Source: an uncultured Anaerolineaceae bacterium (GTDB lineage: Bacteria > Chloroflexota > Dehalococcoidia > Tepidiformales > Tepidiformaceae). Taken from it: a DNA stretch of 64,000 bases. The position numbers were made by a program, and so were the translations under genes. The stretch covers positions 1 to 64,000 of the forward strand of contig CAZDUX010000011.1 in NCBI GenBank assembly GCA_964508715.1. Reading direction: 5' to 3'. A model generated the notes under the pieces. The model worked only from the letters and a program-made list of their open reading frames with translations, searched no databases and was not told the DNA's origin. This document shows positions 1-64,000 of this stretch, piece by piece (the first letter of the stretch is position 1; each line of letters opens with the position of its first letter).

Positions 1-356
1 TCGCGGCCTTCGTGGGCGTCTTGCTGGTGCTGTCGTCATCGCCACAGCCGACGAGTCCGAGGCTCGCCGCGCCAACGCCGGCAACGGCTGCACCGCCAAC
101 AAAGCGGCGGCGGCTGATACGGCTCCCCTGGGCGCGCCTCAGCCAATAATTATCTTCTCTTGCCATAAAAACTGCTTCCCCCCTTGAGCTAATCCAAGCA
201 CAAGTTACCACGGGCAATATGCCATGGCTTTATTGCTGGATTCGGAGGATCATACGGGGAGCGGCAGCAGTGTCAATCACAGACCAAGCTGGTATCGATA
301 CAAGTGACAGTCTCGGATACGCGATGATCGTACTGAATATACGCGACTCGATCATT

Positions 357-2102
357 TCACGTGGCGATGAAATGGGCCTGGGCGTCGGATTCCTGGGTCC
401 AGAAGGGTGCAACCGAGGGGCGGCTGAACCTGGATCGGCGGAAGATCTCGTTTTGCTGGAGGAGCCAGCCGAGTACGCCAGGGCTCCCCGCGGCGAGATG
501 GGAGCGCACCACTGCCCGCACGAGTACTTTGCGGTGGTCGAGGCCGAATTCGAGCGAGAGGCCCCCCAACTCTTCCGGTGCGATGGATGGCAGGCCGAGT
601 GAGCGAGCCGTGGGCCCGTTGGGCAGGAGGGTATCCATGACGTTCCGCGATGGATCCGGAGATGGTATGGGCGGGCCCCACCCAAGCCAGAGTGAGGCAC
701 GGCCACTCCCGTAGTAGCGGTCGAGGGCCTTTGCGGAGATGGCGGTGTACGTGTCCACCGTGGCCCGGAACTCATTCCCAAGCACCTCGGCAAGCAACCC
801 GGGAACGATTGAGCTCGCGCTGTAGAGGGGGTCGAAAATGCTGGGGAAGTCGATAGTGACGGCGCCAAGTGCGGGCCCGCCCGCTGCCTCCCAACGGCGG
901 CGTGCTTCGGCGGCATCGCTGGTGAAATCGGCACGATAGCCAGGGAATTCAGCCAGTTCGGACTCGGAAAGGCCAAATGCCGGGGTGGCCGGGGTCACAA
1001 GCGGCGATGAGGCGGCGGCCCTCCCGGCGAAGAGGCGGCGTGCAAGTTCGCCGCGGTTGAGAGCGCCACTAATGGCGCGGATGAGTTCCGGGTTGTTCCA
1101 GGGAGGGGAGCCCGCGAAGAAGGTGGTGATCACCGGGCTATCCTCGAGCGCCGAGGATTCGGTGAACAGGACCGGGCCCTGGCGGATACGGGGAGCGTCG
1201 CGGCGATCGCGGGCGATGACTTCATCGCGTTCGCCCGCAAGAAAGAGGCTGGCATCGTCGCGGCCGGGGGGCGAAACCACGATTGCATCGAGGGCTGCCG
1301 GCTGATGTCCCTGGCGAAAGGCGGTGAACCGAGCATCATCGCCATCGAAGCCGGTGAAGACGAACGGCCCGGTACCGATGACGCTCTCGGGCCGGAGCTT
1401 CTGCCAGGACCCTCCGAAGGCGTCGACGGCTTCACGCGCCTGAAGGAGTGCAGCAGCGCCGGCGAGCGTTTCGAGGAGGAAGGGATCCGGACGGGAAGTC
1501 TCGATCCGGACGGTGTGGTCGTCGGGAGCGGAGATCTGCGCTATTGCGCTGTAGGCGGCAACGTCCTGTAGCGAGGGGAGCGCCCCGTCGCGCACGAGCC
1601 GAAGCATTCGCTGGAGGTGGAGGGCTGCATCCTGCGCATCGAATGGGCGGCCGGCGACTGGCGGGATGTCGTGCCAGCGGGCGGACGGATGGAGGTGGAG
1701 GACGAGGGTACTGGCATCGGGCTGCTCCCACGAGGTTGCGAGTCCGGGCCCAAGGCGGGGTTCGGTGATGTCGAGCCAGGCGACGAGGCGAGAATGGGTT
1801 CGGCCGAGGATTTCGATGACGGAGCGCTCACCCGTCTGCTGGGCGTCGAAGGTATCGAGGTTCCAGCTGCGGTTGGCGACGAGGTGAGCGACACCGCCGC
1901 GCGGAAACGGTGTCGGTGAGGGCAGGGTGTCCGCCGTTGCGGTTGGCGAAGGGAGGGCGCTGGTGCCAGGTGCAACCCGGGCAGGGGCAGCGCCCTCTCG
2001 TTGCCCAATGAAGAAGGCAACAGCACCGATACCCGCGATACCGGCGGCACCACCGCCCATCGCCAGCACGCGACGGCGGGAGAGCCTGCGGCGTTGGGGC
2101 AC
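357..2102 (-). CDS. ABC transporter substrate-binding protein, family 5 (peptide/nickel/opine type), with twin-arginine-like signal peptide
   Basis: 581-aa ORF; N-terminus RRRLSRRRVLAMGGGAAGIAGIGAVAF is Tat-like; length and motifs typical of SBP family 5; GTG start overlaps stop of upstream CDF gene by 1 nt. Confidence 0.8.
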   Translation of the reverse strand: MPQRRRLSRRRVLAMGGGAAGIAGIGAVAFFIGQREGAAPARVAPGTSALPSPTATADTLPSPTPFPRGGVAHLVANRSWNLDTFDAQQTGERSVIEILGRTHSRLVAWLDITEPRLGPGLATSWEQPDASTLVLHLHPSARWHDIPPVAGRPFDAQDAALHLQRMLRLVRDGALPSLQDVAAYSAIAQISAPDDHTVRIETSRPDPFLLETLAGAAALLQAREAVDAFGGSWQKLRPESVIGTGPFVFTGFDGDDARFTAFRQGHQPAALDAIVVSPPGRDDASLFLAGERDEVIARDRRDAPRIRQGPVLFTESSALEDSPVITTFFAGSPPWNNPELIRAISGALNRGELARRLFAGRAAASSPLVTPATPAFGLSESELAEFPGYRADFTSDAAEARRRWEAAGGPALGAVTIDFPSIFDPLYSASSIVPGLLAEVLGNEFRATVDTYTAISAKALDRYYGSGRASLWLGWGPPIPSPDPSRNVMDTLLPNGPTARSLGLPSIAPEELGGLSLEFGLDHRKVLVRAVVRSHLAAGSPGVLGWLLQQNEIFRRSRFSRPSVAPFWTQESDAQAHFIAT

Positions 2103-3049
2103 TAGATAACGCTCTCGCGGTGGCTATGGCCGGCCGCTTCGAGGCGAGCAGCGTCGGGGCTCGTGCAGCACTCGATTGCCTCGTGGATAGCGGGTGTCTC
2201 GGGCTGGAGCGTGACGTGGCCGATACCGAAGCGCTCACGCATGAGCGACGCGAGGTCGGTCAGGATATGTTCGGTACAGGTGACGTCGGCAAGTTCGACG
2301 TGGGCGCTGAGCGCAGGGAAGCGCGGCGCGATGGACCAGACGTGGACATCGTGGAGGTCGAGGACACCGGGGACGCCGCGGCCGGCTGCGACGATCTCGT
2401 CGGGGTTGAGTCCGGGCGGTGCGCTTTCGAGGAGGATGTCGGCGGACTGGCGGAAGAGGGACCACGCTCGGGGAAGAATGAAGAGGGCGATAGCAAGGCC
2501 AACGAGGGCATCGACGCCGTGCCAGCCACCGAGGGCGATGAAGATCGACGAAAGGAGGACGAGGATTGACCCGGCTGCATCGGCGGTGGCCTCGAGGGTA
2601 GCGGCCTTTGCATTCAGGTTGTCGTGGGAGTGCTCGTGAAGGAGGCGGATGACGGCAATGTTCACGAGAAGGCCGAGGGTGGCGACGACGGTGACGGGGA
2701 GGATATCGATCTCGTGCGAGGCACCGAGGCGCTGGATGGACTCGAAGACGATGTAGCCGGCGATGAGGAGGAGCAGGGCGACATGGAGCGGGACGGCGAG
2801 GACTTCGAATCGCGCATAGCCATAGGTACGGCGGGAGTCGGGGCCGCGGCGGCCAATGGTGGCGGCAGCAAGGGCGAGAAGGAGGCCAGCCGAGTCGGTG
2901 AGCATATGACCGCCATCGGAAACGAGGGCGAGCGAGCCGGCGAACAGGCCGGTCCCGATCTCGACCGCGACGAAGCTGGCGGTGAGCAGCAGGCCAATGA
3001 GCAGCGCGCGCGGTGTTGAACGGCCGTGCTCAGCGTCATGGCTATCCAT
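2102..3049 (-). CDS. cation diffusion facilitator (CzcD-like Zn/Co/Cd efflux)
   Basis: 6 TM helices, HxxxD-type motifs (ALVSDGGHMLTD; HEHSHD), C-terminal cytoplasmic domain; start refined to internal ATG (MDSHDAEH) from longer ORF. Confidence 0.85.
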   Translation of the reverse strand: MDSHDAEHGRSTPRALLIGLLLTASFVAVEIGTGLFAGSLALVSDGGHMLTDSAGLLLALAAATIGRRGPDSRRTYGYARFEVLAVPLHVALLLLIAGYIVFESIQRLGASHEIDILPVTVVATLGLLVNIAVIRLLHEHSHDNLNAKAATLEATADAAGSILVLLSSIFIALGGWHGVDALVGLAIALFILPRAWSLFRQSADILLESAPPGLNPDEIVAAGRGVPGVLDLHDVHVWSIAPRFPALSAHVELADVTCTEHILTDLASLMRERFGIGHVTLQPETPAIHEAIECCTSPDAARLEAAGHSHRESVI

Positions 3050-3099
3050 GGTTCCATCGTACCAGAGGCATGGTACGAATCCGCAGGTTTCGATGTTTG

Positions 3100-3579
3100 C
3101 TAACGGGTGAGTTCGGCGGCGTGCATGTCGAAATGGAGAATGAGGAAGCGGATCATCTCCGGGAGCGGGGTGGGGACGCCGCGGAAGGGCATGGGCCGCT
3201 CGCACTGCTCGGGGGAGAGGCGGCCGAGCAGAGCGACCAGGTTGCCACGGTTGGCGCGCATCTCGGTGAGCAGATCGTCGATCGACTGTCCCGAGCGTTC
3301 ATCGACGCGTGCCTGGTTCCATGTATCTATCTGAAGCTCGGCCGCGTGTTCCTGTTCATCACCGGGTTCGGGGATGCCGGCACCGATACGAATGCGAACG
3401 AGCTGGCGGCGGTCGCTGGAGGCGAGGTGGGCAAGGAGCTGGCGGCGTGTCCAGGCGCCATCACCGGTGTGGATGATGTTGTCCCATGCGCCGGCGGGGA
3501 CCTGGCGGGCGGCGGCCTCGACGCGCAGAACGGCCTGGTCGAGTGCGGAGAGTGCCTGCGCAAGTTCGTCGTCGTTCAT
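3100..3579 (-). CDS. DinB/MDMPI-like (mycothiol-dependent maleylpyruvate isomerase N-terminal domain-like) metal-binding protein
   Basis: 159-aa ORF with WTRRQLLAHL motif typical of DinB_2/MDMPI_N family. Confidence 0.6.
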   Translation of the reverse strand: MNDDELAQALSALDQAVLRVEAAARQVPAGAWDNIIHTGDGAWTRRQLLAHLASSDRRQLVRIRIGAGIPEPGDEQEHAAELQIDTWNQARVDERSGQSIDDLLTEMRANRGNLVALLGRLSPEQCERPMPFRGVPTPLPEMIRFLILHFDMHAAELTR

Positions 3580-3690
3580 GGCCTGGTGAGTATAGGCCGG
3601 GCACGCGCCGAACTCGATTCACTGGTCTACAGTTAACCGGTTGTCCCGTGGCCGGTCGCCCAAACCGGGGTTGGCCGACCGGGACTCGAG

Positions 3691-6600
3691 GTGTTGGTCC
3701 TGCCCAGTGAACTGGTCGGGTTGACCGCGGCTACGGCGGATGTGATTGAGCCCCTCCTGAGAGCCGGGAAGGGTGAACTGCGCCTTGGCGTACCGGAGAC
3801 GGCGAAGGCGCCGGTCGCGGCGGCCATCGCTGCACGGAACGATTGTCCAACGTTATTGCTCGTGCCGACGCCAGCCCGAGCGCAGGCCATCCATGATGAG
3901 ATCGCGCTGTTCCTGCAGGATGTGCCGCTGGCCAGGCTACCAGAACGTGAGGGGCTGCCATACGAGTTCGCGCGCGACGACGTGGTGGTATCGCTCGACC
4001 GGGCCCGGGCCCTGGCATTTCTGCGTGGCGATGAGCGCGCACTCGTCGTGGCGTCGTGGGCGTCGATATCGGAGCACTGTGCCGGGCCGGATGTCCAGGC
4101 GGCGGGCATCGAGTTCGCAACGGGAGATACGATCGACCCCGGAAGCCTCGTGGCACGGCTCGAGGAAGCGGGGTACGAGGTAACCTCGCTCGTCGAGCGG
4201 CCGGGTGCGGTGGCGCGGCGTGGGGGGCTCGTCGATGTGTTCCCGGCGGGGGCCGAACATCCCGTGCGAATTGAGTTCTTCGGGAACCAGGTCGAGAGTA
4301 TCCGGCAGGTGAACCTTTCGACGCAGCGAAGCGTGGGGCGGCTGCAGCGGGTGAACCTGCCGCCGGCAGCAACGGGCACACACGAAGCGCGTGAGGCAGC
4401 CCGGCAGTTGCTCGAACGGGCAGAGGGCACCGGAGAGCACGCGGAGCTCGTGCTCGAACAGCTCGAGTTGCTTGCAGGCGGGCAGCGAAGCGGCTACCAG
4501 GGGTTCTTCGAGCCGCTGCTGTATGAGTCGACTGCGCTGGACCACCTGAACCCGGGAGCCGTGGTCCTGCTCGACGATGACGAAGAGGGTGCACAGCACC
4601 TCGAACGGGCCATAGAGCATGAGGCGCGGTCGCGTGAAGAGCTCGAACGGCGGGAGGCGATCCCATGGGGCCTGCCAGAGCTGCGCGAGCCGGCTGAGAC
4701 TGTGACGGCGAAGCTGAGCGCCGGGCGGCGCCCGATCCGGCTGCAACGATTCGGGAGCGAGGAACTTGGTGCGAAGCGGCTGCCGTTGCAGGTGACGCCG
4801 AGCTTTGCGGGGAAGCTGAAGCCGCTGGCGCAGCAGTCGGCTCGCTGGGCACGGGATGGGCGGTCAGTCGTGATCGCGTCCCAGCAGGCGTTGCGGCTTG
4901 CGGAACTGCTCGACGAGGAAGGGATTGGCGCGCAGCTCAAACGGCAGCTGCCGGAGCGGCCGGAAGACGGGACGATCACGCTCTTGCCGCTCGCTGTGAC
5001 CGGCGGTTTCACGCTCGATGAACGGCTGGTACTCATCACTGACGCCGAGGTTTTCGGCTTTCGGAAGCGGCGGCGGCCGAGCCGGGGGCGGGCGGCGATC
5101 CGTCCCGATCTCGTTTCGGACCTGGAGGTGGGGGACTACCTGGTACACGCCGACCATGGCATCGCGCGCTACGGCGGGCTCATCCGGCGCAGCGTCGAAG
5201 GGGTGGAACGCGAGTACCTCGAACTCCAATACGCGGACTCGGACCGGCTCTACGTTCCGGCCGACCAGCTCGACGCTGTCTCGCGGTATGTGGGGCCAAC
5301 GGACCATCCACCGAGCCTGACCAAGCTGGGATCGATGGACTGGTCGCGGGCGAAGCGGCGGGTGAAGCAGGCGGTCGTGGAGATGGCGCAGGAACTCCTC
5401 GAGCTCTACGCGCAGCGGGAGCTGGCCAGGGGCCATGCATTCGCCGAGGACGGCCCGTGGCAGATGGAGATGGAGGCGGCATTTCCATTCGTGGAGACGC
5501 CGGACCAGTTACAGGCGATCGCGGAAGTGAAATCGGACATGGAGCGTGAGCGGCCGATGGATCGGCTCATCTGTGGCGACGTGGGCTATGGAAAGACCGA
5601 GGTGGCGATCCGCGGGGCGTTCAAGGCGGTGGCCGACGGGAAGCAGGTTGCGGTGCTCGTGCCAACGACCGTGCTCGCCGAGCAACATGGGTCGACCTTC
5701 CGGGAGCGGGTAGCGGGCTTCCCGGTGCACGTGGAGGTGCTCTCGCGGTTCCGGAGCGACGAGGAGCAGAAAGCGATCGTGGCAGGGATCGCGAAGGGCG
5801 AGATCGACATCGCGATCGGGACGCACCGGCTCCTCGGAAAGGATGTCGTCTTCAAGGACCTCGGGCTGGTGGTGATCGACGAGGAGCAGCGCTTCGGTGT
5901 GAGCCACAAGGAGCGGCTGAAGCAGATGCGGGCGGAAGTTGACGTGCTGACGCTCTCGGCGACACCGATACCGCGGACGCTACAGATGTCGCTCGTGGGG
6001 ATTCGCGACATGAGCACCGTGATGTCTCCACCTGAGGAGCGGCTGCCGATCCGGACGTATGTGTTGCAGTGGGACAACGAGATCATCCGGGAGGCGATCG
6101 ACCGCGAGATGGAGCGCGGCGGCCAGGTGTATTTCGTCCACAACCGGGTGCACAACATCGAGCGGATCGTGAGCCGGCTGCGGGAGATCGTCCCGGATGC
6201 ACGCATTTCGATCGGGCACGGGCAGATGCCGGAGGAGCAGCTCGAGCGGGTGATGACGGAGTTCCAGGCGGGCGACTATGACGTGCTCGTGTGCACGACG
6301 ATCATCGAAAGCGGGCTCGACATCCCAAACGCGAACACGATCATCATCAACGACGCCGACCGGCTGGGGCTGGCGCAGCTCTACCAGCTTAGAGGGCGCG
6401 TGGGGCGCGGTGGAAACCGCGCCTACTCGTACCTGTTGTACGACAAGGACAGGACGATGACCGAGCACGCGCAGAAGCGGCTCGAAGCGATCTTCGAAGC
6501 GTCGGAGCTCGGGGCGGGCTTCCAGATTGCACTCCGCGACCTGGAGATTCGTGGTGCGGGGAACGTGCTAGGCAACGAGCAGAGCGGGCACATCGCCGCC

Positions 6601-7125
6601 GTCGGGTTCGACATGTATTCGAAGCTCGTGGCGGAAGCAGTCGATGCGTTGAAGCAGACACTCGCTCCGGAAGCGCCGCGAGGGCCTGCGCCACTTCCGG
6701 CGGCGCCATCGGTGGACCTGCCGCTCAGTGCGCACATCCCGGAGACCTACATCGACGAGATACACGCTCGGTTGGCGGTCTACCAGCGCGTGGCAGATAT
6801 CGAGAGCGCCGAGGGTGTGGCCGAAATGCAGGCGGAATTACGCGATCGTTTCGGCGAGGTGCCACGATCGGTCGAGAACCTGCTCTACGTGGCGCTGGTG
6901 AAGAGCATCGCGCGGCGGGCCCGGGTTGAAGCGATCAAGACGGACGAGCAGATGTTCCACCTGCACGTGCGAGGGGGGACGACACCGAAGCTGCGCGCCG
7001 CCGTTGAAGCGTTGGGATTGAAGACGGTGCTGGTTGGGCCGAACCAGGTGCGCATCAACCGGGTTGGCGTGGGGACGAACTGGATGCCGCTGCTGGTGAA
7101 GGTGTTGCGGGCGATGACCCCGTAG
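3691..7125 (+). CDS. mfd: transcription-repair coupling factor Mfd
   Basis: 1144 aa; UvrB-homology N-terminus, CarD/TRCF RNAP-interacting domain (DLEVGDYLVHADHGIARYGG), superfamily 2 helicase motifs (GDVGYGKTEVA, DEEQRFG, SATPIPRT), TRG motif and C-terminal D7. Confidence 0.92.
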   Translation: MLVLPSELVGLTAATADVIEPLLRAGKGELRLGVPETAKAPVAAAIAARNDCPTLLLVPTPARAQAIHDEIALFLQDVPLARLPEREGLPYEFARDDVVVSLDRARALAFLRGDERALVVASWASISEHCAGPDVQAAGIEFATGDTIDPGSLVARLEEAGYEVTSLVERPGAVARRGGLVDVFPAGAEHPVRIEFFGNQVESIRQVNLSTQRSVGRLQRVNLPPAATGTHEAREAARQLLERAEGTGEHAELVLEQLELLAGGQRSGYQGFFEPLLYESTALDHLNPGAVVLLDDDEEGAQHLERAIEHEARSREELERREAIPWGLPELREPAETVTAKLSAGRRPIRLQRFGSEELGAKRLPLQVTPSFAGKLKPLAQQSARWARDGRSVVIASQQALRLAELLDEEGIGAQLKRQLPERPEDGTITLLPLAVTGGFTLDERLVLITDAEVFGFRKRRRPSRGRAAIRPDLVSDLEVGDYLVHADHGIARYGGLIRRSVEGVEREYLELQYADSDRLYVPADQLDAVSRYVGPTDHPPSLTKLGSMDWSRAKRRVKQAVVEMAQELLELYAQRELARGHAFAEDGPWQMEMEAAFPFVETPDQLQAIAEVKSDMERERPMDRLICGDVGYGKTEVAIRGAFKAVADGKQVAVLVPTTVLAEQHGSTFRERVAGFPVHVEVLSRFRSDEEQKAIVAGIAKGEIDIAIGTHRLLGKDVVFKDLGLVVIDEEQRFGVSHKERLKQMRAEVDVLTLSATPIPRTLQMSLVGIRDMSTVMSPPEERLPIRTYVLQWDNEIIREAIDREMERGGQVYFVHNRVHNIERIVSRLREIVPDARISIGHGQMPEEQLERVMTEFQAGDYDVLVCTTIIESGLDIPNANTIIINDADRLGLAQLYQLRGRVGRGGNRAYSYLLYDKDRTMTEHAQKRLEAIFEASELGAGFQIALRDLEIRGAGNVLGNEQSGHIAAVGFDMYSKLVAEAVDALKQTLAPEAPRGPAPLPAAPSVDLPLSAHIPETYIDEIHARLAVYQRVADIESAEGVAEMQAELRDRFGEVPRSVENLLYVALVKSIARRARVEAIKTDEQMFHLHVRGGTTPKLRAAVEALGLKTVLVGPNQVRINRVGVGTNWMPLLVKVLRAMTP

Positions 7126-7391
7126 GTGACTCCAGGGCTTCCGGGCACCACACCGTGCCGTGAGAACAGCACCCGTGAAGGCCGGGGAGTGCACCACCCG
7201 GCGGTAGAGGGCCGGGGACCGCGGCCCCGAGCGGAGCGTGACAGACCGCCCTCCTTTCGGTCTCGGGTGCCGCTCGTTGCCGGAGGGGCCCGGTTTCGGA
7301 CAGAATGGCGTTCACAATGGGAGGTTCGTTTCTATCATCGTGATAGGACGGCCTGATGGACGGCGGGGCGAGCGAGGAGGAAACGGGTTCG

Positions 7392-8657
7392 ATGGCAGGT
7401 GCATTGGAAGGGATCCGTGTGCTCGATTGCACGCAGATCATCGCAGGGCCGCTGGCGGCATCGCTGCTTTCGGAGATGGGCGCGGATGTGATGAAGGTGG
7501 AGGCGCTCGCGGGAGAACCCTGGCGGCGGCAAGCCGAGATCATCCCGGGAGAGAGCAGGAACTTCCTCGTGCAGAACCGGGGCAAGCGGGGAATGGCGAT
7601 CGACCTGAAGCACCCGGCTTCGGGCCCGGTGCGTGAACGGCTGGTGGAATGGGCTGACGTGGTTCTGACCAACTACCGGCCGGGTGCCGCCCAGGAATTG
7701 GGGCTTGGGTACGAGACGCTCAGGGCGATCAAGCCGGGCATCATCGTCGCGGAGGTGACAGCGTTCGGCGACAAGGGGCCGGATGCCAATCGTCGTGGGT
7801 ACGACATCGTTGCACAGGCGATGAGCGGGGTGACGACATCGAATCCCAACGTAGTAGACGGGCTGCCTCTCCAGGTGGCGTTTGCTCCTTCGGACGTGGT
7901 GACGGGCTTCGCAACGGCGTGGGCAATCACGGCGGCGCTTTACCACCGTGACAGGACGGGCGAGGGCCAGCTCATCAACACCAGCCTGTTGCTCTCGGGG
8001 CTAGCGATCCAGGGGAACTCACGTGAGATCGTGGCGATGGACACGGAGAAGCGGATGCACTGGCTGGAGACGCTGGCGGAGTTGCGTGCGCGCGGGGCCT
8101 CGATCCAGGAGGTCTACCAGGTGCGGCGGGCACAGACGCCGGAACTCGCGGGGAACGTGTACTACCGTTGCTACCAGACAGCCGACGGTCATATCGCGCT
8201 GGGGTGCCTGGGCCCGGGGCCCCGTGAACGCTTCCGGGCGGCACTGGAGATGCACGACCCGCGGTACGAGGAGGGGTTCGATAATTCGCCTGATAACGTG
8301 TTCAAAGTCGGGCGCGAACTCGTGGCGTATTGCGAGGCGCGCTTCCGGGAGAAAACGACGGCGGAGTGGATGGACTACCTGACGTCGTTCGACATCGCAT
8401 GCGGCCCATTGCGCTTCGTGGACGAGTTGTTCGATGACCCACAGGTCGTCGCGAACGAGTACATCGTCGAATATGACCACACACTGCTGGGGCCGTTGCG
8501 CGGGCCGCGGCCGGTGGTGACGATGAGCGCGACACCAACCCGAATCCAGCGGGCATCGCCAGCACTGGGTGAACACACCCTCGAGATGCTCTGTACGCTG
8601 GGGTTCGGGGAGACCGAAATTGATGAACTCAGGAGCGTTGGGGTGATCAATACCTGA
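7392..8657 (+). CDS. CoA transferase family III (CaiB/BaiF family)
   Basis: N-terminal LEGIRVLDCTQIIAGPLAASLLSEMGADVMKVE signature of CaiB/BaiF; about 420 aa. Confidence 0.8.
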   Translation: MAGALEGIRVLDCTQIIAGPLAASLLSEMGADVMKVEALAGEPWRRQAEIIPGESRNFLVQNRGKRGMAIDLKHPASGPVRERLVEWADVVLTNYRPGAAQELGLGYETLRAIKPGIIVAEVTAFGDKGPDANRRGYDIVAQAMSGVTTSNPNVVDGLPLQVAFAPSDVVTGFATAWAITAALYHRDRTGEGQLINTSLLLSGLAIQGNSREIVAMDTEKRMHWLETLAELRARGASIQEVYQVRRAQTPELAGNVYYRCYQTADGHIALGCLGPGPRERFRAALEMHDPRYEEGFDNSPDNVFKVGRELVAYCEARFREKTTAEWMDYLTSFDIACGPLRFVDELFDDPQVVANEYIVEYDHTLLGPLRGPRPVVTMSATPTRIQRASPALGEHTLEMLCTLGFGETEIDELRSVGVINT

Positions 8658-8717
8658 CCGTGCAGGGAGAACTGGCCGGCGTATCATTCGCGGCTACGAA
8701 AGCACACGGGGTGAGGC

Positions 8718-10094
8718 ATGGAACGTAGCGCGATCGAACGAGCGGCAATGCTCGCCGGCGTGGAGCTTGCTCCCGACACGACTCTCACGATCGAGGGTGA
8801 CGACCCGGTACTGGCATCGCCGTTCCACCTGGGTGGGGGTGCGGCAACGGTGCTTGCCCTCGTAGGCCAGGAAGCGAACCGCATCTGGATGGAGCGAGGC
8901 GGCAGCAACCAGTCGCTCTCCGTGAACATCCGGCATGCGGCCGCATCGTTGCACAGCTACATGGTCCTCGAGTGCGAGGGTGCGGCTCCGCTCACGCCGC
9001 GAGCCGGATCAAACGTGACGGCGATCTGGGAATGCGGCGACGGACGGTTCATCCATCTCCACGGCAGCTTCACCCATGGGCCCGGGATCCTGGCGGAGCT
9101 CGGGCTCGGTGCTGATGCCACGGCGGCACAGATAGCGGCGGCGTGCAAGGGTCGCGGAGCGTTCGAGCTCGAGGATGCGCTTGCAGAGAAGGGGCTCTGC
9201 AGCGCGGTCTGCCGCACAAACGCGGAGTGGCTGGCGCATCCCCAGGGGCAGGTGCTGGCAGCGAAGCCGGTGGTCGAAGTAACGAAAGTCGGTGAGGCCC
9301 CGCCAATGCCGTGGACGGCGAGCGACCGGCCGCTTTCAGGCGTGCGTGTGCTCGACCTCACACGGGTACTTGCCGGGCCAACGTGTGCGCGAACACTCGC
9401 GGAGCACGGCGCGGATGTGCTGCACATCGCTTCGCCCAACCTGCCAACGGTTGAGCGATTCGAAATGGATACGGGCCACGGGAAGCGGCAGGCCTACATC
9501 GACCTCAACGAGCCGGCGCAGGCGGAGACGCTGCGGGAATTGGTGCGCAATGCAGATGTCTTCTCCCAGGGGTTCCAGCACCATTCGCTGGAACGAAGGG
9601 AATTCGGAGTAGAGCAGCTCGCCGCACTCCGGCCAGGAATCGTCTACGTGAGCGAGAACGCGTTCGGGCACGACGGACCCTGGCAGGAGCGGCCCGGTTG
9701 GGAGCAACTGGCACAATCGACCACCGGCATCGCGGTGACCCAGGGGGTCGAGCGGCCGACGCTCGCTCCGGCGGCGATGAACGATTACACGACGGGCTAC
9801 TTCGCCGCGCTCGGAGCGATGATCGCACTCAGGAGGCGGGCAGTTGAGGGCGGGTCGTGGTCGGTGCGGGTTTCGCTCTCGCAGACGAGCATGTGGTACT
9901 ACCGGCTTGGGGCGGACCTCGATCCGGCCGCCGCTACGGGGCTCGGAGACTTCTCGTCTTTCATGGAGGAGCGCGCGACTCCATACGGGTACATGAAGCA
10001 CCTGCGGCCAGCGCTGCGCATGTCGCAGACTGACCCGCACTGGAGTCTCCCGACGACCCCGCCGGGGAGCGGACAGGCAGCCTGGGCATCGTGA
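8718..10094 (+). CDS. CoA-transferase family III domain protein with about 200-aa N-terminal extension
   Basis: Internal GVRVLDLTRVLAGPTCARTLAEHGADVLHI signature at residue ~205; good RBS (ggggtgagg) before ATG. Confidence 0.65.
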   Translation: MERSAIERAAMLAGVELAPDTTLTIEGDDPVLASPFHLGGGAATVLALVGQEANRIWMERGGSNQSLSVNIRHAAASLHSYMVLECEGAAPLTPRAGSNVTAIWECGDGRFIHLHGSFTHGPGILAELGLGADATAAQIAAACKGRGAFELEDALAEKGLCSAVCRTNAEWLAHPQGQVLAAKPVVEVTKVGEAPPMPWTASDRPLSGVRVLDLTRVLAGPTCARTLAEHGADVLHIASPNLPTVERFEMDTGHGKRQAYIDLNEPAQAETLRELVRNADVFSQGFQHHSLERREFGVEQLAALRPGIVYVSENAFGHDGPWQERPGWEQLAQSTTGIAVTQGVERPTLAPAAMNDYTTGYFAALGAMIALRRRAVEGGSWSVRVSLSQTSMWYYRLGADLDPAAATGLGDFSSFMEERATPYGYMKHLRPALRMSQTDPHWSLPTTPPGSGQAAWAS

Positions 10095-10462
10095 TGGCAG
10101 TCGTGGTGCAGCGCAGTTTCACCATCGAGCGGGGCACACTGGCGGAGTTCGAACGCCTTTCGAGGGAGGGTATCTGGCCGTACATGGAGGCCCGCGGCTG
10201 CAAGATCCTCGGGCTGTTCACGAACGTGCACGGGGGTCCGAGCGATGAAGTGATCCTGCTGACGGCGTACGCATCGATGGCGCACTGGGAGAATACGCGG
10301 CTTGACCTTCCGCCGCCGGCAGGGTCACCACCGGAGCTGGCAGCGCTCCAGCAGCGCGCCTTCGAGGCGGGCCGTGAGCGGAACAGGCTCACCAGGGTCT
10401 CGAGCACGCGCGTCCTGCGCTCGGTGACGGACTGGACTGACTACGGTGTGCAGAACGGGTGA
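10091..10462 (+). CDS. NIPSNAP family protein
   Basis: 123 aa, start overlaps upstream stop (ATGA); sequence pattern (EFERLSREGIWPYMEARGCKILGLF, MAHWENTR) like NIPSNAP/dimeric alpha-beta barrel proteins. Confidence 0.55.
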   Translation: MMAVVVQRSFTIERGTLAEFERLSREGIWPYMEARGCKILGLFTNVHGGPSDEVILLTAYASMAHWENTRLDLPPPAGSPPELAALQQRAFEAGRERNRLTRVSSTRVLRSVTDWTDYGVQNG

Positions 10463-11092
10463 AGAGAGCTCCGGGGGCGTTGGGCGTGCGTCTGCAGAGG
10501 GTGCCCGGCCTGCCGGGCTGGCTCAGTATCTTCCACAGCCCGGCGGTTTGACCGGGCGATGAGTTCGTGGGAGCAACGCGCGAAGAAGCTGGAGGCAAGA
10601 CGCGGGCGACAGAAGAAGCATGGCCGTTCGCTACTGACTGCCGTGAGGGCGGCCGAAGAGAAGCGCCTGCGCGAGTTGAAAAAACGGGCAGAAGAGCGGG
10701 AGAAGCGGGACTGAGCTGCCACCTGCGCCCACTGATCACGCGGCTTTCGACACGGCAGCCGTCAGCGCTGCCGCGTCAGGCTGGATGACGAACTCTCTTT
10801 CGAGCGGGCGCGCCGTACGGCTGAAGAGCGGCAGACCCGTGAGTGGCGGCAGGGTTCCGAGTTGCGAAAGCAGCGTGGCACGCGTTTCGGATTCACGAAT
10901 GCGGCGGCGGGAGTCGCTGAGCATGAGGTCGAGTTCGAGCATGGCGGTGATGAGTTCCCCCTGTAGCGGGATCCACCGTAGGAGGCCGATGCCGGGGAAC
11001 GCATGGGACTGGCGTCCCATCCCGTGTCGTAGGGAGGAGCATCCTGTGAACGGTTTCACACTCAGTAGCGCAGCGGTACACGGAAGGACGGG

Positions 11093-12703
11093 TTATCGAA
11101 GGGTGCGCAACGTCTGGCGGGCAAGGAGATAGGCTGGCACGGCGCCAACGAGGATGAGGGCGATGCCATAGGGAGCGGCGGAGGTGAAATCGAGCACCTC
11201 ACCATTCGTGGTCTTCCAGAGTTCGGTGGCGAGGGTGTCCTGGCCGGTTGGGTGGAGGAGGAGCGTCGTCGTGAGCTCTTTCCCCACGTTGAGGAGGACG
11301 AGGAGTGCGCCCGTTGCGATAGCAGGCAACGCGATGGGGAGCGTGACATGGAAGAACGTAGGAACGGGGCGCCGGCCGAGCGACCGCGAGACCTCCTCGT
11401 ACTGCGGCGAGGCGTGGTTGATACCGACGACCTGGGCGGCGACGGCGAGCGGCAGGTAGAGGATGACGTAGTCGATGACCAGCATGGTAGTCGACTGGTA
11501 GAGCGGGTAGAGCCAGTGAACGCCGAGGTACACGAGGGCGAGGGCCATGATGATCCCGGGGAGTGAATGAGCTACCCAGACGGCACGCTCGATGAACACC
11601 GAGAGTGGCCCCGGATAGCGGACAGCGAGGAGGCTGACCGGCAGGGCAAGGGCCGTGGCGGCCAGGGCGGCGGCGACGGCGAAGCGTGCGGTGTTGATAG
11701 TGGCGGAGGAGAGGGCCGTCCAGTCGACGCCGCCACCGTCGCCGGAGGCGAGGCCCGTGAGCCCGGCGGCGCTGACGAAGAGGGGGACACCGAGGGCGAT
11801 GAGCACGAGGAGCAGCGCAGCCAGGATGCAGAGCGGGCGAAGCCAGCCGAGGCGCCAGCTCATTGGCACGCGAGCCACGCCACTCCCAACGCGGGTGGGG
11901 TGGATGCTCCCGCGGAGCAGTCGCTCACTTGCGAGGAGGAGGACGGAACCAGCGGCGAGTACGACGGCAAGTGCCCGCGCAGCCTCGGGAGCGCCAAGGA
12001 CGGTGGCACGCTGGACGATGGCCGTGGTGAGGGTGCGGTAGCCAAGGAGCTGGAGTGCGCCATATTCGGCGAACATGTGGAGGGCAATGATGAGCGTGCC
12101 GCCGGCGATCGCGACCCGGAGCTGGGGGAGGGTTATCCGGAGGAAGACGTAGAGTCCGCCGCGGCCGGCGGCACGGCCAGCCTCCTCCTGGGCAGGGTCG
12201 ACACCGCGCAGTGCGGCGACAACGGGCAGGAAGACGTATGGGTAGAGCGCGACGCTGAGGATGAGAACGACACCGGGATAGGTTGAGATGAAGGTGGCGT
12301 CGGGGAAGTAGCGCAGGCTGGCGGCGACCCAGGTATAGGAGGAGACGAACGCCGGCACCCCAAGGGGAAGGATGAAGAGGACCGTCCAGGCGCGGCCAAG
12401 AGGCAGGTCGGTGCGGACGACGAGAACGGCGAGGGCGGTGCCGAGCAACGCACAGACAAGGCTCACGCCGAGGGTGAGCTTGATGGTGTTCATGAGCAGG
12501 GGAACGGTCGAGGGGTTGTCGAGCTCGTGCTGAAGGCGCTGGAGGCTGAACCCTTCGCGGAGAAGGAGGTAGCCAACGGGCATGAGGGAGATAGCCGCAA
12601 TTCCAAGGCCCAGAAGCAGGAGCAGCACCGGGGGCCTCGTGAAGGAGGCCCACCGGCGGGACGGCCAGCGAATGGCCGGTGCTGCTGTGGTTTCCAGGGT
12701 CAT
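11093..12703 (-). CDS. iron(III) ABC transporter permease (FbpB-like, duplicated BPD inner-membrane domains)
   Basis: 536 aa, about 12 TM, two tandem permease domains as in FbpB/ThiP-type permeases; operon with SBP and ATPase. Confidence 0.85.
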   Translation of the reverse strand: MTLETTAAPAIRWPSRRWASFTRPPVLLLLLGLGIAAISLMPVGYLLLREGFSLQRLQHELDNPSTVPLLMNTIKLTLGVSLVCALLGTALAVLVVRTDLPLGRAWTVLFILPLGVPAFVSSYTWVAASLRYFPDATFISTYPGVVLILSVALYPYVFLPVVAALRGVDPAQEEAGRAAGRGGLYVFLRITLPQLRVAIAGGTLIIALHMFAEYGALQLLGYRTLTTAIVQRATVLGAPEAARALAVVLAAGSVLLLASERLLRGSIHPTRVGSGVARVPMSWRLGWLRPLCILAALLLVLIALGVPLFVSAAGLTGLASGDGGGVDWTALSSATINTARFAVAAALAATALALPVSLLAVRYPGPLSVFIERAVWVAHSLPGIIMALALVYLGVHWLYPLYQSTTMLVIDYVILYLPLAVAAQVVGINHASPQYEEVSRSLGRRPVPTFFHVTLPIALPAIATGALLVLLNVGKELTTTLLLHPTGQDTLATELWKTTNGEVLDFTSAAPYGIALILVGAVPAYLLARQTLRTLR

Positions 12704-12719
12704 GGAGCGATCAACGGGG

Positions 12720-13802
12720 TCAGGAGATGCCAGCCTGGATGATCAGGTCCTTGGCGGCGGAGGAATCGGAGAGGCTCCCCTGGTCGAAAGCGGGTGAGGC
12801 GAGGTCCTGGAGGGGCTGAAGCCCGACCTTGCTGGTAACGCCAATTGCGACCGGGTACTGGGCGTTGGAGGAGGAGGCGATGAGGGCCTGGCCGCCATCG
12901 GGCGAGGCAAGCCAATCGATGAACCGCTGGGCTTCAGCCTGGTGGCCACTGGCCTTGAGGACCCCGGCGCCCGAGGCGAAGACCAGCGAACCCGCGTCTG
13001 GCTTCGTGAAGTAGTGGATCTTCGAGGCGATCTTGTCGGGGCCGCCTTTCTGATTGGCGAGGATCCACCAGTAGTAGTGGTTGCTCAGGCCGAAGGCGTG
13101 CTGCCCTGCCTCAACGGTGTCGCGGACTTTACCGTTGGAGCCTTCGTTGACGCCGTTTTCCTTGATGCCCTTGAGCCAGGCGAGTGTGGCATCTTTGCCG
13201 ATTGTATTGATGAGGTAGGTGACGGTGCCGGTGAATGCGCCGCTGGGGGCGTAGGCGAACTTCCCTTTCCACTCCGGTTTCACGAGGTCCATGATGCTGG
13301 TGGGGAGCTGGTTTTCGGCGATGAGCGAGGGGTTGTAATAGATAGCGCGAGCGCGGGCGGCATACGGAATCCAGTTGCCAGTCGAGGGGACGTATTTCTT
13401 ATCGACCCGGGCGAGGCTCGAGGCCGGGACAGGGCTGAGGAGGCCGGCCTTGTCGACCTGAGCAATTGGGCCCGGTTCTTCAGTCATGAAGACGTCTGCC
13501 CTGGTGCGGCTGCCTTCTTCGATGATCTGGTTGGCGAGGTCGGCATCTTTGCCGCTCCGGAGCTCGATCTTGATCCCGGTCTCCTTCTGGAAGGCATCGG
13601 CGAGTGACTGCGTGAGCCCCTCGTGCTGGCCGGAATAGACGGTGAGTGTGACTTTGGAAGGCTGAGCTGTGCCGGCCGCGGACGATGCAGTCGCGTTGGC
13701 GGATGGCTGGTCATCATCGCCACAGGCAGCCGCGGCTCCAAGGACGAGCAATGTGCCTGCGAGTACCGCGGCGGTGCGGGGAAAGAGGAGTCGGAGATTC
13801 AT
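12720..13802 (-). CDS. iron(III) ABC transporter substrate-binding lipoprotein (FbpA/AfuA-like)
   Basis: 360 aa; signal peptide with lipobox-like LGAAAACGDD; SBP family 1 pattern; adjacent to Fbp-type permease/ATPase. Confidence 0.8.
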   Translation of the reverse strand: MNLRLLFPRTAAVLAGTLLVLGAAAACGDDDQPSANATASSAAGTAQPSKVTLTVYSGQHEGLTQSLADAFQKETGIKIELRSGKDADLANQIIEEGSRTRADVFMTEEPGPIAQVDKAGLLSPVPASSLARVDKKYVPSTGNWIPYAARARAIYYNPSLIAENQLPTSIMDLVKPEWKGKFAYAPSGAFTGTVTYLINTIGKDATLAWLKGIKENGVNEGSNGKVRDTVEAGQHAFGLSNHYYWWILANQKGGPDKIASKIHYFTKPDAGSLVFASGAGVLKASGHQAEAQRFIDWLASPDGGQALIASSSNAQYPVAIGVTSKVGLQPLQDLASPAFDQGSLSDSSAAKDLIIQAGIS

Positions 13803-13926
13803 GAGTATCGGGTAACCCCAGGAAAAGGTAGCTCGAGGCTAAATGGATCGCCTCGCCAGGTACACTAGGCTTTCATACTCTAGAAAGCAAGTCTATCCTA
13901 ATTTCTGTACTGTGTTTCCACTAATC

Positions 13927-15036
13927 TCATGGAGATAGTGGCTGCGATTCGGTGCACGGGTAGGCGATAGCGGGGCGGGTTACTTCAACCGAGACGACGG
14001 CGCCGATGACCGGGAGATTGTGGCCGAGTTCGCGGACCGTGACCTGGGGGCCATCACCATCGGCACCCAGGGAGAGGCGGGCGACGCCCTCGTGACCGAA
14101 GAAACGCGTGCTGGTGACGCGCGCGGGGGTGCCGGCCTCGGCGAGCCGAAGGTGTTCGGGCCGCAGCATGACGGTGCAGGCGGTATCGAAGGCTGCGCCA
14201 CTGAACTCAACAGGAATACGGCCAAGGGCACAGTCGGCGAGAGCGACAGACTGGCTTCCGTTCTTCACCAGGACCCCGGGGAGGAGGATGGCATCGCCGA
14301 GGAAGGTTGCGGTCTCGATATCGGCGGGGAGGGCATAGACAAGAGCGGGCGGCCCGGCCTGGACGACGATGCCATCGCGCATGACGGCTACATGGTCGGC
14401 GAGGGAGAGTGCTTCGGCCTGGTCGTGGGTGACCAGGATAGAAGTGGTGCCAAGGGATTGGAGGAGGGCACGAACCTCTTCGCGAAGGTCGATGCGGAGG
14501 GCCGTGTCGATTGCGGAGAAGGGCTCGTCGAGGAGGACGACGCGTGGATTGGGGGCGAGTGCGCGGGCGAGGGCAATGCGCTGCTGTTGCCCCCCTGAGA
14601 GTTCGCCGGGCCAACGGCGCTCGTACCCGGGCAGTCCCACCATGGTGAGGAGTTCGTGGACCCGTTCGCGGCGTTGGCGGCGCGTGCGCGGTGACAGATT
14701 GCCGAGCCATGCTCTACCGAGGCCGAAGGCGATATTTGCTCCGACAGTGAGGTGCGGGAAGAGGGCGCCTTCCTGTGGGACGATACCGATGCGGCGGCGT
14801 TCCGGCGGGACATCGATAGTTGGGGCGACAAGGATCTCCTGGTCGAGGCGTACTTCACCGGAGTCGGGGCGCTCGAAGCCGGCGATGATGCGGAGGAGGG
14901 TACTTTTGCCACAGCCGGAAGCCCCGAGGATCGCTGTCAGGCGGCCGAGCGGGACCTCGAGATCGACACCACGGAGTGCGTGGACAGCGTGCGGGCGCGC
15001 GGGGAATGTCTTCTGAATGCCGGTGATACTGAGCAC
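13927..15036 (-). CDS. ABC transporter ATP-binding protein (FbpC-like, with C-terminal TOBE-type domain)
   Basis: Walker A GASGCGKST, ABC signature LSGGQQQRIALARAL, Walker B VVLLDEPFSA; about 130-aa C-terminal regulatory domain. Confidence 0.88.
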   Translation of the reverse strand: MLSITGIQKTFPARPHAVHALRGVDLEVPLGRLTAILGASGCGKSTLLRIIAGFERPDSGEVRLDQEILVAPTIDVPPERRRIGIVPQEGALFPHLTVGANIAFGLGRAWLGNLSPRTRRQRRERVHELLTMVGLPGYERRWPGELSGGQQQRIALARALAPNPRVVLLDEPFSAIDTALRIDLREEVRALLQSLGTTSILVTHDQAEALSLADHVAVMRDGIVVQAGPPALVYALPADIETATFLGDAILLPGVLVKNGSQSVALADCALGRIPVEFSGAAFDTACTVMLRPEHLRLAEAGTPARVTSTRFFGHEGVARLSLGADGDGPQVTVRELGHNLPVIGAVVSVEVTRPAIAYPCTESQPLSP

Positions 15037-15169
15037 GATTGAACTGACCCAGCTTTGAGGCTAGCCCCTCGGGGGTGATAACGAAACCTCGCGGGAACGG
15101 GGCCGGGCCGGCAGGAAACGTGCCGCGCGCCCGCGGGAGCATGGGGGCGGCGTCCTGTAGGCTACGGGC

Positions 15170-15964
15170 GTGGCAACTGCAGCGGTGAGGATGCGTGCTC
15201 CCGGGAGCCGGAGCCTGCGTAATGCGCTCGAACTGCTCTCGGCACTGACGAGCCGCGACCTGCGCCTGCGCTACCAGGGGAGCATCTTTGGGTGGGCGTG
15301 GACGTTGCTGAGGCCGCTGGCGCTGGGGCTCATCCTGGCGTTTGCCCTGGGGAAGGTGCTGGGAACAGGGATCACGGCGGTGTTCCTGCTTACCGGGCTG
15401 TTCCCATGGTTCTGGTTCCAGGGGGCGGTGCAACAGGCGTCCACGTCGTTCGTCGGGAACGGCGGGCTCCTGAAGAAGGTGCGATTCCCGCGGGCGGTGC
15501 TGCCGATGAGCGTCGTGCTCGGGAACACGCTCCAGTTCGTGCTGGCGATGCCGGTGCTCGCAGCGTTCCTGATCATCGACGGGCACGAGCCGACGCTCGC
15601 GTGGGTGGTTGGCCTGCCGGTGCTGTTCGGGCTGCAGCTGGCGCTCACCTCGGGAATTGCATTATTCGTCGCAAGCGTGACGGTGTTCTTTCGCGATCTC
15701 GAGCACATTGTCGAGGTGCTGCTGAACCTTCTCTTCTATGCGACACCGATCATCTATGCGGCGGGCCAGATTCCCGGCGGATACCGCTGGATCCTCTGGG
15801 TGAACCCGCTGGCGCCGTTGGCCGAAGGCTGGCGGACGGTGCTGCTCGATGGTGAATACCCCGGCGCCGACCTGCTTGGAACGCTCGCGTTGAGCGTGGC
15901 TGCAATTGCACTTGGCTGGTTCGTCTTCAGGCAGACGGAAGACGCCCTCGCGGACGCGATATGA
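15170..15964 (+). CDS. ABC-2 type exporter permease (Wzm/TagG-like polysaccharide/teichoic-acid export)
   Basis: 264 aa, 6 TM, N-terminal LRYQGSIFGWAWTLLRPL motif typical of ABC-2 Wzm. Confidence 0.8.
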   Translation: MATAAVRMRAPGSRSLRNALELLSALTSRDLRLRYQGSIFGWAWTLLRPLALGLILAFALGKVLGTGITAVFLLTGLFPWFWFQGAVQQASTSFVGNGGLLKKVRFPRAVLPMSVVLGNTLQFVLAMPVLAAFLIIDGHEPTLAWVVGLPVLFGLQLALTSGIALFVASVTVFFRDLEHIVEVLLNLLFYATPIIYAAGQIPGGYRWILWVNPLAPLAEGWRTVLLDGEYPGADLLGTLALSVAAIALGWFVFRQTEDALADAI

Positions 15965-16878
15965 GCACGCCATCGGTCCGGGTGAGCCATGTTTCGAAGC
16001 GGTTCGCACCGGTGCAGGGAGGCGAACTGAAGACGATACTGCTGCACCCGGCCCGCGCCTGGCGCGAGCACGGGAAGCGGACACCGACATGGGCCGTGAA
16101 CGACGTGAGCTTCGAGGTGGGGCGAGGCGAGTTCTTCAGCATCATCGGAGCGAACGGGAGCGGGAAAAGCACACTCCTGCGGCTGGTGGCCGGGCTTTCG
16201 AAGCCGACGACAGGCTCGGTCGAGCTTTCGGGGCGGCTGTCGGCACTGCTCGAACTGGGCTCGGGGTTCCACCCGAACGTGAGCGGGCGCGAGAACGCGA
16301 TCATCAACGGGCTGCTCATCGGCATGACACGGGCGGAGATCGAGGTGCTGTTGCCGCGTATCGTGGCGTTTGCGGGGCTGCAGGAGTTCATCGACCAGCC
16401 GATGCGGACGTACTCATCGGGGATGTACGTGCGGCTGGGGTTCGCCATCGCGGCGCACATGGACCCGGAGATCCTGCTGGTGGACGAAGTGCTGGCGGTG
16501 GGCGATGCGAAGTTCCAAGAGAAATGCTACGACCATATCTCGGGGTTACAGGCGCAGGGTGTGACCATCGTGATGGTCTCGCACGATCTCGGGGCGGTGG
16601 AGCGCTTCTCATCGCGTGCGGCACTGATGGAACGGGGGAGGATGATCGCGATCGGCGAGCCGGAACGGATCGTTGCGATGCACCTGGAGCGGCTGGCGGA
16701 GAGTTCGCCGGAGATCAAGCGGGCGATCGGCGAGACGATGGAGGCGAACCCGGAGATGGTCGAAGAGCGGATCGCGAATGACCCGGCCTACAACGCGGCG
16801 TTTTCGAAGGCACTGGAGACGAACCCGGAGTTTCAGCGGGCGATGGCCGAGAAGGCAGTGCGCGAGCGGGGCGAATGA
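15961..16878 (+). CDS. ABC transporter ATP-binding protein (Wzt/TagH-like)
   Basis: Walker A GANGSGKST, signature YSSGMYVRLGFA, Walker B LLVDEVLAVGD; start overlaps permease stop. Confidence 0.88.
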   Translation: MSTPSVRVSHVSKRFAPVQGGELKTILLHPARAWREHGKRTPTWAVNDVSFEVGRGEFFSIIGANGSGKSTLLRLVAGLSKPTTGSVELSGRLSALLELGSGFHPNVSGRENAIINGLLIGMTRAEIEVLLPRIVAFAGLQEFIDQPMRTYSSGMYVRLGFAIAAHMDPEILLVDEVLAVGDAKFQEKCYDHISGLQAQGVTIVMVSHDLGAVERFSSRAALMERGRMIAIGEPERIVAMHLERLAESSPEIKRAIGETMEANPEMVEERIANDPAYNAAFSKALETNPEFQRAMAEKAVRERGE

Positions 16879-17777
16879 GGGAGTGCGCACCACGGGTGGC
16901 GGTGCTGACGGTGACGACGAACGCCGCCGAACACCTGCCGGCCTACCTCGACGCGCTGGCAGCAGTGACCTACCCGGCGATCGAACTCTGGGTGGTGGAC
17001 AACGCATCGGGCGACGATTCGGCGGAGATGGTGGAGGCGCGATGGCCCGCCGCACGGGTGCTTCGCAATGACCGGAACCTGGGATTCACCGGGGCCTGCA
17101 ACCGGGCGATCGAGGTCATCCTGGCGGAGGGGCAGGCCGAGTACGTGCTCTTCCTGAACGACGACACAGAAGTGACACCGGGGTTCCTCGAGCCGCTGGT
17201 AGCCCTCGCGGGGAGGCGGACCCTGGTTGCCCCGAAGACATACCTCGCGGGGCGGCCAGGGATCCTCGACGACGCCGTTGGGACGTTCGACTGGTGGCGC
17301 GGGACGTGGAAACGGCGCGTGCTGGGAAGGCAGGAGGGGCACGGCGACACCTACGCACACCCCGTAGAGACGGCGAACCTGTCGTGCCTGCTCGTGCCAG
17401 CCGGGGCGTTTCGCGAGGCCGGGATGCTCGACGACGCGTTCTTCGTGTATTACGACGACACGGATTTCTGCAGGCGCGTCCGAGAGCGAGGGTTCCGGAT
17501 CCTCTTCGAGCCAGCATCGGTGGTTTTCCATCGGAAGGGGGCGACGCTGGGCGGGCAACTCTCGGCGTTCGGGTGCTATTACCTGGCACGCAACCGGCCG
17601 TACCTCATTCGCAAACACCGGAACCGGCTCCAGTTCGGGGTGTTCTTCGCGTATTTCGTGGCGACGCGCGCGGCACGGATGGTGCTCTGGGTGCGGCAGG
17701 GGCGGCGCGACCTGGTGGCGGCAACGCTTGCGGGGATACGCGACTTCATGCTGGGCCGGATGGGAGCACGGCGCTAA
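16875..17777 (+). CDS. glycosyltransferase family 2
   Basis: VAVLTVTTNAAEHL...LWVVDNASGDDS...FLNDD..V pattern (DxD-like) typical of GT2; overlaps upstream stop. Confidence 0.8.
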   Translation: MRECAPRVAVLTVTTNAAEHLPAYLDALAAVTYPAIELWVVDNASGDDSAEMVEARWPAARVLRNDRNLGFTGACNRAIEVILAEGQAEYVLFLNDDTEVTPGFLEPLVALAGRRTLVAPKTYLAGRPGILDDAVGTFDWWRGTWKRRVLGRQEGHGDTYAHPVETANLSCLLVPAGAFREAGMLDDAFFVYYDDTDFCRRVRERGFRILFEPASVVFHRKGATLGGQLSAFGCYYLARNRPYLIRKHRNRLQFGVFFAYFVATRAARMVLWVRQGRRDLVAATLAGIRDFMLGRMGARR

Positions 17778-19054
17778 TCGCTGCCCGATGCGGACTCCAG
17801 GGAGCGGCGGAGACGCTGGCGGCGATGTTCGAGCGCGCCGGTGCTGGTCTCGCTGCCGGGAGCGCCGGGACGAAGGAGGCCACGCTCGATGAGGCCGAGC
17901 GCGGTCTCGACGAGCATGTACGCTTCTGAGCGGTCATGCGTGCGGTGCTCGGCGATCTTGGCGAGTTCGACGTACGGCAGCACGCGGCGAGAGCGTGGCT
18001 CATTGATGAGGGCGCGCCAGCAGCGGGCAGCGTCGGCATACTGGTGGAGTTTCGTGTAGCAGCGCGCTGCCTTCTCCCAGGCTTCGAGGCGTTCAGCACG
18101 GCCGATGCCCTCATCGATGGCGGATTCGTAATAGCGCGCGGAACTCGCGTAGTCACCTGCATACTCCGCGGCCCGGGCAGCCTGGAGCGGCGAGGCGTCA
18201 CCCTCACAGACAGCGCCGAGGTGGGCGGCGAGGGCAACGAGGCTGAGGACATCCCAGGCGTTGTGGCGAAGGACCGGGAGGATGTGCGTGGGGTCGCTCG
18301 TTCGCTGGAAACGGAAGTACCGCTCGGGGACTTCGGCCGACGGGCAGTCGTCTTCACGTTCAAAGCCAAGCAGCTCAACTTCCATGTGGACGAGGCGGTG
18401 GGAATCGAATGCGCCCTTGAAGAGGCGGCGGTTTGGGTGCAGCAGGTCGAGGTGAGGGAGCTGGCGGAAGAGCGGGCGCTGCCGCGAGAGGATGTAGCGC
18501 GCTTCGAGGAGGGGAAGGTCGAACGACTTGCCGTTGTAGCTGACGAGGGCAGCCGCATGATCGAGATCTTCGGCAAGGCCGCCAAGGAGACCACCTTCGT
18601 AGGCGGGCGACGGGAGGAGGTACTGGCGGAGCTTGAGGAGCGATCCATCGAAACGGGCGACCCCGGCGAGGAAAACCATAGAGCCCGCGCCGCCGAGGCC
18701 CGTCGTCTCGGTGTCGACGTAGAGGAAATCGCGGGGGTGGCATGAGGCGAGGCGCGGATCACGCGTCTGGCCGGCAAGACGAGCAGGGTCGACGGAGATC
18801 GCGCGGTGGAGGGGGATGCGGCCGTGCTCGTGACCCGTTTCGTAGACACTCTCGATGACGTAGCCGGGGCCGTTGGGCGACTGGAACCAGCGGCCGCCGA
18901 GGCCCGAGAGGTCGGTGAGTTCGGTGACGCTTTCGATGCGGGCTGCCGGTGCACGTGCTGGCTGGTGGAGCGCCGCGCGGAGCTTATCGCGGAGAGGCGT
19001 CGGTGCGGGCTGGTCGCCGAACATTTGTGCGAAGGGTGCACGAACCAACGGCAA
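17774..19054 (-). CDS. RNase H-like 3'-5' exonuclease domain protein (YprB/COG3359-like) with C-terminal TPR-like repeats
   Basis: FLYVDTETTGLGGAGSMVFLAGV motif (DxE exonuclease/PolB-exo like); C-terminal helical repeats (YAGDYASSARYYESAI..AARCYTKLHQYADAARCWRAL). Confidence 0.6.
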   Translation of the reverse strand: MPLVRAPFAQMFGDQPAPTPLRDKLRAALHQPARAPAARIESVTELTDLSGLGGRWFQSPNGPGYVIESVYETGHEHGRIPLHRAISVDPARLAGQTRDPRLASCHPRDFLYVDTETTGLGGAGSMVFLAGVARFDGSLLKLRQYLLPSPAYEGGLLGGLAEDLDHAAALVSYNGKSFDLPLLEARYILSRQRPLFRQLPHLDLLHPNRRLFKGAFDSHRLVHMEVELLGFEREDDCPSAEVPERYFRFQRTSDPTHILPVLRHNAWDVLSLVALAAHLGAVCEGDASPLQAARAAEYAGDYASSARYYESAIDEGIGRAERLEAWEKAARCYTKLHQYADAARCWRALINEPRSRRVLPYVELAKIAEHRTHDRSEAYMLVETALGLIERGLLRPGAPGSETSTGALEHRRQRLRRSLESASGSD

Positions 19055-19107
19055 ATGACAAGTGGCAGGCTATGACCGCCACGTTCGAACTCACCTGTTG
19101 CGTGTCG

Positions 19108-19581
19108 TCACAGGCGGCCTTCGTTGACGATGGCTTCGAGGAGGTCGTCCCTGGCAGCGAAGCCGTGACGAGCGTAGAGGGTGCGACTACGGGCAGTGGG
19201 CCAGAGGATAGCGGAGTCGGTGCCGTTTTCGCGGCAGAATGCCATGGCGGTCGAAACGAGCAGTTCGCCGGCCCCCTGTCCGCGGGCGGCGGGAACGACG
19301 AAGACGTTCGTTATGTAGGCGTGACATTCGAGTTCGGGGCCGGGATTCGGGAGCTTTTCAATGAGCTGGAGCCAGAGATTGCCAGCGATGCTCCCGGCAT
19401 CGTCTTGCAGGAGCCAGCAACGCCAACTCGAGCCAGGTTCGAGGCGAACGGCCATCCATTCGGCGCAGCGAGTGATGAACTCCTCTTCCGGTTCGATCGG
19501 TGGCCGCTCGGCTGCTCGAAAGTCGTAGCGAAGCCGGGCGAGAGCCATTGCATCGGCGGGGGTAGCGAGCCGGATGTTCAC
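19108..19581 (-). CDS. GNAT family N-acetyltransferase
   Basis: 157 aa; acetyl-CoA binding motif region (VVPAARGQGAGELL); overlaps upstream hydrolase stop. Confidence 0.75.
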   Translation of the reverse strand: MNIRLATPADAMALARLRYDFRAAERPPIEPEEEFITRCAEWMAVRLEPGSSWRCWLLQDDAGSIAGNLWLQLIEKLPNPGPELECHAYITNVFVVPAARGQGAGELLVSTAMAFCRENGTDSAILWPTARSRTLYARHGFAARDDLLEAIVNEGRL

Positions 19582-20387
19582 ACCGGGAGCGGATGCCGGC
19601 CGAGGAATTCGACGACAGCGGCGGAGGCCTCCTCACGGAACTCGATGAAGAAGCCGTGGCGGCCGCCCTCGATGTACCGCAGCTCGGCGTTCGGAATGCG
19701 GCCGGCGAGGAGCGGCGCGTTCGCCGTCACGTTGATCTGGTCGTTTGTCCCGTGGATGACGAGGACGGGCGCGGCGAGCTCGGGAAGGCGCTCCCAGGCG
19801 TCATGGCCCTCGCTCGCCTGGTAGTGAAGCTTCTGACAGTACGCGGGGATTGGATTGCGGGCGCGCTCACGCATGAACTCCACGTACTCGGGGTGTGCAT
19901 CGAGGTACTCGGGCGAAACCATCTGCCCGGCGAGGAAGCGGAACGCCTCCTCGGGGTCGGTGGGCCGGTTTGCCATCCGTGCGTCGACTTCAGGCGGGCG
20001 GCGGACGCCGTGGGCGTTGCCGGGCGTGGTGCAACCGAGGACGAGCGCGCCAACACGGCCAGGGTGGTCGATACCCAACCACTGGCAGATCCGGCCACCC
20101 ATGGAGATGCCGTAAGCATGCGCACGGCTGATACCGAGGTGGTCGAGCAACGCGACGGCGTCGTGTGCAAACTCGCGGGTGGTATAGCGGCCGGCTTCGC
20201 GGGGTTTGTCACTCTGGCCGGTCCCGATGTGATCGAAGGCGATGACGCGGTAGTGACCGGCAAAATCGTTACGGATGGCATCCCACATGTGGTGGTCGCT
20301 ACCCTGGCCGGCGATGAGGAGGAGCGGCTCACCGGCGCCGGTTTCTTCGTAGTAGAGCGAAAGGCCTCGGGACGGTGCGAACGGCAT
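19578..20387 (-). CDS. alpha/beta hydrolase
   Basis: Start refined to MPFAPSRGLSLYYEETGAGEPLLLIAGQGS; nucleophile elbow YGISMGG; the 439-aa ORF N-terminus is a low-complexity frame extension. Confidence 0.8.
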   Translation of the reverse strand: MPFAPSRGLSLYYEETGAGEPLLLIAGQGSDHHMWDAIRNDFAGHYRVIAFDHIGTGQSDKPREAGRYTTREFAHDAVALLDHLGISRAHAYGISMGGRICQWLGIDHPGRVGALVLGCTTPGNAHGVRRPPEVDARMANRPTDPEEAFRFLAGQMVSPEYLDAHPEYVEFMRERARNPIPAYCQKLHYQASEGHDAWERLPELAAPVLVIHGTNDQINVTANAPLLAGRIPNAELRYIEGGRHGFFIEFREEASAAVVEFLGRHPLPV

Positions 20388-20397
20388 AGCGGGGACG

Positions 20398-20973
20398 TTA
20401 GCGGGCTGGCTCACGCGCGGCAAGTGCTGCCTCGACAAGAAGATCGAGCCCAAATTCAAACCCGGCCCGGTGGTTGGGATTGCTGTGGAACTGCCCGGCG
20501 AGGCGAAGGACGGTGTAGCCGTGGACCATCGCCCAGAGTGCTTCGGCAAGCCATGGGCCGCGTTCGGGGCCGGCCATCTCGGAGGCCAGGGCAATGACGG
20601 GATCCGCCGAGGCAAGGTTGACGTGGAGGTTCGCCGAATCGGTCGCGCAGGGCCCGAACATGAGGGCAAAGAGCTGCGGATTGGCCTCGGCGAAGGAGAT
20701 ATAGGCCCGGGCCATAGCGTGGACACGGTCGCGCACAGTGCCGGGACAAGAGAAGGAGCGCTGCATGGCGGCGCCGAAATCGGCGAAACCGGCTGCGATG
20801 AGGTGTTCGATGATCGCCTCGCGGCTCTCGACGTGGAAATAGAGGGAGGGTGCGGCGACATGGAGTTCGCGGGCGAGGGTGCGCATACCGATCGCATCGG
20901 GTCCGCCGGATTCGAGGAGGCGGCGGGCGGCGGTGAGGATATTGCCGGTGGTGATACGTCGGGGGTGGGGCAT
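20398..20973 (-). CDS. TetR family transcriptional regulator
   Basis: N-terminal HTH (GNILTAARRLLESGGPDAIGMRTLARELHVAAPSLYFHV); start refined to MPHPRR. Confidence 0.85.
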   Translation of the reverse strand: MPHPRRITTGNILTAARRLLESGGPDAIGMRTLARELHVAAPSLYFHVESREAIIEHLIAAGFADFGAAMQRSFSCPGTVRDRVHAMARAYISFAEANPQLFALMFGPCATDSANLHVNLASADPVIALASEMAGPERGPWLAEALWAMVHGYTVLRLAGQFHSNPNHRAGFEFGLDLLVEAALAAREPAR

Positions 20974-20994
20974 ACCTAACAATATAAGGCTTGA

Positions 20995-21004
20995 CCGGTA
21001 CCGG
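20995..21004. promoter_or_regulatory. perfect 10-bp palindrome CCGGTACCGG in TetR/Ddn divergent intergenic region (candidate TetR operator)
   Basis: Seen in sequence between TetR start (20973) and divergent Ddn-like gene; extended dyad TGACCGGTACCGGGG. Confidence 0.35.
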
Positions 21005-21096
21005 GGCCATTTCATATAGTGTTGGGCATCAAGTCTAACGTCGTTCGACTCGACAACGGCGTACTCTCGAGGCAGAGCTCTGGAGGACCGGCAGCC

Positions 21097-21540
21097 ATGA
21101 CCGTGAGCTATTACAGCAAGCCCAACTGGGCGATGAAGCACGTATTGAACCCCGCAATCGAGCTGGTGACGAAGTCGGGATTGAGCCTCCGCGGCTCACG
21201 CGTGCTGGCGGTGCAGGGCCGCAAGAGCGGGAAGTGGTACACCACACCCGTGAACCTGCTGGAGTTCGAAGGCGGGCGTTACCTGGTGGCGCCGCGGGGC
21301 GAGACCGGCTGGGTGAAGAACATCCGCTCGAGCAAGACAGGCATCGTTCGGCTGGGACGGAAGAGCGAGCCCATCGCGGTCGAGGAGGTGGCCGACGACC
21401 AGAAGCTGCCGGTCCTGCGCGAGTACCTGAGGCGCTGGTCTGCAGAGACCGCGGGCATGTTCGGCCTGTCGAAGAAGCCATCGGACGAGCAGATCGCGGC
21501 GATTGTGAGCCGCCACCCGGTGTTCCGAATCGTAGGGTAG
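21097..21540 (+). CDS. deazaflavin(F420)-dependent nitroreductase family protein (Ddn/DUF385-like)
   Basis: PNWAMKHVLNPAIELVTKSG...VLAVQGRKSGKWYTTPVNLLEFEGGRYLVAPRGE.WVKN, hallmark of Ddn/PNPOx-like split-barrel family; divergent from TetR. Confidence 0.75.
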   Translation: MTVSYYSKPNWAMKHVLNPAIELVTKSGLSLRGSRVLAVQGRKSGKWYTTPVNLLEFEGGRYLVAPRGETGWVKNIRSSKTGIVRLGRKSEPIAVEEVADDQKLPVLREYLRRWSAETAGMFGLSKKPSDEQIAAIVSRHPVFRIVG

Positions 21541-21561
21541 GACACCGGGAACTCCTGGAGG

Positions 21562-23595
21562 TTGCCTGGCGTCTGGGGATGTAGACGGGGCGATTCCCGC
21601 ACGGATGACGAGATGGGCGATATCGATGCAGGCATGACGCTGCAGAACGCTGCCGGACGGCTGAGCGAGCCTGAGCAGCGATTATATGCGCTCGCGAAGC
21701 AGCCGATCCCGCTGGCGGAGGTCGCCGTGCGACTGGGCGTGAGTATCGCCGAGGCTGACCGGAGGGTTGGCTTGCTGTGCGCGACGCTCGGGTTCGCGGA
21801 CAGGGCGGCGTTGCAGTTGGGCGCCGTGGCGGCACCCCCGGAAGCGGAGAGCGATGGCGGAGCGGACGTTCCTGAGCGAGTGGCGCGGACGTTCTCGCGG
21901 CGGGCGGTGCTGGTTGCCGCTGGCGCCGGCCTGGCAGCCGTGGCAGCCGGTGGAACCTGGGCCGCATCGTGGCGGGGCACATCGAAGCGGCCAACGGTGG
22001 CAGACGTAACGCCAACGGCCCTTCCAACCGCCGTAGATGAGGGGCGAATCGAGCGGGACGACAGCTGGGAGCGGCGGGACTTCCCGGGGCTATCACCGCT
22101 GCGGTGGCCGGCCGCAGTGTACTTCGTGAAGGTGACCGACGGGTCAGTCGAGGGGTACCAAACCACCCTGGCCGACGCGCCCGCGGTGTTCGCCAATGGA
22201 GAGGTGCTGGCCGCAGGTATCCCCGGGGCAGCGGTTTGCAAGGCCTACCATCGAACGCTGGCGCAGGGATATCGCTGGGCGGGACAGTCGCGCAGCCTGG
22301 TGGCGGCAACCGTGGACTGGATGCTGTTTGAAGAGCTCGGGCCACGGGGCGGAGGCCCGGGCGAGCCAACCGGGAAGTTCCGGATGGTCGGCTACAACCT
22401 GCAGGAGTTGCTGCGATTCGAGACGCCGGGAGGGACGCAATTCCAGCAGCGGGTGCTCGTTTCGCCGGATGGGACGCGGGCCGCGATCTGGAGCCGGACG
22501 AGCACAGAGGCGAGCCTGCTTCGGGTGAACCTCGAGAGCGGGGCCATCGAGACACGGTTCGATCTCGAGCTCCAGCCCCCGCTGCAAGTGTCCTCGACAA
22601 CACCGGTGCAGATCCCGGGGACGAATGACCTGATGTTCGAGATCAACCTGTACGGGGGCCCCAATGCACAGCCGCCGCGGCAGGTCCGGGCGAGGTGGGA
22701 TGGCGACTGGAGCGAGTTGTACGCGTTGCCGGGCGAGCGCATCCACTCGTGGTCGCCTGGCGGGAGGATGAGCCTGGCCGAGGTTGCGCTGCGTGGTTTC
22801 ACCGGTGGTGGGGGCGAAGGCGGGGGTGAAAACTGGCCGGCGACCATCGTCCGAAACAGCGAAGGCCAGATGAGGACGCGCGTACTTTCCGCGGCGCTGT
22901 ATTACGGTGATGGCGTTACGGGCCGCTGGCTTGCTGATGGGTCGGGGTTCGTGGCGCTAGTCGACAATGGGCGGACCGAGGGGCCCGGGTGGGATCGCAT
23001 CGGGTACGCGATATTCAGTCCCAATGGCATCCTCCAGGAACGGTTGCCGCTGCCCGAGTACGATAAGTCGCACCAGACGTGGTGGCGGTCACTGTTCTAC
23101 ATGGGGGCGACGCCGCACCCGACGGACCCGAACCTGCTGGCATTCGGGCGGACGGCGGTCTATAACCGGGCGACGAAGCAGTGGATGCATGTGGACTTCG
23201 ATGACCCCGCGGGGCCAGCACACCTCAATCCCTGGTCGGGGAGGGCGAACGAGATTGTGCTCTCCGTACCACATCTCGGGCACGGCGGGGGAGGAATTCC
23301 GGCGCTGCTGCCGCCAAGGGCGTGGCCGGTCGGTGTCCCCGGCTTCCGTGTCGAAGGGACGGGCGACTGCGTAAACATGCGCGAGTCTCCGTCGTTGCAG
23401 GCGAAGGCGATCACCTGCCTCGTAGATGGCACGTATACTGAGGTCACCACGCCGCCGGGTCCGTCCAGCAACATCTCGTTCATCCGCAACGAAGAGGGCG
23501 CGTGGGCGTACGTGACGACCGGGAGGTTGTCGGGCTGGGTGTCGTCGGCGTACCTGCGGTGGGACGTGCCAGGGCCGGATGACATCGCGCTGTGA
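21562..23595 (+). CDS. membrane-anchored protein: N-terminal sigma-70 region-4/LuxR-like HTH, one TM helix, large extracytoplasmic domain, C-terminal SH3b domain
   Basis: HTH-like LSEPEQRLYALAKQPIPLAEVAVRLGVSIAEADRRVGLL; TM RRAVLVAAGAGLAAVAAGGTWAASW; C-terminal SH3_3-like GDCVNMRESPSLQAKAITCLVDGTYTEV..GWVSSAYL; start uncertain. Confidence 0.55.
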   Translation: MPGVWGCRRGDSRTDDEMGDIDAGMTLQNAAGRLSEPEQRLYALAKQPIPLAEVAVRLGVSIAEADRRVGLLCATLGFADRAALQLGAVAAPPEAESDGGADVPERVARTFSRRAVLVAAGAGLAAVAAGGTWAASWRGTSKRPTVADVTPTALPTAVDEGRIERDDSWERRDFPGLSPLRWPAAVYFVKVTDGSVEGYQTTLADAPAVFANGEVLAAGIPGAAVCKAYHRTLAQGYRWAGQSRSLVAATVDWMLFEELGPRGGGPGEPTGKFRMVGYNLQELLRFETPGGTQFQQRVLVSPDGTRAAIWSRTSTEASLLRVNLESGAIETRFDLELQPPLQVSSTTPVQIPGTNDLMFEINLYGGPNAQPPRQVRARWDGDWSELYALPGERIHSWSPGGRMSLAEVALRGFTGGGGEGGGENWPATIVRNSEGQMRTRVLSAALYYGDGVTGRWLADGSGFVALVDNGRTEGPGWDRIGYAIFSPNGILQERLPLPEYDKSHQTWWRSLFYMGATPHPTDPNLLAFGRTAVYNRATKQWMHVDFDDPAGPAHLNPWSGRANEIVLSVPHLGHGGGGIPALLPPRAWPVGVPGFRVEGTGDCVNMRESPSLQAKAITCLVDGTYTEVTTPPGPSSNISFIRNEEGAWAYVTTGRLSGWVSSAYLRWDVPGPDDIAL

Positions 23596-23722
23596 GGCAA
23601 CGACTGAGTGACGGACTTCACGGTCCCGGCCGCACCCATGCCGCCAGTGTGAAGCGAATGACAGAATTCTCTTAGCCCCGAGCGAGACACTCGTTCCCAG
23701 CGAAATTGCTGGGAGAGAAACC

Positions 23723-24205
23723 ATGGTGTTCACCTGGGACTGGTATCGGGCGCTGCTGTTCGTGCACGTGGCGTCGGTCGTTGTCGCACTGGGCGCGACA
23801 TTCGCGCTGCCGCTGTTACAGCCGATGGGTGCGCGCGGGGGCGTGCGCACGCTGCGGTTCGTCCTCGAGTTCACGCACAGGCTGGAAACGCGGATCGTCG
23901 GGCCGGGGTCAGGAATCGCCTTCCTATCGGGGCTGGCGCTCATCTTCAACGACCGCACGGGGTACAGTGATGACATGCCGCTCTGGCTGACCGTCGCGGT
24001 CGCGTGGTTCCTGGTCGCCGCGGTGGTGGCGAACGTGTTCCAGGCGCCAAACCTGAAGAAGGCGATCATGCTGCTCGATGCGGTACCGGACGAAGGCCCA
24101 ATGCCACGGGGACTCGGCCCACTGGCCAGCCGGATGCGGATCACCGGGCAGATGCTGAGCGTCTCGACCATCGGGGTACTGCTCCTGATGGTCTGGAAGC
24201 CCTGA
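23723..24205 (+). CDS. integral membrane protein (DUF2269-like, 4 TM)
   Basis: 160 aa with 4 predicted TM helices; RBS-proximal hairpin upstream. Confidence 0.55.
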   Translation: MVFTWDWYRALLFVHVASVVVALGATFALPLLQPMGARGGVRTLRFVLEFTHRLETRIVGPGSGIAFLSGLALIFNDRTGYSDDMPLWLTVAVAWFLVAAVVANVFQAPNLKKAIMLLDAVPDEGPMPRGLGPLASRMRITGQMLSVSTIGVLLLMVWKP

Positions 24206-24219
24206 AGGAAGTTGCGAGT

Positions 24220-24246
24220 GCGGCGCCCGGTTGATGCCGGCGCCGC
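24220..24246. terminator. GC-rich hairpin (8-bp stem GCGGCGCC/GGCGCCGC, 10-nt loop) between convergent genes; candidate bidirectional terminator
   Basis: Lies between stop of DUF2269 gene (24205, +) and C-terminal end of flotillin gene (24262, -); followed by T-rich TTCGCGATT. Confidence 0.3.
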
Positions 24247-24261
24247 TTCGCGATTGAGTGA

Positions 24262-24603
24262 CTACGACGGGTTCGGGGCGTTGCCGTTACCGTTCGGTGA
24301 TGCAGGTGCCGAGCCGTTACGGTTCTGCTGGAGGAGTTGGGCGACGAATGCGGTGAAGACGTTGCCGCCGCCGTCGCCATCCCCGCTGACGAGTATATCG
24401 GGGGTGATCTTGAGCGAGGCGCCGGAGACGGACTTCATGACCTCGATTGCGGCGAGGTTGCCCTGTCCGACGGCCGCGACCTGCTTCTCGTAGGCTTCGG
24501 CGGTGGCGTTGCCCACGGCAAGGATGCGCGCACCCTCGGCTGTGCCCTCGACTTCGACAGCGCGGGCGCGGCCCTCGGCTTCGATGATGGTCTTCTGCCT
24601 GGT
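24262..24603 (-). CDS. in-frame continuation of flotillin gene after TAA (flotillin C-terminal domain)
   Basis: Same frame as 24604..26298, separated only by TAA at 24604..24606; translation ...AEAYEKQVAAVGQGNLAAIEVMK...ITPDILVSGDGDGGG matches flotillin C-terminal conserved region. Confidence 0.55.
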   Translation of the reverse strand, partial: TRQKTIIEAEGRARAVEVEGTAEGARILAVGNATAEAYEKQVAAVGQGNLAAIEVMKSVSGASLKITPDILVSGDGDGGGNVFTAFVAQLLQQNRNGSAPASPNGNGNAPNPS

Positions 24604-26298
24604 TTACTCGGCCACCTGGACACCGATCTGGGCGGTTACGAGGTTGATCTGCTGGTTCGCCTGGGCGCGGGTGTTCTCGGTGGCGATGCGCTCCTTTTCG
24701 GCCTTCTGCTGTTCGACGAACATCGCCTGCTGCTGGGCGGCGATGACGCGGCCCTGCTGAATCTCCATGAGTTCGGGCGGGAGGATGATCTGGCTGATGA
24801 GGACGGAGACGCACTCGCAGTGGTACTTCTCGAGTTCTTCGCGGGCGCGGGCCTGCGCTTTGAGCTGTTCCTCGGCGCGGTCCTGCATGAACGCCATCGC
24901 CTCGGATGACGATGCCTGGTTGCGGAAGGAGGAGTCGATCATCGGGTGGATGACATGATCGATGAGGTTCTCGACGGAGCCGATCTTGGCGACCATGAGC
25001 GGCGCCTGGTCGGGGCGGACGCGGATAACGACCTTGACGCTGACGCGCATCTCGAAGCCATCGCGGCTGGTGACGGCAAGCGGGTTGAAAAGTTGCATGC
25101 TCCGTGGCTGGGATGCGACGTCGGGGCCATCATCGGGGACGTTGATAACGCCCTCGTTGGCCCAGTCGATGGTGAGGTTGGTGGTGGGGACGATGTAGGC
25201 GATGTAGGCCCAGCGGTTAAGGTAGTAGACACCCGGGCCAGCGACCTCGGCGAGGATGCCCCGATAGCCGTCGGGGACGACATACCGCTCGAGGCCTTCC
25301 TTGAGGTGGTATTCGTCGGACATCGGCGGCGGTTCCTTGCCAACGTTTGAGACGAGGACGGCAACCTCTCCTCTCTGGATGACGGCGACCTCGTCGAGCT
25401 TCACATCGAAGAGGAGCGGGTTGATGTAGTACGTACCGGGGCGGAGGAGGTCGTACTGTGGGCCACGCTGGCCACCGTTGCGGAGAAACGCCTCGCTGTC
25501 CTGGAAGTCGCTGTGGCCTTCGACATGGATGGCGACGAGTTCACCTTCGGGGAGGGGTTCGCCATCCTTTGCCGTAACCAGTCCGATCTGGTTGGCGGAC
25601 ACGACCGTGGCGCCGCGAGTCTCGACGGCGAACATGTCGGTGTTGATGCGATAGCGGCCGGGGAGGAGGACTTCAATCTGGGGCCCGCGCTGGCCACCAA
25701 GTTCAAGGAACGCCTGCCCGTCCTGGAAGGCGGTGTGGCCTTCGACCCTGCTTGCGAGAAGGCGGCCGGGCGACATGGGGTCGCCATCGCGCGCACTGAC
25801 GACGCCGACCTGGCCGGGTGGGATGGTGATGGCGGGTTCGAGCCGGATGCGGAACAGGTATGTGTTGATGCGGTACTTGCCGGGGGCAAGGATATCGACC
25901 TGCGGTCCCTTCTGACCGCCGTTGCGGAGAAATGCCTCGCCGTCCTGGAAGGTGTCGTGGCTATCGACGTGGCGGCCGAAGATGCGGCCGGGGTCGAGTG
26001 CCCGGCCATCGATAGATTCGACGATGCCGACAGACTCATCGTCGACCAGGATCATGGCGTCCTTCGAGACCTTGTAGAGAAACGGAGGCAGGAAGTGGAG
26101 GCCGGGAGGGAGGACACGAGCCTGGATACCGATCTCGCCTTGCATGGCGATGACACGGCCCTCGGGCAGCCCTTTGCCGACATAGCGGCGTTCGAGAATG
26201 CCGACCTGTTGGCCGCCAATATTGACGAGCATGCGGCCAGCACTGACCAGGATGAGGAATACTGCCAGGATGACGGCAAGGACGATGAGTGCGGCCAT
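24604..26298 (-). CDS. flotillin-like SPFH/band-7 domain protein, N-terminal TM anchor, three to four internal ~65-aa repeats, ends at in-frame TAA
   Basis: N-terminal TM (AALIVLAVILAVFLILV); repeats with GH..FQDGEAFLRNGGQRGPQ..L.PG.YRIN core; SPFH-like segment (FEMRVSVKVVIRV...); flotillin-type Ala/Glu/Gln-rich coiled coil at C-terminus. Confidence 0.85.
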   Translation of the reverse strand: MAALIVLAVILAVFLILVSAGRMLVNIGGQQVGILERRYVGKGLPEGRVIAMQGEIGIQARVLPPGLHFLPPFLYKVSKDAMILVDDESVGIVESIDGRALDPGRIFGRHVDSHDTFQDGEAFLRNGGQKGPQVDILAPGKYRINTYLFRIRLEPAITIPPGQVGVVSARDGDPMSPGRLLASRVEGHTAFQDGQAFLELGGQRGPQIEVLLPGRYRINTDMFAVETRGATVVSANQIGLVTAKDGEPLPEGELVAIHVEGHSDFQDSEAFLRNGGQRGPQYDLLRPGTYYINPLLFDVKLDEVAVIQRGEVAVLVSNVGKEPPPMSDEYHLKEGLERYVVPDGYRGILAEVAGPGVYYLNRWAYIAYIVPTTNLTIDWANEGVINVPDDGPDVASQPRSMQLFNPLAVTSRDGFEMRVSVKVVIRVRPDQAPLMVAKIGSVENLIDHVIHPMIDSSFRNQASSSEAMAFMQDRAEEQLKAQARAREELEKYHCECVSVLISQIILPPELMEIQQGRVIAAQQQAMFVEQQKAEKERIATENTRAQANQQINLVTAQIGVQVAE

Positions 26299-26532
26299 TG
26301 GGGAGTCTCTTTCATTCTTTCTGGGCTATAGAACCGCCCGCTAAGCCCGGTGGACGCCCTGAGCAGCTTTGCGTCCTCCAACCGATCGGCCTCAATCTAC
26401 GCCGGCGCGTGGGCGGGATCCATATGGGAAATCCTGATTTGCGCGTGGCTCGTGAGGCTGCGCCACAACCCGGGTAACGGCCCCGGTACCACTGCTGCGT
26501 GCATGCCTGCGGCAACGCACCCGGCGGGAAGC

Positions 26533-27006
26533 TCACTTCTGTTCGCGGGATATGGTTTTCTTCTCGGGATGATGGACGAGCAGGACGGGGCGGTCGGCCG
26601 CACGGACGACTCCCTCGGCGACGCTGCCGAGGATGACGCGGCGCCAGCCACTGCGGCCATGAGTGCCGATAACGATGACCCCGGCATCCCAGGCTCCTGC
26701 CGCATCGACGATGGTCTGGGGGACGGAGCCTCCGAGACACTCTATGGCTTCCGTCTCTGCCTCGATCCCGGCGTCTCGCGCGGTTGTAGCGGCGGCGGCC
26801 AGGACCTGGCGGGCGGCGGCAAGCAGGGGCCGTTCGATGGCGGCTTCGTCGGCGCCTTCACCGGTGAGGGCGGCGGCAGGTACATCGACGATAGCCACAA
26901 CGCGAACGGACGCGCCAGGCACATGGTTTGCGAGCCGGATGGCTTCGGCGAGCGCTGCGTCGGATGTCTCGGAACCGTCAACTGCAACGAGAATGCGCTG
27001 GTACAC
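26533..27006 (-). CDS. universal stress protein (UspA family)
   Basis: ILVAVDGSETSDAAL...VVIGTHGRSGWRRVILGSVAEGVVRAADRPVLLV ATP-binding Usp pattern. Confidence 0.85.
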   Translation of the reverse strand: MYQRILVAVDGSETSDAALAEAIRLANHVPGASVRVVAIVDVPAAALTGEGADEAAIERPLLAAARQVLAAAATTARDAGIEAETEAIECLGGSVPQTIVDAAGAWDAGVIVIGTHGRSGWRRVILGSVAEGVVRAADRPVLLVHHPEKKTISREQK

Positions 27007-27085
27007 AAACCGCCTCCGCTATGGTGGAGCGGGACAGCAGCGATGCTGTGTCTCCTTTCGATGATAGCGGCAGAGGTGGGCCAGT

Positions 27086-27860
27086 AGCCAAAGGGTAGCG
27101 GCGCGGGCGAGGCTGGGCCCTCCATTACCGCATGGCGGCGATACGGAACGGTATACTGGCGGCATGGCCATCCGAACCCCACGACCGAAACGGCAGGAGC
27201 GGCAGGCGGCTTCGCGCTACCACGGTATGCGCATGACCGAGAAGGAATACCTGGCGCTGCCGGAGGAGAAGCCGTATCTCGAGTACGTCGACGGAGTCGT
27301 GCTGCAAAAACCCATGCCAAACATCGAACACACGCTGCTGACAGGCCATCTGATCATTGAACTTGGGCTTTACGCCCGGCGCACAGGAGGGCACGTGGGC
27401 CCCGAGGCGCGAACACGGTTCACAGATGGTGCGAACTACCGGCTTCCAGACGTCTCGTACTGGACTTCGCCGGGCAGGCCAGCGAACGATTCGGTGCCGA
27501 CCCTCGCAATCGAGGTGCGATCACCGGGCCAAACGATGGGGGAGCTCCGCGAGAAGTGCCGGTTTTTCCGGCGAAACGGAGTCGAGGTGGCGTGGCTCGC
27601 TGACCCGGAGTCCCGCACCGTCGAGGTCTTCGAGGAGGGACGAGACGCGGAAGCCCTCGCGGCCCCGGCCATCCTCACCTCTCCCGCACTTCCAGGGTTC
27701 GCGCTCGACCTCGCCGGTCTGTTTGGGGTGCTCGATTCCTGACGGTTCATCGTAGCCGTGACGGTCCGTGATCGGCAGGCGCGTCATGCGGCGGCCCGGT
27801 CAGTGGTCCACACGGTGAGCGCTCACTCCTGAGAGGCGGGCAGGGTTCCGGTGGGCCGGT
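27086..27860. repeat. tandem direct repeat, copy 1 (about 775 bp, carries Uma2 gene with its upstream region)
   Basis: Near-identical to 27861..28635; period 775 bp from ORF offsets (27164 vs 27939; 27742 vs 28517). Confidence 0.85.
27164..27742 (+). CDS. Uma2 family endonuclease (DUF820, restriction-endonuclease-like fold), copy 1
   Basis: 192 aa; PD-(D/E)xK-like region NYRLPDVSYWTSP...PTLAIEVRSP characteristic of Uma2/DUF820. Confidence 0.8.
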   Translation: MAIRTPRPKRQERQAASRYHGMRMTEKEYLALPEEKPYLEYVDGVVLQKPMPNIEHTLLTGHLIIELGLYARRTGGHVGPEARTRFTDGANYRLPDVSYWTSPGRPANDSVPTLAIEVRSPGQTMGELREKCRFFRRNGVEVAWLADPESRTVEVFEEGRDAEALAAPAILTSPALPGFALDLAGLFGVLDS

Positions 27861-28635
27861 AGCCAAAGGGTAGCGGTGTGGACGAGGCTGGGTGCTTCAT
27901 TATCGCATGGCGGCGATACGGAACGGTATACTGGCGGCATGGCCATCCGAACCCCACGACCGAAACGGCAGGAGCGGCAGGCGGCTTCGCGCTACCACGG
28001 TATGCGCATGACCGAGAAGGAATACCTGGCGCTGCCGGAGGAGAAGCCGTATCTCGAGTACGTCGACGGAGTCGTGCTGCAAAAACCCATGCCAAACATC
28101 GAACACACGCTGCTGACAGGCCATCTGATCATTGAACTTGGGCTTTACGCCCGGCGCACAGGAGGGCACGTGGGCCCCGAGGCGCGAACACGGTTCACAG
28201 ATGGTGCGAACTACCGGCTTCCAGACGTCTCGTACTGGACTTCGCCGGGCAGGCCAGCGAACGATTCGGTGCCGACCCTCGCAATCGAGGTGCGATCACC
28301 GGGCCAAACGATGGGGGAGCTCCGCGAGAAGTGCCGGTTTTTCCGGCGAAACGGAGTCGAGGTGGCGTGGCTCGCTGACCCGGAGTCTCGCACCGTCGAG
28401 GTCTTCGAGGAGGAACGAGACGCGGAAGCCCTCACGGCCCCGGCCGTCCTCACATCTCCCGCGCTTCCAGGGTTCGCGCTCGACCTCGCCGGCCTGTTTG
28501 GGGTGCTCGATTCCTGACGGTTCCTCGTCGCAGGAAGGTTCCGTGATCGGCAGGCACGTAACGGGGCGGCCCGGTCACCAGTACACGAGCGTGCATGGCC
28601 TGTGGCAAGCGCGATGCCGGCCATGATGCTGGCCG
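27861..28635. repeat. tandem direct repeat, copy 2
   Basis: About 98% identical to copy 1 through the coding part; 3' ends diverge. Confidence 0.85.
27939..28517 (+). CDS. Uma2 family endonuclease, copy 2 (4 aa substitutions relative to copy 1)
   Basis: Start refined to MAIRTPRP within 213-aa ORF; differs at EEGRD>EEERD, LAAPAI>LTAPAV. Confidence 0.8.
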   Translation: MAIRTPRPKRQERQAASRYHGMRMTEKEYLALPEEKPYLEYVDGVVLQKPMPNIEHTLLTGHLIIELGLYARRTGGHVGPEARTRFTDGANYRLPDVSYWTSPGRPANDSVPTLAIEVRSPGQTMGELREKCRFFRRNGVEVAWLADPESRTVEVFEEERDAEALTAPAVLTSPALPGFALDLAGLFGVLDS

Positions 28636-28892
28636 AGGGCACGAAGAAGGTGGGGGCGTTGTTGGAGCCTTCCGTGGCTCTCACCGGGTTGCATCCGGCC
28701 CGCCCACGCCGTGTTTACCAGCAGGGCAAGCATTTGTGCCTGGCGCCCCGGGAGACGGCGGGACTGCCCTTCCCGTGATTTGGTTGTTGGCCGGCGTTTC
28801 GCGATACTGGACGTTCGGGCCCGTTCGCGGGTCCGCGTGGAGGCATGCCCACGGGGCAGGCCGTTCGCACACACCACCCCAGGAGAGCCATC

Positions 28893-29315
28893 GTGGCAAA
28901 GAAGGTCCGTGCAGTGGTGACACTGCAAATCCCGGCCGGGAAAGCGAACCCGGCTCCGCCGATTGGCCCGGCACTCGGCCAGCACGGCGTGAACATCATG
29001 GAGTTCTGCAAGGAGTACAACGCTCGCACGCAGAACCAGGTTGGGCAGATCGTGCCGGCCCAGCTCACCATCTTCGAGGACCGTTCGTTCACGTTCATCC
29101 TCAAGACGCCGCCGGCGACCGATATGCTCCGCAAGGCCGCCGGAATCGACAAGGGCAGCGGAAACGTGCGCCTCAACAAGGTCGGCCGCGTCTCGCAGGA
29201 TGATGTCCGGAAGATCGCCGAAACGAAGATGCCGGACCTCAACGCCAACACCGTCGAGGACGCCATCAAGATCATCGAGGGTACCGCGCGCTCGATGGGC
29301 ATCGAGGTGCAGTAG
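28893..29315 (+). CDS. rplK: 50S ribosomal protein L11
   Basis: GTG start giving [44 protein letters not shown]..., 141 aa. Confidence 0.92.
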
Positions 29316-29317
29316 CG

Positions 29318-30031
29318 ATGCCCAAGCACGGTAAGAAGTACCTGGAAGCGGCAAGCAAAGTCGACAAGTCGAAGCTCTATACGGTTGATGAGGCGATCGG
29401 CCTTGCGCGGGAAGTTGCGCCGGCGAAGTTCGATGAGACCGTGGAGTTGCACATCAAGACGGGGCTGGACCCGCGCCACGCAGAGCAACAGATCCGCGGT
29501 AGCACGGTGTTGCCAAACGGCCTGGGCAAGGTGCTGCGCGTGCTCGTCTTCACCGAAGGCGAAGCCGTGGGAGCGGCGCGCGATGCAGGCGCGGATTTCG
29601 TCGGTAGCGACGACCTGATCAAGCAGATCGAGGGCGGCTGGACCGACTTTGATGTCGCCATCGCAACGCGCGAAATGATGGGCAAGGTCGGCCGCCTGGG
29701 GCGTATCCTCGGCCCGCGCGGGCTCATGCCGAACCCGCGGTCGGGGACGGTCATTGGTGCTGAGGACATCGCCAAGACAGTCGCGGAAGCGAAGCAGGGC
29801 CGCGTCGAATTCCGTCTCGACCGCCTCGCGAACATCCACGTTCCGCTCGGCAAGGTGAGCTTCGAAGCGGAGAAGATCCGCGAGAACATGGCCACCCTGA
29901 TCGAAGCCGTGAACGCGGCGAAGCCGAAGGAAGCGAAGGGCCAGTACATCCGCAGCATGACGCTGACGACGACGATGGGCCCCGGCATTCATCTCGACCT
30001 CAGCCAGGCGCTGGCACTCCGCACCGCCTGA
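29318..30031 (+). CDS. rplA: 50S ribosomal protein L1
   Basis: [61 protein letters not shown], 237 aa. Confidence 0.95.
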
Positions 30032-30051
30032 GTCCCTCACGCACCATCGAA

Positions 30052-30082
30052 AACGGGCCTCCTAATAGGAGGCCCGTTTTTG
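30052..30082 (+). terminator. rho-independent terminator after rplA
   Basis: GGGCCTCCT-AATA-GGAGGCCC stem-loop followed by GTTTTTGTT. Confidence 0.85.
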
Positions 30083-30178
30083 TTGTGCGGCAAATGGCAC
30101 CAAGGGGCGAAGAGGCTGCATGCTACTGCAATGAGTGGCAGTTACCTACAATGGCAATGAAGAAGAGCCTGCTGCCAG

Positions 30179-30715
30179 GTGGTGGCAGAGTCCCGCCGTG
30201 CTACGTGGAGTGGAAGGTTGGCAACGTCGTTCCGGCGCCTGGAAGATAGCGAACTGGATGAGGCGCACGCGATCGTTGCTGCCGCGACCGAGTGGCTGAA
30301 CAACCGGGGAATCGTGCAGTGGACGCGCGTGATGCCGCGCGAGATGTACATGGAGCGCCAGGAGCGGGGCGAGAATTATGGGCTGTTCGAGCCCGGCCTC
30401 TCGGCGGTGATGACGCTCAAGGAGCAGGCACCCGAGTACTGGCGAGACCGGGAATACGAAAAACCGTTCCTCTGGCTCTCAACACTCGCCTCACGGCGTG
30501 ACGTGCCGGGCTCGGGCGGGCGCGCCCTCGAGGCGGCCGTGGACTTCACGGCACGTTCGGGGTTCGCCAGCCTCTACCTCGACTGCGTGGATCGGGACGA
30601 TGCGCTGCCATCGTTCTACCGGCGTGCCGGGTTCGAGCAGCTGGAGCGGCGCGAGGTCTGGCCAGGCTGGCCGATGTGCCTCTTCGTGAAGCGGTTTGAC
30701 GGAGAGCAGGCCTAA
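30179..30715 (+). CDS. GNAT family N-acetyltransferase
   Basis: 178 aa; acetyltransferase fold pattern (VPGSGGRALEAAVDFTARSGFASLYLDCV..FYRRAGF); start uncertain. Confidence 0.65.
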   Translation: MVAESRRATWSGRLATSFRRLEDSELDEAHAIVAAATEWLNNRGIVQWTRVMPREMYMERQERGENYGLFEPGLSAVMTLKEQAPEYWRDREYEKPFLWLSTLASRRDVPGSGGRALEAAVDFTARSGFASLYLDCVDRDDALPSFYRRAGFEQLERREVWPGWPMCLFVKRFDGEQA

Positions 30716-31443
30716 GATCGTGCGGCTGTGCCGGGTCTGAGCCACTCGGCGCCATGGTCCTCCGAGGTGATCCGGCCCTTTCGCATGTGGATGACGCGGT
30801 CGGCGGCGGCGGCGACATTCATATCGTGCGTCACGAGCAGGATGGTGAGCTGGCTCTCCTCGCGGATGCGGCGGAAGAGCTCGATGATGCCGAGGGCGGC
30901 CTCCGGGTCGAGGCTGCCAGTCGGTTCGTCGGCGAGGAGCAGGGTAGGGTTGTTGGCGAGCGCCCGGGCGATGGCAACGCGCTGACGTTCGCCACCGGAG
31001 AGTTCGGGTGGCCGGAGGTTGACGCGTTCGGCGAGGCCGACGCCCTCCAGGAGGCCAAGCGCGCGTTTCTTGCTCTCCTTGTTACTGACGCCGGTACCGA
31101 TCGTGGCGATCTGGACGTTCTGGAGTGCGGTGAGGTTCGGCAGGAGGTTGTGGAGCTGGAAAACGAGGCCGACTTCGAGCCGGCGGTAGCGGTCGATGCT
31201 CGGGAGGCCGGGGAGTGCCTTGCCACTGACGCGAATCTCGCCGGAGGTCGGCTCATCGAGCGCGGCGATGAGGTGGAGAAGCGTGGACTTTCCTGAGCCT
31301 GAGGGCCCGGTGAGGGCGACCCACTCACGCCGGTTGATCGCGAACGACACATCTTCGAGGGCGTGGACCTTGCCGCTCTCGTAGATCTTCGAGACGTGGC
31401 TCACTTCGACGGCCGGTTCCTGGGCTGACTGTTGATCATTCAT
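30712..31443 (-). CDS. ABC transporter ATP-binding protein (MacB/LolD/FtsE-like)
   Basis: Walker A GPSGSGKSTL, signature LSGGERQRVAIARAL, Walker B LLLADEPTGSLD. Confidence 0.88.
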   Translation of the reverse strand: MNDQQSAQEPAVEVSHVSKIYESGKVHALEDVSFAINRREWVALTGPSGSGKSTLLHLIAALDEPTSGEIRVSGKALPGLPSIDRYRRLEVGLVFQLHNLLPNLTALQNVQIATIGTGVSNKESKKRALGLLEGVGLAERVNLRPPELSGGERQRVAIARALANNPTLLLADEPTGSLDPEAALGIIELFRRIREESQLTILLVTHDMNVAAAADRVIHMRKGRITSEDHGAEWLRPGTAARS

Positions 31444-32554
31444 GGCGAATCGCCGTCAGCGGCCGAAGCATCGCTGCCCGCAATGCGGGGTAGAGCGCCC
31501 CGAAGGCGGCCATGCCGAAGGTGATGAGCAGGGCACGAAGGAACACGTCGTTGCTGTACACCGGATTGAAGAGTCCCTCCAGCGAGGGCGCACGCTCGAG
31601 TATCTGGATGAGGATGAACCCCAGCCCAATACCGGCCATGCACCCGGACATGGTAACGATAAACGCCTCGCCCAGGACATCGGCGACGATTCGGACGCGA
31701 GACCAGCCGATGGCCCGGAGGACGCCGAACTCGCGCGTCCGCTCGAAGACGGAGAGGCTCATCATGTTGAGGACGGTGACCGCGCCAATGATGAGGGCGA
31801 GTGCCGAAACCCCGGTGTTCGCCGCGCCGAGCAGTTCGAGGTTGCGGTCGACGTGGCCGAAGTCGGTCTCGGAGCGGACGGTGGCGAGTTGGGGCTCGGC
31901 CTTCTCGATCGCCTTCCGAACGGATTCAATATCGTAGCCCTGGGCGACTTTGACGAAGCCAACAGTAATACTGCTCGGCTTCCGCTGAGTGGCCTGGAGG
32001 TGCCGGAGGGGCACCATGGCGGCAGAGTCGCCGAACACCTCGCCGGTCTGGTAGATACCAACGACGGTGTAGTCATTCTTGTCGAGGTGAACGGTGTCGC
32101 CGACCGTCTTGCCGAGGTCGCGGGCGGCCTGGTAGCCGAGCATCGCCTGGTTATCGGCGGCGTCGTCATACGTCTTGCCGACCACGAGGTGGACGCCAAA
32201 CGGCTCCTGGTCGGCGGACTTCATCCCGATGATGAGAAAGAATGGATGCTGTTCATCGAGCTTGAAGCCGGCGACGAGGACACCGATTGAGCTCTCGACA
32301 CCGGGGATCTTGCGGACGGTATCGAGATCGTTCTCATCGATGTTGCTGTAGAGCACATCAGTAGCATTACGCTGGGCAATTGTAAAGTCGGAGCTGCCTG
32401 CCCGAAGAATCGCGACGGCGCTCTCGCGCAGGCTGTGGGTGAGCACACCCATTGCGACGACAGTCATGATGGTGACAGCGATCGCCATGGCGGTGAGCAC
32501 GGAGCGAAATTTCCGGGTATGGACGTTACGCCAGACCAGCAGCGTGAAACTCAC
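31436..32554 (-). CDS. ABC transporter permease, FtsX/MacB-like (4 TM with periplasmic domain)
   Basis: C-terminal FtsX domain (MSLSVFERTREFGVLRAIGWSR...); start refined to GTG preceded by AAGGGAGAGG RBS. Confidence 0.75.
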   Translation of the reverse strand: MSFTLLVWRNVHTRKFRSVLTAMAIAVTIMTVVAMGVLTHSLRESAVAILRAGSSDFTIAQRNATDVLYSNIDENDLDTVRKIPGVESSIGVLVAGFKLDEQHPFFLIIGMKSADQEPFGVHLVVGKTYDDAADNQAMLGYQAARDLGKTVGDTVHLDKNDYTVVGIYQTGEVFGDSAAMVPLRHLQATQRKPSSITVGFVKVAQGYDIESVRKAIEKAEPQLATVRSETDFGHVDRNLELLGAANTGVSALALIIGAVTVLNMMSLSVFERTREFGVLRAIGWSRVRIVADVLGEAFIVTMSGCMAGIGLGFILIQILERAPSLEGLFNPVYSNDVFLRALLITFGMAAFGALYPALRAAMLRPLTAIRHE

Positions 32555-32744
32555 GGCCTCTCCCTTCAGCGGCCAAGCGGCAGCAGCGACTGTTCGGGCG
32601 TAGCATGATTCGGTGCAGGGCGCGCGGCAAGCCCCGCTGGAGACCCCGATTGGCGTTCGATCGGCCCTCGCCGAGGTTGCGATAAATTCGTCACAATACA
32701 CGGTGGCCGAAACGGCCCTGCGGATTCGCACGGGAGAGACGACG

Positions 32745-33290
32745 ATGACGAGATTTGGAACCAGGCATGTGCTCTTCGGCCTTCTTGCTGCCGCGCTCGG
32801 CGGGACCACCCTGGTGGCGGCCGCATGCGGTGGCGGCGACGACCTGGGTGATATCAAGGCGACAGCGACTGCGGCGGCGAAGAATGCACCATCGCCCACA
32901 GCAACCCCGGATCCGGTGCCTGCTTACCGGCAAGCAGCGGACCAGAAGGCGGGTGAACTGGCGACAGCCGTGAAGAAGATCCAGGACGACATGATTGCGG
33001 CATCGACGACCCAGGCCGACCCGAAATGGCCATCGGTGCTCACGGCCGATGCCGACGCAATCACCCAGAAGGCCAACGAGCTCATCGCACTCAAGGCGCC
33101 GAACGCCGACTACCAGCCAGTCGCCGACCAGATGACGACCGCGGCGACAAAGCTCTCCACCGGTGCAGACCTGATGAAGCAGGCAGTGACGAAGCTCTCG
33201 CAGGATTTCGGCATCCAGGGCGCGGCCGCGCTTGACGAGGGTATGAAGCAGCTCGCTACCGCCCGCGAGACACTGGCGAACAAGAAGTAG
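32745..33290 (+). CDS. hypothetical lipoprotein (helical, Ala/Lys-rich)
   Basis: Signal peptide plus lipobox LVAAACGGGDD; start refined to MTRFGTRHV. Confidence 0.5.
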   Translation: MTRFGTRHVLFGLLAAALGGTTLVAAACGGGDDLGDIKATATAAAKNAPSPTATPDPVPAYRQAADQKAGELATAVKKIQDDMIAASTTQADPKWPSVLTADADAITQKANELIALKAPNADYQPVADQMTTAATKLSTGADLMKQAVTKLSQDFGIQGAAALDEGMKQLATARETLANKK

Positions 33291-33456
33291 CGGAGCGAGC
33301 AGGCGCACGATGAAGTGGCTGTTCTATTCCGTGGTGGCTGCGGCGGCGTTACTCGCGGCCATCATCGCGACCGTGCGCATCCGGCGTGGGGGAACGGGTG
33401 CGCCCACCGGGAGCGTGTGAGCAACTGCCGCTTTCTCCAAGCCCCATCGGAGCGAT

Positions 33457-34404
33457 ATGAGCGTGGGCTTCTTGATACCCGGCCCCGCGAGGTGTAGAAG
33501 CGGGCGCATCATGAACGAGAAGCTGAACTCAGACCATCGCATCTTCGTCAGCTACATCGACAAGTCCCGCGAGTACTACCTCGCGCAGGGCTATGGGAAC
33601 CCTTACCGCTGGGCACACTTCGACGAGGTCCCCTTTGGCAGGTTGGCGAGGCCGCTGAGTGAATCGCGAATCGGCCTCGTGACAACGGCAAGCCTCCCCC
33701 AACCGGAACCCGCACCCGATTCATTCGCCATTGCTCCAGTGGTGTACGCGGCCCCGACGGACCCGGCCCCCACAAGCCTCTATACCGACCACCGGTTCTG
33801 GGATAAAGACGCCACGCACACACACGATATCGACTCGTTTGCGCCGATCAACCGGCTGCGCGAAGCCGAAGCGGCGGGCAAGATCGGCAGTCTGTCGCCG
33901 CGGTTCTATGGCATCCCCACCGTTTATAGCCAGCGCCAGACAATGGAATCGGACTGCCCCGCACTCCTCGGGCTTTGCCGCGAAGATGGGGTGGATGCGG
34001 CGATCCTCGTGGCTCTCTGACCAGTCTGTCACCAGACCGTGAGTCTGGCGGCAAGGCACCTCGAAGAAGCGGGTATTCCGACGGTGGTTGTTGGGTCGGC
34101 CCGCGACATCGTGGAGCAATGCGGAGTTGCCCGGTTCCTGTTCACCGACTTCCCGCTTGGCAATCCGTGCGGCGCCCCTTACGACCCGGCGATGCAGACA
34201 GCGATCGTGGGCATGGCGCTGGAATTGCTGGAGTCGGCACGCATGCCCCGCACCACGGTGCAGACACCGTTTCGCTGGCCAAACGATGACTGGCGGCAGG
34301 ACTTCATGCGCTTCGACCATCTCACGGCAGAGGAACTCCGGGAGATGGGTGAGGGCCGCCGCCGGCGCCAGGCCGAACAACACCCGGTACGCGCAAGCGG
34401 ATAG
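33457..34404 (+). CDS. GrdB/PrdB-family (glycine/betaine/sarcosine/D-proline reductase component B-like) selenoprotein; Sec encoded by in-frame TGA at 34018..34020
   Basis: ORFs 33457..34020 and 34039..34404 are in the same frame separated by TGA; joined translation gives ...DAAILVAL-U-PVCHQTVSLAARHLEEAGIPTVVV, matching the U-x-x-C-H...AGIPT active-site region of PrdB/GrdB; upstream region resembles GrdB (INRLREAEAAGKIGSL..FYGIPTVYS); start may be 33511 (MNEKL). Confidence 0.7.
34032..34048 (+). promoter_or_regulatory. candidate bacterial SECIS hairpin (CCAGAC-CGUGA-GUCUGG) starting 11 nt after the UGA
   Basis: 6-bp stem plus 5-nt loop located at +12..+28 from TGA, the spacing used by bacterial SelB-dependent SECIS elements. 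Confidence 0.4.
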
Positions 34405-34412
34405 CGGCGCCC

Positions 34413-35375
34413 TCACCAGCGGTGGCTGGCGAATGCCCACTCGATGATGTTGATGGCGTCCTGGGCGCGGGTAGAGGTGTTGAGAAGGACGGCATAGATA
34501 CGGTGACCGTCGCGCTTCGCCGAGACAACGAAAGTGCGGCCCGCCTGCTCGGTGTAGCCGGTCTTCACGCCATCGACACCGGGCGTGTAGTTCAGAAGGG
34601 GGTTGAGGTTGTAGAGGTCGATATCACGCGACCCCTTCGCAACGTGCTTTTCGGTGCCCACAATCTGCGCGAAGGTCGCGTTCTGCATTGCGTAGCGCGA
34701 GAGGAGGGCGAGGTCGGCGGCAGTGCTGTAGTGGTCCGGCCCCCCGAGGCCGGTGGGTTCTGTGAAATGCGTATCGCGGAGGCCGATGCGGGCAGCCAGG
34801 TCGTTCATGCGGGCAACGAAGTCGGACTGGCTCCATGACGTTGCCTGCATGAGTGCCTCCGCGGCGTCGTTCCCGGAGACGAGCATCATTCCATAGAGGA
34901 GTTCACGGACAGAGAAGCGGTCACCGGGCTCGAGGCCCATGACGGAGCTGTCCTGCTCCCACTCGCGCTGCAGGTTCGGGTTCACGTCGACGACGCGGTC
35001 GAGATCGCCCCCTTCGATGACGACCATGGCTGTTGCAATCTTGGTGAGGCTCGCGGGGGCCATGCGCTGGTGACCGGCACGGTCGAAGAGGATGGTGCCG
35101 GACGCTTCATCCATGACGATGATCGACTGGGCGCTGAGTTGCGGGACCGGGATATCGAGTGCGGCCGGCGGCTTCGGGTCCGGTTGGAGGCTGCGCTGAG
35201 CGGCTGCGACCGGGGCGCCGGGCGGGTGTCCACCATCGAACGGCGAAGTTGTCGTTGGGGTTGCCGTTGGTTCGAACCACCGGGCGAAGGCGGAGTTGTT
35301 GCCGCTGCTCTTGCCGTTGCAGGACGAGAGCAGAATTGCGAAGGCGATAACGCCGATGAGCGTCCGGCTGCTCAT
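34413..35375 (-). CDS. D-alanyl-D-alanine carboxypeptidase (peptidase S11, PBP5/6-like)
   Basis: SxxK (ASLTKIAT), SGN (LVSGNDAAEAL) motifs; signal/lipobox-like N-terminus MSSRTLIGVIAFAILLSSC; start refined. Confidence 0.8.
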   Translation of the reverse strand: MSSRTLIGVIAFAILLSSCNGKSSGNNSAFARWFEPTATPTTTSPFDGGHPPGAPVAAAQRSLQPDPKPPAALDIPVPQLSAQSIIVMDEASGTILFDRAGHQRMAPASLTKIATAMVVIEGGDLDRVVDVNPNLQREWEQDSSVMGLEPGDRFSVRELLYGMMLVSGNDAAEALMQATSWSQSDFVARMNDLAARIGLRDTHFTEPTGLGGPDHYSTAADLALLSRYAMQNATFAQIVGTEKHVAKGSRDIDLYNLNPLLNYTPGVDGVKTGYTEQAGRTFVVSAKRDGHRIYAVLLNTSTRAQDAINIIEWAFASHRW

Positions 35376-35454
35376 GTGGGAGCAAGAATACCGCGCACGT
35401 GGTTTCGAACCAGCGGGGGTAAGCGACGGGCAAAGAGCGCCCGGTCCGGGTGCT

Positions 35455-35961
35455 TCAGGCTGGCAAACGGCCGATACGGCGGAGGGCAATCTCGGACGCG
35501 GTATTGGGCGCGGGCTCGGCGAGAAGCTCGAGGCGAGCGAGCCACTTCACACTGGTGAAACACTCCCCACCGGGGACGAGGAGCCGCACGGGTGCACCAT
35601 GCGCCTGCGGGATCGGCTCACCGTTGAGGGTGAGCGCGAGAAGTGACTGACGGGCTACGTCGACGGGGAGCGGCAGGCTGAAATCGCCGGCGGAGGCCTG
35701 TACCCAGCGGGCGTCGCCAGCAATGCCGGCACGATCGAGCACCTGGCCCATGCGGACGCCACGCCAGCGCAGGCCCGGAACAGTCCAGCCCTCCAGGCAG
35801 GCGAACTCATCGAAGATCTCGTCCTGCGGCATGGCAGCGAGATCCTCGGCGCCGAGCGAGAGCGGCCGCGAAACGAGGCCGTCGATGACGAGCCGGTAGC
35901 CGGCCGCGGGCTCGGGATAGGGATGGATGGGGAGCGATTCGAGGCGCTTGACTTCGGGCAT
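35455..35961 (-). CDS. molybdopterin-dependent oxidoreductase domain protein (sulfite oxidase/MsrP-like)
   Basis: 168 aa; EFACLEGWTVPGLRWRGV and GAPVRLLVPG..CFTSVKWL match the Mo-cofactor binding fold of the sulfite oxidase family. Confidence 0.65.
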   Translation of the reverse strand: MPEVKRLESLPIHPYPEPAAGYRLVIDGLVSRPLSLGAEDLAAMPQDEIFDEFACLEGWTVPGLRWRGVRMGQVLDRAGIAGDARWVQASAGDFSLPLPVDVARQSLLALTLNGEPIPQAHGAPVRLLVPGGECFTSVKWLARLELLAEPAPNTASEIALRRIGRLPA

Positions 35962-35995
35962 GGCGAACTCCTGCCTTCGAATCTAGCGCGGCCGG

Positions 35996-36373
35996 CTACC
36001 GTTCGCCAGCGGAGATATCGAGGTCCACCGCCACGGGGAGCGCTGTCTGCCCCCAGTTCGTAAGGTCACCGCTGTAGCCGGGCTGGTACTTCGCCACGAG
36101 GAGCCGGCGGGCGAGAGCATCTTCCTCGGTGGCGGGGGCGACAAGACGGGCAGTTCCGTGGAACACCTGCCCGGCAATGCGAACGGTCACGGCGGGGATC
36201 TCCCGGATATTCCTCACCCAGTGGGAGTTGTCGCGCCCGCCGCTGAGCAGGTAGAGGGTTATGCCGGCGAGACCGAACCAGATCTCGATCTCACGCGGCT
36301 GGCCGCTCTTGCGGCCCGTAGTCGTGAGGTAGCAGTAGTCGCTCGTGGCGGCGAGGCTGGAGAGGTCCATCAC
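35996..36373 (-). CDS. deazaflavin-dependent nitroreductase family protein (Ddn-like)
   Basis: YLTTTGRKSGQPREIEIWF..LYLLSGGRDNSHWVRNI matches the Ddn/DUF385 family. Confidence 0.7.
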   Translation of the reverse strand: MMDLSSLAATSDYCYLTTTGRKSGQPREIEIWFGLAGITLYLLSGGRDNSHWVRNIREIPAVTVRIAGQVFHGTARLVAPATEEDALARRLLVAKYQPGYSGDLTNWGQTALPVAVDLDISAGER

Positions 36374-36469
36374 GGTACACTCTACGCGGATTGTGGGCGT
36401 GCCAGTTTGCCGGAGCTTGACCCGGCAGGTCGCCTCGAAGCGCTATCTTTGACACCTTTGGTGGCACGC

Positions 36470-36991
36470 ATGTTGAGAAGCTTCGCGATCCTCGCAGTTG
36501 GCATCCTTGGCGCTGGCGCGTTCCTCGTGCAGGCGTTCGCCCAGGAAGGCAGCACTCCGACCCTGCCAAAGCGCGCCATCGTCATCGGGCTAGCCCACGA
36601 CGTCGCACCGCCAACACCAACCCCCACCGTACCGGCGTATCCGCCGCCTCCGCCGCCAGACCCCGCATATTGCGAACCGTCGGGATTCGGGCCGCCCACC
36701 CCGCCGAACGCGGTAATCGGGCTGCTCAGCATCGGCGGAGAGCCAGCCCCGGCTGGCACGCTCATCACCCTAACGTTCGACGGGAAGCGCGGACCCGCAG
36801 CGTATATCCCTGAAGCCGGTGGATATCGGGTCTTCTACGCCGCAGGCGGACAAGGGCACGAACCTCCATGCATCAACCAGGTCGGTTCGGAGCTCGGGGT
36901 GATGGTGAACGGCCAGGCGGTGCAGTCGGGTGTCCGCGTCGGGGATGAGGCATCGCGGTTGGTCTTGAGGTTCGACGTCGCGCTCCCTTGA
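36470..36991 (+). CDS. secreted hypothetical protein with Pro-rich linker
   Basis: Signal peptide MLRSFAILAVGILGAGAFLVQAFA; PPTPTPTVPAYPPPPPPDP linker; start refined from over-extended ORF. Confidence 0.5.
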   Translation: MLRSFAILAVGILGAGAFLVQAFAQEGSTPTLPKRAIVIGLAHDVAPPTPTPTVPAYPPPPPPDPAYCEPSGFGPPTPPNAVIGLLSIGGEPAPAGTLITLTFDGKRGPAAYIPEAGGYRVFYAAGGQGHEPPCINQVGSELGVMVNGQAVQSGVRVGDEASRLVLRFDVALP

Positions 36992-37064
36992 TTCGATTGG
37001 CAGCCGGGTAGTTGTTGGCCCATGCGCAGCGCGTTACAGTCCCGGCACAGCAGCATCGGGAGGG

Positions 37065-37859
37065 ATGGAAATGACGCAGGTGCAGGATCGGGTGAATGTC
37101 CGCGAGGGCGTGGTTTTCGGGACGGGCGGGGGCAGGGAACTCCGTTGCGACATCTTCGAGCCACCAACCGCCGTTGCGAACGGGATCGGGGTGCTGCTCG
37201 TACACGGCGGTGGCTGGAGTGGCGGCGACCGATCGCAGCTGCGCGGATACGGCATTCTTCTCGGGCGGCGCGGCTACTTCTGTGTCGCGAGTGAGTACCG
37301 GCTGACGGGCGAGGCGCTCTGGCCAGCGCAGATCGAGGACGTGAAGGCGGCGATTCGCTACCTGCGCGCAAATGCGGCCGAGTTCGGGATTGATCCCGGG
37401 AAGCTGGTGATCGAAGGGAACTCGGCGGGCGGCCACCTGTCGCTGGTGGCGGCGGGAACAGCGGACGTGCCAGGGTTCGAAGGCAGCGGCGGGAATGCGG
37501 GGGTGAGCACGGAGGTTGCTGCAGCGATCGCCTTCTACCCGCCGACCGGGCTCGAACGGCGGAGCTGGGGCGGGCTCCCGAGTCTCTTTGGCCCGGGCGC
37601 ATCGCAGGAGACACTCAAGACGGCGAGCCCGCTGACGTACGCAACGAAGGGATATCCTCCCACGCTGCTCATCCAGGGGAACGCCGACGACGTGGTTCCC
37701 GCCCGGGAGGCGACGGCGATGTACGACGCGCTCCACGCGGCGGGTGTGCCGGTGGAGATGCACATGTACGCGAACCAGCCGCACGCTTTCGATGCCGACC
37801 CAAAGCTCGGGCGGCAGTGTGCAGAGATCATGGCCTCGTTCATCGAGCGCATGCTCTGA
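37065..37859 (+). CDS. alpha/beta hydrolase (esterase/lipase, fold-3 type)
   Basis: HGGGW oxyanion motif, GNSAGG nucleophile elbow, C-terminal His region. Confidence 0.82.
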   Translation: MEMTQVQDRVNVREGVVFGTGGGRELRCDIFEPPTAVANGIGVLLVHGGGWSGGDRSQLRGYGILLGRRGYFCVASEYRLTGEALWPAQIEDVKAAIRYLRANAAEFGIDPGKLVIEGNSAGGHLSLVAAGTADVPGFEGSGGNAGVSTEVAAAIAFYPPTGLERRSWGGLPSLFGPGASQETLKTASPLTYATKGYPPTLLIQGNADDVVPAREATAMYDALHAAGVPVEMHMYANQPHAFDADPKLGRQCAEIMASFIERML

Positions 37860-37893
37860 GCTGATTCGCCCGGGCCGGCTCACGGGGGAGGAG

Positions 37894-38418
37894 ATGGTAT
37901 TCGAGAGCACGCTCCGGGTGGAAGAGGACGGCGATGGCTACTGGCGCCTTACCGAGGACCTGGTGTACCAGGGGCGGACGGACCGGTTCCTCGTTCCAGC
38001 AGGATTCCGTACCGATTTCGCGAGTGTGCCCCGGCTCTTCACCTGGCTCGTCCCCACGTCCGGGGAGTACACGAAGGCGGCAGTGCTCCACGACTGGCTG
38101 CTCGAGGAATCGGGCATCAGCCGGCACGATGCAGACGGTATCTTCCGGCGGACGATGCGGGAGCTCGGGGTATCGGACCTGCGGCGGTACGTGATGTGGG
38201 GCGCTGTCCGAATCGCAGGGCGGCTCAGGGATTCCAGCATGCCCGAGACACTGCTGATCGTGCTTCTTGCGATATTCGTCGTGCCCGTGGCGCTGCCGGG
38301 CGCGCTCTTTGTCCTAGTCGTCCTCACGCTCCTTTGGGCGGTCGAACTGGGGCTCTGGGGAGCGTTGCGGTTGCTTGGCAAGGAGACGACGAAGCCGCGC
38401 CACTTCTGGTGGAACTGA
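37894..38418 (+). CDS. DUF1353-like protein with C-terminal 2-TM region
   Basis: LVPAGFRTDFASVPRLFTWLVP...AAVLHDWL pattern typical of DUF1353; RBS GGGGGAGGAG before ATG. Confidence 0.6.
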   Translation: MVFESTLRVEEDGDGYWRLTEDLVYQGRTDRFLVPAGFRTDFASVPRLFTWLVPTSGEYTKAAVLHDWLLEESGISRHDADGIFRRTMRELGVSDLRRYVMWGAVRIAGRLRDSSMPETLLIVLLAIFVVPVALPGALFVLVVLTLLWAVELGLWGALRLLGKETTKPRHFWWN

Positions 38419-38459
38419 GCACGAGAGCCTCCCGGGTGCGGACTGTATGATGCCTCTCC

Positions 38460-39182
38460 ATGGCCACGATCGAGCCGATCACTTCGCGGCGGGCTTGGAG
38501 CGACCGGTTGTCGTGGATGGTGCCCGTGGTTCTGCTTGGGGCCGCATTGGCCCTGCTCACCGGAATCGTGGTGGTTTCGCAACGAGTGGGGAGGGAATCC
38601 CAGCGGCCCGATGCACCGCCATTTTCGCCACCGGCGGCGTTTCCCACGAACTACCAGCGGCTCGTGGTGCGGCAGGTTACGGGTTCTGCGATCACGCTGG
38701 GGAGTGATTCATCGAGCGGGCGCCCGGAATCGAAGGCGACGACGTTCGACGCGTCGGCCGGCGCTGTGATCGAGGTCATCTCGCCAGCGACGGCCGCCAG
38801 CCTACAGCCGGGCGAGTGGATGAGCGTGATCGGGATCACGAACAGCGTGCGCAACTTCACCATCCACCAGATCGTCGTGCTGCCAGCGGGGAGCAACGCA
38901 GACGCGGACGGTGTGGCGCGGAGTGCAGCAGGATTTGGCGGATACGAGGCCGCGACAGACGAAAACGACCGCGTCGCGTTTGGGGGCACAATCGCCAAGG
39001 CCGATGGCAACACGGTGACGCTCGATGGCCCGGAGGGGCCGATCACGGTGCAGCTTTCAGACCGGGCACCGCTCTTCCGTCTCGCGGCGGCAACCGCGGC
39101 CGACATCCGCGAGGGGTTCGGGGCGGCAGCGATTCTCGATGCAAGCGGCGGGATGCGGGCGATCCTCTTCCAGCCGCGCTGA
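38460..39182 (+). CDS. hypothetical membrane-anchored protein
   Basis: N-terminal signal-anchor (WMVPVVLLGAALALLTGIVVV); no recognisable domain. Confidence 0.45.
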   Translation: MATIEPITSRRAWSDRLSWMVPVVLLGAALALLTGIVVVSQRVGRESQRPDAPPFSPPAAFPTNYQRLVVRQVTGSAITLGSDSSSGRPESKATTFDASAGAVIEVISPATAASLQPGEWMSVIGITNSVRNFTIHQIVVLPAGSNADADGVARSAAGFGGYEAATDENDRVAFGGTIAKADGNTVTLDGPEGPITVQLSDRAPLFRLAAATAADIREGFGAAAILDASGGMRAILFQPR

Positions 39183-39186
39183 GGTG

Positions 39187-42100
39187 CTACTCGGTACGAA
39201 GGGCTTGAGCTCCCGCCTGGGCGGAGACGGCGCGTGTTGCAGCAACGAGCCCGATGACCACGACCGCAAGCACCGCCGCAATCGCACCACCCACGATGAG
39301 CCACTCCGTCTGGAGGATGAAGCCGGGCTCAACCTTCGCACCCGTTTCGGTGACGTCGAGGAAGGAGAGCATCTGGCGGCCAACGATCACGCCGAGGATT
39401 GCACCAGCGAGTGTGCCCGCGATGGAGACGACGGCGTATTCGAGCGCAAGCATGCGGAAGACCTGGGTGCGTGAGACACCCATCGCGCGCACGACGGCAA
39501 ACTCGACGCGCCGGCGGTTGATGGAGGTGACGAGCGAGACGAGCAACCCCGCGGCGACGAGGGCAAGCACAGCCGCGAAGCTCACGAAGAGGATGCCGCT
39601 GCCCGCCGCGGCGATGAGCGGGTTTTTCAGGTTATCGTTGAGGTCCTCGCTACGGCTCACGAGATGTGGAAGGCCGTATGCCGTGTCATCGAACGCCTCG
39701 ATGATCTGCTTCGAGACGGCCGCCTCGTCGGCGCCGGGCGCGAGTGAAATGAACGCCTCGGTGGGCACGAGGTCGTTTGGATCGGAAAAGCCGGTTGTAT
39801 CGCCCCACGTGGTGAGCTGGTCGCGATTGAAGATGACCGCGGGCCCATCCTTCGTCGCGAGCGTGGGAAAGAGGTCGAACGACGCGACGACACGGATGGG
39901 GACGAGCGTTCCACGGCCAACGACAAGCGTCGTGGTGCCGCCGGGCCGGAGGCCGGTAGAAGCAAGGAACGTCCGGCTGGCGAGGACAGACAGCGGGACG
40001 ATCTGGGGAGTGGTGTACATGCCGCGTGTCTCGCCCGTGTTCCCGGCGCCGAAGGTGAACGTGGCAGCGGCCTTGCCGCCGTGCGGCGCATCGGTTGCAG
40101 CGGCGAGGGTGTCCGGCTTTTGCGCCCGCGAGGGGAACGGTGACCAGCGCATGCCCGTCTCGAAGTCCTCCACCACCACGGCCGATCCATCGGCGAGGGT
40201 TGCGCCGATATCGTCGACGAAGAGCGGCGGATAGTTCGCCAGCGGCCGGTTGGGCGGCAACGTGAAGATGATGGACACGAGGCTCACCGGCTCGGGCCGC
40301 GGTCCGCCAAGGTCGGAGGCAATAGGTGCCGTGCGCCGGGACCAGGCGCCGCCGGTATCAGCGGTGCCGAGTTGAACCGTAAACAGGCGGCCGCTACCGT
40401 CGCGCAGGTGAGCCCAGATACCAATCTCGGAGAGCGCCGAATCGCCCTTGAACCAGACGCTTAGCTGGTTGGTGCCCTGGGGAAGGATGGCGCCCGGGAT
40501 CGCGACGGGAGCAGAGAGGCGGGCGAGGAGGTCGCCGAGTGGCTCGAAGGCGAAGTCGCTACGCCAGTAGATGATGTTCGAGAGCGCCGCAGGGTCGGCG
40601 GCGAGGACCTGGAACGAGCGGCTGACGACCCCTGGAACCGCAACCCCCGCCGTCGTGCGGGTGATGGCCGTCGCGCCGCTCACACCGGGGATGGCTTTCA
40701 GCTTCTTCTCGGTCTCCGGTGGTTCGGGGAGGGTGCGCCCGCCGGGAGCGAGGAGGCGGAGGTCGGCGCCGGTATCGAAGCCGGAGCGGTCACGGTAGGA
40801 GGCATCGGTTGTCTTTGCGTAGCTCGCGGCGAAGCTGCCGACGGCGACGGCCATCATCACGAGGAGGGTGAGACGCGTGTACTGGGCGGAGTTCCGTACG
40901 ACCTGCACCAGGCCGAGGGAGACGCTCGCGCCGGCGGCGGCATCAACACCCTTCGCAATCATCCGGAGGAAGATGGGGTAGAAGCGGAGGACGAGGGCGG
41001 CGGCGGCAGCCATTACCAGCGCGGGCGAGGCGAGGAGTAGCGGGTCGCTGCTGAGGCCGGCGGTAGAGGACGGTTCGTAGACAGAGCCGCGTTGGCGAAG
41101 TTCGAAGAGGGCAACGCCGGCTGCTGCAGCAAGAGCAAGGTCGAGGTAGTAGCGATGGATGACCGACCGGCCGGGGCGCGATTCGGAGCGGCGGGTGCTC
41201 ACCACCCCTCTCCGCGCGACGACGACGGCGGGGATGACGAGCGCCGCGAGTGAGAGGCCAACACCGGCAGCCGCCGCGGCAAACGACATCGGTGGGATGA
41301 TGACGGGGATGAGGCTGCCACCGCTCACATCGCGAAAAACCGGCGTCAGGCCGAGGATGGCAGTAGAACCGGCGGCGAGGAAGGGTGCGAGGATGGCGGC
41401 CGGTAGACCGATGATGAGCCCCTGCCAGAGGTAGATGATGGCGACCTGCATGACGCTCGCGCCACGGCCCCGGAGGAGGGCGATATCGGCAGCCTGCTGC
41501 TCGACGACGATCGCCGACACGATACCGACGTAGAAGAGGGCGATACCGGTGATCTCGAGGAGGAGCACGGTCAGCGGGACCTCGGCGTAGTCTGCATTCG
41601 TGCCGTAGCGCTGGAGCGTATCGCGCAGGGGGCTGAACGCGGTGCCGTTCATCGGTTCGACATCCTTGCCGAGGGCTTCGATGTCACTCCGGGCGATGGT
41701 GAAGTTGTTGCGATTGAGCTTCTCGGGGTTGGCATCGACCCACCAGGAGACGGATGCGTGATAGCCCGGGAACGCGGCGCCGAAGTTGCCGGTCAGGGTG
41801 CGCTCATCGGTGAACGCAGGAAGGATGGGGCCGACGTCGGGGATGTCGAGGCGAAACGGCGAAAAGTAGAGTTCTGCCGGACGCCCCCAGAAGGGGTCCG
41901 CCGGGTCGGCCGGTTCGATGATGCCAACGATGACCGCAGGGATACTGAAGCTCGCATTTGCTGTGGGGTCGCAGGGGGGCGGCGGGGGCGGCGGTTCGCT
42001 GGTGGGAAGGATACGGACACAGGTGTCGAAGGACTCACGGAGTTCGAGGGGCTCGCCGACCTTGAACCGAGAGGCAGCGGCAGACTGCGTGCTGATCGCG

Positions 42101-42567
42101 AGCTGAATTGGATCGCCTTTGGCAGACGGCTGCGGAAGCTGCCCCTGGACAATACGGACGTGTGCGCTGTAGCCCGTGAGTGACTGCGGTCGTGCCTGGA
42201 AGAGGCCCGTCGTCGCCGTGTCGCCCGGGCGGGCAAGGCCGAAGCGGCCGAGCTGGATGTAGCGTGACTGGGCGGCGCGGAACCAGCCGATGCGTTCGTT
42301 GATACGCTGCTCAACCGCCTGGCGAACTGCCTGCCCGGCCTCGGTCTGGAGGGGCACATCGTTGAGGATGACCTGGGTCCCGGCCCCCTGGTGGAGTTCA
42401 CGCCGCACTTTGAAGGTGAGGCCAAGGTCGGCCATTGCGCGCGAATAGATGGGTGCACTGGCGAGGAGGGTGGCCGCCACGAAGACGCCCAGGGCGACGA
42501 CCGCGAGGAGCCCGCGGATCGCAAGGCTCCGGCGAAAGGCCAGGCGCATGGTGCTGAAAGCGCTCAT
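39187..42567 (-). CDS. giant ABC transporter permease, FtsX family (two FtsX modules, about 10 TM, two large extracytoplasmic domains)
   Basis: 1126 aa; FtsX-type C-terminal TM bundles in each half; paralogous to 42666..46043; weak or no SD at start. Confidence 0.8.
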   Translation of the reverse strand: MSAFSTMRLAFRRSLAIRGLLAVVALGVFVAATLLASAPIYSRAMADLGLTFKVRRELHQGAGTQVILNDVPLQTEAGQAVRQAVEQRINERIGWFRAAQSRYIQLGRFGLARPGDTATTGLFQARPQSLTGYSAHVRIVQGQLPQPSAKGDPIQLAISTQSAAASRFKVGEPLELRESFDTCVRILPTSEPPPPPPPCDPTANASFSIPAVIVGIIEPADPADPFWGRPAELYFSPFRLDIPDVGPILPAFTDERTLTGNFGAAFPGYHASVSWWVDANPEKLNRNNFTIARSDIEALGKDVEPMNGTAFSPLRDTLQRYGTNADYAEVPLTVLLLEITGIALFYVGIVSAIVVEQQAADIALLRGRGASVMQVAIIYLWQGLIIGLPAAILAPFLAAGSTAILGLTPVFRDVSGGSLIPVIIPPMSFAAAAAGVGLSLAALVIPAVVVARRGVVSTRRSESRPGRSVIHRYYLDLALAAAAGVALFELRQRGSVYEPSSTAGLSSDPLLLASPALVMAAAAALVLRFYPIFLRMIAKGVDAAAGASVSLGLVQVVRNSAQYTRLTLLVMMAVAVGSFAASYAKTTDASYRDRSGFDTGADLRLLAPGGRTLPEPPETEKKLKAIPGVSGATAITRTTAGVAVPGVVSRSFQVLAADPAALSNIIYWRSDFAFEPLGDLLARLSAPVAIPGAILPQGTNQLSVWFKGDSALSEIGIWAHLRDGSGRLFTVQLGTADTGGAWSRRTAPIASDLGGPRPEPVSLVSIIFTLPPNRPLANYPPLFVDDIGATLADGSAVVVEDFETGMRWSPFPSRAQKPDTLAAATDAPHGGKAAATFTFGAGNTGETRGMYTTPQIVPLSVLASRTFLASTGLRPGGTTTLVVGRGTLVPIRVVASFDLFPTLATKDGPAVIFNRDQLTTWGDTTGFSDPNDLVPTEAFISLAPGADEAAVSKQIIEAFDDTAYGLPHLVSRSEDLNDNLKNPLIAAAGSGILFVSFAAVLALVAAGLLVSLVTSINRRRVEFAVVRAMGVSRTQVFRMLALEYAVVSIAGTLAGAILGVIVGRQMLSFLDVTETGAKVEPGFILQTEWLIVGGAIAAVLAVVVIGLVAATRAVSAQAGAQALRTE

Positions 42568-42665
42568 TCGGAGGCAATCTACAGCCCTGCACGGGAGGCG
42601 GCGAATGGGAAGGGCTTTCCGGGTTCACTGCCCGTCTGTAGGCTTTCGCCACGCGGAGGGGGCGC

Positions 42666-45600
42666 ATGGGCAGTTTCGGCGCCGTGATTCGGATGGTGGC
42701 GCGACGGAGCCTCGGGCACTGGAAGTTGCTCGTAGCCCTCGTCTCGGGGGTGGTCTTGTCGGCGGCGCTGATGTCGAGCGTCTTCCTCTATTCCGACGCA
42801 ATCCGGGATCTCGGGCTGCGCCACGCACTCGATAGCCGCACCCCGCAGGCACTCGATGTCCACGTGACTGTCTCGGGCGGCAAGGTCCAGCAAGAGGATT
42901 ACGAGGCGCGCCGGAAGACCGTCGACGCCCTCATGACGGGCTACGCCAGCGACATCATGACGGGGATCACCCACTCGGGGACGTCGAGCGGATTCTACCT
43001 CACCGCTCCTGGCGAGCCTGTTCCGAACACCGACGACCGGCCACGGTCGCTGTTCGCGTTCCAGGAAGGGCTGATGGACCACGCGAAACTGGTCGAAGGC
43101 GTGATGCCCCCCGAGCCTTCGCCGGGAGTCCCCGGTCAACCGCTTGAAGTCCAGGTGCTGATGGGGAAGGACGCTGCCAAGTCTCTCGGGGTGAAGGTGG
43201 GGCAGGCGTTCGACGTACACTGGCCGATCCGCGAAACGGCACCCATTCGAGTTGTCGTCGCCGGCCTGGTGCAGCCGAACGACATGGGTGAACCGTTCTG
43301 GGCGGGGCACGGCGACCGTTTCCGGCCGAATACGCCCAGTTGGCCGACGTACGCCTTCTTCATGGACGAAGCAGCGCTGGTGAAGAGCGCCGGCGGGTTC
43401 CTCCCGGATATGGACATCTCCGTCGAGACCCTCGGGGCCGTCGACGCGAAGCGGATCGTCAGCGGCAACTCCGATGCAGTGGAGGGGCGCCTCAACGCTC
43501 TCGACTTAGCGCTGAAGCAGCAGGTGCCATTTTCGCGCGTCGAGACGGAGATCCCGGCCGTGATAAAGAACTACCGGGAGAAGCTCTTCTTCACACGGCT
43601 GCCGCTCTTCGCCCTGATGATCCAGGTCGTCGGTATCGTGCTCTTCTACGTGGCGATGGTGGGGAGCATGGTCGTCGACCGGCAGACCGGCGAGATTGCG
43701 CTCTTGAAGAGCCGCGGGGCGAGTAACCGGCAGGTGCTGGGTGTGTTCGCCATCGAGGGGCTTGGCATCGGCATCCTCGCAACCGTTACCGGGCCCATTA
43801 TCGCCATCGCGGCGATCTCGGTGCTCGGGCTCACGCCACCGTTTCACGACCTCAGTGGTGGCGCGCTGCTCCACGTGCCGCTCTCGGGAGGGGCGATCGC
43901 GCTCGCGGGCCTCGGGGCGTTCCTCGCGTTTCTCGCGCTGATCTGGCCGGCGTACCGGGCTTGCCGCTACAGCATCACGCAGTACAAGCAGGAGATCTCG
44001 CGCCCGCCGGTTCAACCGGCGTTCTTCCGCTACCACCTCGACGTCGTCGTCGCGGCGGCTGGCGCGTTCGCCTTCTACCAGCTTCGCCAGAACGACTCAT
44101 TCGCGACGAAGGACCTGTTCGGGGACCTCTCGTTCGACCCCATCCGGCTGGCCACGCCGTCGCTTCTCATCCTGCTCGTGGCGATGGTCTTCTTGCGGCT
44201 GTTTCCACTCGTTCTCGGGGTCGTCTCGTGGGCATCGAAGCCGCTTCCGGGCCCAACCGTTTCGTTCGGGCTCCTGCGAATGGTCCGCAGCCCCGTGCAG
44301 CACAGCCGGCTTATCCTGTTACTGATCCTGACGACGGCCGTGGGGGTTTTTGCAGCGGGATTCCGGGCGACGCTGGAGCAGGGCTACCGGGACCGCGCGG
44401 ACTACCGGGCCGGCGCTGCCGTGCGCATCCAGGATATCCGGCTGCCAGGTCCGACACCGGTCGGACCGTTCAACGACCTCATCGCGAAGGTCACCGGGTC
44501 GCGCGATTTCACGGCCGCAGCGCGCCAGAACGCGTTCGCAAGCCTCGACCGCTTCCAGTCGGAGAGCCTGAACGTTCTTGGCGTAGAGCCGGATGCGTTC
44601 GCCCGGATCGCGGACTGGCGGGGCGACTTCGCCGGGGATTCGCTCGCCGGCCTGCTTTCGCGGTTACCGCGCAAGCCGCAGGAACTCGCCCAGACACCGG
44701 CGATTCCCGGCAACGCGAAGTTCATCGGCGTCTGGGCGAACCTGCCGATCGGGCCGAACGCAGCGAGCCTCGGCATCCGGCTGCGCAACGCGGACGGAAT
44801 TACGTGGGACTACCGGTTGACGCCGGCGGGCACGGCAGTGGCGAACGCGTGGACCTTCTACTACGCCGATCTTTCGAAACCCGTGACGAGCCGCCCGGCC
44901 GAACTCGCGCTGAGTGAACGGCGTATCGACACGATATTCGTCCGCCTCACCTCGCAGCAGCCGCTCATCCCGGAGACCGACACGGCGCTCTTTGACGATC
45001 TCCAGACGACGACGGAAGCGGCAGCCAGCCCTGCGTGGAACGGGAAAGGATTCGTATCGCCGACGGTGGCCGATTCGTTCGACGATATGACCGCGTATGA
45101 ACTGGTGACCGGCGTTTCAACCCTGGGGAACCCGGGCCAGATCACGAGGGGGACAGCGACGAACGGCCGGACAGGAACCGTCGCGAGGCTGACCTTCACA
45201 CGGGGGCCCGGGAGCACGAATGTCGTGGGCTTCCGGCGCCAGACCGACCAGCGCCCTGTACCCGTGGTGGTGGACCAGCAGTTCCTCGACGTCGCAAAGA
45301 AAAAGGTTGGCGACGAGCAACTCGTGTTCGTGAACAACCAGTACGTGAATATGACGATCGTTGGCGCCTACGACCTCTTCCCGACGTATGACCCGCAGGG
45401 CAAGCAGCACCTCTTCATTGCCGACCTGGCGGCACTCCAGGCGAGCGCGAGCCGCACGCCAACCGGCGATACGATCTTCCCGAACGAGGCGTGGCTCAAC
45501 GACAATCCGGGGGGGCTGACGAAGCAGAGCCTGCTCGACAAGGGTGTGAATGCGCAGGAGGTGGCCGACCGCGACGCGATCTTCGCAGCCCAATCGGCCG

Positions 45601-46043
45601 ACCCGCTGGTCGCGGCAAGCTGGCAGGGCATCCTGTTCCTGTGCTTCGCGGCCGTGTTGTTGCTCAGCGGGCTCGGGTTCATCACGCATTCGGGGTTGAG
45701 TGCGCAGGCACGGTCGATGGAGTTCGCCATTCTCCGGACGATGGGGATGTCGGGGCGGCAGATTGTCGGGGTGGTGTCGTTCGAGCAGGTATTCGTGATT
45801 GTCGCCGGGCTTGCGGCGGGGACGATCCTGGGGTTCCCGCTCAGCCGGTTGATGATCGACTCGATGGGCATCACGGAGAGCGGGGTGGCTCCGGTGCCGC
45901 CACTCGTCTCACGGATCGGCTGGGACGCAGTGGTCACGGTCTATTCGCTGCTTGGCATGCTCGTTGGTGCGACGATTGTGGCGCTTTTCCTGCTCTATTC
46001 GCGGATAGGCGTAAGCAAGACACTGAGGATGGGCGAGCTGTGA
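42666..46043 (+). CDS. giant ABC transporter permease, FtsX family (paralog of 39187..42567)
   Basis: 1125 aa; strong SD GGAGGGGG; similar N-terminus (M..RRSL...LL..L...V.....L.S...YS.A..DLGL); followed by two ATPase genes. Confidence 0.82.
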   Translation: MGSFGAVIRMVARRSLGHWKLLVALVSGVVLSAALMSSVFLYSDAIRDLGLRHALDSRTPQALDVHVTVSGGKVQQEDYEARRKTVDALMTGYASDIMTGITHSGTSSGFYLTAPGEPVPNTDDRPRSLFAFQEGLMDHAKLVEGVMPPEPSPGVPGQPLEVQVLMGKDAAKSLGVKVGQAFDVHWPIRETAPIRVVVAGLVQPNDMGEPFWAGHGDRFRPNTPSWPTYAFFMDEAALVKSAGGFLPDMDISVETLGAVDAKRIVSGNSDAVEGRLNALDLALKQQVPFSRVETEIPAVIKNYREKLFFTRLPLFALMIQVVGIVLFYVAMVGSMVVDRQTGEIALLKSRGASNRQVLGVFAIEGLGIGILATVTGPIIAIAAISVLGLTPPFHDLSGGALLHVPLSGGAIALAGLGAFLAFLALIWPAYRACRYSITQYKQEISRPPVQPAFFRYHLDVVVAAAGAFAFYQLRQNDSFATKDLFGDLSFDPIRLATPSLLILLVAMVFLRLFPLVLGVVSWASKPLPGPTVSFGLLRMVRSPVQHSRLILLLILTTAVGVFAAGFRATLEQGYRDRADYRAGAAVRIQDIRLPGPTPVGPFNDLIAKVTGSRDFTAAARQNAFASLDRFQSESLNVLGVEPDAFARIADWRGDFAGDSLAGLLSRLPRKPQELAQTPAIPGNAKFIGVWANLPIGPNAASLGIRLRNADGITWDYRLTPAGTAVANAWTFYYADLSKPVTSRPAELALSERRIDTIFVRLTSQQPLIPETDTALFDDLQTTTEAAASPAWNGKGFVSPTVADSFDDMTAYELVTGVSTLGNPGQITRGTATNGRTGTVARLTFTRGPGSTNVVGFRRQTDQRPVPVVVDQQFLDVAKKKVGDEQLVFVNNQYVNMTIVGAYDLFPTYDPQGKQHLFIADLAALQASASRTPTGDTIFPNEAWLNDNPGGLTKQSLLDKGVNAQEVADRDAIFAAQSADPLVAASWQGILFLCFAAVLLLSGLGFITHSGLSAQARSMEFAILRTMGMSGRQIVGVVSFEQVFVIVAGLAAGTILGFPLSRLMIDSMGITESGVAPVPPLVSRIGWDAVVTVYSLLGMLVGATIVALFLLYSRIGVSKTLRMGEL

Positions 46044-46047
46044 TAGG

Positions 46048-47001
46048 ATGCGGCACCATCACTTGCCGATCCCCGCTTGGAGCGCCTGTGCGCGCTGGAG
46101 CAGCGCTGTGACCCCGGAATCCGAAGTACCGCACATCCAGTGCGAGGACCTCTTCAAGATCTACAAGATCGCCAACCTCGAAGTCGTTGCCCTGCGCGGG
46201 CTCGACCTGAAGGTGCCGCATGGCGAAATCATGGGGATCGTCGGCTCATCGGGATCGGGGAAGAGCACCCTGCTCAACATCCTGGCGGGCCTCGACAAGC
46301 CATCGGCCGGGCGGGCGTTCGTGAACGGGAATGACCTCGTGACGCTCTCCGAGGCAGAGATGGTGGACTACCGGCGCAAGCAGGTCGGCTTTGTGTGGCA
46401 GCAGACGGGCCGGAATCTCATTCCGTATCTCGACGCACTCCAGAACGTGGAGGTGCCGCTCATCCTCGGCGGGGCATCGAAGAAGATGGCCCGTGAACGG
46501 GCGCGCGAGCTGCTCGATGCCGTGGGGCTGAGCGACCGGCTCAACCACCTGCCGAACGAACTCTCGGGTGGGCAGCAGCAGCGGGTCTCGATTGCCGTAG
46601 CGCTCGCGAACAACCCGCCCCTCCTGCTCGCGGACGAGCCCACCGGCGAACTCGACTCGATCGGGGCGACGATGATCTTCGCGCTCTTCGACGATCTCAA
46701 TCGCCGCTACGGGATAACCATCGTCATCGTGACCCACGACCCGGACATCGCCGAGCGCGTGGACCGCGTGGTCGCGATTCGCGACGGGCGCACGAGCACA
46801 GAGACCATTCGCACGCTCGGCCCGGATCCCAACCGGCTGGAGATGACGCACGATGAGTACGTGCTCATCGACTCGGCGGGGCGCCTCCAGATCCCCCGGG
46901 CCTACCTGGACGGGTTGAAGATCACCGAACGGGCCAGGGTGCTTCTTGGCGAGGGGCGGGTTGAGGTGCTGCCCGACCGTGATGAAAGGAGCCGGCGCTG
47001 A
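46048..47001 (+). CDS. ABC transporter ATP-binding protein (MacB/LolD-like) with C-terminal extension
   Basis: Walker A GSSGSGKSTL, signature LSGGQQQRVSIAVAL, Walker B LLLADEPTGELD; possible alternative GTG start at 46108. Confidence 0.88.
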   Translation: MRHHHLPIPAWSACARWSSAVTPESEVPHIQCEDLFKIYKIANLEVVALRGLDLKVPHGEIMGIVGSSGSGKSTLLNILAGLDKPSAGRAFVNGNDLVTLSEAEMVDYRRKQVGFVWQQTGRNLIPYLDALQNVEVPLILGGASKKMARERARELLDAVGLSDRLNHLPNELSGGQQQRVSIAVALANNPPLLLADEPTGELDSIGATMIFALFDDLNRRYGITIVIVTHDPDIAERVDRVVAIRDGRTSTETIRTLGPDPNRLEMTHDEYVLIDSAGRLQIPRAYLDGLKITERARVLLGEGRVEVLPDRDERSRR

Positions 47002-47024
47002 GCGGGGCATCGGTCAGAGCCGAG

Positions 47025-47825
47025 ATGGTGTCGCGGCGTTTCGAACGCGGTGCTGACGAGGTCTGGGCCCTCCGTGACGTTTCGATCTCGGTGAACGCGG
47101 GAGAGGTGATGGCACTCGTGGGGCGCTCGGGGTCGGGGAAGACGACGCTGCTCAATATCCTCGCCGGGCTCGACAAGCCAACGGCCGGGGAGGTGTTCAT
47201 CGATGGCGAACGCATCGACACGATGTCGGAACGCCAGATGACCGAGTTGCGGCGTCGAAAGCTGGGCTTTGTGTTCCAGTCGTTCGGCCTGTTGCCGCTG
47301 CTTTCGGCCCAGGAGAATGTGGAGCTACCAGCGCGGATCGCGGGGTTTGGGCACGGGGAACGTGTCCAGCGAGCGAAGCGTGCGCTCGAGCTCGTCGGGC
47401 TGACGAAGCGGGCACAGCACCGGCCGTACGAGCTTTCGGGTGGTGAGCAGCAACGCGTCGCGATCGCACGTGCGCTCACGTGTGAGCCAGCGCTCATCCT
47501 CGCCGATGAGCCAACCGGGGAACTCGATTCACTGACGGCAAAGGCGGTTTTTGCACTCCTGCGCGACCTGGCTCGCAGCGAGGGGATCACGGTTATCACC
47601 TGCACCCATGACCGCCAGGTGATGGAGATGGCCGACCGCGTGGAGGAGCTCGCCGATGGCCGCATCGTCAAGGGCCACGAGCGCGAAGTCTGGGAGTATG
47701 TGCAGGCGAAGGAGCACCATGTTCCCGAACCGGCCGGGGCGTCGCATCACTGGCCAAAGGGAGAATCAACCCCCGAAGACGAGTCTCCTCCGGCCGAACG
47801 GGCCCAACGGCCATGGGACTGGTGA
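47025..47825 (+). CDS. ABC transporter ATP-binding protein (MacB/LolD-like), second ATPase
   Basis: Walker A GRSGSGKTTL, signature LSGGEQQRVAIARAL, Walker B LILADEPTGELD; C-terminal acidic tail. Confidence 0.88.
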   Translation: MVSRRFERGADEVWALRDVSISVNAGEVMALVGRSGSGKTTLLNILAGLDKPTAGEVFIDGERIDTMSERQMTELRRRKLGFVFQSFGLLPLLSAQENVELPARIAGFGHGERVQRAKRALELVGLTKRAQHRPYELSGGEQQRVAIARALTCEPALILADEPTGELDSLTAKAVFALLRDLARSEGITVITCTHDRQVMEMADRVEELADGRIVKGHEREVWEYVQAKEHHVPEPAGASHHWPKGESTPEDESPPAERAQRPWDW

Positions 47826-47890
47826 GGGCCATGCACCATCCTCAGTCCGGTTCGTTGCCCTGTTCTGAACGTATGGCCGACCTGCGGACT

Positions 47891-48442
47891 TCAGAAGGGG
47901 AGCCCCTTCAAACCCATCAGCGTCCGGGCCAGGCAGACACGGCCGAGGTGTCCGTTCCCGTGGCCGATAAGCCCATGACCGATGGCCTCCATGCGAGGGA
48001 CTTCACCCCAGGGTTGGATAGCCTGGACGGTTGACAGGTAGTCCATGCTCATCGCTTCGATTCGGGGAACAACAGCCTCGGTGACGGCGCGGGTATAACG
48101 GTTGAATTCTCCTGGTTCGGGGAAGCGGAGTGAGTAGGCATCGTCCGGATCCTGGCCAGTGCCCTGGTTGACGCGTGGAAGCCCCCACTGCTGGTCGAAA
48201 CCGTCGCGGAGCCAGACGGGCTGCTCACGTTCGAAGACGAAATGGATGATGTTGTCGACGGTGCGGACGACATGCCAGGTATCCCAGCCAATCGAGTTCG
48301 TCACGCCGCCATGGGTATCGCAGAGCTGCTCGACAGTGAGGTCCTGCACACCCATCTCGCAGTATTGGAGGAGGCGTCTTACAAGGGCGGCGTACTGGGC
48401 GGGCATCGTTGGGGGATTGCCCATGCCGGGGAGGTTGGCCAT
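47891..48442 (-). CDS. DinB family protein
   Basis: Start refined to MANLPGMG; DinB_2-like helical bundle pattern (WDTWHVVRTVDNIIHFV). Confidence 0.6.
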   Translation of the reverse strand: MANLPGMGNPPTMPAQYAALVRRLLQYCEMGVQDLTVEQLCDTHGGVTNSIGWDTWHVVRTVDNIIHFVFEREQPVWLRDGFDQQWGLPRVNQGTGQDPDDAYSLRFPEPGEFNRYTRAVTEAVVPRIEAMSMDYLSTVQAIQPWGEVPRMEAIGHGLIGHGNGHLGRVCLARTLMGLKGLPF

Positions 48443-48459
48443 CGTGGGGCTCCTTCGGC

Positions 48460-49104
48460 TCAGGACCAGCGGTCCCAGCGCATGATCTCGCTCACCGGCC
48501 GGCGGGTGACGGGGCCGAACTTGCCCATCGGATAGCCAACGGGGATGAGGCAGAACGGCTCGATATTCGCGGGGAGGTTGAGGGCTTCCTTCGCGGCGGC
48601 CCGGTCGGCGAGGGCGAACGTGGTGGGGGTTGCCCCGAGCCCCAGGGCGCGGGCGGCGAGCAGGATGTTCTGAACCCCGGGCCAAACGGAGCCACCGGCC
48701 CCGGCGCCGGCGAAGAAGCTGCTCGTGTTGCTGATGGGCGAGCCGAACTCGAGACAGGCGATGATGTGCGCCGGGATCTCGGCGAAGTGCTCCGCCTGCC
48801 AGCGGACAGCGTCGAGGATCCGGGCGCGCTGTTCGGCATCCTGGTGGGGCAACGTGGTTGGCCTGCCCCCACCCGGAGCGGTGTAGGCTGCAAAGGTCTT
48901 CCTATTGAGATCGGCGAGCTTCGCCTTGACGGCGGGGTCGCGGACGACGATGTAACGAGCGTTCTGCTGGTTTGAGCCCGATGCGGCCTGGCTTGCCGCT
49001 TCGATGAGTCTTACGAGCAACTCCTCGGGTAGCGGGTCGGGCTTCAGGCGGCGCATCGCGCGGGTGGTATACATCACCTCAAAGAGGCCTATTTCGTCAG
49101 TCAT
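48460..49104 (-). CDS. nitroreductase family protein
   Basis: MYTTRAMRRLKPDPLPEELLVRLIEAASQAASGSNQQNARYIVV matches NAD(P)H nitroreductase family. Confidence 0.82.
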   Translation of the reverse strand: MTDEIGLFEVMYTTRAMRRLKPDPLPEELLVRLIEAASQAASGSNQQNARYIVVRDPAVKAKLADLNRKTFAAYTAPGGGRPTTLPHQDAEQRARILDAVRWQAEHFAEIPAHIIACLEFGSPISNTSSFFAGAGAGGSVWPGVQNILLAARALGLGATPTTFALADRAAAKEALNLPANIEPFCLIPVGYPMGKFGPVTRRPVSEIMRWDRWS

Positions 49105-49240
49105 CGGGTCCCTCGAATCATGTCCTGGTCAGGGGAGTGTACCGGGTGGGGCGCACGCTGCGCGACGACACGGGCAGGGAGGGCAGAGGGACGGGAACCC
49201 GGTTCTCACCCGGCGGGACAGGCACCCCGGGGGTTACGTC

Positions 49241-49537
49241 TCAGGCGGTGAGGCTGCGGCGGCCCGGGAGGAGACGTTCGCCGCGCTGGACGCGGCCGCG
49301 CGCGAGATAGAGCCCGGTGAAGATGAATGCCGAGAGTTTCGTCCACATAAAGGTGGAGAGGAGGGCGTGCTCGATGCTCATCGCCCCGAACATCATTCCG
49401 GCGCCGAGGGCGACGTAAGTGATCCACGCCCAGGCGCCCACATGGCGTTCCGCGCGGCGCGCACTATGGCGGCCGATGGTCAATGCCAGGGTGGCGACGG
49501 CGGCAACAATGAGGGCCCCGAAGACGTGTGTGTCCAT
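49241..49537 (-). CDS. small membrane protein (2-3 TM)
   Basis: 98 aa from internal Met of an over-extended 321-aa ORF; hydrophobic helices. Confidence 0.4.
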   Translation of the reverse strand: MDTHVFGALIVAAVATLALTIGRHSARRAERHVGAWAWITYVALGAGMMFGAMSIEHALLSTFMWTKLSAFIFTGLYLARGRVQRGERLLPGRRSLTA

Positions 49538-49687
49538 TCCCGGACAGGATGCCCGGAAATAGGAGAATCTGCAATTCGATTCACCTGAATTGACAGGTTC
49601 GTACAGATTCTCTGTCATTTTGGCTTCGTGCGGGGAGATAAACGTTGACGTTCGCGTTAATGTGGGTACACTACAATCGCTTTGTCT

Positions 49688-50173
49688 ATGGAAGCTGAAC
49701 CACCAACCCCGACCCATTATCTCCAGATCGGTGAGGCGGCTGAGCGCGCCCAGCTGACGCAGCGCACGCTTCGCTACTATGAGGAGAAGGGTCTGCTCTA
49801 TCCACCGACGCGGATGGAGGGCGGGTTCCGGCTCTATTCTGATGAGGATATGGAGCGGATCGAACGGATCCGGCAGCTCAAGGATCTCCTCGGGTTCTCG
49901 TTGGCCGAGATCAAGGAGATGCTGGAATCGGACGATGTGCGGCTCCAGGTGCGCGCGGAGTGGCGGCCGGACGCTGACACTGCCGAGAAGGCTGAACGAA
50001 TGGGCAAGGCGCGCGACGCCACCGCCCAGCAACTCGCACTCATCGATCAGAAGATGGCAAAGATGGCATCGATGCGAGAAACGCTGGCGGAGCGGCTCGA
50101 GAAGTACGACGGATGGCTCGCACGATACGCGGCGGAGCAGGCTGGCAAGGCCGCCTCGGGCGTCGGCAACTAA
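49688..50173 (+). CDS. MerR family transcriptional regulator (no Cys; coiled-coil C-terminus)
   Basis: [30 protein letters not shown]; TTGACG -35 at 49645 and TACAAT box at 49673 directly before start. Confidence 0.8.
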
Positions 50174-50235
50174 CTGCTGGCGCAAGTGATATTGCTCATA
50201 GCACACACCCTGCCGGAATCCGCTACGATCGGTGC

Positions 50236-51243
50236 ATGTCTCTGACTGATGCGTTTGGCCGGCCCCTCCGCGATCTCCGGATTTCGGTGACCGACCGCTG
50301 CAACTTCCGCTGTACGTACTGCATGCCGAAGGAGATTTTCGGCCCCGACCACCAGTTTCTCCAGCGCGACGAGCTCCTGAGCTACGAGGAGATTACGCGC
50401 CTGGCGAGGATTTTCGTTGGTCTTGGTGTCGAAAAGATCCGCCTTACCGGGGGCGAACCGCTCGTGCGGCGCGACCTTCACGAGCTCATCGGGCGGCTGT
50501 CGGTGCTCGATGGCCTGAGGGACATCACGCTCACGACGAACGGTTCGCTGCTCAAGAACCAGGCGAAAGCGCTGAAGGAAGCGGGGCTCAAGCGGATCAC
50601 GGTCAGCCTGGATTCGCTCGATGACGCGGTATTCCAGTCGATGAACGACGTTGGTGTGCCCGTGGCGACCATCCTGGGCGGTATCGATGCGGCGGCAGCG
50701 GCGGGGCTCTTCCCGGTCAAGGTCAACGCGGTCGTGAAGCGGGGCGTGAACGACCACACGATTGTCGACCTCGCCCGCCACTTCAAGGGAACGGGCCACA
50801 TCGTGCGCTACATCGAGTTCATGGATGTGGGCGCGACCAACGGCTGGCGGCTCGACCACGTGGTGCCCGCGGCCGAGATCATCGGCAAGGTCAACGCGGA
50901 GATGCCGGTAGAACCGGTGCATGCCAATTACCGGGGTGAAGTAGCCAAGCGCTGGCGCTACCTCGATGGGACTGGCGAGATCGGCGTCATCGCCTCGATC
51001 ACCCAGCCGTTCTGCGGGGATTGCTCGCGCATCCGGCTTTCCCCCGAGGGCGAGCTCTACACCTGTCTTTTTGGCACGCGGGGCTTCGACCTTCGAGCGC
51101 TCATCCGCTCGGGGGCGAGCGACGACGAACTCGCCGAGGCGATCGGCCGGGTCTGGCGGCCGCGCACGGACCGTTATTCGGAGATCCGCTCGGAGGACAC
51201 CGTGGGCCTGCGCAAGGTAGAGATGTCGCACATCGGCGGATAG
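50236..51243 (+). CDS. moaA: GTP 3',8-cyclase MoaA (molybdenum cofactor biosynthesis, radical SAM)
   Basis: [10 protein letters not shown] radical-SAM cluster motif, C-terminal CGDCSRIRL second cluster; start refined to MSLTDAF. Confidence 0.92.
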
Positions 51244-51389
51244 CAGGGGACCTCCCCGCGTGAGTCCAGCGGACTCTCTTGCCAATCCCCGGTGACGGGC
51301 CGTGTTCCGTGCCCGGGCGGCTTCGAGAGCACGCTGCCCCGCGCTCAACCCGCTATGCTTCTGGGCACCGAACACCCAGGAGACAGGAT

Positions 51390-52619
51390 ATGGCAATCGA
51401 CTTCGAGATCCCGCAGGAAGCGAAGGAGATCCGCGAGAAGGTTCGGCGCTTCGTGCAGGAGGAGTGCATCCCGGCCGAGGAGCAGCTCGAGCACCGGCCG
51501 TTCAAAGACGTGCTCTCTGACCTGCGGGCGAAGGCACGGTCGCAGGGGTTGTGGTGTCCCTTCGTGCCGAAGGAGTACGGGGGCATGGGCCTTGGGCCGC
51601 TGGCCAACGCTCTCGTCCAGATGGAACTCGGCGAAAGCCACCTCGGTGCGCTTGCCATGAACACGCAGGGTCCCGATGACGCGACGATGCTGACGCTGCT
51701 CACCTATGGTACCGATTACCAAAAGGAGAAGTTCCTCAAGCCGCTGCTGAATGGTGACAAGCGCATCTGCTATTCGATGACGGAGAAGGCGGCGGGTGCC
51801 GATGCCACCGGCATGCAAACTCGGGCTGTACGCGACGGGGACAACTACATCCTGAACGGCGAGAAGTGGTTCAGCAGTGCGGCAAGCGCGGCCGACATCG
51901 CCGTGGTGATGGCGAAGACCAACCCCGATGCGCCAAGACACCAGCAGTTCAGCACGTTCATCGTCGAACTGCCGAACCCCGGCTATCAGATCACGCGGGA
52001 CATCAAGACGATGGCGGTCGAGAGCCCGCTTTCGCTCGTGATGGGGGGTGGGCACAGCGAGGTCATCATCAAGGACCTCGTTGTCCCGGCGGAGAACCTG
52101 CTCGGCGGCGAGGGGAACGGGTTCAGCATGGGCCAACACCGGCTGGCATATGGCCGGCTTCGCCACGGCATGCACAACATCGCCATGGCACAGCGCGCCC
52201 TCGACATGGCGACGAAGCGGGTGATTGAGCGCTCGACATTCGGCAAGCCCCTGGCGGAGCGCCAGGGTGTGCAATGGATGCTGGCCGACTGCGCCTCGGA
52301 GCTCTACATCGCCCGGCTGATGCTGCTCCACATCGCGTACAAGGCAGAAAAGGGGATGGACCTTCGGCAGGAGAACTCAATCGCGAAGGTGTACCTGGCG
52401 AACATGGTCCACAAGGTGGTGGACACCGCCATCCAGCTCCACGGTGCGCTTGGGTACAGCCAGGACACGCCGCTTGCGCGCTGGTACACGGCGATCCGCT
52501 CGCAGCGGCTGGTGGATGGCCCCGACGAGGTACATCGCTGGACGGTGGGGCGCAATGTCATCAAGGCGTACCGCGAACATGGGACGACGGCCCCGGCAGC
52601 CGGCGGCGACATGATCTAA
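51390..52619 (+). CDS. acyl-CoA dehydrogenase
   Basis: MAIDFEIPQEAKEIREKVRRFVQEE...; ACAD middle beta-domain and C-terminal helical domain patterns; start refined. Confidence 0.85.
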   Translation: MAIDFEIPQEAKEIREKVRRFVQEECIPAEEQLEHRPFKDVLSDLRAKARSQGLWCPFVPKEYGGMGLGPLANALVQMELGESHLGALAMNTQGPDDATMLTLLTYGTDYQKEKFLKPLLNGDKRICYSMTEKAAGADATGMQTRAVRDGDNYILNGEKWFSSAASAADIAVVMAKTNPDAPRHQQFSTFIVELPNPGYQITRDIKTMAVESPLSLVMGGGHSEVIIKDLVVPAENLLGGEGNGFSMGQHRLAYGRLRHGMHNIAMAQRALDMATKRVIERSTFGKPLAERQGVQWMLADCASELYIARLMLLHIAYKAEKGMDLRQENSIAKVYLANMVHKVVDTAIQLHGALGYSQDTPLARWYTAIRSQRLVDGPDEVHRWTVGRNVIKAYREHGTTAPAAGGDMI

Positions 52620-52677
52620 CCCGATTCACCATCGGCCGATGCACGAACCGGCCCCTCTTCGGAGGGGCTGATTTGTC

Positions 52678-53244
52678 TCATGCACTGCGGTTGCCGATTG
52701 GGTCCGGCCCTTTCGATACCAGTTCGCCGCCCACGGGCAGACCATCGACCATCTTCCGCGGTTCCATCTTGCGTTCGCACCAGCGGTCGAGCGTGTCGCG
52801 CTCCTCGCGGAAGTCCATCCGGGGCACTGCATAGCCGCAGGATGTCTGGACCTTCACAACCTCGATGAGGAACGCCTGGCGCACATAGGGATGAAAGTCG
52901 GCGCCGAAAGCGTCGCGGTGGGCGACGATTTCCGGGGCATCGACTTCGAAACGGCGCCCGCGACCGTAGAGCCGGGTTACCCCGGTATTCGCCTCGAAGC
53001 TGCAGAACATGAGGGTGATACGGCCATTTTCAGCCAGGTGGGCCGCGGTTTCGTTGCCGCTACCGGGATAATCGAGGTAGCCCACGAGGTTCGGGCCGAG
53101 TACACGCAGCAGATTGCGACCCTTCGGCGAGATGTTTGGGAAGCCATCTTGGAGGTTGCCTGGCGCGGTGGACACGAAGAAAAGGTGCTGCGCTTCGATG
53201 AAGCGCCTGCGTTCGTCGTCGATATGGTCGTACCAGGTAGCCAT
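52678..53244 (-). CDS. pyridoxamine 5'-phosphate oxidase family protein (PNPOx-like split barrel)
   Basis: LFFVSTAPGNLQDGFPNISPKG...ENGRITLMFCS pattern. Confidence 0.7.
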   Translation of the reverse strand: MATWYDHIDDERRRFIEAQHLFFVSTAPGNLQDGFPNISPKGRNLLRVLGPNLVGYLDYPGSGNETAAHLAENGRITLMFCSFEANTGVTRLYGRGRRFEVDAPEIVAHRDAFGADFHPYVRQAFLIEVVKVQTSCGYAVPRMDFREERDTLDRWCERKMEPRKMVDGLPVGGELVSKGPDPIGNRSA

Positions 53245-53430
53245 CCGTCCCCTCCGTCAGCTGAGTATGTCAGAGAGCCGGCTCGAGCCTCACGTGCCAA
53301 TCACGCTGGCCGCGGCCGTGCTATTGGCACTTCCTTGCGGATGGGAGGCTGGCTGTCGCTCGTTCCCGTCAGCGACATGGGCCGCCTGTTCGCTCGTCAC
53401 TCACCAGTCGCGCCGATACACTTATTCCCA

Positions 53431-54282
53431 ATGTCCACCGCCACCTCCGCACGCTATTCAGTCGACGAACTGCGCGACATCGCGAAGCGCGTCCGCACCC
53501 ACATCGTCCAGATGGTTTTTGATGCCCAGAGCGGCCACCCGGGCGGTTCGCTCTCGGCCGTCGACCTCGGGGTCTCACTCTTCTGGAACCACCTGCGTAT
53601 CGACCCGGCGAACTCGAATGACCCGGACCGTGACCGGTTCTTCCTCTCGAAGGGGCACGCAACACCGTTCTACTACAGCATCCTGGCCGAGCGCGGGTTC
53701 TTCAGCACCGACCTGCTCGGGGGCTTCCGAACGTTGGGAAGCCCACTGCAGGGGCATCCGTCGATGAGCGCCGCACCCGGGATCGAGATGTCGGGCGGAT
53801 CGCTCGGGCAGGGGTTGTCGTTCGCCATCGGGCAGGCGAAAGCGGGCCAACTCGATGGCCGTGGCTATCGCTGCTGGGTGATGATGGGCGACGGGGAGAT
53901 GAACGAGGGCCAGGTGTGGGAGGCTGCGATGGCGGTGCCTCACTTCGGCCTTGGCGACCGGATCATCGCGATCGTCGATCGCAACGGGCTGCAGAACGAC
54001 GGCTTCGGCGACACCATTATGAAGGTCCATCCGCGCGAGATGTGGAGCGGCTTCGGCTGGCACGTCATCGAATGCGATGGACATGACATGGCCGCAGTCG
54101 ACCAGGCGTTGACCGAGGCGGAGCAACCGGATGAGCGGCCTCGGATCGTGGTCGCACACACCACGAAGGGCAAGGGCGTGAGTTTCATGGAGAACAACGC
54201 CGGGTTCCACGGGAAGGCCCCGACCGCAAGCCAGCTCGAAACGGCGCTGGATGAGATCGCCCGAGGGGAGGGTGGGCTGTGA
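53431..54282 (+). CDS. transketolase, N-terminal (TPP-binding) subunit
   Basis: Start refined to MSTATSARYSVDELRDIAKRVR; GHPGGSLS TPP motif, GDGEMNEGQVWEA. Confidence 0.88.
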   Translation: MSTATSARYSVDELRDIAKRVRTHIVQMVFDAQSGHPGGSLSAVDLGVSLFWNHLRIDPANSNDPDRDRFFLSKGHATPFYYSILAERGFFSTDLLGGFRTLGSPLQGHPSMSAAPGIEMSGGSLGQGLSFAIGQAKAGQLDGRGYRCWVMMGDGEMNEGQVWEAAMAVPHFGLGDRIIAIVDRNGLQNDGFGDTIMKVHPREMWSGFGWHVIECDGHDMAAVDQALTEAEQPDERPRIVVAHTTKGKGVSFMENNAGFHGKAPTASQLETALDEIARGEGGL

Positions 54283-55235
54283 CCAGCACAGAACTCGTAT
54301 CGGCAGCCACGCGCGAGGCGTACCCGAAGGCGCTCATCCAGCTCGTCGAGGATGGCGTGGACGTCGTTGCTATCGACGCTGACCTCTCGGTTTCGACGAT
54401 GGGCTACCAGTTCGGCGAGAAGTACCCGGAGCGCTGGATGACGGTGGGCGTGGCCGAGCAGAACATGGTGGGCATCGGCGCTGGCCTGGCGGCCACGGGA
54501 AAGACGGCGTTCATCGCGAGCTTCGCAGCGTTTCTGCCGGGGCGGTGTTTCGATCAGTTGCGGACGTCGGTTGCCCAGCCACGCGGCGGGATGAACGTGA
54601 AGTGCGTTGCAAGCCACGGCGGGATCACGGTCGGCGAAGACGGCATGAGCGCGCAGGCGATCGAAGACCTCGCGCTGGCGACCTCGCTCATCCCGTTCGA
54701 CGTGGTGGTGCCGGCGGACTTCGAGTCCGCGAAGCAGGCGATCGTGGCTGTCGGGAAGACATCGAAGCCGGCATACGTTCGCACGGGGCGGCCCAAAGTG
54801 GCGGGGATCTACGGGAGCGATTACCGCTTCGAACTCGGGAAGGCGACGCAGTTGCGGCAGGGGAACGATGTGACGCTCATCGCCTGCGGGATTCTCGTCG
54901 GGATCGCAGTGAAGGCGGCCGAGCTGCTCGGGAGCGAAGGCGTGTCGGCACGCGTGGTGGACATGGCCACGATCAAGCCGATCGACCGTGATGCGGTCAT
55001 CGCCGCAGCGAACGACACGGGCGCGATCGTAACGGCCGAGGAACACCAGACGACGGGTGGTCTCGGGACGGCGGTTGCCCGGGTGCTGGCGGAGACGGCG
55101 CCCGTGCCTGTGAGCTTCGTGGGTGTCGATCGCTACGGTACGAGTGGCAAATGGGATGAACTGCTCGGGTATTTCGAACTCACACCGCAGCGGGTTGCCC
55201 AGGCCGCGCGCGACGCCATCGCGCGGAAGCGGTAG
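54279..55235 (+). CDS. transketolase, C-terminal (pyrimidine-binding) subunit
   Basis: Overlaps N-subunit stop; EQNMVGIGAGLA...; split-type transketolase. Confidence 0.88.
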   Translation: MTSTELVSAATREAYPKALIQLVEDGVDVVAIDADLSVSTMGYQFGEKYPERWMTVGVAEQNMVGIGAGLAATGKTAFIASFAAFLPGRCFDQLRTSVAQPRGGMNVKCVASHGGITVGEDGMSAQAIEDLALATSLIPFDVVVPADFESAKQAIVAVGKTSKPAYVRTGRPKVAGIYGSDYRFELGKATQLRQGNDVTLIACGILVGIAVKAAELLGSEGVSARVVDMATIKPIDRDAVIAAANDTGAIVTAEEHQTTGGLGTAVARVLAETAPVPVSFVGVDRYGTSGKWDELLGYFELTPQRVAQAARDAIARKR

Positions 55236-55652
55236 CTATTCGGGGAGCAGGGTGAACCGCTCGACGTGGCGCGGGCGGACACGCTCGAAGTGACGGCGGT
55301 CGAGGGTGATGATCGTATCGGCTTTGAGCCGCTCGGCGAGGGCAACGACAGAGGCGTCGGTGCCACCGAGGGGCCAGTCGGCATACTGACGCACGAGTTC
55401 GGCGATCCTGGCCCAGTCTTCGGGTTCGGGAGCGACGACTTCGAAATGCGACAGCCCGGCAAGGAATGTGGCTTCGGCCAGGGGGCCAGCCTTCCGCTCA
55501 ATGAGATACGACGCCTCGGCGACGCAGAGTGCCGGGATGATGAGCAGGAGCCGCGGGTCCTGCAGCGCTGATAGGCATGCGTGATGATGCGGTTCGTCGG
55601 CGATAACCGAAGCGATCAATGGGCCAGCATCGACTATCGCGACCGGCCCCAA
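55236..55652 (-). CDS. type II toxin VapC (PIN domain ribonuclease)
   Basis: PIN pattern LGPVAIVDAGPLIA...D..D; probable TTG start 2 nt after antitoxin stop. Confidence 0.7.
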   Translation of the reverse strand: MGPVAIVDAGPLIASVIADEPHHHACLSALQDPRLLLIIPALCVAEASYLIERKAGPLAEATFLAGLSHFEVVAPEPEDWARIAELVRQYADWPLGGTDASVVALAERLKADTIITLDRRHFERVRPRHVERFTLLPE

Positions 55653-55653
55653 C

Positions 55654-55905
55654 TCAGCCTTCCATACTCTTTTGGATATCGTCTGCCCACGATTCAGCCA
55701 GCATCTCGTGAACCTTCGAGGCGTCGACTGGCTCGCGGCTGCGTGCGACGCCCGCGAAAGGTATCTCCCGCTTCCCATTTGTCAGCCCGAAATACTGCTC
55801 GAGCGCGCGCCGAACGATCTCGGAGGAGGATAGCCGCTTCTGATGTGCATCCCGGTCGAGACGTGCTGCGAGTTCTTCAGACAGGGTGATGGTCGTTCGT
55901 TTCAT
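55654..55905 (-). CDS. ribbon-helix-helix (CopG-like) antitoxin of VapBC pair
   Basis: MKRTTITLSEELAARLDRDAHQKRLSSSEIVRRALEQYF RHH motif. Confidence 0.7.
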   Translation of the reverse strand: MKRTTITLSEELAARLDRDAHQKRLSSSEIVRRALEQYFGLTNGKREIPFAGVARSREPVDASKVHEMLAESWADDIQKSMEG

Positions 55906-56195
55906 CGCTACCTCTGCATATCAGCGGTCTGGTGTGGTAAGTCAGCTCCGGTGGAAAGCGAATTACCCGGGCACGACTCGGGGCTATCGGTTTGGGCGGC
56001 GACTGCACGGGATTGCCCGTGCAGTCGCCGCGTTCATCCGGGTGCATGAACGTGCACTGAGGGCCGCATCGCCTCATACGATCATACTCGCATACCGGGC
56101 GGAATGGGCTCACGACTTCGGGTGGTACCATCGATGGCAAGGACATTCCGCAACCCACATCGTGGCTGCATTCGAATTTGGATAGGAGGCGGCAC

Positions 56196-57356
56196 ATGCG
56201 CGTCGGGGTGCTAACTGGCGGGGGCGATGTTCCCGGGCTGAATCCGTGCATCAAGTCGCTGGTGTATGGCGCAGCCGAGCGCGGCTGGGAGGTGCTGGGT
56301 ATCCGCAGGGGGTGGGCCGGCCTCCTCAATCACAATATTGAGGACGAGCACGCGGGTTCGAGCGAGTGGGTCGAAACGCTGACCCCAAGCGGCGTGCGTA
56401 CCATCGACCGCTATGGCGGAACGCACCTGCACACCTCGCGGACGAATCCCCAGAAGGTGCGGCCGGGTGACCTGCCTGCGTTCCTGGCCGACCGCTACCC
56501 GTTCCAGGACGGGGTAAGGACGGTCGACTGCACTGCGCACGTCCTCTCGGTCATCGAGCGCCTCGGGCTCGACGCGATAGTGGCGATTGGCGGCGATGAC
56601 ACGCTCTCGTATGCCGTACGCCTCCACCGCGAGGGTGTGCCGATGGTGGCCGTGCCCAAGACGATGGACAATGACGTGTTCGGCACCGACTACTGTATCG
56701 GCTTCAGTACAGCCGTGACGCGGAGTGTCGAGGCGATCAATGCCCTTCGCACGCCAACCGGAAGCCACGAACGGATCGCGGTGATCGAGCTTTTCGGGCG
56801 GAACAGCGGGGAGACATCGCTCGTTTCGGCCTACCTGGCGGATGTCGACCGGGCGCTGATCAGCGAGGTTCCGTTCGACGTGGAGCGGCTGGCGGCGATG
56901 CTGGTGGAAGACCGGAAGCGGAACCCGAGCAACTACGCGATTGTCACCGTGTCGGAAGGGGCATCGATGATCGGCGGGCAGGTGGTGGAGTACGGCCAGG
57001 AGGATGCCTACGGGCACCGCAAGCTTGGCGGTATCGGTGTGGTCATTGGCGACGCACTGAAGCACCTCACGGGCATCGATATCGTGAACCAGCAGCTCGC
57101 GTACCTGATGCGGGCAGGGGCACCCGACTCCCTCGATCGGATGGTCGCGACCTCCTACGGGCGCCTCGCTATCGACCTCGTGGCGGAGGGGCACACTGGC
57201 CGGATGGTGGCATTGCAGGGCGGCGTCTACACGACGGTGCCCATCGAGACATCGGGGCTGGGAACGAAGCGGGTGGACGTCGCCGAACTCTATGATGCTG
57301 AACAGTACCGCCCAAAGGTCGGCCACCTGCTCGGCAAACCGATGTTCCTCTATTAG
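56196..57356 (+). CDS. 6-phosphofructokinase
   Basis: [23 protein letters not shown]; GGDDT...[12 protein letters not shown] catalytic motifs. Confidence 0.88.
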
Positions 57357-57360
57357 GAGC

Positions 57361-58149
57361 CTAGAGTGCGCGCCAGTACCGCTTGCCTTCGGTGGCGACA
57401 AAATGACCGAGGCCAGGCGCCGGGAGATGGCTTGCTCCAACGAGCGCGTTCGAAGTGGTGAGGCGTTCCAGCGTGGCGAGGCGGGTCTTCTCGGCGATTG
57501 CGCTGTCACAATCGAACGTGTTCACGAGGGTGGGCTCCGTGGCGTCAATCGGCGAGATAACGACGTCACCGAGAATGAACCCGGCCTCGCCACCCGAGGA
57601 TACCGCGACGCTCGTATGGCCAGGGGTGTGACCAGGCGTTGGGATGGCGGTGAGCGCGGGCGAGATGTTCAGTTCGCCTTCGATGAGACGCATCCGGCCC
57701 GTGGCCTCAAGGGGCACGACATCACGCGTGAACGAGGCAGCTTTCGCCTGCTCGCTGTAGTGCCTCCAGTCGCCCGCGGGGACGAGGTATTCGGCGTTCT
57801 CGAAGACCGGCTTTCCGGTGGCGCGATCGATGTTCCAGCCGGTGTGGTCGCCATGGAGGTGGGTGAAGAGGACGTGCGTGACTGCCGAAGGAGCGACCCC
57901 GGCTTCGCGGAGTTCATCGAGCAGGCGGCCGTTGTATTCAGGGCCCCAGCCGGTGTCGACGAGCAGGGTGACGTTGCCATCGATGGCGAGGAAGCAGCCA
58001 AAGTTCAGGGATACACGGTCCTGGTCGTCGAGGTGCCGGCGATAGGGGACGGGATCGCTGAGCGCGGGATACACACCGGAGAGTGGGTACGCCTGGATGT
58101 TGTCGACCAGGGCTACGACGGAGACATTGCCGACGTTCGTCTTCTGCAT
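57361..58149 (-). CDS. MBL-fold metallo-hydrolase
   Basis: THLHGDHTGW metal-binding motif; start refined to MQKTNVG with GGTGA RBS. Confidence 0.75.
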   Translation of the reverse strand: MQKTNVGNVSVVALVDNIQAYPLSGVYPALSDPVPYRRHLDDQDRVSLNFGCFLAIDGNVTLLVDTGWGPEYNGRLLDELREAGVAPSAVTHVLFTHLHGDHTGWNIDRATGKPVFENAEYLVPAGDWRHYSEQAKAASFTRDVVPLEATGRMRLIEGELNISPALTAIPTPGHTPGHTSVAVSSGGEAGFILGDVVISPIDATEPTLVNTFDCDSAIAEKTRLATLERLTTSNALVGASHLPAPGLGHFVATEGKRYWRAL

Positions 58150-58746
58150 TTCTTCACCTCTGGCGCGACTGTAGGAAGGGTTGGAGCGAGCGGCAAGTCC
58201 GCGTGGCCCCTGAGCTGTAGCCATTCGTGCATGCGCGGGGAGAGCCAGACGCGGCATACTGGATAACAACAGCGCGACGGGGGAACGATAATGACCGCGC
58301 GAACCATCCACATTCGTCACGATGGCGACACCTGAGCGACCTGGACGAACAATGATGACCTCGATCGGCATTCGACGCGGACCGGGGCGCTCCAGTCGGC
58401 ACTACTGTGGGCGTTCGTCTACCGGCCGGCATCGGTTGTGCTCGAGACGGCTGAGGGGCACGAACTCATACAGTATTACCCGGACAGGAGCATCGACCCG
58501 GCACGCATTGCCGGGTCAATCCCGCCGGAATACTACTGAGCGGGCGGCGGCCCGCCCGCCAAAATGGTATCTCGGATCCGATCTGGATTCGTGCTATCGT
58601 AGAGATAACCCCACGAGCTTCGGTGGCCATTTGCGCCCAGGCTGCGAGCTTCGCGCCGGGCAGCGGAGGGTTCGAGCAGCGCGTGAACCAGTTCGCCCTG
58701 CGAATGCCGGCTCGAGACGGTGTTCGTACCAGCCACAGGAGTTGTT

Positions 58747-58968
58747 ATGCCCGCCAAGGCCGATGCCATTGAAGTAGAAGGAACAGTAACCCAGGCGCTG
58801 CCCAACGCCGTCTTCCGGGTCGAGCTCGGAAACGGCCACCTCGTCCTCGCCCATATCAGCGGCAAGATGCGCAAGCACTATATCAAGGTACTCCCCGGCG
58901 ACCGCGTGCTCGTCGAGCTTTCGCCTTACGACCTCACCCGCGGACGGCTCACCTACCGCTTCAAGTAG
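58747..58968 (+). CDS. infA: translation initiation factor IF-1
   Basis: [73 protein letters not shown]. Confidence 0.92.
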
Positions 58969-59189
58969 CAAACCAGCAGGGCGCGGGCTTCACTGCTCCC
59001 GGCCACGCGATAGCGTTTCTCCGTCCGCCAGGCCGCCTCGCGTCGCGTCGCGCTCAACGGCCCAACTGGCGATGGGATAGCGGGTCGCATCTCTCCCATT
59101 TCTGCGGATCCCCGGGGCCCGAGCTCTCTCTTCAGCCTTGCCAGCTACTGGCCGATGCTCCTACCATAGCGAAACACCCGCGAACGTGG

Positions 59190-59306
59190 CCGCGCTTATC
59201 AAGAGTGGGCAGAGGGATCCGGCCCTGCGAAGCCCCGGCAACCTGCCACCATCGGGCAAGGTGCCAACTCCGGTCTCCCGTCGCGGCGGGAGGAAGATGA
59301 GAGCGA
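59190..59306 (+). promoter_or_regulatory. SAM-I (S-box) riboswitch
   Basis: CUUAUCAAGAGUGGGCAGAGGGAUCCGGCCCUGCGAAGCCCCGGCAACC...GGUGCCAACUCC...GGAAGAUGAGAGCG aligns nearly base-for-base with the B. subtilis yitJ S-box core; P1 halves CUUAUC/GAUGAG. Confidence 0.88.
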
Positions 59307-59494
59307 CTCCGCTCCCCACCATTACGGCCCACGCGGAAACGAGGAGTACCAGGATGCCGTCCTCATTGGGCCGTATGGTCATGCGCTAGCCCCTCGCCGA
59401 AGGGGCTTCCCGCTATCCACCCCCGATCCGCACCGATTTTGCGCGTGCCCTGCCGCACCCGCCATCCCGTGCCCATCGAACGCGGAGCATGACC

Positions 59495-60748
59495 ATGTCC
59501 TATGCAACTGCCCTTCGCTGTCGCGAATGTCATCGCGAATACCCACTCGCCGCACAGCATGTCTGCGAGTTCTGTTTCGGCCCCGTCGAAGTCACCTACG
59601 ACTACGACGCTATCCGCCAGGGAGTCACGCGCGAGCGTATCCAGGCCGGCCCGGCCAGCCTCTGGCGGTACCGCGATTTTCTCCCGGTCGACCCCGACGC
59701 CGCCATCGACATCGGCGCCGGCTTCACCCCGCTCGTTCGTGCGCGAAACCTCGGCAAGGCGCTCGGCCTGAACAACCTCTACATCAAGAACGACACGGTG
59801 AACCCAACCTGGTCGTTCAAGGACCGTGTGGTTGCGGTGGCCGCGAGCCGCGCCCGCGAGCTTGGATTCGAGAAACTGGCCTGCGCGAGCACGGGCAACC
59901 TGGCCAACAGCGTCAGCGCCCACGCCGCCGCCGCCGGGATGGAGGCCGTTGTCTTCATCCCCCACGACCTCGAGGCCGGCAAGGTCGTCGGTTCGGCCAT
60001 CTACAATCCGACACTCGTCAAGGTTCGCGGCAACTACGACGCGGTGAACCGGCTCTGCGCGGAGCTCTCTTCCACCTATCCCTGGGCGTTCGTGAACGTG
60101 AACGTGCGGCCCTACTACAGCGAAGGCTCGAAGACGCTCGGGTTCGAGGTCGCCGAGCAGCTTGGCTGGCGGGCGCCGGACCACTGTGTCGTCCCAATCG
60201 CCAGCGGTTCGCTCTTCGTGAAGATCAAGAAGGGGTTCGAAGAGCTGGCGAAGGCGGGCCTCATCGAGCCAACGAAGACGCGCATGAGCGGCGCGCAGGC
60301 CACCGGCTGTTCGCCGGTTGCTACCGCGTGGGAGGAGGGTTCGATGAACTTCCGGCCCCAGCGCCCCGACACCATCGCCAAGTCGCTCGCCATTGGCAAC
60401 CCGGCCGACGGCTACTACTCGCTCGTCCAGCTGCGCGATACGGGCGGCGCCTGCGGCAACGTGAGCGACCCCGAGATCGTGGCCGGGATGAAGCTCCTTG
60501 CCGAGACCGAGGGCATCTTCGCCGAAACTGCCGGCGGCGTGACCGTTGCCTCGCTCAAACAGCTTGCCGAACAGGGTAGAATTGGGCCCGACGAGGTGAC
60601 GGTGGCGTTCATCACCGGGGCCGGCTTCAAGACCATCGAGGCCGTCACCGGGGCGCTCGAGCCCCCGCTCGAGATCGACGCCACCGTCAGCAGCTTCGAG
60701 CACGCCTTCGAGGCGCGCGGCGCGGCTGCACTCGTGGGTGCGAACTAA
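59495..60748 (+). CDS. threonine synthase homologue (PLP fold-type II) with N-terminal C4 zinc ribbon; candidate MetM-like homocysteine synthase
   Basis: CRECH...CEFC zinc ribbon; NPTWSFKDR PLP-Lys motif, CASTGN, IGNPA, TGAGFK as in ThrC; start chosen at second ATG, 7 nt after GGAG. Confidence 0.85.
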   Translation: MSYATALRCRECHREYPLAAQHVCEFCFGPVEVTYDYDAIRQGVTRERIQAGPASLWRYRDFLPVDPDAAIDIGAGFTPLVRARNLGKALGLNNLYIKNDTVNPTWSFKDRVVAVAASRARELGFEKLACASTGNLANSVSAHAAAAGMEAVVFIPHDLEAGKVVGSAIYNPTLVKVRGNYDAVNRLCAELSSTYPWAFVNVNVRPYYSEGSKTLGFEVAEQLGWRAPDHCVVPIASGSLFVKIKKGFEELAKAGLIEPTKTRMSGAQATGCSPVATAWEEGSMNFRPQRPDTIAKSLAIGNPADGYYSLVQLRDTGGACGNVSDPEIVAGMKLLAETEGIFAETAGGVTVASLKQLAEQGRIGPDEVTVAFITGAGFKTIEAVTGALEPPLEIDATVSSFEHAFEARGAAALVGAN

Positions 60749-61014
60749 TGCCCGAACGGAGTGGCCCATCCATGGCGACCAATCGCGTCCGCTTCACCTT
60801 TCCCGAAGAGCAGATCAAGGAACCGGTGATCTACCGCATCGGCCATGAATTCAACGTCATCACGAACGTCCGCATGGCCGACGTCGATGAGCAGACCGGC
60901 TGGGTGCTGCTCGAAATCGAAGGCGAACCCGCCGAAATCCAGCGCGCCATCGCCTGGGCGCAGGAACATGGCGTTCGCGTCGACCCCGTGGCCGGCGACA
61001 TGGTCGAGGGTTAG
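60748..61014 (+). CDS. stand-alone NIL-domain protein (MetN C-terminal-like ferredoxin-fold domain)
   Basis: TAATG coupling to upstream gene; AIAWAQEHGVRVDPV resembles MetN C2/NIL domain (AIAWLQEH.V.VE). Confidence 0.6.
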   Translation: MPERSGPSMATNRVRFTFPEEQIKEPVIYRIGHEFNVITNVRMADVDEQTGWVLLEIEGEPAEIQRAIAWAQEHGVRVDPVAGDMVEG

Positions 61015-61068
61015 ACCCATCCCCTGCTGAGTGCCGTCCCTGGCGACTCGCAACCAGCAACCCGCATC

Positions 61069-61368
61069 TTGCAACTCCGGAGGACTTCCGTGCCCGTTAC
61101 TGTCCGTATCCCGCAGCCCCTTCGCAACCTGACCGGCAACCAGCCGACCGTGCCCGCCGGTGGCGACACCCTCGCCGCCTGCATCACCGACCTCGAAGCG
61201 AAGTACCCCGGCTTCCGTGAGCGGATGATGGATGACGGCGGCCAGCTTCGCCGCTTTGTCAACGTTTATGTCAATGGCGACGATGTGCGCTTCATCGATG
61301 GCCTCGCCACGGCGCTCAAGGATGGCGACGAGGTCAGCATCGTGCCGGCGGTTGCGGGCGGAGCGTAG
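61069..61368 (+). CDS. MoaD/ThiS-family sulfur carrier-like protein (C-terminus ...AVAGGA)
   Basis: About 93-99 aa beta-grasp pattern (VNGDDV..DG..T.LKDGDEVSIVPAVAGG); probable GTG start at 61090 after GGAGGA RBS. Confidence 0.65.
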   Translation: MQLRRTSVPVTVRIPQPLRNLTGNQPTVPAGGDTLAACITDLEAKYPGFRERMMDDGGQLRRFVNVYVNGDDVRFIDGLATALKDGDEVSIVPAVAGGA

Positions 61369-61376
61369 GAGCCGCG

Positions 61377-62399
61377 CTACCGCCGCCGGTCGGGCCAGGC
61401 GAGGACGAGCCAGATCGCGAGCAGTCCGCCGGCAATCACGATGAGCGGCGAAACCGTATGGCCGCCTCCACGCTGAACGAGGACGCCCGAACCCGTCGAT
61501 GGTGCGAGCGGTGTCGCGTTCGCGCCGGGCGTGCGAGCACCTGCCGCCGTGCTCATGGGGGTTGGGCTCGGCGCCGGCGTGGGGGTCGCGGTTGGCTCGG
61601 CGGGCTTCGCGGGCACGACCGTGGGTGTCGGTGTCGAGACGATACTCGGCCGGCTCCCGGACGTGCCCGTAGACTGCGTCGCGGTTGGCCTGGGCCCCTC
61701 AGTCGCGGTCGGGGTGGGGGTTTCGAACTCCTGGTTCTCATCATCGAGGTCTGGCGGCACGATCTCGATGCGGTAGGTCGCGTTCTCCTTCGCCGGTTGC
61801 AGGACGACGACGAAGAGCGGGCAGACGAACGTGTCGCCCGGAGCGATGGTGTAGCGGAGCCCCGGGCCGGTGAGTGTCGCGGGCCCGCTGCAGAACTGGC
61901 CAACCTCCGCAGCGGTGCGCCCGCCTGCGACGATGTCGATATCGGAGCGCTGGCAGCCACTGACATTGCACGTGGCGGTCGCGTTCGCTTCGAGCGAGCC
62001 CAGGTCGACCCGGATCGGGTTCGAGCCGGTGTTGGAGACGCCGAGGAAGTAGACACACCCGGCGTAGGGATAGCCGTTGCCCACATTCAGCTCGACGGTG
62101 GCCGGCTGCATCGTCGCGGCACAGGTGACGAGCGGGGGCATCGGCGGCACGAGGTCCGGGCCGGCGTAGACGTACGTGTCGAGCGCATCGGTCGGGCCGG
62201 CCGCTGCAAACGAGACGATCTCGTAGCCGCCGCTCCCGCCCGGAGTGCCCACGACGAAGGGCGTGGTGTTAGCCCGGTTGTAGATGCTCCATGTCGCTTC
62301 GAGGGGGGCGGCCGAACCCGCCTGGAAGCCGACACCGCCGACGAGCGAGACAACGATCGCGATTGCGGCCGCGAGGGTCCAGCGCACTGATCGCGTCAT
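61377..62399 (-). CDS. secreted protein with SipW-cognate-like N-terminal signal, Pro/Thr-rich linker and C-terminal TM anchor plus RRR tail
   Basis: N-terminus MTRSVRWTLAAAIAIVVSLVGGVGFQA resembles the TasA/CalY-type signal (ALGLALVGGGT); C-terminus GGGHTVSPLIVIAGGLLAIWLVLAWPDRRR. Confidence 0.5.
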   Translation of the reverse strand: MTRSVRWTLAAAIAIVVSLVGGVGFQAGSAAPLEATWSIYNRANTTPFVVGTPGGSGGYEIVSFAAAGPTDALDTYVYAGPDLVPPMPPLVTCAATMQPATVELNVGNGYPYAGCVYFLGVSNTGSNPIRVDLGSLEANATATCNVSGCQRSDIDIVAGGRTAAEVGQFCSGPATLTGPGLRYTIAPGDTFVCPLFVVVLQPAKENATYRIEIVPPDLDDENQEFETPTPTATEGPRPTATQSTGTSGSRPSIVSTPTPTVVPAKPAEPTATPTPAPSPTPMSTAAGARTPGANATPLAPSTGSGVLVQRGGGHTVSPLIVIAGGLLAIWLVLAWPDRRR

Positions 62400-62527
62400 T
62401 GGCGTGCCCCGCCCTTCCCGGTCTGCCGCGGGAGCCCGGCGGGAGCTCTCCGCGGCAACCGGGATGCACACCTCCGCGGGTCGAGCGCGGATGTGGCGTG
62501 CGTCTCGAGTACGCCCTGCTCCGCCAT

Positions 62528-63589
62528 CTACCTGCCACCTCCGCCCGGGTTGGGAGTCGAAGGGAACTTGAGGATGCCGATGGATTCGCCCGGCTTATTG
62601 ACCACTTTGGGCGTTGGCATCGCCGTTGGCGTGCTGGTTGGCCGGGGTGTGGCCGTTGGCTCGGCATCGATGGACTTCGCGGCTTCCTCATCGTTCGATG
62701 GCGAGGCGTCGACGGTAACGATGGGGTTGCTGGTGCTGGCTGGCGGGCGGGCTCCCAGCGTCGTCCGCAGCGGCGCGGCACAGCTGGCGGGCTTTGGAAC
62801 AGCGACCGTGCCCGCGCCCAGCGGGCCGCTGCCGGAGACCTCCATGTATTTCGCGGTCACATTCTCGGTGGGGATGCCCGTGCCGGTGAGGGTGATGCTG
62901 AACTCGAGGGCGTTGAACGGGCCGTGGCCGGCGTTGGTGGCCTTCCACTTCACGAGCTTGCCCGCGGTATCGGGCGCGTAGGCCCAGGATGAGACGGGAT
63001 TCGTTCCCGGTGCGGGGTGCGTCTCGCTTTGCACCACGGCGTTGAGGGCGGGGTCGAAGCAGACGGGGAGCGCGATGTAATCGATGTTCTTTGCGCACGT
63101 TGGCCCGGCGATTCCCCCGCCCGAGAAGGTGTACGTGTAGGTCGTTTTCCCGCCTGCTTCGACCGGCGCCGACTTCAGGGCGATGACGTAGGGCTGGCAG
63201 GCGAACGAGCCGGTGCCGACGGAGCTCGAAAGCTGGAGCTCCTGGTACCAGAGGGTGTTCGCCGATTGCATGCGGACGAGCGCGAAGACGGAGAGCGCGA
63301 GCCCGAGGACGAGCGGCACCGCCGCGACCTGTGTCCGCCGTGCGAGCCGCCGGCCGGCCCCCGCGGGGATGCCGAAGCGCCCGGTGCGGTGGGTTCGCAG
63401 CCGCCGGGGCATGGGTGCCGGCGAGGGAGCGGTGGCAGCCGCCGGGGCAGCCGCATCGAGCGTATGGAGCGGAGCGCCGCCGTTCGTGGCATCGATCGTG
63501 AAGCCGGGGTCGGTTGTCCAGGTGGCATCGATGAGGAAGCCATCGGGCAGGGCCAGGTGCTGGAAGGGGTCGCGGAACGTGTCGTTCAT
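62528..63589 (-). CDS. secreted/anchored protein with SipW-cognate-like signal region (...RRTQVAAVPLVLGLALSVFALV...), Thr/Pro-rich C-terminus
   Basis: ATGA overlap with upstream signal peptidase gene; alternative internal start at 63412 (MPRRLRTHR) would give a classical signal peptide. Confidence 0.5.
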   Translation of the reverse strand: MNDTFRDPFQHLALPDGFLIDATWTTDPGFTIDATNGGAPLHTLDAAAPAAATAPSPAPMPRRLRTHRTGRFGIPAGAGRRLARRTQVAAVPLVLGLALSVFALVRMQSANTLWYQELQLSSSVGTGSFACQPYVIALKSAPVEAGGKTTYTYTFSGGGIAGPTCAKNIDYIALPVCFDPALNAVVQSETHPAPGTNPVSSWAYAPDTAGKLVKWKATNAGHGPFNALEFSITLTGTGIPTENVTAKYMEVSGSGPLGAGTVAVPKPASCAAPLRTTLGARPPASTSNPIVTVDASPSNDEEAAKSIDAEPTATPRPTSTPTAMPTPKVVNKPGESIGILKFPSTPNPGGGGR

Positions 63590-64000
63590 TGTGTCCGTCC
63601 CAACAGCTCGTTGAACTTGATGGGGATCCAGCCGACCTTGGGGAAGCGGCCGATGTACGAACCGATGAGCTGCTTGTCGGTCACCGGCATCAGGTCTTCG
63701 GTATTGTTGTTGTCGCCCTTGAAGACGAACTGGCGCTCGCCGTTCTCGCTCTTCTGGATGGCGACGACGCGGTGGAGGACGCGCTGGCGGTTGGGCAGTT
63801 CGTAGAGAATGATGTCGCCGACCTTGACGGTATCGGGGTCGACGCGGCCGACGAGGACGACGTCGCCCTGGTTGATGCGCGGCTCCATGGAGTGGCTGGG
63901 GACGAAGGCGGGCCGGTAGCCGAAGAAGCCGAAGCTGAACCAGAAGATGCCGAGGGCGATGACGGCGGTGAGTACCCAGGCGACCGATGGGAGCCGGAAG
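63586..64000 (-). CDS. signal peptidase I, ER/archaeal (SipW-like, S26B) type; N-terminus runs off window
   Basis: Frame continues upstream of the ORF-track Met (…FWFSFGFFGYRPAFVPSHSMEPRINQGDVVLV…): catalytic Ser in SHSMEP box, His in VLHRVVAI box (Ser/His dyad of ER-type SPases), GDNN box. Confidence 0.7.
   Translation of the reverse strand, partial: FRLPSVAWVLTAVIALGIFWFSFGFFGYRPAFVPSHSMEPRINQGDVVLVGRVDPDTVKVGDIILYELPNRQRVLHRVVAIQKSENGERQFVFKGDNNNTEDLMPVTDKQLIGSYIGRFPKVGWIPIKFNELLGRTQ

Follow-up and report, generated by a model that had tools for sequence, protein, structure and literature searches.

A SAM-I riboswitch before a metM-type operon in Tepidiformales-like Chloroflexota, with a long conserved leader that holds a probably translated 11-codon gene

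Short leader ORFs with regulatory codons are employed in ermC/cat translational attenuation, in the trpL and hisL attenuators and in Salmonella mgtA-mgtL, where these codons sit in the RNA strand that masks the downstream signal; interplay between a riboswitch and a uORF is also known from the Mg2+ leader of mgtA. We know of no Met-codon leader peptide, and none was found in the literature searched, which offered a riboswitch-uORF precedent instead. Such interplay has been shown experimentally for the B12 riboswitches of Mycobacterium tuberculosis, in whose ppe2 and metE leaders a short translated ORF modulates the downstream gene, the ppe2 uORF being an obligatory relay that operates by termination-reinitiation at an overlapping AUGA (PMC11260477). 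The MetM/MetO pathway of homocysteine synthesis has been described in the GapMind preprint, according to which MetM is commonly misannotated as "threonine synthase". Furthermore, papers citing Hasebe et al. (2024, Appl Environ Microbiol 90:e01247-24) report a SAM riboswitch upstream of metM in Streptomyces albulus.

The locus considered here lies in a window, i.e., the whole stretch of analysed DNA, of 64,000 nucleotides. Related leaders were compared as at least 65 non-redundant Tepidiformales-like sequences for the uORF counts and as 59 leaders for helices and pairing, while 80 loci were used for synteny. The 5' part of the locus contains the following features.

59138..59167, + strand: promoter-like site, TTGCCA, 18-nt spacer, TACCAT (consensus scan)
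59193..59303, + strand: SAM-I (S-box) aptamer, RF00162, with P1 formed by 59193-200 and 59296-303

An earlier note on this DNA had claimed a SAM-I riboswitch at 59190-59306 and had proposed a covariance search as a check. Rfam cmscan placed RF00162 (SAM-I / S-box) at 59193-59303 (+) with 79.9 bits, well above the gathering score of 44.4 (E 3.4e-17), and this was the sole Rfam match in the whole 64-kb window. The match is untruncated (model positions 1-108/108), so that the aptamer resembles those of the Bacillus subtilis yitJ/metI leaders over its full length, P1-P4. A rerun over 59100-59560 returned RF00162 at E 2.4e-19 with no other family near, and no credible second known RNA family was detected in the platform at E<=10. 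All four helices of the P1-P4 junction are paired in the cmscan alignment, and nearly all upper-case consensus positions are matched, including the junction and kink-turn blocks; the consensus blocks listed earlier (CUUAUCAAGAG, GGCAGAGGGA, GGCCC, GAAGCCC, GGCAACC, GGUGCCAA and GAUGAGAG) were all recovered. The span given in the note brackets the aptamer together with a 2-bp extension of P1 (59191-92 with 59304-05), which is canonical in 59/59 relatives (GC in 59; CG in 57 and UG in 2). P2, P3 and P4 show compensatory changes among the 59 relatives, and a pseudoknot candidate between the P2 loop and J3/4, as judged by sequence complementarity, occurs at the expected positions (CCGG 59219-22 with CCGG 59270-73). 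We regard the RNA as a genuine SAM-I riboswitch that is predicted to bind SAM.

The -10 box (TACCAT / TACTAT / TAGCAT) aligns across all related loci, and transcription likely starts at ~59174. The aptamer is thereby set between a conserved promoter-like site and metM-NIL-thiS, i.e., in the 5' leader of a methionine-pathway operon, for which SAM-OFF logic is expected as in other SAM-I leaders. The same aptamer stands ahead of the metM homologue in every close relative that could be tested (34/34), and it does so in 11 more remote loci as well, comprising 10 Actinomycetota and L037. The last is a MAG labelled Burkholderiales. The operon itself consists of the following elements.

59482..59497, + strand: metM translation initiation region, SD GGAG 59484-87, most likely start ATG 59495-97
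59495..60748, + strand: metM-type ThrC homologue, a PLP enzyme with an N-terminal CxxC...CxxC extension
60748..61014, + strand: NIL-domain protein, 88 aa (PF09383, 1.2e-16)
61069..61368, + strand: ThiS/MoaD-family small protein, MetO-like sulfur carrier (PF02597, 1.5e-19; NF041918/TIGR01687), ending in ...AGGA

A ThrC-like gene downstream of the aptamer, as previously noted, is borne out by PF00291 (PALP, 1.9e-67) and by NCBIfam threonine-synthase models (NF006050, 303 bits). The PDB structures matched are canonical threonine synthases only, and these align to the metM product only from residue ~50. Translation most likely begins at ATG 59495 rather than at ATG 59489: the former lies 7 nt after GGAG 59484-87, is the start common to all relatives and is also that of one database entry of 417 aa, and the upstream ATG 59489 is probably not used. 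The start of the NIL gene overlaps the metM stop. Nearly all Chloroflexota loci have this gene between metM and thiS, L066 being an exception in which it was not detected. The Actinomycetota and cyanobacterial loci compared lack it at this position, so it is an addition of the Chloroflexota operon relative to that of Actinomycetota. In 78 of 80 related loci, Actinomycetota and cyanobacteria included, thiS comes after metM; in the two loci without it, L033 and L035, the sequence ends early downstream of metM. The synteny PALP/ThrC, NIL, ThiS is kept in nearly all of the 80 loci.

In a large protein search, the homologues of the window protein are named "threonine synthase" throughout. Cyanobacterial homologues are 64-65% identical to it and form a group that includes Microcystis aeruginosa ThrC, for which a citing paper reports 51.6% identity to MetM; this supports orthology to S. 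albulus MetM indirectly. Based on domains and gene order, the operon is metM-NIL-thiS(metO), a thiocarboxylate-dependent homocysteine synthase system with predicted catalysis, which would make homocysteine from O-phosphohomoserine with sulfur supplied via a protein thiocarboxylate. The resulting correction of the annotation, from "threonine synthase" to a MetM-type homocysteine synthase most likely starting at 59495, constitutes the main result. The gene association, which the earlier note had called unusual, is not odd, because the ThrC homologue heads a metM-NIL-thiS operon of MetM-type homocysteine synthase and ThiS-like carrier, and a SAM riboswitch is reported for S. albulus metM. Aptamer and target pathway are known biology and their association is ordinary.

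The arrangement is like that of S. albulus metM-metO, in which, according to papers citing Hasebe et al. 2024, a ThrC-like synthase and a ThiS-like carrier are under a SAM riboswitch, and the Actinomycetota loci of our set (S. albulus not among them) show the same pairing of SAM riboswitch and metM/ThiS. The leaders of these Actinomycetota, however, have 0-91 nt between aptamer and start and carry no uORF, and in L050/L052 the SD overlaps the 3' strand of P1. In the window, the aptamer and metM are separated by a platform of 191 nt that is conserved in at least 65 Tepidiformales-like leaders, and it is this platform, not the aptamer, that represents the new part. The long conserved leader with its tiny, probably translated 11-codon gene points to an unusual wiring in this lineage. 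In contrast to B. subtilis-type SAM-I leaders, it contains a conserved uORF, a helix that would clamp the aptamer and a hairpin directly at the uORF stop; in 59100-59560, no Rfam family matched any of these. The downstream half of the platform is laid out as follows.

59341..59346, + strand: candidate uORF SD (GAGGAG), 7 nt before ATG 59354
59354..59389, + strand: probably translated uORF, 11 codons, MPSSLGRMVMR and stop, with invariant Met codons 59375-77 and 59381-83 and stop TAG 59387-89
59388..59407, + strand: hairpin H3 (AGCCCCU-CGCCGA-AGGGGCU), beginning inside the uORF stop codon and followed by UUCCCG
59409..59480, + strand: variable C-rich, G-poor spacer, 36 C and 14 G per 72 nt

The uORF begins with ATG (60) or GTG (5), in frame with TAG in 65/65 non-redundant leaders, and in each of the 65 an SD core (GGAG, or GAGG/GGGA as fallback) is located 5-10 nt before the in-frame start. 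Its consensus is MVSxxGRM[VCLFAGI]M[LRPH] followed by the stop. Indels are frame-preserving: 10-codon length variants stay in frame, four or more in-frame length changes are independent, and in L031/L034 the start has moved by exactly one codon along with its SD. These signatures suggest that the uORF is probably translated. Two internal Met codons are invariant, with one variable codon between them, which is few compared with known attenuators. The leader resembles those of M. tuberculosis ppe2 and metE in having a riboswitch and a short ORF with its own initiation signals, here predicted from sequence, and it differs from ppe2 in ligand and aptamer class, in the distance of 105 nt from the uORF stop to the metM start, and in the proposed link, which is RNA unmasking. 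Among 200 loci listed, the module of uORF and H3 is found solely behind SAM-I and before metM. Metagenome matches without SAM-I motifs, considered as possible other contexts of the module, were mostly without H3, chance-like and inside coding DNA; the exceptions L099, L109 and L155 have H3, with only 3-113 nt of contig upstream of the motif.

H3 is found in all uORF-carrying leaders, folds at -12.3 kcal/mol and shows compensatory GCCCUUCC/GGAAGGGC variants; it was judged outside the MAFFT column counts, which are unreliable here, with loop lengths that differ. A role of H3 as a canonical terminator was rejected: no U-tract follows it in the aligned leaders, and the terminator scan was negative. 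More generally, the scan of the window detected no canonical hairpin-plus-U-tract terminator between aptamer and metM, in agreement with the earlier remark that no intrinsic terminator is obvious there, and the intrinsic terminator and antiterminator of a classical attenuator were not found, H3 having no U-tract. Thus, unlike B. subtilis-type SAM-I leaders, this leader has no U-tract terminator, and the strand released by P1 would act ~170 nt away.

Control might still be exerted mainly on transcription, with H3 as an atypical U-less intrinsic terminator or with Rho loading on 59409-80, and with the SAM state and/or uORF translation deciding the passage of polymerase as in tnaC, mgtL or pyrBI. 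Conserved as a GC hairpin of 7-8 bp, H3 shows compensatory changes, and its position is such that a ribosome that has reached the uORF stop would have to melt it. The spacer, with a mean of 42% C and 29% G and with C>G in 54/59 leaders, resembles a Rho loading site in composition. (The + strand of the window is G-rich overall, as opposed to the C-rich spacer.) Additionally, in L035, a relative at greater distance within the Chloroflexota, a canonical hairpin and U-tract come after SAM-I; termination is therefore used nearby. However, besides the missing U-tract and the negative window scan, no conserved antiterminator partner for H3 was identified, and, with the C-rich tract lying beyond the end of the uORF, a ribosome would shield little of it. 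We therefore consider predominantly transcriptional control unlikely.

The remaining elements of the platform are alternative helices and the strands that they hold or release.

59178..59192, + strand: helix B 5' strand (CCGCG-AAC-GUGGCCG), pairing with 59325-37 at -19.0 kcal/mol (RNAduplex)
59301..59314, + strand: hairpin H1 (GAGCG-ACUC-CGCUC), whose 5' arm is the outer P1/P1-extension 3' strand
59306..59324, + strand: strand X, CUCC-rich, with candidate anti-SD CUCCGC 59307-12, predicted to be released when P1 closes
59325..59337, + strand: shared strand CGGCCCAC-GCGG, either helix B 3' strand or, at 59325-31, H2 5' arm
59367..59373, + strand: H2 3' arm (UGGGCCG), reaching from the end of uORF codon 5 through codon 6 (Gly) to the second base of codon 7 (Arg)
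59375..59384, + strand: strand U (AUGGUCAUGC), perfectly complementary, in antiparallel pairing, to 59487-96 at the metM start (helix H5)

Since the 5' arm of H1 is the outer P1/P1-extension 3' strand, H1 and full-length P1 are mutually exclusive, an exchange like that of classical SAM-I antiterminator designs, in which a competing helix draws on the P1 3' strand. The five pairs of H1 are canonical in 55-59 of 59 leaders and fold at -6.2 kcal/mol; in constrained folding, H1 is predicted to form with P1 blocked (3.8/5 bp) and to be absent with P1 enforced. Helix B averages -17.3 kcal/mol over 59 leaders, versus -11.1 +/- 0.4 kcal/mol for shuffles, and shows compensatory changes in three lineages (L083/L189, L119 and L031/L034); its 5' strand has a local alternative, the small hairpin P0 (CCGC/GUGG). 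H2 is predicted by RNAalifold. Helix B and H2 compete for one strand. Little covariation evidence comes from H1, H2 and most of H3, since these hardly vary. A blind all-against-all covariation scan of the 59 leaders with the metM start block returned only P2-P4 and purine/pyrimidine noise; long-range pairs were missed because downstream variation is too low. Most of the platform is accounted for by the uORF, H1/H2/H3, helix B and the base pairing between uORF end and metM start, all of which were missed in the earlier picture.

That picture centred on a CUCC-rich stretch sequestering the metM SD, and the complementarity stood whereas co-variation did not appear. CUCCGC 59307-12 complements GCGGAG 59482-87, and over 59 leaders X binds the metM initiation region at -11.4 kcal/mol versus -9.3 +/- 0.3 kcal/mol for shuffled X (z ~ -6), with this region as the best X target in 26/59 leaders versus 11.6 +/- 2.4 for shuffles; in sequence terms, X is complementary to the metM SD beyond composition. 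Complementarity reaches 10-15 bp in some lineages (L010, L016, L033 and L018). By contrast, cognate X:SD pairs have no advantage over non-cognate ones (p about 0.15-0.2). The CUCC letters themselves, to which the earlier note had attached the function, lie in the loop and arm of H1, are not conserved and are absent in about half of the relatives, many of which have other sequences in their place, e.g., CAGC. X was also tried as an anti-SD for the uORF and rejected, cognate pairing being slightly worse than non-cognate and weakly better than shuffles.

Folding was carried out in two ways, on the downstream part only and on the whole leader, beginning at the transcription start, with P1 either enforced or blocked, the latter a comparison proposed in the earlier note. 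With the aptamer treated as closed, the window MFE contains UCCGC 59308-12 paired with GCGGA 59482-86, and enforcing P1 raises the predicted pairing between X and the metM initiation region from 0.8 to 2.4 bp. The accessibility of the metM SD/AUG, however, hardly changes (unpaired fraction 0.29 with P1 closed vs 0.32 with P1 open). For the uORF SD/AUG, the thermodynamic prediction is an unpaired fraction of 0.55 with P1 enforced vs 0.50 with P1 blocked, which gives no ligand-state control of access to the uORF initiation region in these folding predictions. A clean ON/OFF change was seen at neither ribosome-binding site in either approach.

The X:SD results are what a plain long-range SD-sequestering SAM-I switch would produce, in which P1 closes, H1 melts and X pairs with the metM SD ~170 nt downstream, the hairpins merely juxtaposing strands and the uORF being irrelevant or tuning mRNA stability only. 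Closed-aptamer pairing, binding beyond composition, the roughly threefold rise with P1 enforced and the long complementarities of single lineages all fit this scheme. It nevertheless seems improbable as a full account: besides the missing cognate advantage and the nearly constant SD accessibility, it leaves the uORF SD, start codon, 65/65 frame and invariant Met codons unexplained, as well as the pairing that does co-vary with the metM AUG.

This latter pairing involves strand U, the 3' end of the uORF, which holds both invariant Met codons and targets positions -4..+3 relative to the metM AUG. In the window, the U/metM duplex is predicted at -19.3 to -23 kcal/mol. Cognate pairing of U with the metM start exceeds non-cognate pairing, with 0/10000 permutations reaching the observed value and 10/10000 when 39 representatives are used, tests in which shared ancestry is only partly corrected for. 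By these comparisons, the uORF 3' end pairs, and co-varies, with the metM start codon; in constrained folding, ~5 bp of predicted pairing with the metM AUG are present in both P1 states. The X:SD and U:AUG pairings cross as a pseudoknot and overlap at GAGC, so that they may be alternatives rather than partners.

In another reading the uORF is not translated, and 59325-59407 might be a purely RNA-level switch in which B or H2 decides whether strand U is free to mask metM and in which ATG, SD and TAG are by-products of helices. The GGGCCG of the Gly-Arg codons in the H2 3' arm is fixed at the nucleotide level while the third position of Arg varies, the variation of the last sense codon (L, R, P, H) follows the pairing with the metM region, the second AUG complements the metM CAUG, and B and H2 contend for the same strand. 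Nevertheless, the helices do not require an SD core at 5-10 nt or ATG-to-GTG swaps; the shift of start and SD in L031/L034 and the at least four independent in-frame length changes are typical of translation; and pairing leaves the first invariant AUG unexplained in most relatives. An untranslated RNA switch is thus very unlikely.

On balance, we propose translational SAM-OFF masking with uORF-dependent unmasking, via the 191-nt platform without a terminator, a reading to which we give about even chances. Abundant SAM would switch metM-NIL-thiS off, and the platform would act at two points on the metM ribosome-binding region. With SAM absent, H1 (59301-14) would capture the outer P1 3' strand and lock strand X; with SAM present, full P1 and its 2-bp extension would form, H1 would melt, and the freed X (CUCCGC...) could pair with the metM SD and spacer (59482-87). 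The metM start would be masked by default through 59375-84 with 59487-96, and ribosomes on the uORF would unwind this helix, briefly exposing the start. Helix B (59178-92 with 59325-37) would clamp the aptamer and compete with H2, which in turn would enclose the uORF's own ribosome-binding site. Rho may also act at the C-rich spacer and cut short any leader or metM RNA that is not translated.

A second input, methionine supply, could be added to this masking and unmasking: slow decoding of Met would lengthen the exposure of metM, because the masking strand contains both invariant Met codons, just as a slowed ribosome would hold the masking strand open in leader-peptide attenuators. In contrast to the latter, there are only two Met codons, both internal, no evident terminator/antiterminator pair, and an added SAM aptamer. 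The second Met codon is also explainable by base pairing, and the second invariant AUG could be fixed simply by its pairing with the palindromic CAUG of metM, without Met sensing. A full two-input device, in which SAM-I frees an anti-SD, the Met-codon uORF masks the metM start and scarce Met-tRNA keeps metM open, is accordingly a possible but doubtful extension; if true, it would have no known predecessor, either as a Met-codon leader peptide or as a SAM riboswitch that works together with a sensing uORF.

If the masking and unmasking scheme holds, a SAM-I aptamer would be wired to its gene via a translated mini-ORF and long-range helices, and not via a terminator or an adjacent anti-SD, and a metabolite sensor (SAM) could be combined with a translation-based one (Met-tRNA); this would caution against sorting platforms solely into terminator or SD-sequestering types. 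The idea would be testable with at least 65 conserved sequences and an identical MetM in the cultured Tepidiforma bonchosmolovskayae, whose annotated protein is matched exactly by the MetM encoded on a metagenome contig that carries this leader.

A covariance-model scan with Rfam 15 placed RF00162 (SAM-I, or S-box) at 59193-59303 (+) with 79.9 bits (gathering score 44.4; E 3.4e-17), the alignment spanning all 108 model positions and being the sole match in the whole 64-kb window. The SAM-I call of the earlier note, at 59190-59306, is thus borne out; every S-box block that it quoted was found in the sequence, and its wider coordinates happen to take in two further base pairs that lengthen P1 (59191-92 with 59304-05), both canonical in 59/59 related sequences. 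The pseudoknot partners of the P2 loop and J3-4 (CCGG 59219-22 and CCGG 59270-73) are complementary. In a permissive rescan of 59100-59560, RF00162 was recovered with an E of 2.4e-19, no second credible RNA family was detected in the leader, and the platform region matched no Rfam family. The aptamer is an ordinary RF00162 member, and that it works as a SAM-I OFF switch controlling a metM operon, metM being the ThrC-like gene 3' of it, can be regarded as almost beyond doubt. The surrounding elements are arranged as follows.

59138-67 (+): promoter-like site TTGCCA-18-TACCAT, from a consensus scan
59178-92 (+): 5' leader CCGCG-AAC-GUGGCCG, immediately 5' of P1
59301-14 (+): hairpin H1, GAGCG-ACUC-CGCUC
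59325-37 (+): shared strand CGGCCCAC-GCGG
59341-46 (+): Shine-Dalgarno (SD) GAGGAG of the uORF, followed by ATG 59354
59354-59389 (+): uORF, MPSSLGRMVMR*
59367-73 (+): 3' arm of hairpin H2, UGGGCCG, complementary to 59325-31
59388-59407 (+): hairpin H3, starting inside the TAG stop
59409-59480 (+): variable C-rich, G-poor spacer between H3 and the metM SD (36 C and 14 G of 72 nt)
3' of the C-rich spacer (+): metM SD and AUG
60748-61014 (+): stand-alone NIL-domain protein, 88 aa, its start overlapping the metM stop
61069-61368 (+): ThiS/MoaD-family (MetO-like) protein, 99 aa, C-terminus ...VAGGA

Since the promoter-like site has a -10 box that is aligned across relatives, the RNA probably starts near 59174. 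The gene infA (translation initiation factor IF-1; 58720-58968, same strand) has its end 225 nt before the aptamer; read-through from infA may occur but is not required, given the conserved promoter-like site that serves the riboswitch itself.

The downstream ORF encodes a threonine-synthase-family PLP enzyme (PF00291, 1.9e-67; NF006050, 303 bits), as the earlier note had proposed. An identical protein is deposited under the name "threonine synthase [Dehalococcoidia bacterium]", and the closest relatives, with identity up to 92%, come from MAGs of Chloroflexota/Dehalococcoidia/Tepidiformales. The protein carries approximately 50 additional N-terminal residues with CxxC...CxxC, absent from solved threonine synthases. 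A ThiS-like gene lies 3' of the ThrC-like gene in 78/80 related loci, including those of Actinomycetota and cyanobacteria; a NIL gene stands between the two in nearly all Chloroflexota loci and in none of the actinomycetotal and cyanobacterial loci among the 80 compared, and one locus, L060, has a weak NIL-like match ~2.5 kb downstream. Elsewhere, NIL domains are known from the C-terminal part of MetN, which binds methionine, and from the DUF39 homocysteine pathway. Hasebe et al. 2024 reportedly described a pathway of Streptomyces albulus in which MetM, homologous to ThrC and in many cases wrongly labelled threonine synthase, makes homocysteine from O-phosphohomoserine with the sulfur-carrier MetO, and a citing paper places a SAM riboswitch upstream of S. 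albulus metM. In gene content, the operon matches this pathway; the ThrC-like and ThiS-like architecture fits the MetM/MetO type rather than threonine synthesis, and the gene association that had been thought unusual is therefore not so. A SAM riboswitch is expected here because the operon is one of methionine biosynthesis, and its link to MetM/MetO, already reported, is known biology. Since one further residue follows the Gly-Gly of the ThiS/MoaD-like protein, thiocarboxylation would have to be preceded by C-terminal trimming, in agreement with the Mec-type hydrolase step that the GapMind preprint includes in its pathway list and words as N terminus.

Translation of metM almost certainly begins at ATG 59495, judging from its position 7 nt past GGAG 59484-87, from the equivalent start common to all relatives (MS[FY]A..LRCRECHRE) and from one 417-aa database entry that agrees with it. 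ATG 59489, used by the mechanical ORF call and one 419-aa database entry, is unlikely, as it lies merely 1 nt past the SD and relatives start at the 59495 equivalent. This extra ATG belongs to a stretch of 10 nt that is perfectly complementary to the end of the uORF.

By Rfam, SAM-I lies upstream of the metM homologue in 34/34 testable close relatives (L001-L035 minus L017, left out for want of upstream DNA), in L037 (a MAG labelled Burkholderiales) and in ten Actinomycetota loci; none was found in the cyanobacterial loci or in Chloroflexota loci of ~60-71% identity. A conserved spacer of ~170-240 nt separates the aptamer from the consensus metM start in L001-L034 and the window; in Actinomycetota and L037, aptamer and start are 0-91 nt apart. 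In two actinobacterial MAGs (L050/L052), the metM SD (GAGGAG) overlaps the P1 3' strand (GAUGAGGAG), the tightest arrangement that translational SAM-I control of metM could take. In a Synechococcus MAG (L040), the metM homologue is closely preceded by a 6S RNA gene (2516-2715; RF00013, 54.3 bits), and Rfam found no SAM riboswitch there.

A scan of metagenomes for the uORF/H3 signature returned at least 120 loci. Among the matches listed, ~45 combine H3, SAM-I motifs and downstream metM, and the remainder look like chance matches in coding DNA; no H3-bearing locus lacked SAM-I motifs, a few upstream-short contigs aside, and metM was present in every listed leader with enough downstream sequence. 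In 65/65 non-redundant leaders, the TAG shares its reading frame with the first ATG (60) or GTG (5) 5-10 nt past the SD core. The uORF has 11 codons, or 10 in L031, L034, L102, L145 and L200, with the frame kept despite indels; in L031/L034, the SD and start are displaced together by one codon. Within the consensus M-V-S-x-x-G-R-M-[VCLFAGI]-M-[LRPH]-stop, neither of the two internal AUGs varies, nor does the TAG; variation is seen in the codon between the AUGs and in the last codon. This pattern, together with the preserved frame and SD/start, is characteristic of an ORF that is translated. At some positions, the constraint clearly acts on the RNA instead, to judge from a Gly codon that is always GGC, whereas the Arg third position varies, and from a last codon that changes among unrelated amino acids. 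In L035 (2774-3010), a Chloroflexota MAG of 76% identity, SAM-I is followed by a canonical terminator of hairpin and U-tract, CCGCAUGCA-GU-UGCAUCGCGG, then UCUUUUCGUUUG; GGC CGC AUG in the 5' arm would encode G-R-M within a possible ORF, MEGRMQLH..., similar to the GRM core of the uORF in Tepidiformales, and this may represent an evolutionary intermediate.

The 5' arm of H1 is the outer portion of the 3' strand of P1 and its extension, and CGCUC is both the upstream P1 strand of relatives and the H1 3' arm; H1 and P1 stand in a strand-exchange arrangement. The CUCC-rich strand after P1 (59306..59324), proposed in the earlier note to sequester the metM SD, pairs with metM region -13..-2 at -11.4 kcal/mol versus -9.3 +/- 0.3 for its shuffled versions, and it pairs best with that region in 26/59 leaders versus 11.6 +/- 2.4 in shuffles. 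Enforcing P1 raises this pairing from a predicted 0.8 to 2.4 bp because H1, predicted at 3.8 bp when P1 is blocked, is no longer able to hold the strand. The proposal is supported by predicted pairing and P1 dependence but not by covariation, with no cognate advantage in permutations across the leader set (p about 0.15-0.2). Folding with P1 closed versus open, by which the earlier note would have judged SD sequestration, predicts almost no net accessibility change. A simple long-range anti-SD with an irrelevant uORF is unlikely.

The uORF end itself, AUGGUCAUGC (59375-84), is in the window the perfect reverse complement of GCAUGACCAU (59487-96), a pairing termed H5. In the set of 59 leaders, pairing between the 3' end of the uORF and the region of metM initiation has a value of -14.2 kcal/mol, the cognate partner being better in all 10,000 permutations; with 39 representatives (<85% identity), the observed value was reached by 10/10,000. 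The footprint covers -4..+3 relative to the metM AUG, and ensemble predictions give ~5 bp whichever aptamer state is adopted. Helix B (59178-92 with 59325-37), which would surround the entire aptamer, reaches -19.0 kcal/mol in the window and a mean of -17.3 versus -11.1 +/- 0.4 for shuffles. Three lineages carry compensatory changes in it, namely L083/L189 (G-C to A-U), L119 and L031/L034. The helix competes for one strand (59325-31) with H2, whose loop of ~35 nt holds the uORF SD and AUG. P1-enforced and P1-blocked folding assigned neither helix to a ligand state, and a switch made of helix B, H2 and the uORF 3' strand at the RNA level, independent of translation, is considered very improbable.

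From the observed elements and complementarities, we infer the following dynamics. SAM would close the full P1, excluding H1 and freeing the CUCC-rich strand, which would mask the metM SD and repress translation, akin to the idea of the earlier note. The metM AUG would be masked independently by the uORF end and unmasked by ribosomes translating the uORF; slow Met decoding would prolong unmasking because two invariant Met codons lie inside the masking strand, a possible second input. The likeness to ermC-type attenuation lies in the proposed slowing of a ribosome on a leader ORF, exposing a masked start. This two-point model is advanced tentatively, weakened as it is by the barely changing accessibility, by the SD pairing without covariation, and by the crossing and overlap of the SD and AUG pairings. 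Untranslated RNA may also be terminated by Rho at 59409-59480, which looks like a Rho loading site: C exceeds G in 54/59 leaders, a bias conserved though the sequence is not, on a strand otherwise G-rich. Transcriptional control as the principal mode, through Rho on this tract or through H3, which has no U-tract after it, seems rather doubtful.

Interplay between a riboswitch and a uORF is also known from the mgtA-mgtL leader. Experimental precedent exists in the B12 leaders of M. tuberculosis (PMC11260477). The literature search turned up neither a SAM-I platform containing a conserved uORF nor a leader peptide with Met codons; the aptamer and the MetM/MetO link being known, the platform, supported by comparative evidence, would be the new part. 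The model is testable because the leader also occurs, with the uORF MVEFLGRMVML*, on a metagenome contig encoding a MetM identical to that annotated in cultured Tepidiforma bonchosmolovskayae. Two further metagenome loci, L148 (WBZR01005202.1) and L192, are exact to the window's uORF/H3 segment across the ~50 nt shown, L148 being identical to the window leader over ~260 nt; both are probably from the same population as the window.

Follow-up and report, generated by a model that had tools for sequence, protein, structure and literature searches.

A SAM riboswitch-linked MetM/MetO-like operon in Chloroflexota with an additional gene for a stand-alone NIL protein

The MetM/MetO thiocarboxylate pathway was reportedly described in Streptomyces albulus by Hasebe and colleagues in 2024. 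In a comparable reaction, the enzyme CysM takes O-phosphoserine as substrate and the thiocarboxylate of the carrier protein CysO as nucleophile; to our knowledge, no NIL protein belongs to the CysM/CysO system. S. albulus metM has a SAM riboswitch upstream (PMC12172450), and the GapMind 2026 preprint names the pathway components as MetM, MetO, Mec and MoeZ (10.1101/2024.10.14.618325, Appendix 4). NIL domains have been characterised in other settings: N295 of the methionine importer ATPase MetN hydrogen-bonds L-methionine, and the N295A substitution abolishes binding (PMC6233128), and the NIL module of L-ASST is encoded together with a homocysteine-forming enzyme that requires it (PMC5764234, PMC12068725), where it is treated as a methionine-binding regulatory module (PMC12068725).

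We examined a three-gene operon in a 64-kb window, the whole stretch of DNA under analysis, which comes from a Tepidiformales-type Chloroflexota MAG. The original prediction placed downstream of a SAM riboswitch a threonine-synthase-fold PLP enzyme with a C4 zinc ribbon, an 88-aa stand-alone NIL domain coupled to it through TAATG, and a ThiS/MoaD-type beta-grasp protein. The features described below bear out these identifications with one amendment: a conserved leader of ~185 nt lies between the riboswitch and the first gene, which therefore does not follow it directly. The SAM-I (S-box) aptamer occupies positions 59193-59303 on the + strand and matches Rfam RF00162 over model positions 1-108 of 108, with 79.9 bits where the gathering score is 44.4 (E 3.4e-17); the window has no other Rfam match. 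A sigma-70-like promoter candidate, TTGCCA-18-TACCAT (59138-59167, +), ends 26 nt upstream of the aptamer and is a consensus match only, with one site found against 0.3 expected. Using our own covariance model, we recovered a SAM-I element in 69 of the 73 related loci whose upstream sequence was long enough to be searched, always on the + strand and before the enzyme gene. SAM riboswitches precede enzyme homologues in at least six unrelated contexts, namely the window, L001 (Tepidiforma), L004 (a Micromonosporaceae MAG), L005, L093, L173 and the Binatia-type (type B) loci.

The first gene (59489-60748, +) encodes a MetM-like PLP enzyme of threonine-synthase fold, 419 aa long, or 417 aa from the alternative ATG at 59495 preferred by gene callers. 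It has a PALP match (1.9e-67, Pfam) and an N-terminal four-cysteine motif, C11-x2-C14...C26-x2-C29, which forms a C4 zinc ribbon and is kept in relatives, and its SFKDR and ASTGN motifs (catalytic lysine motif) align with those of crystallised threonine synthases (ThrCs). The protein is 53-60% identical to riboswitch- and/or carrier-linked homologues (P0241, P0242, P0245) and 37% identical to the crystallised Thermus thermophilus ThrC. Further, it shares with the linked homologues the motif RP[YF]Y.EG.K, where the crystallised ThrCs instead have NP[YH]R[IL]EGQK.

The third gene encodes a CysO/MetO-like sulfur carrier of the ThiS/MoaD beta-grasp family (61090-61368, +). Its ORF opens at TTG 61069 and runs to 61368, and the likely start is GTG 61090, which follows GGAGGA and gives the gene caller's 92-aa product ending AVAGG-A. 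The protein matches ThiS PF02597 (1.5e-19, Pfam), and the only NCBIfam names above cutoff are SAMP1 (65.9 bits, cutoff 60) and the MoaD family. Its best solved relative is Mycobacterium tuberculosis CysO, matched over the full length (3dwg_C, E 1.3e-29), followed by the ThiS/MoaD-family carrier 4n6e_B (4e-21) and by MoaD/SAMP entries (1e-13 to 1e-3). By these sequence comparisons, the carrier groups with the CysO-type carriers of amino-acid synthesis and not with the MoaD/ThiS of cofactor synthesis. The terminal GG is kept in 80/80 relatives; 45 stop exactly there, and the others extend by 1-2 residues. A moaA gene lies at 50113-51243 of the window and is unlinked to the trio in relatives. We rejected the reading of the carrier as the MoaD of this moaA, as it sits beside the enzyme and NIL genes in 80/80 loci with differing flanks.

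Between these two genes lies the NIL gene (60748-61014, +), an 88-aa ORF with a conserved 80-aa form starting at ATG 60772. It matches NIL PF09383 at 1.2e-16 (60.8 bits; Pfam cutoff 24). The first ATG, at 60748, overlaps the TAA stop of the enzyme gene as TAATG and lies 8 extra codons ahead of the conserved ATG; all 120 of the homologues listed are ~80 aa long, a length that corresponds to a start at the latter. Of 62 loci scored in relatives, 54 have the start codon of the 80-aa form overlapping the stop of the preceding gene (TGATG/TAATG in 52, ATGA in 2), and because this overlap recurs, we regard translational coupling of enzyme and NIL as real and conserved.

By sequence, the closest NIL match is the C2 domain of MetN (E 2.5e-6). 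The AF2 model of the NIL protein (pLDDT 80) has a beta-alpha-beta-beta-alpha-beta topology, and its top fold match is again MetN C2 (3tui, 3tuz, 3dhw; TM 0.80-0.82, rmsd 1.2-1.5 A). N32 and A36, the counterparts of N295 and the interface residue A299 in MetN, are invariant in 17/17 aligned proteins; because Asn32 lies in the motif that defines the family, its retention argues only weakly for methionine binding in particular. The halves of a tandem double NIL (L089) have Ser or Asp in place of this Asn. The C-terminal tail, GDMVEG in the window, is disordered in the model at residues 76-80 (pLDDT <50). It reads G-D-[VIL]-[VIL]-[ED]-G in 80/80 loci and PIEKN[VI]IE in 120/120 Binatia-type proteins, and so differs between lineages; that of L087 ends TTLES.

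Cysteine is missing from the window NIL, from 118/120 Tepidiformales-type and from 120/120 Binatia-type NIL proteins. We accordingly rejected a role as a redox or persulfide carrier, and also a role as the L-ASST ferredoxin subunit (NIL plus 4Fe-4S), as the protein has 80 aa and no cysteine-rich ferredoxin domain. Database names for these proteins include 'FeS-binding protein', 'L-ASST ferredoxin' and 'methionine transport ATPase subunit', all of them misnomers, and JGI names some as the L-ASST ferredoxin subunit. The annotation 'FeS-binding protein' is wrong here because the protein has neither a ferredoxin domain nor any cysteine.

The leader between riboswitch and enzyme gene has conserved features of its own. 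A mini-ORF (59341-59389, +) comprises an SD-like GAGGAG at 59341-59346 and an ATG at 59354 running to a TAG at 59389, encoding MPSSLGRMVMR. Among 71 related leaders, at least 63 contain an ORF that starts with ATG and ends ...[LP]G[RH]MxMx-TAG, and 5 more start with GTG; these ORFs always stop at TAG. Measured from the SD-proximal ATG, the spacing to the GGGCCG anchor leaves an equal remainder modulo 3 in 62/65 leaders. We infer from this conservation that the mini-ORF, with its conserved Met codons, is translated. A putative helix pairing CGGCCC (59326-59331) with GGGCCG (59368-59373) on the + strand encloses the SD and start codon; RNAalifold on 14 leaders gives 6 nearly invariant pairs, and because these show no covariation, the helix is not proven. 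Beginning within the mini-ORF stop codon is a GC-rich hairpin, AGCCCCU-CGCCGA-AGGGGCU (59388-59407, +), present in 68/68 distinct leaders with stems that vary in sequence (GCCCUUCC/GGAAGGGC, GGUCCCC/GGGGACC); the L081 group has its UAG inside the hairpin loop. The hairpin has a C-rich, not a U-rich, tail, whereas the Binatia-type loci have a classical U-tailed terminator. A terminator scan of 58900-61600 found no terminator-like site in the leader, and minimum-free-energy folding of the whole leader was no better than that of shuffles (z = -0.5).

We found the order enzyme-NIL-carrier in 80/80 loci of related GTDB species. The genome scan behind these figures, built on the NIL alignment, used very narrow peptide patterns and sampled only Tepidiformales-type Chloroflexota. 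Divergent NILs (26-45% identity), among them those retrieved with a single NIL query from L087, occupy comparable loci of at least three further architectures: enzyme-carrier-NIL (type A; L087, L088, L094-L104), enzyme-carrier-CysM-NIL (~68 loci) and the double NIL of L089, which sits beside the enzyme with no carrier gene nearby; L173 combines a divergent NIL with the order enzyme-NIL-carrier. The one constant neighbour of NIL across architectures is the enzyme. NIL is missing from the enzyme-carrier loci L004, L005, L091 and probably L093, and is therefore not essential for catalysis. The Binatia-type operon runs riboswitch, MoeB/ThiF E1, enzyme, carrier, CysM-like synthase and NIL, with a sulfate symporter further on, and an archaeal locus has enzyme, carrier and homoserine dehydrogenase. 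By Pfam, the ~57 genes of the window include no E1 (MoeZ/ThiF), JAMM/Mec, thrC, hom, thrB or met gene. Clustering of the flanks of the 80 loci gave no further conserved neighbours, again with no E1 or JAMM; its clusters were artefacts from frames that overlap the enzyme gene, together with a downstream gene specific to one lineage. Enzyme-NIL fusions were sought among long representatives, and none was found. The only long fusions of ThrC homologues were with LeuA-dimer and PadR domains, on more distant, probably archaeal-type, homologues.

We consider it likely that this locus is a SAM-repressed operon that makes homocysteine from O-phosphohomoserine through a protein thiocarboxylate, the MetM/MetO route. 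This reading is well supported, if indirectly; the presumed orthology of enzyme and carrier to MetM and MetO draws on a Micromonosporaceae proxy and the locus context. The MetM/MetO-like logic of the original prediction gains support from the recurrent SAM riboswitches, the CysO-type carrier and an enzyme nearer to the linked homologues than to ThrC, and the outcomes that it had named as counting against it, a carrier of the cofactor type and the loss of NIL from orthologous loci (it is present in all 80), are not what we observe. What does count against the pathway is that its partner genes are missing from the window. The enzyme's substrate and product and the thiocarboxylation of the carrier are predicted as follows. 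Once its extra C-terminal Ala has been trimmed, the 92-aa carrier would be adenylated at the GG terminus and converted to the thiocarboxylate by an E1-type enzyme; the trimming enzyme and the E1 would both be encoded outside the window. The zinc-ribbon enzyme would then remove phosphate from O-phosphohomoserine and add the carrier thiocarboxylate at C-gamma, with release of homocysteine as the last step. The MetM/MetO pathway and its SAM control were already published in 2024; the new part here is the NIL gene. As the original prediction suspected, NIL appears to be an additional component: the GapMind pathway step list has no place for it (10.1101/2024.10.14.618325), and the 'NIL domain' literature that we found does not deal with a MetM/MetO-type system.

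What the NIL protein does is a question on which we hold a preference short of conviction: it may well be a methionine-sensing regulatory subunit of the enzyme, in line with the regulatory or ligand-sensing role suggested in the original prediction. It would be a third subunit, optional but recurrent, a cysteine-free ACT-like module homologous to the methionine-binding C2 domain of MetN. Most likely it forms dimers, takes methionine or a related compound such as homocysteine as ligand and keeps the enzyme in check, with the lineage-invariant flexible tail perhaps docking on the enzyme to do so. Ligand binding and contact with the enzyme, both presumed here, would provide fast protein-level end-product control atop the SAM control of expression. 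Counting against such a role are the loci without NIL, the absence of enzyme-NIL fusions among the long representatives and the divergence of the tail between lineages. For the locus as a whole, a MetM/MetO operon with NIL as its methionine-sensing regulatory subunit is the best explanation that we can offer, and on balance a probable one.

It is unlikely, although several features would fit, that NIL instead serves the sulfur relay as a structural adaptor or as a chaperone, its conserved tail docking in a partner's groove; it might, for example, keep the carrier bound to the PLP enzyme or to the E1, or shield the thiocarboxylate or a carrier-homocysteine adduct. In Binatia-type loci NIL lies between the CysM-like synthase and a ThiF-like fragment, apart from the MetM-like gene, in loci of type A it comes after the carrier, its tail is invariant yet disordered in the manner of docking tails, and in L-ASST, too, a sulfur-transfer enzyme has a NIL module as its partner (PMC5764234). 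However, NIL has no cysteine and so cannot itself carry sulfur, L089 retains enzyme and double NIL with no carrier gene nearby, and several lineages have the enzyme-carrier system without NIL. Further, the closest characterised relative of NIL is a ligand-binding regulatory domain whose methionine-contacting Asn is kept (PMC6233128).

The regulatory-subunit reading can be carried further, though only as a speculation that we regard as rather doubtful: stand-alone NILs would form an unrecognised class of methionine-sensing subunits that shut thiocarboxylate-dependent PLP synthases by tail insertion, and the composite leader of Tepidiformales would add control by the SAM riboswitch and by a translated Met-codon peptide with its hairpin. 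SAM, Met-tRNA and free methionine would then all be sensed at one locus. Even on its own, the mini-ORF, if translated, would represent an unusual pairing of riboswitch control with leader-peptide control.

The MetM/MetO route has itself to be weighed against the possibility that the first gene is an ordinary or dual-function threonine synthase and that the two small genes serve something else. The enzyme scores 303 bits against NCBIfam PRK08197 'threonine synthase', exactly the cutoff, and also reaches the cutoff of TIGR00260; all source names for its homologues are threonine synthase; Pfam finds no other thrC among the ~57 genes of the window; and a cyanobacterial MetM-like protein shows weak threonine synthase activity, along with deaminase activity, in vitro (PMC12172450). 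But SAM-riboswitch control, seen in many unrelated lineages, would starve the cell of threonine at high SAM, a CysO-like carrier gene strictly adjoins the enzyme locus, and the low identity to crystallised ThrCs goes with a different motif at the position of their NPxR. The GapMind authors also note that MetM is frequently misannotated as threonine synthase (10.1101/2024.10.14.618325). We therefore think a threonine synthase very improbable here. Also very improbable is that the trio makes another sulfur compound from the carrier thiocarboxylate, for example cysteine from O-phosphoserine or a thio-metabolite: the carrier does have its nearest relative in CysO, a protein of cysteine synthesis, and also resembles the carrier in PDB 4n6e, but the enzyme has the fold of ThrC, which acts on O-phosphohomoserine, and not that of CysM, a separate CysM-like gene beside the enzyme in Binatia-type and L173 loci implies two distinct products, homoserine dehydrogenase is joined to one enzyme-carrier locus, and both the control by SAM and the likeness of NIL to MetN indicate methionine.

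The MetM/MetO reading would give Chloroflexota this route, and the related loci would extend it to Binatia, to a Thermoplasmatota archaeon and to several other lineages. The enzyme is annotated as threonine synthase almost everywhere, and a wider distribution of MetM/MetO matters for genome-based prediction of methionine prototrophy. The NIL gene supplies a plausible and testable candidate for a regulatory subunit of the route, and one small domain now joins the MetN importer, methanogen L-ASST and MetM/MetO; if its role here is regulatory, NIL would be a general sensor module of the methionine family.

The closest described system is MetM/MetO of S. albulus. As described in PMC12172450 and the GapMind preprint, it shares with the present locus a ThrC-homologous PLP enzyme and a ThiS/MoaD-type carrier, an enzyme gene preceded by a SAM riboswitch, a carrier that needs C-terminal maturation, and an E1 and hydrolase encoded elsewhere; the present locus differs in its phylum, in the NIL gene between enzyme and carrier, and in its long leader with a mini-ORF. 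The M. tuberculosis CysM/CysO/Mec/MoeZ system (3dwg, 3dwm) provides the carrier's best solved relative, and likewise combines a PLP enzyme, a phosphorylated hydroxy-amino acid and a protein thiocarboxylate as nucleophile. In contrast to CysM, the present enzyme has the ThrC fold, and its expected substrate is O-phosphohomoserine.

For the NIL protein, two systems serve as working analogies only, with no homology claimed. In acetohydroxyacid synthase, the small beta-alpha-beta-beta-alpha-beta subunit IlvN/IlvH, encoded after the catalytic gene and coupled to it, mediates end-product feedback, and the C-terminal tail of CysE enters the active site of CysK, a fold-type II PLP enzyme. Like the NIL-ferredoxin MA1822 of L-ASST (methanogens, Desulfovibrio), the present NIL is encoded with a putative homocysteine-forming sulfur-transfer enzyme, but it has no ferredoxin domain, and its partner is a PLP enzyme of ThrC fold, whereas that of MA1822 is the unrelated COG1900. 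With MetN C2 (3dhw, 3tui, 3tuz, 3dhx) it shares the fold, 31% identity, the residues equivalent to N295 and A299 and, by analogy, a putative regulatory role in methionine homeostasis. MetN C2 forms the C-terminus of an ABC ATPase, whereas the present NIL stands alone, with 80 aa and a conserved 8-residue tail that MetN lacks, and its partner would be a biosynthetic enzyme.

The + strand carries a full-length SAM-I riboswitch aptamer at 59193-59303 (79.9 bits in Rfam against a gathering score of 44.4), just 3' of a sigma-70-like site at 59138-59167, and SAM-I is the sole Rfam family found across the whole 64-kb window. The riboswitch is followed by three ORFs in a common orientation (+ strand): a 419-aa PALP-fold enzyme (59489-60748; PALP, 1.9e-67), a NIL-domain protein (60748-61014; PF09383, 1.2e-16) and a ThiS/MoaD-type carrier (ORF 61069-61368; PF02597, 1.5e-19), whose C-terminus reads ...AVAGG-A and whose start is most likely the GTG at 61090, preceded by GGAGGA. 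The TAATG overlap between the first two genes described in the original prediction is real in the window, and the candidate NIL starts are this overlapping ATG versus the ATG at 60772, the latter matching the listed NIL homologues, all of which are ~80 aa. In relatives, the start of the 80-aa NIL protein overlaps the upstream stop codon (TGATG/TAATG in 52 of 62 scored loci, ATGA in 2 of 62); translational coupling of enzyme and NIL is therefore a conserved property.

We scanned one genome per GTDB species with the NIL alignment, using very narrow peptide patterns, and obtained hits in 131 species. Every one of these belongs to Tepidiformales-type Chloroflexota, and the 80 best loci were fetched for context. 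In each of these 80, NIL is immediately preceded by a ThrC-like gene and immediately followed by a ThiS-like gene in the same orientation, and the genes flanking the trio vary from genome to genome. With a covariance model trained on eight aptamers, we located the SAM riboswitch in 69 of them, and seven of the misses are truncated at contig ends. Four Tepidiformaceae loci (L063, L075, L077 and L080) keep the trio with full upstream sequence and have no riboswitch detectable by this model; in L080 the upstream frame of the enzyme gene is open for ~3 kb. The predicted trio behind a SAM riboswitch is thus confirmed in the window and its order is constant in these relatives.

Proteins identical or nearly so to those of the window bear source names that assign it to a Chloroflexota MAG of the Dehalococcoidia/Tepidiformaceae type. 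Within the 64-kb window, we found no thrC, hom, thrB, met, E1 or JAMM gene. Directly 3' of the operon, two ~355-365-aa Pro/Thr/Ala-rich proteins with hydrophobic segments and no Pfam match are encoded on the - strand (61377-63589), and are probably secreted or displayed on the cell surface. Elsewhere, two divergent genes at 39187-47825 encode ~1125-aa products in which Pfam recognises only an FtsX permease domain at the C-terminus, and two ABC ATPase genes come after them; two adjacent Uma2-family genes (putative restriction endonuclease-like) occupy 27164-28517 in tandem, and several ORFs in their neighbourhood have no Pfam match (28715-30715 and 33457-34404).

The enzyme carries the public name threonine synthase everywhere, and it is classified as such by NCBIfam PRK08197 with a score exactly at the 303-bit cutoff. 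As predicted, it has the threonine-synthase fold of a PLP enzyme together with an N-terminal C4 zinc ribbon (CxxC...CxxC); the ribbon is kept in relatives and is not present in solved threonine synthases. It shares 37% identity with the crystallised T. thermophilus threonine synthase, and among 1.8 billion cluster representatives searched, its closest full-length relatives are 44-60% identical. Those with visible context have a SAM riboswitch and/or a ThiS-type gene alongside: riboswitch and enzyme occur in a Micromonosporaceae MAG (L004), riboswitch, enzyme and carrier in two further loci (L005 and L093), and enzyme, carrier and homoserine dehydrogenase in a Thermoplasmatota archaeon (L091). 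Further, the window enzyme (residues ~206-214) contains RP[YFW]Y.EG.K, as do 79 of the 150 top-ranking representatives (P0241-P0390); the aligned motif in solved threonine synthases is NP[YH]R[IL]EGQK, the Arg of which we take to contact the substrate phosphate. This motif may be a marker that splits MetM-like enzymes from threonine synthases.

Among solved structures, the carrier is closest to M. tuberculosis CysO (3dwg_C, matched over its full length with E 1.3e-29), followed by a ThiS/MoaD-family carrier (4n6e); MoaD and SAMP entries score far below CysO. Gly-Gly is kept in the carriers of all 80 relatives and forms the exact C-terminal end in 45 of them, with one or two additional residues (A, C, S, SS...) in the remainder, a pattern that would be expected if a JAMM hydrolase trims the protein. 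Because the carrier is closest to CysO and NIL accompanies it in 80/80 loci, a cofactor-type carrier in orthologous loci lacking NIL is not what we observe. Together, the riboswitch- and carrier-linked relatives, the modest identity to threonine synthase and the CysO-like carrier support the predicted MetM/MetO reading: the window enzyme behaves like the MetM family, with the corresponding putative substrate and product. S. albulus metM is preceded by a SAM riboswitch (PMC12172450), and the S. albulus pathway is described in the GapMind 2026 preprint (Appendix 4; 10.1101/2024.10.14.618325). The pathway and its riboswitch are therefore already known, and the locus adds a probable member from a new phylum.

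The leader between aptamer and enzyme is unusual. The gap measures 155-203 nt in the 20 loci examined, and an alignment of 14 leaders reveals conserved blocks that include a mini-ORF, which in the window encodes MPSSLGRMVMR (59354-59389) with an SD-like GAGGAG 7 nt upstream and forms, with an adjoining hairpin, the region 59341-59407. Of 71 related leaders, at least 63 contain an ATG-started mini-ORF ending ...[LP]G[RH]MxMx and five more have a GTG start; the stop codon is TAG in all. In most of the 68 distinct leaders this TAG sits at the base of a GC-rich hairpin, and in the L081 group it lies within the hairpin loop; the stem sequence varies between groups, and a distant lineage (L173) retains ...AUGGUCAUGCGCUAG and a hairpin. 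Because the tail 3' of the hairpin is C-rich, we rejected a canonical terminator. The mini-ORF may encode a Met-codon leader peptide tying translation to the hairpin, and much of the conservation in this region could equally reflect RNA structure: a leader GGGCCG pairs with a CGGCCC lying 5' of it, and a leader CAUGCUC is complementary to GAGCAUG at the enzyme start. We put the odds that the mini-ORF is translated at roughly even. Our literature search returned no description of a SAM riboswitch combined with a Met-codon leader peptide.

The Tepidiformales NIL family is 80 aa long with 82% mean column identity, and its best solved sequence relatives are MetN C2 domains (E 2.5e-6). An AlphaFold2 model (pLDDT 80) has beta-alpha-beta-beta-alpha-beta topology and superimposes on MetN C2 with a TM of 0.80-0.82 and an rmsd of 1.2-1.5 A, with ACT domains ranking lower in the fold-match list. 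In MetN, L-methionine spans the C2 dimer interface and is hydrogen-bonded to N295, methionine binding is lost in N295A, and A299 is part of the interface strand (PMC6233128); the invariant NIL residues N32 and A36 align with N295 and A299. The last eight residues of NIL fall outside the Pfam domain, and residues 76-80 have pLDDT <50. The tail nevertheless reads G-D-[VIL]-[VIL]-[ED]-G in all 80 loci (best 80 of 131), and PIEKN[VI]IE in all 120 Binatia-type proteins listed. Because this tail is invariant within lineages yet modelled as disordered, we suggest that it may be a docking motif.

NIL also accompanies the enzyme in other clades of that enzyme. L087 has enzyme (60% identical), carrier and NIL, as does L088, where the NIL gene is cut at the contig end; in L089 the enzyme is followed by a 191-aa tandem double NIL (6960-7535) with no carrier gene nearby. 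The Asn that contacts methionine is replaced in this double NIL, by Ser in one half and by Asp in the second, and the C-terminal tail RDVVEG resembles the window tail GDMVEG. A metagenome scan seeded by the L087 NIL yielded 80 loci, which we sorted by local phmmer into ~11 with enzyme, carrier and NIL, and ~68 (L105-L172; e.g. L106 1-7459) from Candidatus Binatia per source annotation. The latter begin with a SAM riboswitch that has a classical terminator with a U tail; the genes then run MoeB/ThiF E1, enzyme, carrier, CysM-like cysteine synthase and NIL, followed by those for a ThiF N-terminal fragment of 194 aa, a variant radical-SAM protein (NF045502) and a Na/sulfate symporter. This gene order slightly favours the main rival to methionine sensing, in which NIL would be an adaptor in a sulfur relay. 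L173 (2413-8225) encodes riboswitch, enzyme, NIL, carrier, a CysM-like protein, two further carriers and a second CysM-like protein, placing three carriers and three PLP enzymes consecutively. Enzyme and carrier are both present in every metagenome-scan locus with enough upstream DNA. Across these lineages the NILs share only 26-45% identity, and their sole constant neighbour is the enzyme. NIL is absent from the enzyme loci L004, L005 and L091, and is therefore optional; in L093 none is seen before the contig end. In agreement with the prediction of an undescribed additional component, NIL is a recurrent accessory of MetM/MetO-type loci in several lineages and, as such, appears to be undescribed in the literature consulted.

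The Tepidiformales-type NIL contains no cysteine, which excludes a persulfide or redox role and rules out the public names 'FeS-binding protein' and 'L-aspartate semialdehyde sulfurtransferase ferredoxin' (L-ASST). Together with a third name, 'ABC-type methionine transport system ATPase subunit', these are attached to the cysteine-free NIL proteins of 80-95 aa (the window protein and homologues P0001-P0120 and P0428-P0547), and all three appear to be over-transferred. The locus corrects a widespread misannotation and offers a testable candidate regulatory subunit.

In the mechanism we propose, low SAM would permit expression of the operon, the carrier would be trimmed and thiocarboxylated by enzymes encoded outside it, and the ThrC-fold enzyme would join the carrier to O-phosphohomoserine to yield homocysteine. 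NIL would be a small regulatory subunit of ACT-like type, sensing methionine and holding the enzyme in check; no enzyme-NIL fusion was found among long representatives. More speculatively, the NIL tail might plug the enzyme as the CysE tail does in CysK. IlvN-type small subunits regulate in the same mode as that proposed for NIL. The proposed methionine sensing would be analogous to that of the MetN C2 domain, and a comparable regulatory role has been assumed for the NIL domain of L-ASST (PMC12068725).

Follow-up and report, generated by a model that had tools for sequence, protein, structure and literature searches.

A five-gene operon from a Dehalococcoidia-class Chloroflexota bacterium that probably builds an AbpX-type surface fibre

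The window analysed here, a stretch of 64,000 nt, is bounded on one side by a minus-strand frame that is open from position 63999 to a TGA at 63586-63588 and that continues off the window edge, as a preliminary description of this DNA had stated. The rest of the frame was recovered by upstream extension with the public contig L001, which is identical over 11,473 nt (0 mismatches) to the reverse complement of the window and adds 3,494 nt that are absent from the window. The extension yielded the complete gene C together with genes A and B, giving a five-gene cassette in the order A-B-C-D-E. Within the window, at its edge, lie the operon's last three genes (the 3' part of C, then D and E); A, B and two thirds of the gene for peptidase C lie beyond it in L001. 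Gene C comprises the following features:

L001:2692-3494 (beyond the window): N-terminal CPBP-like membrane domain of C
63586..64000, minus strand: 3' end of gene C, residues 269-405 of the 405-aa signal peptidase (last TM helix and S26B catalytic domain)
63694..63891, minus strand: span of the catalytic residues Ser305, His344, Asp364 and Asp370
63889-63891, minus strand: catalytic Ser305 (SHSMEP)
63772-63774, minus strand: catalytic His344 (LHRV)
63712-63714, minus strand: catalytic Asp364 (KGDNN)
63694-63696, minus strand: catalytic Asp370
63586..63589, minus strand: ATGA, 4-nt overlap of the C stop and the D start

The ATGA overlap, which had been pointed out from the window sequence, implies translational coupling of C and D, and the same 4-nt overlap was called in the cassettes L004, L006, L169, L170, L171 and L172. 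The order A-B-C-D-E was repeated with different neighbours in L004, L006, L169, L171 and L172, and cassettes lacking E or shortened also occurred (L170 and L007); overall, at least seven divergent cassettes shared the gene order while differing in their flanking genes. A promoter and terminator scan of the operon gave nothing above the shuffled background, and a metagenome scan for further close cassettes returned three close relatives only, all on short contigs. D and E were the only proteins of the 64-kb window with a donor-strand motif or a C-terminal tag of the types described below.

Minus-strand translation of the C fragment contained ...PSHSMEP...RVLHRVV...FKGDNNN..., and thus the SHSMEP, LHRVV and GDNN boxes from which a Ser/His-dyad enzyme had been proposed. 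Ser305, His344, Asp364 and Asp370 did not vary among 21 close homologues, nor among 68 fused peptidases of diverse bacterial and archaeal origin, and their spacings (39/20/6) equal those of S44/H83/D103/D109 in yeast Sec11. The model for archaeal/ER-type signal peptidase I (TIGR02228, cut-off 51.85) gave the fragment 91.4 bits and full-length C 88.3. The alternative of a bacterial P-type, LepB-like enzyme was also considered, and the corresponding model (TIGR02227) stayed under its cut-off of 47, with 44.8 bits for the fragment and 41.9 for full C. By motifs and profile scores, C is therefore an S26B-type peptidase (Ser/His pair, no general-base Lys) and not LepB-type. It is the same enzyme type as SipW, yet by the same measure no SipW orthologue, as the SipW equivalog model NF046067 gave 56-60 bits vs a cut-off of 190.

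The two genes beyond the window edge, A and B, encode homologues of AbpX, an archaeal matrix protein of the TasA superfamily, and carry the AbpX N-terminal donor-strand motif (L-W-Y-E-K-L-T-L in A, L-W-F-E-K-L-T in B). A profile built from the Chloroflexota A/B proteins only matched AbpX (9sj2_C, E=2.3e-11, residues 2-161 of 163) and did not match TasA; a broader profile, A2, matched AbpX at 6e-17 and TasA (8aur/5of1) at 2e-5. Single-sequence PDB searches with A or B gave nothing meaningful and did not reach AbpX. Scans of A, B, D and E against Pfam and NCBIfam, at full length and as N-terminal pieces, found no family; PF12389 matched none of the four even at E≤1 to 10, and TIGR04088, which had been proposed as a check on the N-termini of D and E, matched neither these nor those of A and B. 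Among relatives adjoining fused peptidases there were weak PF12389 matches, one of them above cut-off (27.4 bits), and TIGR04088 matched a Clostridial relative (L017) with 29.1 bits vs a cut-off of 19. The subunits had been suggested to be TasA/camelysin-like. Their placement in the TasA superfamily stands, but by profile comparison their closest family is AbpX and not TasA/camelysin. Profile homology likewise points to a jelly-roll fold for A, B and E, and A and B are the probable shaft subunits. Their mature forms have a pI of 5.06 (A) and 4.76 (B) with 7.3% D+E, and their relatives have a pI of 4.1-4.7 with D+E from 7% to 16%. In the AbpX family, a pI of about 4 and ~15% Asp+Glu were linked to calcium-dependent assembly (bioRxiv 10.64898/2026.01.04.697558); because A and B are less acidic, calcium dependence may not apply to them.

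Gene D follows C directly and has these features:

62528..63589, minus strand: gene D (ORF), 353 aa, with a long N-terminal cytoplasmic extension, signal anchor, donor-strand motif, beta-sandwich and Pro/Thr-rich tail
63203..63253, minus strand: donor-strand motif LWYQELQLSSSVGTGSF, residues 113-129, with predicted cleavage after ...SANT
62795..63196, minus strand: beta-sandwich body, residues about 132-265, with conserved Cys

The D protein contains ...AAVPLVLGLALSVFALV... and then SANTLWYQELQLSSSVGTGSF, upstream of its Pro/Thr-rich tail. Its homologues form a small family that is invariably found directly 3' of C. When the D family was compared with the subunit profile A2 (hhalign), the match (probability 92.7) covered 29 columns and was limited to the donor-strand motif and signal region. 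The register of the motif was taken from the mature N-terminus of AbpX, xWSETLSLSATISTG; in D, the motif reads L-W-Y-Q-E-L, with the acidic residue displaced by one relative to A and B, and pLDDT was low for the donor-strand segment when D was modelled as a monomer. In the predicted structure, the body of D is a generic beta-sandwich that is unrelated to the AbpX core and has no TasA jelly-roll. A donor strand on an unrelated beta-sandwich suggests a protein that donates only, and judging from these parts D is probably a donor-only distal tip or TapA-like cap.

The last gene of the cassette, E, has the following features:

61377..62399, minus strand: gene E, 340 aa from the likely ATG at 62399, with signal peptide, AbpX-like core, Pro/Thr linker and sorting tag
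61755..62291, minus strand: AbpX/TasA-superfamily core, residues about 37-215 (NGYPYAGC...NTG..PI...LQPAKENATY)
61380..61517, minus strand: tripartite C-terminal tag (ATPLAPSTGSG, 12-aa spacer, TM helix of ~20 aa, RRR)

In the ORF track E spans 61377..62471. From the likely start the protein begins MTRSVRWTLAAAIAIVVSLVGGVGFQAGSAAP, contains a Pro/Thr-rich linker and ends ...LAPSTGSGVLVQRGGGHTVSPLIVIAGGLLAIWLVLAWPDRRR, so that the Pro/Thr-rich regions described for both secreted proteins were found in the tail of D and the linker of E. The E family (A7) aligned with the A/B family (A6) over 191 columns (hhalign probability 98.5, E=1.9e-15) and with A2 (probability 97.4, E=1.3e-11), and by this profile evidence the E core is a paralogue of A and B; a search of the PDB with the E profile found nothing. 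About 30 cluster representatives among 1.84 billion were related to E at E≤1e-10, and where present E was always the last gene of the cassette (L004, L006, L169, L171 and L172 examined). E has no donor-strand motif. SipW-cognate, TasA-like signal regions had been ascribed to both D and E; this fits D, whose N-terminus is of the TasA/AbpX type, but the signal region of E resembles any hydrophobic signal peptide. The expected TasA-like fold was distributed in the opposite way, with a TasA-superfamily core in E (by profile) but a generic beta-sandwich in the model of D.

The TM helix and RRR tail of E were noted from the outset, but are properly read as parts of an LPXTG-like sorting tag that is common to unrelated surface proteins. 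Its motif is the LPXTG variant (I/L)-(A/P)-P-x-(T/S)-G-(S/T)-G. The tag is kept in E orthologues and also occurs on unrelated proteins of 428-1598 aa (P0109-P0113), of which P0110 has an isopeptide fimbrial domain. The LPXTG-anchor model TIGR01167 matched the sibling tag of P0111 (17.1 bits vs a cut-off of 15.9) and did not match E's own tag. A regular-expression search found no TLxTC-type sortase motif in any plausible gene of the 64-kb window, and no Pfam sortase was listed for any gene in the seven cassettes for which there is a gene table. With a core that lacks a donor strand and an LPXTG-like tag, E is probably an acceptor-only, cell-anchored base subunit, as deduced from the parts it contains.

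Taken together, we consider it likely that the product of the A-B-C-D-E operon in this Dehalococcoidia-class Chloroflexota bacterium is a surface fibre of the AbpX type (TasA superfamily), assembled through donor-strand complementation by the following mechanism. The four structural proteins (A, B, D and E) would be exported via their N-terminal signal peptides, and C would cut one residue ahead of the conserved Trp, a site proposed by analogy with the mature N-terminus of AbpX. Cleavage would bare an amphipathic N-terminal strand, x-W-aromatic-E-x-L-T-L..., which, as judged from the homologous AbpX and TasA structures, would enter the jelly-roll of the next subunit, so that A and B polymerise into the shaft. 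E, with an acceptor core, no donor strand and an LPXTG-like tag, would form the cell-anchored base and accept a strand only. D, with a donor strand on a non-AbpX beta-sandwich, would donate only and would hence sit at the distal end, as a tip or a TapA-like cap. Fibre polarity and the assignment of base and tip to E and D would follow from the parts that each protein has. The N-terminal two thirds of C (CPBP fold, Glu-x-x-Arg in helix 4) would most likely be a partner without proteolytic activity that positions the peptidase, or gates it, on its substrate class, making C a would-be covalent version of the Staphylococcus aureus SpbR-SpsB and SpdC-SagB pairs.

The full-length C protein is a membrane protein of 405 aa with roughly nine helices, in which the peptidase is preceded by a fused CPBP-like polytopic domain. 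Nine long TM helices and a C-terminal helix were predicted by AF2 (mean pLDDT of blocks 11-250, 66-95, mostly 81-95), and the predicted structure of the membrane domain is an eight-helix CPBP fold that matches Rce1 and SpdC. The kinship with CPBP proteins is one of predicted fold only: PF02517 matched 1/50 members of the C membrane domain (E=0.095), and a profile of the domain found no PDB chain and no CPBP sequence. Across 68 fused homologues, E137 and R140 were invariant and N125 was 93% conserved. The fourth TM helix, which bears EExxxR (motif 1) in CPBP proteases, has E137-x-x-R140 here, with a single Glu and a spacing (i, i+3) that is one residue shorter. These three were the only catalytic-type side chains conserved at ≥80% in the membrane domain of the 68 homologues; no His reached this level, so CPBP motifs 2 and 3 (FxxxH and HxxxN/D) are absent. 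H117 has a loop position and is conserved within the Chloroflexota clade only. The text of the AbpX preprint mentions neither CAAX nor CPBP for the extra helices of the peptidase, and full-text literature searches returned no mention of a CPBP-like fold for this extra domain.

These observations bear on whether the membrane domain could be a second active sorting protease, similar to MrtX, that cleaves the E tag, which would make C bifunctional, acting at both the N- and C-termini of its substrates. The fold match to Rce1 and SpdC and the fully conserved Glu137 and Arg140 in the place of EExxxR would suit such an enzyme, and the myxosortase MrtX, a CPBP protease, cleaves off a tag composed of a motif, TM helix and Arg-rich tail (PMC11980579), the same composition as the tag of E. 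However, motifs 2 and 3 are missing across the 68 homologues, and fused peptidases occur in cassettes without an E-type protein, namely L170, archaeal loci and the minimal Pyrodictium abyssi locus (the last per bioRxiv 10.64898/2026.01.04.697558). Moreover, the presence of the tag on large unrelated proteins, one of which passes the LPXTG-anchor model, indicates a sortase rather than C, and we regard a bifunctional C as improbable. The non-proteolytic partner role can be taken one step further, and we tentatively propose, as a rather doubtful extension, that the CPBP-fold domain is no inert anchor but a functional module recognising AbpX-type prepilins by its invariant intramembrane Glu/Arg, which might gate cleavage, hold the freed donor strand until hand-over (as a membrane assembly platform) or provide a second, C-terminal processing site.

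Single-pass enzymes with degenerate CAAX/CPBP-like partners are known from the S. aureus SpbR-SpsB and SpdC-SagB pairs (PMC12260438; PDB 6u0o). As in C, a CPBP-fold protein with degenerate motifs is paired there with a membrane-anchored extracytoplasmic hydrolase, which for SpbR is a type I signal peptidase (PMC12260438). Unlike these pairs, C joins both parts in one polypeptide, its peptidase part is ER-type whereas SpsB is P-type, and its membrane domain has no detectable sequence similarity to the S. aureus proteins. SpbR inhibits SpsB, and the membrane domain of C is likened to it by predicted fold. The predicted CAAX-protease fold with its invariant Glu/Arg links the AbpX-type peptidase to the newly discovered regulation of signal peptidase by CAAX-like proteins in S. 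aureus; if the proposed module is real, C and SpbR-SpsB would represent an ancient cross-domain partnership between a CAAX-like protein and a signal peptidase. The domain offers a concrete way into the specificity of substrate-dedicated signal peptidases.

The preliminary description had likened the locus to Bacillus subtilis tapA-sipW-tasA, and this logic was essentially right, with AbpX rather than TasA as the closest family. A dedicated ER-type Ser/His peptidase lies in an operon with TasA-superfamily subunits of a donor-strand-exchange fibre (a probable one in the present locus), and an accessory protein that donates a strand has a different beta-sandwich body (TapA and, as proposed, D). 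Taken strictly, the comparison would mean a canonical locus of the TasA/camelysin family (PF12389) whose peptidase is a plain SipW orthologue. The TasA motif order (W..(E/D)...TG.LD, N.YPG, N.G, QWN) is present, the broad profile does reach TasA, and relatives have the PF12389 and TIGR04088 matches given above. Nevertheless, TasA family models (PF12389 and TIGR04088) match none of the four secreted proteins, the profile made from Chloroflexota sequences alone finds AbpX and not TasA, and C falls far below the SipW equivalog cut-off, being a 405-aa polytopic CPBP-like fusion that tracks AbpX-type subunits rather than short-SipW-like loci, whereas SipW has ~190 aa and no CPBP-like domain. AbpX-type ORFs were present at 91/105 fused-peptidase loci vs 3/64 loci with a short SipW-like peptidase only. 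The operon also differs in having two shaft paralogues, a separate anchored base subunit and another gene order. A direct equivalent of tapA-sipW-tasA is thus quite unlikely. That C is a general housekeeping signal peptidase beside unrelated secreted or surface proteins, with no fibre, is very improbable: generic annotation is frequent for signal peptidases and D and E have no Pfam or NCBIfam family, but synteny and 4-nt coupling are kept across divergent genomes with unrelated flanks, the fused peptidase strongly co-occurs with AbpX-type genes in bacteria and archaea, and A, B and E are homologous to AbpX, for which a filament structure is solved.

The AbpX-type fibre proposed here belongs to a kind of system first described in January 2026 for P. 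abyssi AbpX (PDB 9sj2/9rhp), with Chloroflexota members, a dedicated ten-TM signal peptidase I, tip and minor subunits and LPXTG/SLH anchors (bioRxiv 10.64898/2026.01.04.697558). The Chloroflexota members and the ten-helix peptidase were therefore already known, and the present locus adds a member. It shares with AbpX loci the homology of A and B to the AbpX subunit, a dedicated peptidase of the TIGR02228 family that spans the membrane about ten times, and additional minor, tip and anchor subunits. Unlike in other AbpX loci, the subunits of the Chloroflexota clade are longer, at 230-300 aa, as well as rich in Cys (4-8 residues) and less acidic, and they have their own invariant His and Gln residues; the probable anchor here is a paralogue that has an (I/L)APSTG tag and no donor strand.

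Two further systems combine a signal peptidase with surface appendages. SipA/LepA of Streptococcus pyogenes (PDB 4n31), encoded in sortase-pilus islands, is reported to lack the catalytic residues and to act as a chaperone for sortase-built pili; C, in contrast, retains Ser, His and both Asp. In the haloarchaeal tat-fimbriae (tafi; TafA/C/E with peptidase TafD), deletion of tafD abolishes fimbriae (PMC11821415), and processing of a donor-strand fimbrial subunit requires a dedicated S26 peptidase that carries additional membrane and extracellular modules, similar to the role proposed for C. In TafD, unlike in C, the peptidase domain is N-terminal, there are four TM helices and the extra domain is another one; its partner is DUF5305 (TafG), for which the A-E cassette has no gene, and its system uses the Tat pathway for export.

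TasA-superfamily fibres are emerging as a cross-domain route to biofilm matrices, and this well-delimited locus contributes an instance from the Chloroflexota class Dehalococcoidia for which the list of presumed parts is complete: a pair of shaft paralogues, one subunit that only donates, one anchored subunit that only accepts, and the peptidase dedicated to them. Because the list is complete, the polarity model of assembly is directly testable. All five genes gain in annotation; in public records, A, B, D and E are labelled 'hypothetical' and C only, generically, 'signal peptidase I'.

At the right edge of the window, which has a GC content of 65%, the 3' end of a signal peptidase gene (C) is followed by two genes for secreted proteins (D and E).

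63999 to the TGA at 63586-63588, minus strand: open frame of the gene C fragment, reading ...FVPSHSMEP...RVLHRVV...FKGDNNN...
63586-63589, minus strand: ATGA, the overlap of the stop of C with the ATG of D
62528..63589, minus strand: gene D, an open reading frame
61377..62399, minus strand: gene E, with its ATG chosen over the GTG that the ORF track places further upstream
61380..61517, minus strand: C-terminal tag of E, G(E/A)(K/R)TPG..TP(I/L)(A/P)PSTG(S/T)G, then a transmembrane (TM) helix and R(K/R)RR

The peptidase motifs, the ATGA overlap, and the hydrophobic N-terminal regions and Pro/Thr-rich stretches of D and E, together with the TM plus RRR end, were found in the sequence as the preliminary description had reported them. 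Its reading of these genes as a SipW-like peptidase with two TasA-like secreted proteins, analogous to tapA-sipW-tasA, was right in substance but wrong in detail, as the system is of AbpX type rather than TasA/camelysin type and the window holds only the peptidase domain and two accessory subunits.

The C fragment passed TIGR02228, which models archaeal/ER-type signal peptidases (91.4 bits, cut-off 51.85), and failed TIGR02227, the counterpart for bacterial P-type enzymes (44.8 bits, cut-off 47). Near-full-length homologues of C numbered ~58; residues S305, H344, D364 and D370 were invariant in an alignment of 21 of these and reached 100% conservation across 68 diverse bacterial and archaeal homologues, with the same spacings (39/20/6) as in yeast Sec11 (S44/H83/D103/D109). 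These residues and model scores identify C as a Ser/His-type peptidase and, since it is of this type, the LepB-like Ser/Lys enzyme named earlier as the alternative falls away. The SipW-like label held for an ER-type Ser/His enzyme but not for orthology: C is a fusion protein and was rejected as a SipW orthologue, scoring only 56-60 bits against the SipW equivalog (cut-off 190).

Public contigs were found by exact look-up of protein D. One of them, L001, matches the reverse-complemented window along 11,473 nt without a mismatch and adds 3,494 nt past position 64000; with this sequence added, gene C is seen to encode 405 residues and to be preceded by two further genes, A with 302 aa and B with 259 aa. 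Loci L004/L009, L006, L169, L171 and L172 show the same A-B-C-D-E order and 4-nt C/D overlap, while L170 has A-B-C-D without E and L007/L008 carry a shorter form. Flanking genes were unrelated between loci; only in L169 and L170, which are close relatives, were the thrC-like/NIL/ThiS neighbours kept. Because the order is conserved and the flanks are unrelated, A-B-C-D-E is a self-contained cassette, which database source names place in Chloroflexota, class Dehalococcoidia.

In both A and B, a signal peptide leads into (A/S)Y(T/S)↓LW(Y/F)E(K/D)LT...(T/S)(T/G)xLD and, further downstream, N.YP.(Y/A)GC, N.(G/A).(V/L)P.H and a C-terminal QWNE. These motifs are common to the ORFs directly upstream of fused peptidases, which are detectable homologues, in loci from Chloroflexia, Anaerolineae, Clostridia, uncultured 'Bacilli/Tenericutes' MAGs, Bathyarchaeia, other Thermoproteota and Desulfurococcaceae. 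Against PDB sequences, a broad subunit profile (A2) matched Pyrodictium abyssi AbpX (9sj2_C, E = 6e-17; 9rhp_A, 1e-10) and TasA (8aur_A and 5of1_A, about 2e-5); a profile from Chloroflexota A/B proteins only matched AbpX (E = 2.3e-11, residues 2-161 of 163) and did not reach TasA. AbpX-type ORFs were present in 91 of 105 fused-peptidase loci vs. only 3 of 64 loci with just a short SipW-like peptidase. Within the window, the alignment of E with A/B (hhalign probability 98.5, E = 1.9e-15, 191 columns) marks E as their paralogue. Judged by these profile comparisons, A, B and E are homologous to AbpX, and it is on this homology that they are classed as putative AbpX-type subunits. A January 2026 preprint defined AbpX proteins as one clade within the TasA superfamily, with members in Thermoproteota, Bacillota and Chloroflexota; it reported a dedicated SPase I of distinct structure that has ten TM helices, and loci that also encode minor subunits and predicted tip proteins, with SLH or LPXTG anchors in the bacterial ones (10.64898/2026.01.04.697558). 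The locus is an AbpX-type system, a kind that was described only very recently. The Chloroflexota subunits encoded by the A/B genes just outside the window (L001:856-2635) also have invariant His123, Gln195 and His197 (VPxH, GCQxH) and 4-8 Cys, which are absent from AbpX and most other relatives and might provide a metal site and disulfides specific to this clade.

Active proteases of the CPBP (CAAX-protease-type) family carry EExxxR in the fourth TM helix and HxxxN in TM7 (PMC11980579). In the membrane domain of C, the only residues conserved across the 68 homologues were E137 and R140 (both 100%), N125 (93%) and several Pro, Gly and Trp, with no His reaching 80% conservation, and E137-x-x-R140 sits in the fourth TM helix of C. 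The domain is thus CPBP-like in its predicted fold and keeps the motif-1-like Glu/Arg without motifs 2 and 3. At the sequence level, a profile of the domain matched no PDB chain, and PF02517 matched 1 of 50 members, at E = 0.095. This putative CPBP identity is possibly one unreported feature of the locus: 'CAAX' and 'CPBP' are absent from the text of the AbpX preprint (10.64898/2026.01.04.697558), and no description of a CAAX/CPBP fusion of this kind was found in full-text literature searches, the coverage of which is incomplete, so that novelty is not proven. Fused CPBP-like/S26B (ER/archaeal Ser/His class) peptidases accompanied by one to six AbpX-type subunit genes in tandem were seen in L017, L025, L037, L041, L069 and other loci, and are common in gut/rumen Clostridia, uncultured 'Bacilli/Tenericutes' MAGs and several archaeal lineages; some loci (L086) have two such peptidase genes.

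Protein D had in common with the subunit family only the signal region and donor-strand motif (29 columns, probability 92.7). A model of its body from 15 sequences gave a ten-strand beta-sandwich (pLDDT 84.2), with low confidence for the first ~20 residues (the donor strand), and the predicted fold is non-AbpX. About 85 cytoplasmic residues extend D ahead of its signal anchor (63343..63589, minus strand), and several homologues are extended in the same way (60-100 aa; e.g. P0063-P0065, P0071-P0076); D of L004, L006 and L169 starts directly at the basic n-region without it. Translation might instead begin at an internal Met, residue 60. The tail of the D orthologues L171:3715-4893 and L172:7347-8303 is not plainly Pro/Thr-rich but contains calcium-binding repeats of thrombospondin type 3.

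The donor-strand motif recognised in A, B and D is missing from E, which also has no QWNE end and whose mature N-terminus (...W-S-(L/I)-Y-x-R-A-N) is not amphipathic when read in the register of AbpX. The family of E orthologues is small, with 30 cluster representatives at E ≤ 1e-10 among 1.84 billion, and its members end in G(E/A)(K/R)TPG..TP(I/L)(A/P)P-x-(T/S)G(S/T)G, a ~10-residue spacer, a TM helix and a basic tail. This tag also terminates unrelated large surface proteins of 428, 468, 780 and 1598 residues (P0109-P0113), among which P0110 holds an isopeptide-forming fimbrial domain, and one sibling tag passed the LPXTG_anchor model (17.1 bits, cut-off 15.9). Its occurrence on unrelated proteins and this one pass argue that the tag serves these bacteria as a general, LPXTG-like signal for protein sorting, for which recognition by a sortase is the simplest reading. 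The tag seems to be a Chloroflexota form of the LPXTG signal to which a further conserved box, GE(K/R)TPG, has been added; NCBIfam models mostly miss it, E's own tag fell below the LPXTG_anchor model, and neither the 64 kb window nor the cassettes yielded a sortase.

We infer that C would cut one residue before Trp and that the freed strand would polymerise A/B through donor-strand complementation. Judging from the parts present in each protein, E (acceptor only and anchored) would be the base, and D (donor only) would be the distal cap or an adhesin, functionally like TapA. The CPBP-like domain of C is probably a non-proteolytic partner giving the peptidase substrate selection or control. In Staphylococcus aureus, the degenerate CAAX-like protein SpbR binds and inhibits the signal peptidase SpsB (PMC12260438), and SpdC-SagB is a second CAAX-like/hydrolase pair (6u0o); haloarchaeal donor-strand fimbriae require TafD, a dedicated multi-domain S26 peptidase (PMC11821415). 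According to the main rival explanation, the CPBP-like domain would provide a second active site, with the C-terminal tag as its substrate; myxosortase, an active CPBP protease, removes a C-terminal tripartite tag (PMC11980579). A second active site is disfavoured over a non-proteolytic partner because the domain is missing the His/Asn motifs and some loci that lack E-type proteins altogether still have the fused peptidase.

Other genes of the window were annotated as follows.

59193..59303, plus strand: SAM riboswitch RF00162 (79.9 bits), upstream of 59489..61368
59489..60748: threonine-synthase-like PALP gene, after the riboswitch
60748..61014: NIL-domain gene, after the PALP gene
61069..61368: ThiS/MoaD-like gene, after the NIL-domain gene
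about 55236..55905, minus strand: ribbon-helix-helix and PIN-domain gene pair, a VapBC-like toxin-antitoxin by Pfam labels on the identical contig (L001:11590-12259)

The riboswitch and the PALP/NIL/ThiS-MoaD trio look like a SAM-controlled, sulfur-carrier-dependent homocysteine/methionine module, and the trio adjoins the cassette in L169 and L170 too.
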